The notes: generated by a model not told the origin, from the letters alone. A DNA stretch of 64,000 bases from Tubulanus polymorphus (GCF_964204645.1 NC_134027.1:10572485-10636484); one strand, 5' to 3'. Positions 1 through 64,000 are shown, counted from the first letter of the stretch. A program made the numbers and translations.

Positions 1-795
1 AGGCTATCTAAGAGCAAACCGACTTGAATATATAACAAAATATTTCAAGGATCTTTGCTGAAGTCCTCTACCTAATTTGAATAATATCCGAGATGGATGG
101 TGTATACTTTCTAGGGTTGGGAAATATATTCTTATATTGAACAGTTTACAGAGTTTGCCAGATCTGACTTCAGCAGAGATGTCTGTACGTATTGACCGTA
201 AAACCCAAACAGTCACACAAGATCAATCAGTCTAGCTACACTGGATAATACATACCACTTCTTAAATAATATAGAATAAAGAGATTACCAAATACTTCAA
301 AGTACAGTAAAAGCCCGGTGCAACGCCATCTTTTTGTTGGTGCTCACTTATTGCCTACGATTTTCTGAGATCGCACTCAAATTCTATGGAAATACCATTC
401 TTCATGATGCCAAATTCATTATAACGCCATATTTTTTTCACTGTCCTGACGATGGTCTGACAACAGGCTTTGACTGTATTTTCAATGCTAAGCAGCCGAG
501 ACTTATAAATAAAGCTGAAATGCAATAAAAAGCTTAAAACATCTTAGAGGCTATGAAGTTATCGATAGACTGAAAGCTTTAGTGTTCATCAAACGAAACA
601 AATCTCAGGTTAAAAAGAACTTTAATGAGAAGTTTTAATGAGAATCTACACATAGATAAAATTTCTATCCTTAGGCTAGATAAAAATGATACCTTGTTTC
701 TCCTAATCGACCAAGTCAATTTAGTAAATAAATAAACCTTGTAATCAGTTCATTTCTATAGCTGCAGGGTACCTATGTGATGGTTTGATCTTCAA

Positions 796-1070
796 ATAGG
801 GATTGACCCTGTTATGTATTTGATAAGTAGATTTTGTTTGTTTTTTTATCTAGTGTCCTTTACAAACCCATCATACCTGCCGGGGCGAAACAGAGGGGGT
901 TGTGTTACATTTTGAAAACGGAAATCGAAGTACAGATATAGTTGGGGGGTGTGATGGTTAGTTAGCCTGATCATGATTTTAAAAGAAGTAATGTACAGGG
1001 TAGATAGGCGGCCGGGCGGGTCAAGCTCAGCAGAAAGGAGAAACAAGGTATCAATTTCTTTTAGCCTTAT
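796..1070 (+). repeat. Interspersed repeat; partial copies at 45187-45335 (+) and about 47410-47552 (-)
   Basis: Shared ATAGGGATTGACCCTG...GTAGATTTTGT...GTGTCC...AAGTACAGATATAGTTG. Confidence 0.75.
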
Positions 1071-1701
1071 TCGCGTACAACTAACTCTTTTGGAAGGGTA
1101 AATGCCTCGAGAGCTGAGGAAACTGCGCAGGAAGGAATGCTACCCAAAATTGATGCGCCGGTTTAAACCAATTTATCACATGTCGTCGTCCGGTTTAGGT
1201 TTATGTCTCGTACTTTCCCTGCCGCACACATACAATACAAACAATAAAAACATAGATTCACCAAACAAATACCTATATTCATATACTATCAACAATACAC
1301 AGTTCGTACTCAATGATATAACAATATGCATATGTTTATACTTAATTTTAAATATTTACAGATTTTTGAAAGCGTTCGCATGAAGATTTTTTTCTCATTC
1401 GTTCACGAGCAGCGCATTCAACGTTGTAACGAGTCGCGACACCGTTGATCCGAAGACGATACCTCAGAACTCGGAGCGTTGAAATACAGCGCTGCTGCCG
1501 CCGTCATTCACATCAGGAATGTAATGACCGACAGGTCGGCTTCAGATATCTAACTCTCGCGAGTAACGTGTCATCGTTACTCGAAAAGGAATAATAAATA
1601 CTCTACGGGTACATTTCATTTCACAATTATTACCGCCGACGACTAGCGAGTGATCAGCGCAACGGTCGTAGCGATCGTTGAACTAAGCTACGGCTATATA
1701 C

Positions 1702-1958
1702 CAGGGCTGTACATAGCAGGGGGCAATAACCCCTCTCCCTGAAATTTTGAAAAATATTTTTGTTAATATCATTGTTATCCATTAGGAATTCAATGTAGAA
1801 TCCTTTACTTGGGACCGACAAACATTTCGTTACAGGCCTACAGTTTTGTTATGGCACGAATGAAGAATCGTTACACCAATTTTTGATTTCAGGTAACTGC
1901 CTCTTTTCAGGGTTCTCCACCCCGCCCCCGCGAAATTCAAATGCTAGGTACAGCCCTG
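1702..1958. mobile_element. MITE with CAGGG termini and 5-bp TSD
   Basis: TIR CAGGGCTGTACATAGCA / TGCTAGGTACAGCCCTG, flanked by TATAC on both sides. Confidence 0.8.
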
Positions 1959-2067
1959 TATACTAGGGCATTTTCAACCTGGGTTCAATTCATGAACAAC
2001 TTTTAATCACTGCCAAAATAAATACGATTTCTTCTTTAATTCTGTTGAGAATTCATCGATCGTTCAT

Positions 2068-2231
2068 CCCTTTTCAGTGCTGACTATTTCATACCCTCTG
2101 CAGGACATACTGCCGTATTGTGTCTGCTCCGCATTGAAGCGTATCATTCCATCGATTTCGATTGGTCTCTATGGAGATTCCGAAATTCGCTACTGGCTCT
2201 TTCGAGTATCAATTCATCAGCACCGAAAGGG
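2068..2231. mobile_element. piggyBac-like MITE copy (degenerate)
   Basis: CCCTTTTCAGTGCTGA ... TCAGCACCGAAAGGG; same family as 3679-3962. Confidence 0.6.
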
Positions 2232-2381
2232 TTTTAATTTGCTGCATTGATTATCGCCTGTTTAAACAGTACGTATCAAAATAAGTTTCGTACAATTGTC
2301 ATGTGTTCGTCGAAAAAATATTCAGACCAGATCTTAAATTTGATAATATTGCTACGATCGCCTAACCGCATTTTTTGTCTG

Positions 2382-2488
2382 GGGCCAGTTGCTCAAAAGT
2401 TGGTTACCAAGGATTGTTGACATGGTGAGACTGGAACTATGGAAATTATCCACTGGTTATCTTTCACCAACATTTGAGCAACTGGCCC
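2382..2488. mobile_element. Short Harbinger-like MITE; related copy at about 32224-32336
   Basis: TIR GGGCCAGTTGCTCAAAAGTTGGT / ACCAACATTTGAGCAACTGGCCC, flanked by CTG on both sides. Confidence 0.75.
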
Positions 2489-3413
2489 CTGCCTGCTACA
2501 GGCATACTTAAAATCTAAATATCCATTGTTATATACACTCAGATACGGATCAACTTAAACACGTAGAGGAATACGACGATAAACATTATTTCATTTCGCT
2601 TCGATTAATGATGATGGTATGGCGGCATATATGCGTAACAGTGAAATAAATAAATATCAAACATTTCGGCTTCACAATCATCATAATTCTATCATTAAAA
2701 ACATCATTGTCGATTAGTAACATTCATCAACGCAAAACGGTGATCTTATATAAAAAGTCGAGCGGAAAGAACGCTATTCTCAAACCGGAAATGAACAGCA
2801 GTTACGGAAAGGAAAAAGTTCATTTGGAAACAAACCTTCCATGATGCGTGTTCAGGAATCCACCAGTAGCCACCCAATGAGGTCTATTTACCATCGTTTG
2901 CATGTTTTTTTTACAGCTATTGGATCCATGCACGATCGCATAAGATTCACGCTTATTTCTTACCATCTACCAACAACTCAGTCCAATGAATATTATTCGC
3001 ACCGAGTCAAAACCTCTAGTTTCGCTTAAAATATGGCTGAATCACAACGATGTTAAATCTTGGACTGTATTGGCTGGACTGTACTATTTATCGTTAGCAA
3101 TTTTTTCTTTTATAAACACAACTGCTGTTCAATTCGATTTTCAAAATATCCGACTAATGCAAATATAACGCGTATATAGTGCGACAAACTCGGGTGCGTA
3201 TACAACGAATCGCATGCATTTAACCTGTATAAAAACAAACACTTATAAAACGAGAAATAAAACGATGATATTGATTCGAGACTTTTCCTCAGTAGTACCT
3301 TAAAATACCGGTATTCTCTTTCGCGCGCAAAAAAAAAACTTCAGTGACCGCTCGATCGTTTAAAACCGTAAAGGAACGGATCACTGGTTCATATCTAAAC
3401 ACGACGACCTACA

Positions 3414-3516
3414 TTAAAAATTGAAATCGGCTTCAGCCATGTCGATGGCCCAGGCGAATTTGTCCCGTTGAGTTTTGTTGTAGATTTTCTCAATCGGCAC
3501 ATCCCACTTTTTGCAC
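3414..3516 (-). CDS. TOP1: TOP1 last coding exon
   Basis: [33 protein letters not shown]. Confidence 0.96.
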
Positions 3517-6500
3517 CTGTAAATACATACCGGATTTGTTATCAGATCATGAGATTTATCATTACGTCATAGTGATGTAAAAGCATAAAAGGCATTAAAA
3601 TTACTCACTCTACCATATACTACCATATGCATATACTAGAATCATATGCCAATTTAATTTGTTTTCTTATGCTTTTAACCCTTGCAGTGCTGGCTAATTA
3701 ATACCCTATAGTGCTGAAGATAATTTGAAAATTCTGAAAAATTCCACCCTCGTGAGTTGAATAACGGGAATACCACTATAGTGCGTCTACACCCTGATGC
3801 GGTATATCGTTAGTTACTAATATTTCACTATGTTTGACAGGTGCTGCCATCTTTCAATAGAGATAATTAGTAGTAATTAAATCAATACACCGCAGTGCGC
3901 TGTACTACCAAAATCTTTCACTGATTCATACACCGCACTGCGGTGTAGACGCACTGAAAGGGTTAAGGGGAACTGCACAGTGCTTACGGTAACTAAAATT
4001 CATAATTCATGCATACTCGTGTTGCTGTTCAACATAACGCTGGTTAAAATTTCCATTTTTCTCCTCATCAACTCATACACAACAATTCTTATACAGCTAC
4101 GAGTAAAATTTACCATAGATGGGAGCCGCCATATTGCAAACTTCAAAGCAGCAGCTTCGCGCAAACAGTGATGAGCTGCGCGCCGAGACAAATAAACACA
4201 CTAAACATCCCAGCTGGGCTGCCAGTGTGGTCCCCGCTTTTATCGTCCTCCCTCTGTGAGAAGAATATGCAAATACTTGACAACGCTACCCAAAAAAATA
4301 ATTTCACTGCAGCAGGTCCCCTTTGAATGACTCATTCTCCGAAGCCTCAGTCAGATCTTCAGATCAAAACATTTTGGACAAAATTTTCACTCACCATCCA
4401 ACGGATATTCTAGGATCGAGATAGTTCAATTTGGACGTGCCCAACGCAATCTCTTTATTCTCGTCTTTGTCCGTAGCTTGTACCTCCAGTTTAGTCAGCT
4501 GTTCTTCCAATCTTTCCAGTTGCTTCTTCTTTCGTTCATAATTTCTAATGAGGATTGCGAAAAAGAATGATCTTAAGCCTAAGAATTTATAGATTTTTCG
4601 TGTACCCAGGTGTATCAAAAAATGTTGACCTCAATTTTTCAGGATTGTATCTCGGAACACATTTTTAAAACGACAAGGAATCGGAAGGACATCATCAATG
4701 TGTTAGTCGATTCAGCCATTTCCTTGATAGATGGCCTAAGAAAGTGGCTTCATGTTTTCATTTTGAAGACCATGGAACTGTTTTATCTTCTTAAACAACT
4801 TATCAAAGACCCTTAGTTCTTAAAACATGGTTAAAACATGGTTAAAACATAACAGGTGCTTAGGACAATGACTACGATGGACTTGATGTCTATTTGAGCT
4901 TTTTATGCATTATCGATCTTACGTTTTATTCTTGTCTGTTTTTGATGCTTTGTATTCGGATTTCGCTACTTTTAGATTTTTCTTTGCTTCTTTGATCGCG
5001 TCGTTCTTAGCATCGATCTACACACACAAACAAGATTTATACGCATGAAATTACCTCGACACACAACGGCTGATCTGCCGAGTAAAACAATACACGACTC
5101 GTACTCACTTTATCCTGTAAATTTTGCATTTGCTTGTCAAAATTTTTCGGGGCGGCACGTTGATGGTTACAGAGAATTGCGACAGCGCGGTTGGCTCGAT
5201 TGTAAGATAACAGTTTAGCCGGTATCGTGTCTTCCTCTGAAAGAAGTAAGTTTTTCAATATACAGTTACGACACAAAATATTGCAAGTATCACATGTGAA
5301 GGTTTGAACCCATGATCTGGCAATGCGATCAAATTGCCTAACTGCTCGCCTTTTCTGCAAATAATCTTTGATCTATAATGGGTGGTCTTCAGAATGGATA
5401 TGGTAAATACATTTTCACATTTATCTGAATTAGTGTAAAAACTATTATTTGCATACACATAGGCCTGCAGTGGTGATAGAAAGCGATAATGTCAAGCTAT
5501 TGTATCTCATATTTTACCTTGTGTAAGGAGATCGAGTTGTTCTTGTAATGTTTTGGAGGCATTGAACGTTCGGAACACTTTCGCCGACAACCCTTCCATC
5601 AACGTGTTCAGATGCTTATTGAGAATACCAGTCTGAAAATGTGTGCGTAAAAAATGACGTGAATAACTACTAGGAGGCAATGATGTCTACGAAGGTTGAA
5701 AACGAAATATCAGTCGTAGAAAATACTAATCACTTATTTAGAATACGCAGTACACAAGGAACAAAGTTACCATGAAATTCTCATAGTCAACCTCCAAAAC
5801 AAGGCTACATATTAAACTAGATGGCCCCGTCCGCTGGCTTCTAGTTTGGCTCAATCCTTATCAGATTCATGCATGAAAACAAGCAATAATTTTGCAGACA
5901 TCTGAGCCTTTCTTGTAACTTTTACAACTTTCCAATACATATTAGTTTGACTAAAAAATAGCTTGACGAACAGATGACCTATCAACACACTGTCTGTTGT
6001 GAATTTGAGCCACTTATTTGGATCAATCCATACCAGTTACATGCGTGAAAACAAAAACATGGCTTCACGCAATCATTTTGAAAGACGATGGACCCTTTTT
6101 TGTAACCTATTAACAACTTTCCAAGATATTAATTTGACCAAAACATAGCTAAATACACCACCTCCGATGATAATATAATCCTAAAGATGATGGCATTAGT
6201 CAATAGTATGAAGTCCATCGAAATCAACTTACATTAAGCCGATCGAACAAATCGTCGCCCGGCGCTTTTCCATTCATGAACAGCTCCAGATTTTTATAAA
6301 CGCGTTTCTCGACGGGAACACTGTTCGTGTAGCGTATCGAATCTTTACCGAGGAAATCGAACTCCACGACGCTTTCCTTGCCGTTTTTCTCCGGATACAA
6401 CGTCAGATGTTCGACGCGCAGCGAACAACAGCCGACCGTGTCTGCCGACTCGCCTTCGTCTTTCTCGTTACCGGCTCTCAACGCTAACTACACGAAACAC

Positions 6501-9500
6501 AAACAGAAAACACTTTGTCATCGACTGTGATATACGGATACATCACATTCAAGACCTATCAATCCGTGGAGGGAGCTTGAAAGGCATTTCGAAAACATTA
6601 ACATTAATAAGCTTATAATCAAACTCGTTTTAGTTTTCTATGTTCTCTTTTTACGTATGATGTTAAGCCAATGAGCATATTTTATATGGATCTTCGCCTG
6701 AATTAATCATTATTATTATCATTATTAACTCTTTCAGTGAGATGTATTAATCGTTAAATGGCTAGTGCACCGCAATGTTTTCAGTGAACGGTTTTTATCA
6801 CTATCGAAAAATGGCAGTAACTGTCAAACATGGTGAAATACTAGCAACTTAAGATACACCGTGCCGCAGTGTAGACGCATTATTGAATGCAATGGGATGG
6901 AATTTTTGGAAATTTTCGAGTTACCTCTCGCATTTAAAGGTCATTTAGTCAGCACTGAAAGGGTTTAGCTGGTTACAGGCACTATTCCTGGAAGGGGTTA
7001 AGGGCCACGAAGAATATTGCTTTACCAGGCGCGGATCAAATGAGGTGATTTGGTTGCTAGAGCAGCCCATTAAGAAAATTTCCTTTGTATTATTTTTCAT
7101 TTTTTAGTTTTTCCACATTAAATTTCAAAGTACACGGATGATACATTCTTAGGCGATCGAGCAACGTTTATAAATGCTCAGAAGGCATGAAAAGAGATAA
7201 TTTATCAAAAAAATTTTTCGAGGATGACCGGCAGAGAACCCCCGCCCCCTTTGAAAATCGCGGATCCACACCTATTCACACCACAAGCAGCAGAACTACA
7301 TTGCATAGATCTTATTTATAATGCGAAAGTACAGTCATAATATAAGCATTGGAAGGACGTTATACTACTTTCTACCCTACCTTATCGATGAAATATAAAG
7401 CTACGGCTCGCTGGCGAATTCTCATTTCCTTCGATTTCCAATCCTCGCGATATTGAGCGCGTATACGATCGACGTGCTTGTGAAGTTTTCGCGCCGTTTC
7501 GTATTTCTGCCAATCTTTCTCGCCTTTCAACTTCGAACTCGCGTTCAACATGACGTACTTCGTTTGACCTTGAATGTTTTCATTCCAACACGCTAGCCAC
7601 GTGACCTGTCGAGAAATTTTCAAAGAGAAAACAATCTAAAGTCTTCGTCGAGGCATCAGATTCGATCAGAGGTAATGAAATCGTGCAGATCTAGACCGGC
7701 GCCCGCCTCAGACATTTGAAATTTCATCGCTATTCTTCCAATATTCGATCGTACAGGCTTCAATGTTCAGAACCTTGCCGAGCAATGCTTGAGACACTTT
7801 AATTCACAAAAGAAAAAGAAAGTCTACAATTTAGAATGTCTGAAGGGGTGAGGTTCTAGACAGAAAAGGGTGCAAGTAAAATCAAGCCTGTTATTCATGC
7901 AGAAACCATTTAGAAGGTTAAAACCCAATATATACAGATTAGAAAGTTTCGAAAATCAAAATGACACAACGTTTTGAACCTACGACTAGGAGATTATCAT
8001 CAAGTGGGTGATGATCTCTAGTGTGGTGAAATGTTGCATCATTTCAATCTTTTATTTGAATATATTCTTGATTTTAAAACTTTCAAATCTGTGCATAGTG
8101 GTTTTTTTAAATCTTATTATCTGTTCTACAAGTTCGAGTGTGGTTATTCTACTAGAAATTGAATAGAATCTGTAAATGAAATTGAAGCTCACCGCATTAT
8201 CATGTCGGACCTCTTTCCACCGATGACCTTTCGGGGGATCAGGTACTTTGGCGTCCCTATAACACACAATGGTAAAACGATAATTCATCTTCTAACTTAA
8301 TCCTTGATTAAAGGATTATCTAATAATTGCAATAATGAATCCTATATAACATATAAATAATTGCTGCTGTTGATATCATTATCCTTAACCTATCTCTAAA
8401 TGTCAATGGGAAGATCTAATTATTATTTCAAAATAGCTATTTTAAAAGGTCAGCAGTATTCATCAAAAAGATTAAGAGATAGTCAGTGTATTACAGTATC
8501 TGATAATATGGCGCGGACACGTTTTACTCACTTGCTACAATTGATTATTACATCTTCGGGTTGGACTCGTCTTTTCAGCATGCCCTGTTTCGGGTGGTCG
8601 CCACGTCCTCTGAACAATCCCGGAGGTTCGATTCGGAAGTTACCGATTTTTTCCGTATGACCGTCCATTTTACAGAAGCCGTATTTTTTCACCATGGCAG
8701 CGTTTTCCTCTTTCAATGCCTATACATATTCGAAACAAAGCTTCCGTCATGAATATTTCTCAGCTGATGCTAAACACTAGGTGTAACACCTAGTACTACC
8801 CTTTGATATCTCATCAAATGCTGTCATTTGTTTGACATTCTCTATTGGATAGATGCATAATTAGAAGCCAAAGCACAGCTTAGAAGGTACATGCCAACAA
8901 AAGTATACATTCTGTGATTTCTTTAGTAATCAATGACCCGAGATAATCACCTGCGATCTGACTGATCGAAATAAGTATTTCTAATTAGCCCTAAATTATT
9001 AATTTATTCATGCTTCACTTTGTTTACGTAGTTCACACACGACCCACAGTTGTATGTGAACCACACATTTAGTGCACCTCCTAACATCAAAAACAAAGTG
9101 AGCACGTGCTGAAATCGTCGAAAGTTGTATTTTTCTGTAATGGCTAAAATAGAATTCGAACCAGTAACATATCTAATATTTGTGAATACCGGTATATCAT
9201 AGTTGAAAATAACTTTTACACGATATTCTATTTATATAGCATATGCCCTTCAAGGCGATGCAAACATCTGAACCGACGAAGCTGCAACGTTCTTATTACA
9301 CAACTGATTTTAACCACCTATCTCTATGAGGTAGGCCTAGCCTTTACAAACTGACCAAATTATGAATTACAGAACATATCTTTCGTTTCAGTTTAAATAT
9401 AGCCGAATCACATCAGACGCCTCAGTCAGGTTCTGAACCTGACTGAATTTTAGGAATTTTAGGGCCGTTTGTATGCCTGGGTTCATCTTCGACCAAAATG

Positions 9501-12500
9501 TTGATCAACTTACGAGTTTTTGCTCTTTCGACTTGTTCTTCCTCTGCTCGGAGAGTTTTTTGAAGTGATCGTTGATTTCGTTGAAGTTGCACTTTTTCAA
9601 GTCAGTGATTATCTGTTTTTCTTCCTCAGTCATAACCTACAGATATTCAGAGATATCAATCGCTATTCCACGAAAGGATTCAACAAATTCTACCAGCCGC
9701 TCTACGCTTAAGCTTACACTCTATTTGCACTACTGGACATGCTACAAAAAGACATGTTTCCGGACCCGACTACTTTGGTATCTACTGTTATAGTAATTTT
9801 CACAATTTGACATCTAAAAATAATACTTAATTGAAAATGAACTAGGAATTATACTGATTTTGAGAGTATTTTGATAATTTTGATAGTAATTGATCTCACT
9901 CTCACAGGGCTGCCAACCTCTGGAAAAGTGCTATCAGTAACAAATTGAATTTTTTCAGTAACATTTCATTGAAATATGAAAGAAAATGTTCAAATCAATC
10001 AGTAATCAACAGTAAGATCCTCAGTAACATCTTTCATATTTCTGTATGCCGATCGAACGAATCAAATCAGCATTTCTCGTCACAAAATACTATATTAACA
10101 AATACTGAAAATCAGCAACAGTTGTCATCTTTGCTCAAAAATAGCGGTGGTAGTCAGGTCTGCATTACGATTAATTATACCTTTCTCCAATCTTTCATGA
10201 AGTTCTTATTGAATACATCTTTAGTCGTGTAATCGTGGTCGATCATCCGGCCGTAGAAAGTGGCCACTTCTTCGGTTTCCGGTTGCAGCCTCATCTTCTT
10301 CCCTAGAATTTGAAAGTGTGACCTTGCATGCACTATGAGCATTAGCCTCGGAGTACAAAACTTAAATAACACATAGCATATCGAGTTGCAAAAATATAAT
10401 TCGACAGAGAATCGAATGGGTCGATTAATTTAAGTAATCTTTATATATAAATGAGTGTTCAACCAGAATTTGAGGACTTTTCGAGGAGTACTCAAGAACG
10501 AAACATCAAAACTTGATGAAGTTTAAAAAGCGTATGGGTACTTAGTAACTGGAAGCAATAGTCACAGACCAAAATACACTGACTTATGAAAATGTCTTAA
10601 AAGTTCTACAACAATTTAGGTCAAATTCCATGTAGTATGAACCCTGTCAATTAATATGGACCCAATTCCACAGCGAGAATTGACTCCACAAAGTTTCTAA
10701 CTAGTAGGCCATTGAGTTAGGTAATTCAATGGTTGATTCAGATTCAACCAAGAGGACTGATAGAACATACAGTGTAACTCTTTTTCTATCGCGCAGTTTT
10801 AGTATGACAGGGTTTCGTACCATTGTAGAAGAAATGAACGTCTTTCGGTAACGGTTCGTAAAGCGGCGCAAATACCGGTCCCTGGTGTTCGAGAAACTTC
10901 CATTTCGTGCCATCATTCTTTTTACTACGATCTTCTTCCCACCTGATTTCGGAAGAAAAGAAAAAGTAAAATCCAATTTTTCAACTAATCTACTTACGAA
11001 AGATTCAATAGCAAATATAGCCATTACACTTTTACGAAAAAGAAGCCTAAGCGAATGCAACAAAGGAACTACAAAAATAATTTTACCATTTCCATTTTTC
11101 TGGTTCCTCTTCTTTCGCTTTTTTCTTGCCCCCTTTCGCCGGTGTCTCTTCGGTGTCAGTCTTTGCCCGTTTCTAAACAAATCGGAAAATGGCTAACTAA
11201 TGACCGTTAAATTGCAAAAAATGCCATGAATTTGAAAAGTGAAATTACCCTCGGCTTTTCGTCTTGTATACCGGAATCAGATTTTCGTTTTTTCGCGTCC
11301 TTTGATGATGACTTTGGTTTTTTAGCCCTATCAAAACATAACATATCAAATAAGCCACACATTAGAAATATAACAGAACATAATAAAACAGAAATGAGCA
11401 TCTTTATGAATAGCATTTTAGATTGATGTTTAATAAGCCCACCTACTACGAGGGGCTAATCAGCAACATTAGATCAGACGCAAACCACTCACTCGATACT
11501 AAACAATGCTCAAACGAATTAAATAAGTCATTTCCGCAAGCATTAGCAATTCACTACACACAATAATTTGACCTGCGCTAAAATTAGGGTCAGGCAAAAT
11601 TTGGCACCCATGTGAACAGTTATGCCGGGCCAAAAACGTTCGTGTGATGGCGACTATAAATGGACTTTGTCTTCAATGACTCTCGACGGAACAACAGGTT
11701 GTACCATTTTTGAACGACAGATGCTATATGCCGTGATATAAATCTAAAAGTTAGACATACCGAGCACTTAACGGCATATCATCATCCGAGGCTTCTTCGT
11801 ATTTCGGTCTCTTCCTCGGCTCTGATTTGGCGAGGCGTTGCCCCTACAAAAGAACATCCACAATTTAAAACAGACAGCTCAAAAGTATAAAATCTGAAAA
11901 AAATCTTCGAAATAACTTCAGCTTATGGGTATATGAAAATGACGTTCAAACTCAATAAATTTTTACAAAGTGGCAGATTGAGTCTTTAACTAGAGGTTCA
12001 TTTGAAAAAGAGGAATGTAGTCCAAAATTGAGCTAAATATTGCAGACAATAAGCAGTATTGCACCAATTAAGGAATAAACTATAAATCTCCATTGATAGC
12101 AGCAAAAGACTCAGGGGTCCCACATGACCACAATTTTCAAATTTGAGGGGCCTTTGAGGATATGACCATATCGAAATGCGAGGGTCTCTCAAGATCAATT
12201 TCAAGAGTAACTTTTTCAAGGCTGCTGGTTAAATTAAAAGGTGGATATACGTAGGATGTAGGTCGTTTGAAAATGTAGGTACAATTTTTTGGGGGGGAAA
12301 ATCTAGGGTAAAATGGGCCTTTCTAGCCTTTTTCGGGCGTAAGCGTTTTCTAATCGTCGACCTAACAAGATAATTACCAGAGGCAAATCGTCTTCGCTAT
12401 CGTTGTCGTCGGCTTCGCGTTTGATCGGCGTCATTTTGACGGGCGACACCGACTCGCGTTTGACGACAGGTTTCTCTCTCTTCACGACGAAATCGCCGTC

Positions 12501-13022
12501 GGCGACGACGCGGCCACCGCCGACGTTGTTCTCGGAGATTGTCTCGCTGATCACCGTCGTCGGCTCCTTCTTCACCTTCACCGCGCCGCTGGAATGTTCC
12601 GACCTATCGCGATGCTTGTCCTTATCACTCTTATGCTTATCACCTGAACTGCTACTCGACTTGGAATGCGAATCTTTCGAACGGTTTTCCGATTTTGACG
12701 ATGAGGACGAATGCTTCGACTTGTCGCCGCTGCCGGAACTTTTTGAACTCGACGAATGCTCTTTCGATTTTGACGAAGAAGAAGGACTTCGTTGTTTGTC
12801 TTTCGACGACGACGACGACTTGTGCTTACTACTCGAACTGCCGCCACTGTGCTGTTTGTTACCGCCGCTGCTGCTGCTGCTGTTGTGTTTGTGGCTACTG
12901 CTACTGCCGCTTTTGTGATGAGATCCGTCTTTACGGGATTTTCCGTCCCCGCTGCTGTTACCGTTGACTAATTGGTGATTGTCGTCGACGTGGTTCGTCA
13001 AGATTTTCGTTTCGCCCTCCAT
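3414..13022 (-). CDS. TOP1: DNA topoisomerase I (type IB), complete spliced CDS of the nuclear form, 16 coding exons, 860 aa
   Basis: Exons join in phase through GT-AG introns: 13022-12378, 11843-11761, 11327-11249, 11172-11087, 10942-10821, 10302-10181, 9636-9514, 8719-8532, 8256-8193, 7605-7381, 6487-6233, 5632-5518, 5236-5109, 5017-4923, 4544-4395, 3516-3414 (sum 2583 nt). Hallmark motifs: [56 protein letters not shown], catalytic SKLNYLDPR. Confidence 0.97.
3679..3962. mobile_element. piggyBac-like MITE in last TOP1 intron
   Basis: TTAA|CCCTTGCAGTGC ... GCACTGAAAGGG|TTAA. Confidence 0.85.
4395..4544 (-). CDS. TOP1: TOP1 exon with catalytic Tyr
   Basis: [50 protein letters not shown]. 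Confidence 0.97.
4923..5017 (-). CDS. TOP1: TOP1 linker exon
   Basis: [31 protein letters not shown]; phase 0 to 2. Confidence 0.92.
5109..5236 (-). CDS. TOP1: TOP1 exon with catalytic His
   Basis: [42 protein letters not shown]. Confidence 0.96.
5518..5632 (-). CDS. TOP1: TOP1 catalytic core exon
   Basis: [38 protein letters not shown]. Confidence 0.95.
5845..6150. repeat. Diverged tandem duplication (about 170-bp period) in a TOP1 intron
   Basis: CATGCRTGAAAACAA...TTGTAAC...ACAACTTTCCAA...TTTGAC..AAA.ATAGCT occurs twice. Confidence 0.65.
6233..6487 (-). CDS. TOP1: TOP1 catalytic core exon
   Basis: [10 protein letters not shown]...[12 protein letters not shown]...[11 protein letters not shown]...DLFDRLN. 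Confidence 0.97.
6729..6963. mobile_element. piggyBac-like MITE copy, opposite orientation
   Basis: TTAA|CTCTTTCAGTG ... CAGCACTGAAAGGG; shares internal GTGTAGACGCA with the 3679 copy. Confidence 0.7.
7026..7274. mobile_element. CAGG(G/C)GCGGATC-type MITE; relatives at about 36266-36556 and 39879-40144
   Basis: Imperfect TIR CAGGCGCGGATC / GATCCACACCT; shared GGATCC ends and G/C runs. Confidence 0.6.
7381..7605 (-). CDS. TOP1: TOP1 core exon
   Basis: [21 protein letters not shown]...[12 protein letters not shown]. Confidence 0.97.
8193..8256 (-). CDS. TOP1: TOP1 core exon
   Basis: [21 protein letters not shown]; phase 2 to 0. Confidence 0.95.
8532..8719 (-). CDS. TOP1: TOP1 core exon
   Basis: ALKEEN...[51 protein letters not shown]. 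Confidence 0.97.
9514..9636 (-). CDS. TOP1: TOP1 core exon
   Basis: [41 protein letters not shown]. Confidence 0.95.
9906..10132. mobile_element. hAT-like MITE family; copies at 33446-33644 and 42878-43076 in opposite orientation
   Basis: Termini CAGRGCTGCCAAC / GTTGGCAGCCCTG; clear internal similarity among three copies (e.g. CCTGATTTTCAG, GATCTCACTGTTGATT). Confidence 0.8.
10181..10302 (-). CDS. TOP1: TOP1 core exon
   Basis: [41 protein letters not shown]. Confidence 0.95.
10821..10942 (-). CDS. TOP1: TOP1 exon, start of core domain
   Basis: [40 protein letters not shown]. Confidence 0.95.
11087..11172 (-). CDS. TOP1: TOP1 exon ending in KWKW
   Basis: [29 protein letters not shown]; phase 0 to 2. 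Confidence 0.92.
11249..11327 (-). CDS. TOP1: TOP1 exon, basic NLS-like region
   Basis: [26 protein letters not shown]; phase 2 to 0. Confidence 0.85.
11761..11843 (-). CDS. TOP1: TOP1 exon, N-terminal charged region
   Basis: [28 protein letters not shown]; tag| ... |gtatgt; phase 0 to 2. Confidence 0.85.
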
Positions 13023-13036
13023 ACTTTCGACTAGAA
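12378..13036 (-). CDS. TOP1: TOP1 exon with nuclear-form ATG (13022); Ser/Lys/His-rich low-complexity N-terminus
   Basis: Acceptor ttcttatcag|[20 protein letters not shown]...SEDDLPL, donor CTG|GTAATT, phase 0. Confidence 0.9.
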
Positions 13037-13069
13037 CTGATAAGAAAAAGAAATACGCGTTTAGTTTAA

Positions 13070-13436
13070 CAGGGTCCTTACTACAGATCAGTCACATCTG
13101 GATATAAGGATTTTCAAGGGGTTTTTAGGGAAAAAATTTCAAATTTCTTCACTTTCAAATCCCAAAATTTAGGCCCACTGTTGATTCCTCCTAAATTGGT
13201 AACCGTTAACTTCCTCCTAAATCGGTACTCTTAATCTCGGTAAACCATAAATTTTGTAAGGCAATTATAACATTACCTTTTACAACTACAAACTATCTAC
13301 AAAAATTTCTAATTGCCCATTTCTCAAAATTGAAGGAGTTTTTAAGGATTTTTTTGGCAAGGAGTTTGAAGCACCTTAACAAGTATTTTCCATGTAAAAG
13401 GAGTTTGTAAGGAATCAAGGAGTCATAGGAACCCTG
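13070..13436. mobile_element. CAGGGT-ended MITE in TOP1 5' intron
   Basis: CAGGGTCCTTA ... TAGGAACCCTG with subterminal AAGGA repeats; related fragment near 22141. Confidence 0.6.
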
Positions 13437-14329
13437 TTAAAATTTGACGTTAATTTTCCATAAGCAAGAATTCCAGGGGTAAGGTTGCATAATAAAGCTT
13501 TGATTTAGGCCTATAAGACCAATTCCAAGACTATTTTAACTAACCTATCATATAATCAGTCCTCAAATTTAAGACCACTTTCGGACATAGTTAAAGCAAG
13601 TGTAAATTAGGGAAAGGGGATGATTGTATAAAATGATAGTGACAAATTTGGAAGAATCTAGCTGTCATGCTTTATGATGGATTAGGCCCTAATCATTATT
13701 CCAAACCTGGATGGAGAAATGAAGAAATAAATTCTTAATCATTCTTTTAATCATTTTTATCAAAAATCTTATGATTTCCTAAAGAAAAATGAATGCGACC
13801 ACTTTTTATTATCGTAATCTAGACAACAAAACAAATATTTTTCTATGGCGTCACTAATTCCAAAAATTGTTGTCATGTGTCAATTTTAACAGTTTCACGA
13901 TGAACAAAATATAAAAATTTTAAATTTTCTTTGATCAAAAGTTAGGCAATTAATTTTGAAAAGAATGCACAGACCTCCTCGCTGATAAACAAACATGCCA
14001 AATACAAATTTTTGGGAGGGATATGAAAATAATGTATTTAGCCCGCACAAAACAAATGGGCATCATAAAAACATATTTTTGCGCTCAATTTTACAGAAAG
14101 TGCATTTCAAAAGGCCGATCGATGAATTGTTTTTGAATGTAAAATTGAAAAAAATTTAAAAATCAGAGTGAAAATAAACTTTTAAATTATCCTCAGTTCA
14201 TGCATCTGAATGAAATTTTAGAAGGACAAAGGATTTAGATAGAGCTTGAATTGAAGGCTACGCGAGATTTATGCATTATTATCCATTAAACCGAGAGATT
14301 ATAATTATTCATAGTGAAACAGCTGATTT

Positions 14330-14930
14330 GACCCGACGACTATAAACCCGCGCGCCATCATCGCCATGTCTGCCGTGCTGGCGACTTAGTTTTTTCGCGG
14401 CCAGCAGCTAACACCAATTTCCATCCACCAACCCTTCGAAGCCGAATCGAATTCATTTTTCACCCTTTAAACGTTATACCTCGTCCCGGCCCTCGATTCA
14501 TCGACGAAAACGACCATTTCACGAGCTAAGATTCCCTCCTCCCAGACAAAAATGCTCGCGTTGCGTCGACTTAGAAATTTTCAGCCATTTTCCGTCGCCA
14601 TTACATTTTACAAGCGAAATTTTACACGAAAAGAAGTCGCTATTAATCAGTTATCGGTATACGAATCGTAGCGAAACCTTCGTTAAATGCAGAATGCACA
14701 TTATCGGACTCACCTGTAGAAAATAATCGCGATTGGATAACGTGGAAGCGTGGAAAAATGATTAGAACGGTGACTGCTGGTCGGTAATTTCCACGCGAGG
14801 AGTTTCGCCGAAAAAGACAAAGTGCGGAATTGGCGACGATACGCATGCGTCAGATTCCCGGATGTAAACATAACCACGTGCGCGACTGGGGTCCGCGCCA
14901 CGTATTTACTAGAGCGTTGTAAGTCTTTTT
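14330..14930. promoter_or_regulatory. CpG-rich bidirectional promoter region shared by TOP1 (-) and the RhoGEF gene (+)
   Basis: Local CpG/GC enrichment. Outward-facing splice donors (minus strand at 14713 and 14479; plus strand GTAAGT at 14919). NRF1-like palindrome ACGCATGCGT (14841-14850), ETS-like CCGGATGT, E-box CACGTG, YY1-like AAAATGGC/ATGGCG on the minus strand near 14585-14602. Confidence 0.6.
14714..14846 (-). CDS. TOP1: Candidate upstream TOP1 coding exon encoding a mitochondrial-presequence-like leader
   Basis: ATG at 14846, 44 codons + 1 nt (MRIVANSALCLFRRNSSRGNYRPAVTVLIIFPRFHVIQSRLFST), consensus donor CAG|GTGAGT, phase 1; joins acceptor 13036 in frame (V-L-V-E-S-M). Confidence 0.6.
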
Positions 14931-16442
14931 TCGTCTATAAATAAACGTACATTCCTTTTTTAAAGCGGTCGAAAATCTAAATGGCACTGTTAAGCTGCGT
15001 TTAAATGTAATTTTCGGCGATGACACTGTCCGTAAGAAGACGTAGCCTAAGTCAATGCAAAATGTTTGAATGATTTTTGTCGTGTATAGTCTGGGTGGAA
15101 ATCTTTAATCATTGCTAACATCGTTTTAGAGTTGTAGGAATTTTTTGACACTCATATTTTAGATTGCTGTTTGCGGGAACCTAAAATTACTACTAATCCC
15201 GATATTATTAGTGATGCCCGACTACTCCTCGGACTTGGTATTAATCAGAATATTCTCTTTCAATAATTTCAATCGTTGTGGACTTGGTCTGGAGGTGCTG
15301 ACACCTTTTATTCAATTGCTGAATTACCGTACGCTTGTGAGAGTGTGTCCCTGCAACATGAGTTCGACTATAATGAAATTAAAACATGATATAAATGTAT
15401 TAAGTTAGAATATGAAATGAAGAATAGATTGATACTGTATGATAAATTACATCGATTGGTTGATAAAGTAACAACATGGCCCATTTAGGCGTAGCAATGG
15501 ATCGGTGTTTTGTACTTAAGTATTAAATAGGCATCATATGGCAATCTACTCCTCAGCTAACATTTTGCTGTATGCATGAGAAAGCTCGGGCCTCCCTAGA
15601 ATATTCTGATTAATTTGATTAATCAAAAGGTGCAATCTAGACCATTTCTGAATGCTTTTGAGAAATCAAGTTTTTCTAGATTATGTTTTTTTTAATGATT
15701 TATATATTATATAATACAATATTAAGAATCAAGATACATGTGGAATTCCCCATTTAGCGGAAAATTTGCTCTTTTTTCAGCCAGGCAAGCAAAATGCGAG
15801 TGAATCTCATACTATTGGAGTTCTTACTAATAATGTCACGTACATCTGTCCTACACAGATATTAATGACACGATTCCGCGAAGAAGGAACTGTATGACGA
15901 CATGTATCTCCATATCTATCTGTAATAGTAACCTCGATTTGCATTTTATGTCAGTTCCAGGTTGACACTCGGAATACGCTCATGGGTTTCTTTAACTAGC
16001 GGCCTAACGGACATAACGGAGATTTTTTTGTGAGTAGATGATAAAACTTTTTCCAATTATTTATGAACTCCTTTCATAAGGCAAACCTTACTGGCCAGAT
16101 TTTTTGATAAGGGTCAATTCAATGGAAATTACTGTTTTTATTAAATTGTCCAAAATATGTTGATTAAAGTGATACACAAGAATATATCTAGAGTAAAGAA
16201 TACTTATTGCTAGATTATTTAACAAATACCCTTAATTAGAATTTGCTGCTTTGATATGTTCATTGTTACGCTTGATAAAGGCAAAAAATCAATTTGTGGT
16301 TGTTGATGCTATCTTGAACTGAAACATTCCTTTAAAAACAGCTGATAGAAGTATACCTGGATAGCAGAATTTGCCTATCTAGAATCAACAAGACTTTTTA
16401 TTTAAACCAAATGTTTGTCGCGATAAGGCAACATTATAGCTA

Positions 16443-16918
16443 CAGTAAAACTTGCGCAAGTCGGGTCTTTTGGGACCAAGAAAAATCCCCCAACTTAGAA
16501 GAAAAAGTTCATCTTTGAATTTAAGTCAGATTTCCAGCCTTTTTTGGAAAAATGTAACTTGAGAATTAATTTCTGTGAAGGGAAAAATTAAATCAACATG
16601 ATTTAAAAACCAATACTGAAATATTTTGGGTTTATTTTATGATTCTAATACACTTAACTGAAATATGGACTGGGGTCGCAACAGGGAATATATCAAACTG
16701 TAATGGGAAGGAAATAGCCTTCCGACTTTCGGTTAGCAATTTAAACTTAGATTTTTTTGGGACCAAGAAAAGTACTGCAAGATAGGCGAGTTGCCGACTT
16801 ATAAAATCTGACTTTGAAATATGAATTTCTTTGAAAAAGAGAAGGAAGCGCCATCAATATTCATCCGATTTAAGTGATTATCTGACTTTCGCCGATCCAA
16901 CTTACGCAAGGTTTACTC
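16443..16918. mobile_element. pogo/Tc1-like MITE
   Basis: TA|CAGTAAAACTTGCGCAAGTCGG ... CCAACTTACGCAAGGTTTACTC|TA. Confidence 0.75.
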
Positions 16919-17583
16919 TACTTTATTTAGAAAAAATATTACAATGGATTTGCGAATAAAACAATTTCAATGTTTCCCTGACAAAGGCACGATCATTTTG
17001 GACCTGTAAATTTGTCTACCCATTAAAACACAGTTTCTAATATGTTTATATGCGGTATATCATGTCTTTATTTTGAATCAGTAAGATTTAATTACCCAAT
17101 TCGTGTCACCTGTGTACGCATAAATTTCAGGTAAATTCGTAGCTTGCGGTGAGCATATAAAGCAGTGGCCTATTTTTTAACAATCGCTCCTAGATAAATG
17201 GAATTTTTTCTATGTCTCTAGAAAAATCACTGTTTACTCTTTTAAATCGGCTTATATAGTTTGTTTACCTTGTCGTTGTTGGAAAGAATGTTTGCTTTGG
17301 TTTTGGTTGCAATAAAAAGAAAAAAACAAAGGCCTCATTGCCTATTATTTACCTATTTTTATGATGTCCCTTAATTAGTATCTTTATATTTCTCTCGGTA
17401 GAGAGGGCAGGTTTACGTATATACAATTCTTCTTAAATCATTTCGATTTTCCTTGATTTAGGAGGTTATCATTCCTTCTAATGCGTTGAAATAATTCGAT
17501 ATTCCTCGAGAAGAAGGTGTTTTTTAATGCGTGAATGTTTTCATTGATAGCAATTCCATTGATGCGATGACGATGTTGTAAAG

Positions 17584-17676
17584 ATGCAGCAGTGTTCGCC
17601 CTTTTCAATGAACAGTCTGCGACAGAGTTTCAAAAGCATCGGTCACCGTGGTATAACTTCGACCAAAACGAAAGAG
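17584..17676 (+). CDS. Candidate RhoGEF first coding exon A
   Basis: MQQCSPFSMNSLRQSFKSIGHRGITSTKTKE, donor GAG|GTATGA, phase 0 (fits acceptor 28274); upstream acceptor ttgatttag at 17461. Confidence 0.45.
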
Positions 17677-17879
17677 GTATGAAAGCTTTATTTAAAACTA
17701 TACTATATACTAATCCCAGGTGTAGACTTAGTCAATGTGTGTGAAGTATTCTATAAAAGGCAAACCATAGCATGGCTCTACTCTGAATATATTTTGAAAT
17801 TTTAGCCACTTCCTAACTCTTCTGGGCCAATGAGGAATCATGACATACTTTGCGCTGATCTGTCAAGGTCTTGAATGAT

Positions 17880-17942
17880 AGAGGACTCGAATGTATACAT
17901 TCAGCAAATGTACTTCGTATAGATTTGAAACCTAGCAACTTA
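17880..17942 (+). pseudogene. Decayed MAP kinase (ERK-type) catalytic-loop fragment
   Basis: RGLECIHSANVLRIDLKPSNL versus ERK [21 protein letters not shown] (17/21 identical); HRD destroyed; no flanking kinase sequence. Confidence 0.8.
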
Positions 17943-18263
17943 TGGGCACAGCAGCTTGCCAGTTTCAGCCAGATGGAATACTGTTTATTCGAACTGGAAC
18001 CAAAAATTCCAGTTGTGTACTTTTTAAAACCAAGAATTGTGTTAATTCGAAGTTCTATATTTTGATCTCAGATTTCACGATCTAGGTCCCCTGTTTCGTA
18101 TTCCTGATGCAGCTCAGGTGTGTCGGGTTAATACTGGAGGTAACTATTAGACTACAGTCGAAACGTCAAATAAACTTCTAGCTCGAGGAAACATTTTTGG
18201 ACTTTATAATATTTTTTTTTCAATTGTGTATTTATTATCATATATAACATGGATATAGTATTA

Positions 18264-18740
18264 GGTAGCGTCCAGAAATTACGTACCTCAAAATCTCCCG
18301 TTTTTCTGATCCTCCCTCCCCCCTTGTACCACCTTTGTACCAAATTCACTGACCCCCTCATAGGTACGTACCATGTTACCCATGACCACCCCCACCTCAA
18401 TTATATTGATGCAAAGAACACTAATCAAAACAAAATATAAAAAATGTAAATACCTGATATTAACAAGTGCGTGAAAGATCGGTACATGCCTGGTATGGGG
18501 AATTCCCAGTTGAAGTATACGACAAGTCACTTGCACAAGTCACTAAAAGCCGATAAAACACCAGTATCGGCCATTTTCATTTGAGTTTGGGTGCATAAAG
18601 TACGTACCAAGATAGATTAATACCCCCTCCCTCAAAGTACGTACCTTTTTTGCTGACCCCCCTCCTCCATGTACCACTTAGTACCAAAATTCAGTAACCC
18701 CCCTCCCCCAATCAGAGGTACGTAACTTTTGGACGCTCCC
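18264..18740. mobile_element. Harbinger-like MITE with TTA TSD
   Basis: TTA|GGTAGCGTCCAGAAATTACGTACCTC ... GAGGTACGTAACTTTTGGACGCTCCC|TTA; internal GTACGTACC and C-run repeats. Confidence 0.85.
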
Positions 18741-19499
18741 TTATATCAATTGTTATTTGCGACTCAATTTTGATTGCACAATCAATTCGACTTCAAATGA
18801 CATTTAACAGTTTTTCACTATATTGCCATAAGTATATGGTGTTTGGTCTGGTGTATTTTCCACCAAGTGTTGATGGAGCGATGGATCCGTGTGCAGATAT
18901 TAGCTCATTTATTTACCTGGAAACGTTTCCCATAAAACAACCGCTCTCGGGAGGCCCATTAGTAGCATCATGTATCACGCGAGGGCCTATCTGCTTTGCA
19001 GCCAGCACGGTATTTAAAAATATCTGACTTCCAGTTGTCGCGCAGAGCGTTCGAGAGGATATTCGAGAGAAAAAAAACAATTCGATTTCTTCAAGTCCGG
19101 GTTGGTTCTTTTAGTAGAAATACCAGTGGGTAATAAGAACACAGGAAAATTTGAGTACGGGTACCTGTATTGTCAGCGAATTCATTTTCTCCCTGGAGAT
19201 TTCCGTTTGCATTTGGCTGCGCCGAACTAGTTGATAGTTCTGTGGCATAGCTCCGTCATTAATTAGGTCCAACGAGACACACTCACTCAAGGCTAATAGA
19301 TCTTACTGATGTTGAGTAGATGTTGCAGTATGCAAATATTCGGGTGGCCTTTGTTTGATCGATTTGTGTGTGATAAGTATTTGGCATTACTTGGTATTGT
19401 AGAATGCATTATCAGTTTATGAGTGCAGTGATGTTGTTCCTCAAATTGTCTTCTGTTGTATTATGGAGACACAGTTATCTATTAGAATATTCATAGTAG

Positions 19500-19582
19500 G
19501 AACGTCGTCCCTCAGGATTCGAACCTAGCCACATAAGACTCAATAGAACATACCCTGGCCCTAATTGACTGGATACGCAGCT
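19500..19582 (-). mobile_element. Possible tRNA-derived SINE head
   Basis: B-box GGTTCGAATCC on the minus strand at the end of a tRNA-sized segment; no intact cloverleaf. Confidence 0.35.
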
Positions 19583-20975
19583 TGTTTTTGTGGTAATCTA
19601 GCCCAAATATTTATGCACCCGATTTACAAGGCCAGGGATTGCGGGAATATGTACATCGTAAATAGCGGTAATGTAGGCCCACGCAGATATTACATTGAGC
19701 CATGCTGTTAGCTCTTGCGACTGACAACTATCGGATAGGCCCCATCTCATTGACGCTATCTAACTGCGAAGACAAATATTCAATAAATGGATGCTATTTA
19801 TCATCCTTTATTGGCCGCGTGCAGAAATTTCAGCTATTTGTCTGTAGTGGAGTAATGACCTCTACGTTTTGTTTCGTCAGACAAGAGTCTGCGATTTTAG
19901 ACGTTGTGCATTCGTGCGATGATCAGCTATGTAGAATAATTTATGGAGATTTGAAAAAAAATTTGTTATTTCTGTATGTCATCGATTTACAAGTTTGTGA
20001 CAGGATAAAGTGCTTCTACGAAGAATATGAAAAGTTTCCAGTGAGAAATGAAGAATGTTATTTCTAGTTTAGTTACCTGCCCAATAATACACACAGTATA
20101 TTTCAACTCTTGGTCAATTTCCAAGATCCGCATTTAAGCATATTGCATTAAGATATGCTATGTTTACTTCTATACTTGTATGCATATTATATCTACATGT
20201 TTAGTTCGACGGAAATTTAACGTAAGCCTAAATGTTTTCATTCGCTTTCATAGTTTATGATATTAGCGATGTTGCCAAAAATTTTGATTATTACTCCTCG
20301 AGCGTTCTTAACAATGTTGTGAGTGTATTGACACGGCTCTCTCTTGATGAAATACCGGTATTCCCTCGCGCTGGGGGTAGATAGACATATATATGTACTC
20401 GAGCTTGTTCATCAGATTGTCTTCTTCGGCGACGACGGCGACAGCGTGTGGCTGAGTGAATTGCTGCATTCGGCATGTACCGGTGATGCTGGTAATAATT
20501 CAGCGTGCTGGGTGCATTCTCCGTCAACACCAGCGCAGCGACATAGCTGCAACGAGATCGTCGGCACCTTCGACGCATGAACTCATTACGATGTCGCGAA
20601 AACGAACGGTTCTTACCGGTTGATGAGATTGTGTTTATTTGTGCGTCGATGGGTTAAATCGAGCTCGCGTTGGACAATATTTTGCTATTCCGCGGTGTTT
20701 TTTCGGGATTTTCAATTCATAATTATTCGCGTAGTGTAGGTGTGTGCGCGCGTATCGGATTATTCTATACCATCTGGCTGATATTCGGGCGAGCGCGTTT
20801 GTCATAATACGCGATCGCGACGTCTGCGCGACTTCTGAGAAATTATGATACCCGACAAAATTTATCATCACGTTGATGTGATTTAAACTTTATCTTAGAT
20901 ACTATGTTCGAAGCGCTTTTCTCGGCTCCAAATTACTGAAAACCGTTGTTAGTTTTCGTATTTTGAATCCGTGCG

Positions 20976-21113
20976 ATGGGTAAAATTCAGTCAAGACATA
21001 AAGTGGCCGCCGAGGCTATCGATATTCTCGCTAGTCGATGTACAAGTCTGGAGCATATTCGCTCGGATTCGTTCGAATTTTTGGACGTAGATGTTGCCAC
21101 TCCTTCTTATGAT
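20976..21113 (+). CDS. Candidate RhoGEF first coding exon B (N-myristoylation motif MGKIQS)
   Basis: 46 codons MGKIQSRHKVAAEAIDILASRCTSLEHIRSDSFEFLDVDVATPSYD, donor GAT|GTAAGT, phase 0; preceded by CpG-rich 20.3-20.9 kb. Confidence 0.6.
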
Positions 21114-23340
21114 GTAAGTAGTAGGTGCTAGTCCACCATTATTATCTGCTGTATTATGTGCACTGTCACCTGTCGCTCTTTCACCTTTCACCTGATGGAG
21201 TAATTGATCAGGGAAAATTCAAATTCTATCTTGATTAACCAGTTACTGTAATTATCATCTAATAGGGTGTCTCGACATTGTCATTAGAAAAATTCTCAGA
21301 TATGGAAACCATGTTTCTGTGAATGCATCTTTCTATTATACTTCGAGTTATTCTTGGAGGAATTATGACGTTTTAATTGTTGCCGCATATGGATTTTAGA
21401 CGCTATTATGATCAATAAAAATATGCGCGCTTATTTTGCTGAATCACCACACCGATTGCTCGAACCTGTAAACTGGCTCCCCTGTGTGGCAGACGTCGCC
21501 GGTTACTAGTCTCTGAAGGATTGTTGTATGGATTTTGCTGTTGTCTTGAAGAAAAAGAAGCGAAAGACCTTAGATGTGAAATCTAATAATTCAATATGTA
21601 CCGTGCTGTAGTTGCAACCAATGATTCCTCTGAGGGCAAATCTTTTCCACGGTTCGTGTATCCCTTTTAGGGTTATTATGTTTTACTGGCCAGGATTTGT
21701 GAAATATTTCGCAGTATTGACAGTTTCTTATGCTAGCCGAGTAATCTAACCTAGAAACAACTGTCTTGATAGTTATTCCGATATGCTCGTATAGACATGC
21801 ATATAGCTTTTAAGGTATATATGTACTGATGGTCGACTGAATCATGTATTGATGTGATGTGATTATGCCGTGTGTTCAAGTGGTAGGCTATACGACAAGT
21901 CGTTGCCGCGCGGGTTCATAAACCCTTAAATTACTAATCCACTCCGCTACAGGGGAGGGAATTACAGTGCACACAATCTCTACCTTTATTGATCGCTATA
22001 CCGGCTCAGAATCTTCTAAGAAACTCGTGACATATATGTATCGACTTGGCAATGGAGAAGTTGAGTCGGTGCAACTGAGAACCTGGCATGCCAGCTGCTG
22101 TGTCGCTAGATGGAGGCTGCCAAAATGTCGGGCATAAATGCAGGGTTCATAGCAGTCCTCAGAAGTCCTTGAAAATCCTTGGATGGGTCAATTCAAGGCA
22201 TTGAATATCATGGATGGGCTCGAAAATCCTTTAATCATCCTCATGGTCCTTGAATGGCGTCATCGCCTCACAATGACATCTATGCTGTGCAGTACATCAG
22301 ATCCTGGTATTGTTAGGTTGAGTCTGTAGAGACAAACTACTATATGCAGTGGAAATGCATTTCCAGTTTAACATTTAGATGAAATGCTGGGTCTATGATG
22401 AAATTCAGTCTTCATATCACGGATCGGACTTTATTGGACAAACTAAAGCTGAAGATATGCTCAATTCTTAGTTTGACTGTTCAAGACTTTTTCAATTATC
22501 TATGGATGGACCAAGTGAAAATTGGATAACGTTCATATCTATGGATACAATAAGAAATATGATCAATTTGACTGACATCTATAAAGAGCAGATATCTGAA
22601 ACAACAACATATTCTATCATTCAAAATAAGTTCATATTCAATAAGCTTATAATAATATTCAAATGGGGTGTGATCAGAAGACAGTTCACAATGGCAGTAT
22701 AGATTTTCTATGCTGTTTTCTTTTAAACTCTACCCTAACCTGAACCCTTTAGACAAGGCCATAAGCGTTGAAATTTTGTGATTACAAACAGTTGAAAAGT
22801 GTCTATCAGAATAGACGGTGGTGCGGACTATTTAGGACGGAGCTTCTGTCAAAATCGGCTTTTCGTTTTTCTATTTCCAACTGCTATGTATCCATTGGGC
22901 TCCGCATACCTTCATGACGTCGTTGAAAGGTGACCCTGTAATGAACCGCTGCTTATTGCCGGTGGTGACTAAGATTTATCGGAACGAATGAGGAGTCTCG
23001 ATTTCTTTTTGCAATATCCAATGTACTGTAATGATGCTTTACTAAATCGCTTGTAACTGGAGCTGTGTATTTTCCAGCTCGCGAAGATCTGTACCCTTTT
23101 TCAATTGAGTATTTCATTTTCTTCGTGAAATGCATAGTCTTTATATATTTAGAAGGAATAGCGCGCGTCATGTCTGAAATTTCGAGGCGAATCGATAATT
23201 GAATCTCGGCGTACAGTAGAAAACAAGGCGAAGACGTTCGGCGATACATCAAAAGAAACCGTTCCTTACGCTCAACAAATGAAATGATTTATCCAGCTAC
23301 CCACTCGTAATCTAAGAATAGCTGCGTCGAGTAATGAAAA

Positions 23341-23418
23341 AATATCCTGGTCTTACTCCGGTATCTAATATCCCGGTCTTACTCCGGTATCTGATATCCC
23401 GTTCTTACTCCGGTATCT
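23341..23418 (+). repeat. Tandem repeat, 3 x 26 bp
   Basis: AATATCCCGGTCTTACTCCGGTATCT repeated three times with few mismatches. Confidence 0.9.
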
Positions 23419-23426
23419 AAAGCTAA

Positions 23427-23886
23427 GCATACACCGACAAAGCGACTGGAGACAACTAGTTGCTAGTGAGCGAGTACCCCCGCCGTACATCGAAAATCAA
23501 ATGAAGACCTGCAACTGCGTGCTCATGCCGGTCACTAGGTCCATAGCGTAGCGCACACATCGACAGCAACTCAGATGTGTAATCTAGCAAATATTCTCAG
23601 GGCATCTCGAAACACGTGACAAATTGCTTTGTTTTAGTCAGTTGCAACCATGTGTTTTTGATTATGGAGCGCCCACATCGATGGATATGACTGCAACTGA
23701 GTACAACTAGTTGCTCAAAAGTAGAACATGGGCAACTGGCTGGAACTGGAGATAGATGGACGCTAACCAGTCGTAAGCTAGCTCACATCGACACGTTTGA
23801 GCAACTGATTGTATCATGCCAATTGCTGTCATGTGCCGAAAACTGCCCGGCAACTAGTTGTCTCTAATCGCAGTGTCGATGTAGGC
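23427..23886. mobile_element. MITE with about 37-bp TIRs (Harbinger-like)
   Basis: GCATACACCGACAAAGCGACTGGAGACAACTAGTTGC / GCAACTAGTTGTCTCTAATCGCAGTGTCGATGTAGGC; internal CACATCGAC and CAACTAGTTG repeats; TAA/TAG flanks. Confidence 0.75.
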
Positions 23887-25606
23887 TAGGCTGAATATTC
23901 CAACTGAGGATGGACGATCATCGAGGAAATGAGGAGATAGATCTTGGGTAGAGAGTTCGAATGTTGAAAATCCATATAAGCAAAAACAGTACAAATCTCA
24001 TTTCTAAATAGCAAATACGTTTACTAGGTTGAGTTGTTGAATGGTTTTAGATTGAACCGCGTTGATGAAAAAAAAATAACTGAAATCGTCTGTGGTTCAG
24101 TGTCGCACAGGTTGGAGTCCCGGAGAACTATGCACGCACACGTGCAACGCCAAAATCTGGGCTACGGGCCTGGTCCGACGTTATTGGTTGGACCAAACAG
24201 GCACAGGCACAGGCCCATATGGCATGAGTGTGACCAGTTGTTCGGGGCCAAAACTTGACTTCTGTGATCGCAGCTTACATGTGGTTAGAACTTGTGGCAC
24301 CGTGGACTGGCTCCTCATGAGTGAAGGACACGCCCTAACGCATTTATGTCAGCAATTTACTAATGAGAAATATTGGCTCGATTTGAATAATTGAAGTCTA
24401 GAAGAAACTACTAGGTCACTCATTGCCTAATCCTTCGTTCCTGCATGGATGCATCTCGGGTTAGAACTGGTTGGTATATGCGCATATTTGAGATATTATC
24501 GGATCAAATTCTTTTTTCGAGAGTTCACTCGAAAAGACAGCACGCTCCCATTTACATGTATAGTATGCTGGTAAAAGGTATGCTGATTGCTTTATCGGTT
24601 AACGTTTAATTGGTAATTATTGACACGAAAACAGGAAGCTTAAAGCTCCTGTAATCGATAGTCCATTCGATTTCGATATATATATATATATATATCGGAA
24701 TTTTTCATAGAAACTCGTATTATATAAAAAGGTCGATTGATCTGTTCGAAGCGCGCTGATTAGTGATTAATTTTTAAATGGTTTTGCACGAGGCAGCGGT
24801 TATAACGTCCCCCGCGGCAGATGGAAAATGAATTCGAAATTGTCGGCGTGAATATTGGAAACGCCGGTGGTATGAAAAAAAAGCCGAAAGTGTGTGTTAA
24901 TACTTTATTAAGTGTCATGGATGAGTGGGTGGCATGCTGTAAAATGTACATATATATGTAGGCTTATTGAAATAGAACGAAAATGGTACACGCCTTTTGT
25001 GCATTCCTATGCATCGGAATGCTTTCAGCCGGAATAACGAGGACCCTCTAAAATTAATTGATTAGACAGAAATGCAGCCATTGTCTTACATATCTGACTG
25101 AGCTCATCAATCCATGTTGCATTCCCTGTAAAATTCATAAGTTTTATCAACCATAATGCAATTCTGAAAATGTCAACAGTTCAGTTCGAACATGGCCTCC
25201 GAATCTTTCAATGCATTCGCTGAAATTTGTGAATGTACCCCTGTATAAAGGCTCCGGAAACCATGACTACTGGAAAAGTATCGGAATGATGTTTGTATGT
25301 AATATTGCATAATACATAAGTCAAATCGATAAACATGAATTCATGTTATTGGATTGCTGCCATATTGGCTTCGATATAACGTGACAGTCATATTTATTCA
25401 TATCAGTTATCCATCGTATTTATTTGATTTCAGTATTCAATTACGCATCTCAAAATCTCGAAACTATGTGTGACACTTGGACCACGATCTTCGCTCAATT
25501 TTGGCTTGATTTCTTGTACATCCAAGCTTACTTTTCATATTTTTTGGAATACTCTTCAACGCTAAGTAGAGAAGATACCATATAAAATGAATGTACGATT
25601 ATATTT

Positions 25607-25990
25607 CCATGGTACGCATGATGATGGCTAATAGTCTTTAGCTGGAACGTTACTCAAATATAAATATATGCGCTTCTATACACGAATCAAGATGAATATA
25701 GAATAGATATCCCAGAATAATTCAGCGAAAGATGAAAAATTCATGAATAAAAGTTAATGTGTATATATTTGAGAAACGTTTCGGTTAATGACTATTAGCC
25801 ATCATCAGGCTTACCATGGACGTATAAGTTAGATTTATATGTCCTCGGATGTACTGAGAACAGAATAAATTTTCAGGATATTCATACAAGAATCAATGGA
25901 TTGAGTGAGTGATTAAAAAGTTGAAAGGAGAGCTGATTGGTTACAGAATTTTTCATCTTCGGCTGAATTATTGCCGGATTTCTCTCTTAT
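25607..25990. repeat. Interleaved inverted repeats, one containing a hammerhead-like core
   Basis: IR A 25607-25662 / 25764-25819; IR B about 25697-25742 / 25946-25990. Confidence 0.75.
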
Positions 25991-26514
25991 ACTTAACAAT
26001 GCGCTTGGTCCAGGTTCTTGGCAGGTTAATGATTTATAGTTCCTGTTTATAGTTCCATTTTTTGGCCTGCCATAAGCTGAGCCTATTGCTATAGAAATTG
26101 AGTGAATTTAAATGAAATAGTTTCCAGAGGAAAGGCGAAGATTATCTGAGGTATATATGTTCCTGCCATCTCCCCATCTGTGTTACTTATGAAAACACGA
26201 TTTGTGTAAATCATATTAAGTGGTGAATTTTGGTGAATTCGGCACCAGCGAAGTACAATATTTCGTAAACGCCGAATATAGTGTGAACGCGGCTTATGAA
26301 AAGCAGACAGGTTGGCCAAAGTGTCCCTTGGGGCTCTTGTTCTGATAGATATCGATGCATCTTCATATACCAATCGTGCGAGAGAAAATAAATTTAAAAA
26401 ACGTATTAACGAAATACCATGCACTGGGACCTGTGACAGCTTGTTAGATATTTAAAACGTGCATAAATTTAAAACTATCAAACACATAATGTATATTGAA
26501 GATTTTAAATAAAT

Positions 26515-26571
26515 ATGGCGTTATCATTTGTATGCAGTTACGCGAGGATATTGCAAAGATATCTTTGCGAG
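26515..26571 (+). CDS. Candidate RhoGEF first coding exon C
   Basis: MALSFVCSYARILQRYLCE, donor GAG|GTAAGC, phase 0. Confidence 0.3.
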
Positions 26572-27129
26572 GTAAGCCGAAGTAATTGACGATTTTTTGT
26601 TGGTATGAATAGTTTATGTTTTCATGAATACTTAGGTGTCATTTTTGAAAGTGACACTTGTATATTCGATTCGTTACCCGATACTGTGTACGTCTAACTA
26701 CGTTCAATTGCTTCCCTTGGGTAGAAGTAACATCGGAACTGCTGCTAAGCACCTAGCCGTCATCTACCTGACTAAGTTTCCTGCAATTGGTCCTGGATGA
26801 AATAAGGCAGCAACGAGGAAATTGATCTCGCCCTTATGATCATTTGCAATGAGTTCGAACTGAAGCAAGCCGGCATATTTTGATACGACATTTTCCGAAA
26901 TCGATGGAAATGTTATCAGCTCGAATGACTGCGATCGACATTTTATGTCCGACATTTACGCAAACTGTTACAGCGTTTGCTTCATCAGGAATTCTAATTC
27001 TAACAAACAAACACATACTACGTGCGATGAATATGTCTGTCTTCTATGGACTTGATCGTACACCACGATTAACATCAGCCTGAACGACCATTTTGAATCG
27101 AATTGTTTGTCATTGAATCTGATTCATAA

Positions 27130-27599
27130 AACCGAGATCACACGACGACGATTTGGCCCGGGCCAAATTGGCACGGATCAGGCCTGAGTCAAATTTGGCC
27201 CATGCCTAATAAGCGCCCGTTAACACATTAATCACTCATTCAATACTAAACAATGCGTAAGGATTCATTTCTGGAACCTGTCATAATTCACATGCAGTAA
27301 TTTGACCCGTGCTAAAATTTGGCTCGGGCTGGGTCGACGTTTTTGGTCAGCCCAAATTCGGCTTGGGCCAAATAGTGAACAGTTCTTCTGGGCCAAATTT
27401 GGCCCAAGGAGTCATTCATTATATTTTGTACGCATTAGGCAAAGGGGGGTAAGTGCAATTATGTACTGTTATGCTTAATGCATATGAAAAAATGGCTGAT
27501 TTTGCGTATGTTGGTGGAGGGGCGTTGAAAAATTCAAATTTCATGCGCACGTAATAAATGAATGATTCCCGGGCCAAAAAGGCTTGAGTGATCGCGGCT
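27130..27599 (+). mobile_element. GGGCCAAATTTGGCCC-rich MITE family copy with nested insertion (27408-27570)
   Basis: Ends ..CGAGATCACACG / GTGATCGCGGCT; body aligns by eye to 34010-34309. Confidence 0.85.
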
Positions 27600-28273
27600 T
27601 TGAAATGAAGCGCTGGAAGCTATTAGATGATCTAAATACCTGGGATTGGGAGTGTTGGTTGAACGTTACAGCAATTTTTCCGAGTGACTTTCCTGTTGTT
27701 TACTCTGTGACTCGATCTTATTTGCATCTCGGTTGAATTCGCGATCGAGATGATGCTCGCGTTGGCAATGATTCTTAGCAAATGTTGATTCGACAAATTA
27801 GGCATTTATACGAAAAGTTGAATTTAACTAAATCTAAAATCAAACACTCTTGGGATCTGTTCAAATTTGTTCATGTTCGTCAAAAACAGCTTTGGAATCT
27901 TTTTAAGTATTGGTTGATTTTTTTAGATAGAATTTATATTTCGCGCATCCGGCCCGTGCCGAGGGGCAGTTCTATTTCAAGAAAAGGGGCTTTTTCACCG
28001 TGAAAAGGGACACTTTCCTATTAACAATAGATAGATCTTAAATGTGATTCCCGCCAAATAGTAAATCTGAGTGCCTGAATAAATCATTTGAGAATGGATT
28101 ACTTTTTACTATACAAAAAAGACAGTAACTGGGAAAATGGTATCCAAATTTTGAAAAAACCATGACCCGAATTTTTTTACACTTTTTTGACTTTTTGAAA
28201 GGCACTTTGATGAAAATTTTAGGGCCTCAGCACGGTCCTGCTAATTGTAAATAACTCTTTTATCTCTTTGCAG

Positions 28274-54866
<26,593 letters not shown>

Positions 54867-54947
54867 GTAGGTGATACAAAGCTTTTCCAGGTGTTGGAGA
54901 TATCTAAAATGGACAATGATTCCACATTTTTCTAGATGACTTTATGA

Positions 54948-55201
54948 CAGGGTGGCCACTGACCTGGAAAACCTGGAAAGCCTGGAAAACTCATGAAAAA
55001 ATCAAGGAAAACTCAGGAAATTTGACTGAAACTCAACAAAAACACCTGAAAAACTTCGGGGAATTCGTATAATGTTGCTATTGTCCACGTGTTTCTTTAT
55101 CAGTTCGTGATTCAATGAAAACCCAATGAATTGTAACAGTTTAAACTTTGGGAAAAACTCAAATTTGGGGTTTGTAAATGGATTGTAAAGTGGCCACCCT
55201 G
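54948..55201. mobile_element. CAGGGTGGCCAC MITE with 6-bp TSD; relative at 29944-30162
   Basis: Perfect TIR CAGGGTGGCCACT / AGTGGCCACCCTG flanked by TTATGA on both sides; internal GGAAAACTC repeats. Confidence 0.88.
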
Positions 55202-58200
55202 TTATGAGGTTATTTATTTGAATTGGGATCATCGTTCAGCTCAATCCCAAATGACAGACATCATTTCATTTTGGCATCAGGAATATTGAAGATTACAGAA
55301 GGCTATTTAGATTACAAATGTTTGCAGAAAACTACTGGATACTGCAATCTTTTTACCTATGGACTGACCTGGGTTGGATTAGACCTAAACTTGATTGCTT
55401 CCTTTTCGTGCCATTGTTTATTTTTAAAGTTAATCTAGAAAACGTTTCTGATTGAATTCTTCATTTTGTTGGAAATAATTCAGCACTTTAAACAGTTACT
55501 TCTCTGATATCAACCAGGTGGTGCCACTGTACAGACTATCGTTGGTGCATTGTGTACATAGCCACTAAGTATTCCATACAGTACTGTGTGTTTGAGGTTT
55601 GATGTGATAAACTTTCATGGATTTATGGTTTGAATACATACAGAGGTAACCCGCAAAATTCTGATAATATTATCGGAAAGGCTGAAGTACACATCTTAGA
55701 GGCTATTTAGGATTATTTTTGAAAACTGTTTACATCGTGGAAGTAAGTAAAAGTTGGTATTTGATAACTTTTCTCACATCAGAACATAGAGGCTAACTGA
55801 TCAGTTGTAATATAGGTCAGTATCATTTCTCTGGAATTTGCTATTTTGTCATACATATATGATGTATGATAGGTCAGAATGAATCATGGCATGAGGGAAA
55901 ACTGGAATTTTTAGTACAGATTTACGGATTTGTGTCTGGTGCATCAAGAAGCTGCATTTACTTGGCAATGAAATTTAATCTACAATTCGAAACAGGAAAA
56001 TTTGACGGTTTTTTCCGAAATAATAAGGAAATGTGTTTTCAAAAGTTACGTTTTGATAAATCTTCTTTCTCGTCCACTAAAAAGATGTACCTAACTACTT
56101 CACCAGAACACAGTGCGGTACATGAGTATACATCAACATCTTTGATGATTGAAGTCTGGTTTCTATAATTAGCCCATGTTTTCTATAATAACACCCTACT
56201 TCGCTACTGTATAGTTCTGCAGTGTTCAGACCTGATGTTGGATACTGATCTGGCTTTTAAACCGGAGTAAACTGAAATTTTACATTCTGCCTTAGTACGA
56301 AATTGACTAAAAATCTTCTTCAAAACATGAAAAACTTGATGAAAACAATGATGTCTGGAAAAGAGCTTAAAATGAATTGACCATTCTCTTTTGAATCGAA
56401 ATGTACATGTATATACTATGAGCTGCTGTCATCGCGCAAATCTAAAAGGTTTCAAATCATGATGAACACATGTTCATCCTGTGCACTCGGCTAATCCTGA
56501 AAATCAATCAATTTACTCCGGATGTTCAACACATGCGTGTCTCATTAATTAATTTGTTTAAATTGAATCAATTAATTTAGAGAGCGAGTAGACTGGTGCG
56601 AGAATAAGCGAAACGTTTCTTTGAAGGATTAGATCCGATTGATGTTAGAATTTGAATAGATGGGTTGATTGTAAGCTTAAATTTCATGATTAAAACCAGT
56701 GACATTAAATTTAAATGTTGAAACCGTTTTAAGATTTTGGGTCCGTCACCATTGTTATACGCCTCTCTGCTGCCATGGTATCACAGGCTTTTCTATAAAT
56801 GATATTGTACTTTTTGGATTGTTGAGAATCTTCAATATTTACGCCGGATTCTCAAGTTTTTTGATGAAGGCCTGTTTAAACACTTTAGTGGCCCACCTGT
56901 GATGAGAGTATTTGCTGAACAGATGGTTACGGTAGTATCAACAAAATGAGCATAAGGTGTATACGAAGAATGGTGTTGTGACAAGCATTTATGTGGAGCA
57001 TTTATGTCTTGTCACTGTTCGTCCTTGTAGTCAACAATCGCTACAAATGGTCTCGACCGGTCTATTTGGAATATAAACATTTGGGGTATTTCTTCTTGAC
57101 CAGAGATATAGGATTTCCACAAGGCAGGATTCAGTTCATCAGTTGTGGTGAGTTAACTCGGTGAGTTGAGTCAAATAAATCATAACTCAGAACTGTGGAA
57201 ATGGGTCCATGGCTTCAATCATCGGACAAATGGTAAATATACCATTATTGGTAGTAAGCGGTTGCAGTTTCTGGTTATTTTTAGGGGCTGTAATCTTGAG
57301 GGGTAAAGCACCTTAGAAAATCTAGTTAATTAGATGAATATATGCAATTTTTGCACACGCAGGAAAAGAATTCCCTATTCCTGGTGTGATCAAACAATTG
57401 CTTATAAAGTTGAAGCCAAAATGAGTGTATTTTAGAACTCCCTGGTTAAAGGTTTATTTGTAAGGCCAGATTTCATCTAGGGCATTAAGCCAAATATCTT
57501 TCAGGCGTAACAGGGCTTGGCCTGACTTCTAAGTTCAAACATTGTGTAGGTGTCTAGCAGGTCATCAAACATTAAGTCGGCTAATGTTATTGAAGATTTG
57601 AGTTTTCTTTGGGTTGACACTTTATCTAAGTACTATTTACAGGCCCCTCTTGACCAGTGTACAAGAAATCGAGATAATAGGTGAAACACAATGTTTCCCT
57701 TCAGCAATATGCGTGTAGACAAGGGACAGGTATAGATCCTGTGGATTTTATGAAACTCATTAATCAAGGCACTTCGCCAAAAAAGGGAAACATTTTTTCG
57801 AAGAATCTGAAAAAGTCACTTTCTGCTATACGACGGCACAAACTTCTGAAAATGATATTCTGAAATAGCCCTAAATTGCATATTCTTGATAACCATATGT
57901 TCTAGACCAGGGACTACTATTTGAGAGTAGTTTCTTCTCAATAGATCAACTACTCCTAAAAATATTAAAGTATGTAATCTTTCAAAATTAGAATAATCTC
58001 TTGTTCGTTTACTTTGTTTAATATCAAATTACTCTTCAATTTTGGTGCAAACTACTACAATTAAAGATATCAGGTACCGCAGTCTGATTTTCTCTGACCA
58101 CTGCCGGAATGCTTTATTCCGCGAAAACCTGGTAAAACCCTCATGTTTTGCTGCTAGATTTGCCAGTGAAGGAAATAACTTTTAAATCAATAATTCTATT

Positions 58201-58672
58201 GTGAAATGATAAGGAAACTTTCCATTGTGATTTGTAGTTATTTTTGGGGTAAATTAGGTTCAATTGCTCTTATCACACATCTATAAACTTTATATCAAGT
58301 GTAGCCTACATGACGTGGCAGTTCCAAACTGTCCTGGCTAAAGTTCTGCGATGACAGATTACATCATGTATTCAAGCACGTAACCTAACGTAATGATAGT
58401 TGCACTTAATTTTCAATTAGGACTTGTCGTTTCGGAGGCAAGCACGTTAATTGCAGCTGAATATACTGGTAATTTTGCAGACTCATCCGCCATTGCGTTC
58501 CCATCTGGTGCGTTGAAACTCTATTCCCAGATGAGATGAAGGTTCAATCTCTTTGAGTTTTCTGCGGGCAACGTTTGCCATCGGTGAAACGTGCAAAGGT
58601 TCCGCAAAGAACAGCTTAAAAAACGATGCGTAGCATTCGAACAGACATAGCACGGCAGGGTTTTGTACCGAT

Positions 58673-58986
58673 ACTGCGATCGCATGAGCATTTTTGGCCC
58701 GGAATATCTGTTCACACGGGTGTAGAATGGGCTCGTGCCTGTTAGGCCTGGGCCAAATAAATGTGGCCCGACCAAAATGTCGGACCAGGGCCAAGCCGAA
58801 TTCTAGCACGAGTCAAATTTTTGCATGTGAATTGCAACCGGTTCCTGAAGTGTCTCACTTCTCTTTATTTTAGTATTGAGTGGTTTAAGTGTCAACACGC
58901 TCTCTAATAATGCACGGGCTAAATTTGACTAGGCCTGATCTGTGCTAATTTGACCCGGGCAAAATAATCGCTGTGTGATCGTGGCT
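58673..58986 (-). mobile_element. GGGCCAAAT-rich MITE copy, reverse orientation, full length
   Basis: ACTGCGATCGCA ... TGTGTGATCGTGGCT with the shared body. Confidence 0.85.
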
Positions 58987-61812
58987 CATGGCAGAGCCTT
59001 GATGCCATCAGGTTTGAATCGCAGCTAACAGCGGTTGATATCCTAGTTATCTCGGCGCCGCGATAGGTCAAAATCAAGTATTTATAGTTTTGCCCAGATT
59101 TCAGGCGTGTTGTCCCTGAGGTTTATGCGATGAAAATTGAACTTTCCAAAATCAATATGCTTATCAACATTGTATTGAGGGAAGTGAAGTGCATGTCATT
59201 GTTCAGGAATTTCACATGACACAATTCAATTTGCAGTCAGATATCTCTCTTCTATGTAAAAAGAATTCATGATACTTAGCTAACTTTTTGGAAATGATGG
59301 AATGTAAATACGTAACTTCATTTCGGAACCTAAAAAAGTTTTATTTATAGGACTAGAATATAATAACCCGTTGTTTGCCTAAGTAGTATCTATAGGCAGC
59401 CAGGGACGTAAAATGCGAAGTTGCTTTGTCAGAATTTTTGAATTTTGAACGATAGATACTGATATGCATGGAGATTGCATTGTAAGTATATTCTCCCTGG
59501 AATGCAGCGCTCACATATCTCAAAATATATTCGCATAGATTTCTAAACACAGGGAGAAATGCAAAATACGTGCATACTAGAAGAATATATCGATATTCGT
59601 CATTGTTTAGAAACCGAGGAATTTTTCGTTCCAAGAATGTGAGCATTTCGACCTTTGTTGAGAATTTGTTTTACGGCTTTAACGATATCACGAAAAGAAA
59701 TTGCTTAATAGTAATAGACAGAAAGCTGATCTTCACAATATATAATCAGGATTGAACTGCGTTCTGAACTGCGTGACCATTCATTATTACCAGCATGTAT
59801 TTATTTTGAGTCTCATGTATTTGAGACACGACCAGTAATAGGAAAATGTTGTGTGACAAGATGTGTATTTTTATGAATTTTTATGGTTTGCGATTTATGT
59901 ATATAACCATAAATACATAAAGATACCTGTTTATGTATTTTTTATATGACTGGTAGACTGGGGATTCTTTTTAGTAGCGACTCAGACACACGTAAGCCAA
60001 CGTATGGGAAATACTCTAGGCTTGAATTGTTTGTTAGAAAATGCATGTTTTTCGCATTGCCAAAGCATTCTTCAATGAATAGAACAGCACGGTATTTTTA
60101 ATGTAATAGATGTGCCACAGGTGGCAGGTTCCCTTTGGTCCTGGTTGGATTATTTACTAGATTTGATACCCTCAATTATAACGATAGAAAGGCCGCTTTT
60201 GCTTTTTGCGCTAGCGCCATGTATGTTTTATTTGATATGCGATTATCAATTTGCGTTTATGCATTTTTGGCGGGATTACGACCAAGAAGGATTTATGAAT
60301 GTGGTCGACTTTGGCTATCGGGCCGAAAGAAAATTTATTGATTTAATTTCAATCATTAAGAGAAATGAATCAAAAATCAGAATTATTTAGGAATAATTTC
60401 TTTTCAGATACAATCTCATAATGTTTTCAACCTGAATTTTCGAAGCTGCAGCTACACAATAATGACAAAACTTTTCTGAAAAAAGCCTTTTCGCTATCAA
60501 TGAAAATGTATGCGTCGAACAATGTCTCTTTATTACTTCAGCTGTAGGCTACTAAAAGGGTCTCCTGATAGAAATTAAGTTGCTATACTTTATTGACCGG
60601 TGGGCAACTGGATCCAGGTGTCAACTGTCCAAAAAATAATTACCCAGTGATGATTCTTTTAAAAAAACTTATTGAAAAGCGATAAAAGTGCCCGCTACAT
60701 GAAAACTACATTGAAAATCACAACAAAACAAATCCGGTGAGGACAATCAGGACCCAGTTCCAAAGTTCTTTCGTTGAGTTTGACCCTTAGAGTTCATTTC
60801 CACTATTTTGACGTTTGAGTCGAATAGTTGTCAAGAACTGTGGGGATCCAGTTGTTAAGGATCATCAAACGATTTACCCTAGTTTAATGCCTGATTTCTG
60901 GACTTGGGAGGTCAAACCATGTTAATCCATTACTGATTTCTTTCTAAGTACCTATGTAAACCAGCGTTACGTTTACAAGCCTACCTCTTCACTGTAACCG
61001 TCTAAGCAGTTTTCCAACATTTCTCGATTATGGCAAAAAGGTTTCTTGACGAAAGACATCTCGCCGGAGATGCCGGTGCTAGAACGGCTTATTATTAAAG
61101 GAATGGTGGTTAAAGGGTTAACGTTCCAGCGTGGCTACCTCCACATCACTGCCGACGAGAGTTTTGTGTCTGATGAATGACTCAAGCTAGTTCGTTCTAT
61201 TCCGATTTGATTGGCTGTTCTCTGTCGGGAACTCTCTGACCTAGAATACCGGAATTCTCAACATGTGTTGTAGTCGAGTCTAATCTGTTGTACGTATATT
61301 GTGTTGTTATGTGTATCAGCCACGGTGGTGGTGCGTATCGCGTGTTCCAGTGTGGTTTGAAGAGTGGATTTTCGAAGGATTTTATGCAATTTTTGTGATT
61401 AAACAAGATACGTAAGTATGTCGGGTGTATGTGTATAAACACCAGATTTTCAACCGTTGTTGTATGCGTTACATGTGCTACTAAACATCCATTGTCTGTT
61501 GAGCTAGTCTAAGCAACATGTTTTCATTTGCATATACATGGCCTAACTGCCAACATGTACCGGTGATCATCTGAATTCAAATAGGAGATTTCGCTTATCA
61601 AATTTCAAATCGCAAAATTATTCTTACGTGATTTGTTAGTTTCGTGCGTTACTTATTCACTGAGGCACTAAAAGGGATCGTCGGGTCATGTTATTTCTCA
61701 TGTTGAACTGGAGTACATTTCAAATTTCATTAGCTAGTTGATGGCTAAGGTTTTCTGATATTCTATGAAATTCGTGTCATGAAATGTCACAGTTTACATT
61801 CTAAATTTAGTT

Positions 61813-61815
<3 letters not shown>

Positions 61816-61871
<56 letters not shown>
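61816..61871. repeat. (AT)n microsatellite
   Basis: Uninterrupted AT run. Confidence 0.97.
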
Positions 61872-61878
<7 letters not shown>

Positions 61879-63862
61879 ATATTGATATGATATCTGCAGA
61901 CCTCAGGTTTACATGACTAGATTGTATTGTACATGTACAAAGATAATAAACCTTAGATAAATATAGTTCATCAGTTGTTGAATAATGTCATGAAATGTGT
62001 GTAGAGGTCCACGTATTCGCAGGAACCTATTTCTAGCTTTTTCTCCTCAATGCCAAGTAACGCCTATTCCAATTTTTCTTTGTCACAATTTTGCTGCTTT
62101 TGCTTCATTTTTATGCATGAACTTTCCTATCATACAGCACTAGGGGGTGTTGATCTATTTTTGTATAATTGATTCATCTGATATTGTTGAACCTATGGTT
62201 ATGGAGAGTATTGAGTGTAATGATATCGATCTAGATCTATACTTATGAGCATAGGCAGCTGGATACTGAGCTTATACTGACGTCTCTACATCAGGTTCCT
62301 ATTGATATGTAATATGTTCTGAGTCCATGGTTCTAGATAGCGGAGATGATTTCTTGAGCTCTCTTCCTCATCATATTTTCACTAGAAAATTCTATTCAAC
62401 TTTTTCACAATGACTGAACGGGTGCCCTTCCACAGTATTGTACATCTCATTCATTTGGATTCTTAAAAGATCAAGCTCAAATATATGCTGCTGGCAAGGT
62501 GTGTCCCAATGAAAAGGTTTTTTAGTGTGATGGTAAACAATATAATGGGGCTCATGATGGTGTAACGAGCACATACGAATGAATTTTGCGAATTATGATG
62601 TGGCTCTCCCCATTGCAAAGCTGTCAGGTTCACAAATGGAATATGAGCTGATTGACAAAGTTATTGCTTTGTCTTATTGTTAGAGTTTTCATATTCAAAT
62701 GATGTATTTCAGTCGCAGCACGACTTCAGCCTCGGGGTCTGTCTGTGAGTCTCACACGAGTTCAGGGGATGTGACTGCCCTTACTAGATTTTGAAATATT
62801 ACGTTGTATTGAACGTTTCGATCAAATGAATGATGTCCAGGTCGTCCTTTATTAATTGAACAAAGGACCCGATACTTCAAAATGCGCGCAGCAACTTTAA
62901 GCATATCTAAATATCAGATCGACACTAGTAAAAGTACAAACATATTCGAGTATTTGAATGAGTGAATTGAAATGTGGCATATGGTGTCATTTGGAGTTGA
63001 GTTTCACTGAATGAGGAACTTAATAAGTGGGATTTGAAGCATTTTGTGCGGTTTTCATCAGGTTGCACGCGGTGTAGGTATAAGTGCTATGATAAAACTT
63101 TTAAAGACTGCCGACTGTTATTTCGCTGTGTACTTAAGGTCGTGGTAGCTCAATTTGAAAGTGTTCTTGGAAAAATTCAAGGAAACAAATGTACAATACT
63201 CTATTCTGAGTGAACAATATTTGACGTGGAGTTACTTGTATTTCAAATGACCATTGATTTGGTATCTTGTCTGCATCTTCTCGAAATCCTTTGTCATTAG
63301 TAAAGTTACCAATAATTAGTACTGTGTGCTCTATCCTCCAGCGAAGCTACCCCATCTTGTGTGGCTTTGCGAAGTCACGATTACCGGAAACCATGTCTGC
63401 ATACTGCTGATAATAACTTTTTCAAACGTTCCTGTTGTCTGTGGGTTAAAACCGAATTGGTAAATTTTTCCGATAAAACAATAACAATGTGTCTTCGTAG
63501 TACAGAACAGTTCGCGTTGGTTATTGCTGCAATTAGATTGTCACGAAAGGACACACACGTGTATTCCCATCGTAGCAGACAATAGTTAGCTCTCGTTCGA
63601 CGATCGCGCCAACAGCTTGAGTCGTACCCTTCCATATACCATTTATCAAGCGCTGATTTTTAATGACGCTTTTGTCCGAGACGCACAAGGGAGGCGATTA
63701 TGCAAATATCGCTCAACGCGCAAGTCGTAGCGATATTCGAGACACTCAAGTGTCGTAGTTTGAACTAAGTGAAAAAATTCTGTTTTTTTTATAACACTTG
63801 AGAAACCTGCATTCACTTACGTTGTTACTAGAGTGGTAATTGTTTCTGCAGCTTTTTAATGA

Positions 63863-63987
63863 TGGGACCATTCGTTAATTTAGTACGCACGTTGCTTAAA
63901 ATTAACAAACCATCAATGTATGCTTGTGTACAGGGGGAGGGGGATAAAAAATTGGAATTATATGTGTACATAATAAATGAATTTCCC
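63863..63987. mobile_element. Degenerate relative of the element nested at 27408-27570
   Basis: GGGACCATTCGTTAATTTAGTACGCA ... TACATAATAAATGAATTTCCC. Confidence 0.5.
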
Positions 63988-64000
63988 GAGAAGAACAGAT

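What the first reader, a model, noticed from the sequence alone, without database searches (positions are those of the whole stretch)
13022..14846. Single TOP1 gene with a hidden in-frame mitochondrial-presequence exon: candidate invertebrate mitochondrial topoisomerase IB by dual targeting
Seen: ATG 14846 opens 44 codons ending at a consensus donor (CAG|GTGAGT, 14714) in phase 1. The acceptor at 13036 (and a tandem AG 6 nt further) requires phase 1 and reads without a stop (V-L-V-E-S) into the nuclear ATG at 13022. The 44 residues have 7 Arg, no Asp/Glu, many Ser/Ala/Leu/Phe, and end in SRLFST. Established: this composition and the R-x-F-S ending are typical of MPP-cleaved matrix presequences; vertebrates use a separate paralog (TOP1MT) for mitochondria, while TOP3A is dual-targeted by two in-frame AUGs. 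Inference: this animal makes a 909-aa mitochondrial and an 860-aa nuclear TOP1 from one locus, possibly the state before the TOP1/TOP1MT duplication. Caveat: the upstream ATG sits inside an NRF1-like palindrome, so transcription may start downstream of it.
Basis: partly seen in the sequence, partly recalled or inferred. Interest (0 to 1): 0.85.

Follow-up and report, generated by a model that had tools for sequence, protein, structure and literature searches.

The report
TOP1 first exon, two hidden frames
A ribbon worm's TOP1 gene makes an mRNA for the ordinary nuclear enzyme that likely begins below both upstream start codons of its first exon, yet one frame of that exon would splice onto the enzyme core just as vertebrate mitochondrial TOP1MT and little-noticed short insect TOP1 isoforms do, so a hidden mitochondrial form remains a testable minority reading.

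Summary
The coordinates, phases and composition are as described. The gene is a nemertean TOP1 (database model 860 aa). An RNA contig uses acceptor 13036 but holds only 73 letters before it. Depth places them at about 14786-14714, at least 52 nt below ATG 14846. The leader's make-up is largely a property of the DNA: a second frame (ATG 14871, better context, 52 codons) is equally acid-free and basic. That frame is phase 2, which fits the core-exon acceptor at 10942 and would give a 615-aa enzyme built like TOP1MT. The same build appears in 26 insect database isoforms of single TOP1 genes, which the papers I searched do not describe. It was seen in 0 of 16 non-insect invertebrate clusters, and no RNA shows the 14714-10942 join. 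The scan noted a similar hidden exon before, in a shark TOP1MT gene (e1-8040893).

The parts
14714..14786 (-). First exon as held by the assembled mRNA (73 nt, untranslated); donor CAG|GTGAGT after 14714
   Evidence: record 18 has 73 letters before 13036; exons 13036..1030 sum to 4981, +73 = 5054 = contig length; depth of the two bins fits 29+44 letters. The piece itself was not listed, so its placement is inferred.
14714..14846 (-).
14714..14871 (-). Second frame: ATG 14871, 52 codons + 2 bases (phase 2), 5 R + 2 K, 0 D/E, moment 0.51. Candidate TOP1MT-type leader if spliced to 10942; an overlapping out-of-frame ORF if spliced to 13036
14250..15150 (.). CpG-rich promoter region with E-box CACGTG at 14880 and the palindrome around ATG 14846
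   Evidence: CpG observed/expected 1.8-1.9 over 14251-15150; motif names recalled
12378..13036 (-). Exon 2: acceptor 13036 (used in RNA), tandem AG at 13030 (not seen used), nuclear ATG 13022 in strong context (-3 A, +4 G)
11087..11843 (-). Exons 11843-11761, 11327-11249 and 11172-11087: rest of the charged, Ser-rich nuclear N-terminal domain (residues 1-298, six K-[KR]-x-[KR] motifs); skipped with exon 2 (907 nt in all) in the short model
10821..10942 (-). First core exon; its acceptor is phase 2 (TG|G TGG, W|W-E-E), the join point of TOP1MT and of insect short isoforms
3414..10942 (-). Core, linker and C-terminal exons (12 exons) with R583, K627, R685, H727, Y818
1030..3413 (-). 3' untranslated region, about 2.4 kb
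   Evidence: record 18 covers 1030-3513

Best explanation
The gene's assembled mRNA joins a short first exon to acceptor 13036 and encodes the ordinary 860-aa TOP1 from ATG 13022, and that exon is likely untranslated because transcription likely starts below both upstream ATGs, whose presequence-like frames would then be chance products of CpG-rich, GA-poor promoter DNA. Shown: the exon chain from 13036 on, the 860-aa protein and the 73 extra letters. Inferred: that those letters are 14786-14714, that the contig end lies near the main start, and that neither ATG is used.
For:: a 5054-nt spliced contig at depth 61.5 is unbroken from 73 letters above 13036 to 1030. Predicted depth is within 0.11 of observed in six exon-bearing bins and within about 1 in six more (higher-residual bins overlap repeats or other contigs). 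If the 73 letters lie contiguously in the two bins 14176-15309, the 5' end is at most 14794, which is 52 nt or more below ATG 14846 and 77 or more below 14871; the identical database protein has a cluster of 1 member, no longer or shorter isoform; two of three frames over the same DNA are acid-free and Arg-rich; among open shuffles 50% have <=1 D/E and net >=+4; a loose leader in either phase arises in 4-11% of shuffles; 0 of 16 listed non-insect invertebrate clusters (one is this gene's own) hold a short presequence-type isoform; the 44-aa leader has 1 hit among 1.84 billion representatives, an internal repeat of an unrelated 675-aa protein.
Against: Both frames passing the loose test at once is rare under the null (4-52 of 30,000), about 15-fold likelier by my estimate if one frame is a selected presequence. 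Contigs cannot show a start site and drop rare forms (tool text). The two bins over exon 1 hold extra depth (0.87 and 1.07) that record 18 does not explain; similar residues (0.4-1.0) occur in four other bins. One RNA run, one study; the database model may rest on the same RNA. Papers assume a single invertebrate TOP1 serves mitochondria (PMC2770673, PMC6514783).
Confidence: 0.5

Rival explanations
1. A minor transcript starting above 14871 splices donor 14714 straight to acceptor 10942, skipping four nuclear exons. It would make a 615-aa enzyme (53-aa basic leader + 562-aa core) built like TOP1MT, imported into mitochondria; the main transcript makes the nuclear form.
For: ATG 14871 is the first ATG of the island that reaches the donor and has the better context. 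Its phase 2 matches 10942 exactly. It is the only phase-2 ATG frame >=15 aa at a donor scoring >=2 in 20000-10943; a relaxed scan of 17000-10943 added one acid-free candidate, at a weak donor at 13975. Leader 53 aa, 8 R+K, 0 D/E, ends in R, moment 0.51, within the range of 26 insect leaders (36-81 aa, median moment 0.38) and close to 6 vertebrate TOP1MT leaders (33-51 aa). A loose phase-2 leader arises in 572-1566 of 30,000 shuffles, a strict one in 31-118. Insect short and long isoforms share identical cores in 8 of 10 pairs. The W|WEE intron is kept here but absent in 18 of 26 genomic loci where the junction was readable.
Against: No RNA shows the join; the contig has no break at 14714 or 10942, and the database has no short model. 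In ant-like loci L029-L031 the leader exon lies in the intron just before the core (3613-3737); here that intron is 144 nt with no candidate, so this would be a different layout needing a start switch coupled to a four-exon skip. No short isoform in 16 non-insect clusters or in the 12-member Schistocerca cluster. The moment is not significant against residue shuffles (p about 0.1). I found this frame after seeing the insect pattern (post hoc).
Confidence: 0.3
2. One reading: ATG 14846 is used on some transcripts spliced to 13036, giving a 909-aa precursor whose 44-49-aa leader is cleaved near R-L-F|S and which enters mitochondria with the whole nuclear domain attached (TOP3A-type dual start).
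For: Open frame, 7 R, 0 D/E, R-x-F-S motif just before the nuclear start (5.9% of open shuffles); uses the acceptor seen in RNA. Similar extensions in Pomacea (31 aa, 3 D/E) and two Danaus species (31 aa). A weak first ATG is what leaky scanning needs (established knowledge).
Against: ATG lies 52 nt or more above the contig start. It needs a start site in the 20-nt gap below 14871, or leaking past it. Moment unremarkable (p 0.46-0.59). Only Pomacea and Danaus stood out among 272 fetched TOP1-family proteins screened on their first 30 residues. Six NLS-like motifs would ride along; human full-length TOP1 given a presequence stayed largely nuclear and depleted mtDNA (PMC2770673; vertebrate enzyme, may not carry over).
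Confidence: 0.17

Closest known systems
Nuclear DNA topoisomerase IB (TOP1) of invertebrates; database protein XP_074644312.1, Tubulanus polymorphus, labelled 'mitochondrial-like'
   Same: 100% identical to the 16 coding exons of the window; three Pfam domains and five catalytic residues at human spacing; groups with Lineus (97/92)
   Different: Its label is not evidence of location: many full-length nuclear-type invertebrate TOP1 carry it, while the short leader-bearing insect forms are labelled plain 'topoisomerase 1 isoform Xn'. The model has no upstream leader.
Vertebrate TOP1MT
   Same: Short basic, acid-poor leader joined at x|W-E-E to the core; the 14871 frame would reproduce this build and size (615 aa vs 593-611)
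   Different: TOP1MT is a separate paralogue in a vertebrate clade (100/100); here it would be an isoform of one gene, and neither the join nor import is shown.
Short TOP1 isoforms of holometabolous insects (database models, e.g. Drosophila simulans X6 593 aa, Trichoplusia ni X4 594 aa, Bombus terrestris X2 596 aa)
   Same: One gene, alternative 5' exon in phase 2 onto the same core acceptor, 36-81-aa basic leader
   Different: In the ant-like loci examined the exon has its own place in the intron before the core; here it would share exon 1. Their mitochondrial location is inferred from make-up only.
TOP3A dual targeting by two in-frame AUGs (human, Drosophila)
   Different: Type IA enzyme; both AUGs lie on one transcript (PMC9638942), whereas the assembled mRNA here lacks the upstream ATG.

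Membership tests
Type IB topoisomerase TOP1 | Topoisom_I_N, Topoisom_I and Topo_C_assoc domains | tested here: met
   E 3e-97, 2e-101, 2e-33
Type IB topoisomerase TOP1 | Catalytic R-K-R-H-Y at the spacing of human R488, K532, R590, H632, Y723 | tested here: met
   R583, K627, R685, H727, Y818; human numbers from the table in PMC10081982
Type IB topoisomerase TOP1 | Long charged N-terminal domain with NLS-like motifs | tested here: met
   Residues 1-298: 66 K+R, 47 D+E, 69 S, six K-[KR]-x-[KR] motifs; NLS function untested
Vertebrate TOP1MT | Separate paralogue within the vertebrate TOP1MT clade | tested here: not met
   groups with Lineus, outside the vertebrate clade
Vertebrate TOP1MT (works-like test) | Short basic leader joined directly to the core at the phase-2 W|WEE junction | tested here: inconclusive
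   Possible from ATG 14871; join not seen in RNA
Vertebrate TOP1MT (works-like test) | Import into the mitochondrial matrix and cleavage | not testable with these tools
   No TargetP/MitoFates or bench data; only charge, moment and motif counts
TOP3A-type dual-start genes | Both in-frame start codons on one mRNA | tested here: inconclusive
   The assembled mRNA lacks ATG 14846, but contigs cannot fix a start
TOP3A-type dual-start genes | Leader frame conserved in relatives | tested here: inconclusive
   No homologue of the 44-aa leader; Lineus model has none; no nemertean genomic DNA was available
Single-gene dual-targeted TOP1 | Only one TOP1 gene in the genome | not testable with these tools
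   No genome held; rests on PMC10081982 (paralogues only in vertebrates)

The most novel reading that the evidence does not exclude
The TOP1MT design is older than the vertebrate duplication: one bilaterian TOP1 gene made a short mitochondrial enzyme by splicing a presequence exon onto the phase-2 core acceptor. Insects still do this unnoticed, and this ribbon worm does it from ATG 14871 of its first exon by skipping four nuclear exons. TOP1/TOP1MT would then be a split of two existing isoforms, not a new targeting signal. The probability given is for the window's isoform; I put the insect isoforms being real mitochondrial TOP1 at about 0.75.
Probability: 0.3. Interest if true: 0.85.

Novelty: new variant of a known kind. 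Interest (0 to 1): 0.55.

Why it matters
How invertebrates supply type IB topoisomerase to mitochondria is assumed, not shown. Papers state that Drosophila has no Top1mt and that Top3alpha is the only topoisomerase seen in its mitochondria (PMC4828762, PMC6514783), and they treat TOP1MT as new targeting after a vertebrate duplication (PMC2790464, PMC3091328). A presequence exon spliced onto the core gives a concrete mechanism that one RT-PCR here, or an isoform-specific knockout in Drosophila, can test. If the window's frames are chance, the insect lead still stands.

Tried and rejected
No genome held, so gene copy number was not checked. Run search listed no run on record as RNA; X3 proved to hold a spliced contig. 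A closer view of reads over 12700-16900 was not obtained, so the exon-1 junction rests on length and depth arithmetic, and joints beyond the 15 shown of 383 are unseen. I considered reading the leftover depth near 14714 and 10942 as a skip junction and rejected it: like residues occur in other bins. The 44-aa leader gave 1 spurious hit in 1.84 billion representatives and neither leader matched Pfam; the 14871 leader was not searched in the large libraries. Read-through of the 144-nt intron before the core has stops. Of 80 metagenome loci none was nemertean or held a first exon usable for a frame test; L055 keeps the intron but its first exon lies outside the locus; termite-like L047-L049 gave no clear leader exon. 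Unnamed short proteins, many ending F-F-R, F-S-R or F-Y-R, and several fish and bird models were left out of the leader counts as likely intron read-through; the 26 insect rows were picked by eye from named entries. In the same-gene test 2 of 10 pairs differed, with cores of unequal length. Literature searches that found no description of an invertebrate TOP1 presequence exon: (0 papers). The 2004 thirteen-exon paper and the 2007 TOP1mt splicing paper cited in PMC10081982 were not read and might mention it; FlyBase was not available. Earlier-findings look-ups by place and by sequence were blank.

Full report
1. Observation. On the - strand ATG 14846 opens 133 nt (44 codons + 1) to CAG|GTGAGT at 14714. 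Joined to 13036 it reads V-L-V-E-S into ATG 13022, for 909 aa; it has 7 Arg and no acid residue. The same call showed a second ATG at 14871, in another frame, also open to the donor.

2. The gene. A core exon found a 100% identical 860-aa database protein, XP_074644312.1 of Tubulanus polymorphus. It maps to 16 GT-AG coding exons from 13022 to 3414, has the three TOP1 Pfam domains and the five catalytic residues at human spacing, and groups with Lineus outside the vertebrate clade. Its label 'mitochondrial-like' is shared by many full-length invertebrate TOP1 and says nothing of location. Its cluster has 1 member.

3. RNA. Of three runs laid, X3 holds a spliced 5054-nt contig at depth 61.5; its letters 74-733 lie on 13036-12377. 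The exon chain from 13036 to 1030 sums to 4981, leaving 73 letters. The piece was not listed. Depth in bins 14176-14742 (4.22) and 14743-15309 (5.64) fits 29+44 letters (3.15 and 4.77), while the flanking bins are 0.5 and 0. If the piece is contiguous there, the donor lies within 14705-14722 and the 5' end within 14777-14794, so the junction 14714->13036 is well supported by inference and the contig begins 52 nt or more below ATG 14846. Limits: contigs cannot show a start and drop rare forms; this is one run; repeat-rich bins could also hide 73 letters; leftover depth of about 1 in these two bins is unexplained and also occurs elsewhere.

4. Is the leader more than chance? A loosely presequence-like leader arises in 2-6% per phase and 4-11% in either phase. 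Its helical moment is ordinary (p 0.46-0.59); its R-x-F-S ending occurs in 5.9% of open shuffles. The 14871 frame over the same bases is as presequence-like (52 aa, 0 D/E, +7, moment 0.51), so composition cannot pick the frame. Both frames passing together is rare (4-52 of 30,000), which argues against pure chance. Contexts: 14871 has -3 G, 14846 has -3 C and sits in a palindrome, 13022 has -3 A and +4 G.

5. Relatives. Cluster listings revealed another design: Drosophila species and Trichoplusia have 593-594-aa isoforms whose basic leader replaces the whole nuclear domain and joins at x|W-E-E. A search limited to 201-641 aa (best 120 of 6927 listed) and a third listing extended this to 26 named rows from five holometabolous orders, with leaders of 36-81 aa; 19 of 26 pass the loose test, as do 6 of 6 vertebrate TOP1MT leaders at the same join. 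Ten of the 26 end in a residue other than Arg, which plain intron read-through would not give. Short and long forms share identical cores in 8 of 10 pairs. In ant-like genomic loci the leader is a phase-2 exon in the intron before the core, resembling an ant database leader (1 of 2000 shuffles as good for one, 26 of 2000 for another). Against generality: 0 of 16 non-insect invertebrate clusters and the Schistocerca cluster show such an isoform, and the intron is missing in 18 of 26 readable genomic loci.

6. Back to the window. The core acceptor at 10942 is phase 2. The only phase-2 ATG frame at a good donor in the 9 kb above it is 14871/14714; joined, it reads Y-R|W-E-E and gives 615 aa. The intron where ants keep their exon is 144 nt here and holds no candidate. 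So if this gene makes a TOP1MT-like enzyme, it would do so from exon 1 by a four-exon skip. No RNA shows this, and the contig is unbroken at both ends of the would-be join.

7. Weighing (my judgement, not a computation). Untranslated exon with chance frames 0.50; skip isoform from 14871 0.30; 909-aa form 0.17; other 0.03. Under all three the main product is the 860-aa enzyme.

8. Literature. PMC10081982 (first fifth of the text and passages): paralogues only in vertebrates, origin at 1R. PMC2770673 (passages): a single Top1 is 'believed' to serve both organelles in invertebrates; presequence-tagged full-length human Top1 stayed largely nuclear and depleted mtDNA. PMC6514783 and PMC4828762 (passages): only Top3alpha seen in Drosophila mitochondria, 'no Top1mt'. 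PMC2790464 and PMC3091328 (passages): TOP1MT as neolocalisation, targeting signal found in vertebrates. PMC9638942 (passages): TOP3A dual start. PMC9653094 (passage and a supplement search): lists Top1 as homologue; the word 'isoform' does not occur in its main text. Nine searches gave no paper describing an invertebrate TOP1 presequence exon; most subscription papers are outside the library. NRF1, E-box, Kozak and R-3 cleavage rules are recalled. An earlier AI note of this scan (e1-8040893) reports a like exon in a shark TOP1MT gene; I saw it after forming this reading, and one search agrees in part (nuclear-type N-termini inside the TOP1MT clade). It is not independent proof.

9. Verdict. 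Observation confirmed; interpretation partly supported: right question and perhaps the right exon, but the 909-aa model is the least likely of the three. Interest 0.55, carried mostly by the cheap decisive test and by the insect isoforms.

Noticed in passing
proteins P0283, P0304-P0313, P0327-P0400, P0438-P0468; loci L029-L031:3613-3749: Holometabolous insects (five orders, 26 named rows) have short TOP1 models of about 593-641 aa with a basic, acid-poor leader joined at x|W-E-E. In ant-like genomic loci the leader is a separate phase-2 exon with two donors in the intron before the core. Likely an unrecognised TOP1MT equivalent.
   Followed up: yes
proteins P0435, P0424, P0110: Models in the vertebrate TOP1MT clade that carry long, charged, nuclear-type N-termini at the same junction, as if TOP1MT genes kept both kinds of first exon.
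   Followed up: partly
proteins P0153, P0213, P0278, P0279: 31-aa basic extensions before the nuclear Met in Pomacea and in two Danaus species; the Danaus one begins M-R-I like the window's leader.
   Followed up: partly
window 13025-13023: A third AG just before ATG 13022 would put the 14871 frame in frame with full-length TOP1; not seen in RNA.
   Followed up: no
window 14727-14714: The end of exon 1 reads like an acceptor (pyrimidine run + CAG) directly followed by the donor GTGAGT.
   Followed up: no
loci L023-L075: The intron at W|W-E-E is present in 8 and absent in 18 of 26 genomic loci where the junction was readable, so some lineages cannot use this join.
   Followed up: partly
window 568-1134, 2269-2835, 3403-3969, 9640-10206, 11341-11907, 13042-13608: High-copy repeats in introns and the 3' region (summed contig depth 2,000-142,000 against about 40 in run X1).
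   Followed up: no
window 1-768: A separate contig in run X3 (record 17, depth 151) covers 1-768 and runs off the window's start, close to the TOP1 3' end at 1030: likely the 3' end of a neighbouring expressed gene.
   Followed up: no
window 20250-21150 and ORFs 28223-28714, 38253-38552, 50229-50471, 53429-53695, 60079-60390 (+): A second CpG-rich island and scattered + strand ORFs, possibly a large divergent gene; no Pfam match.
   Followed up: partly
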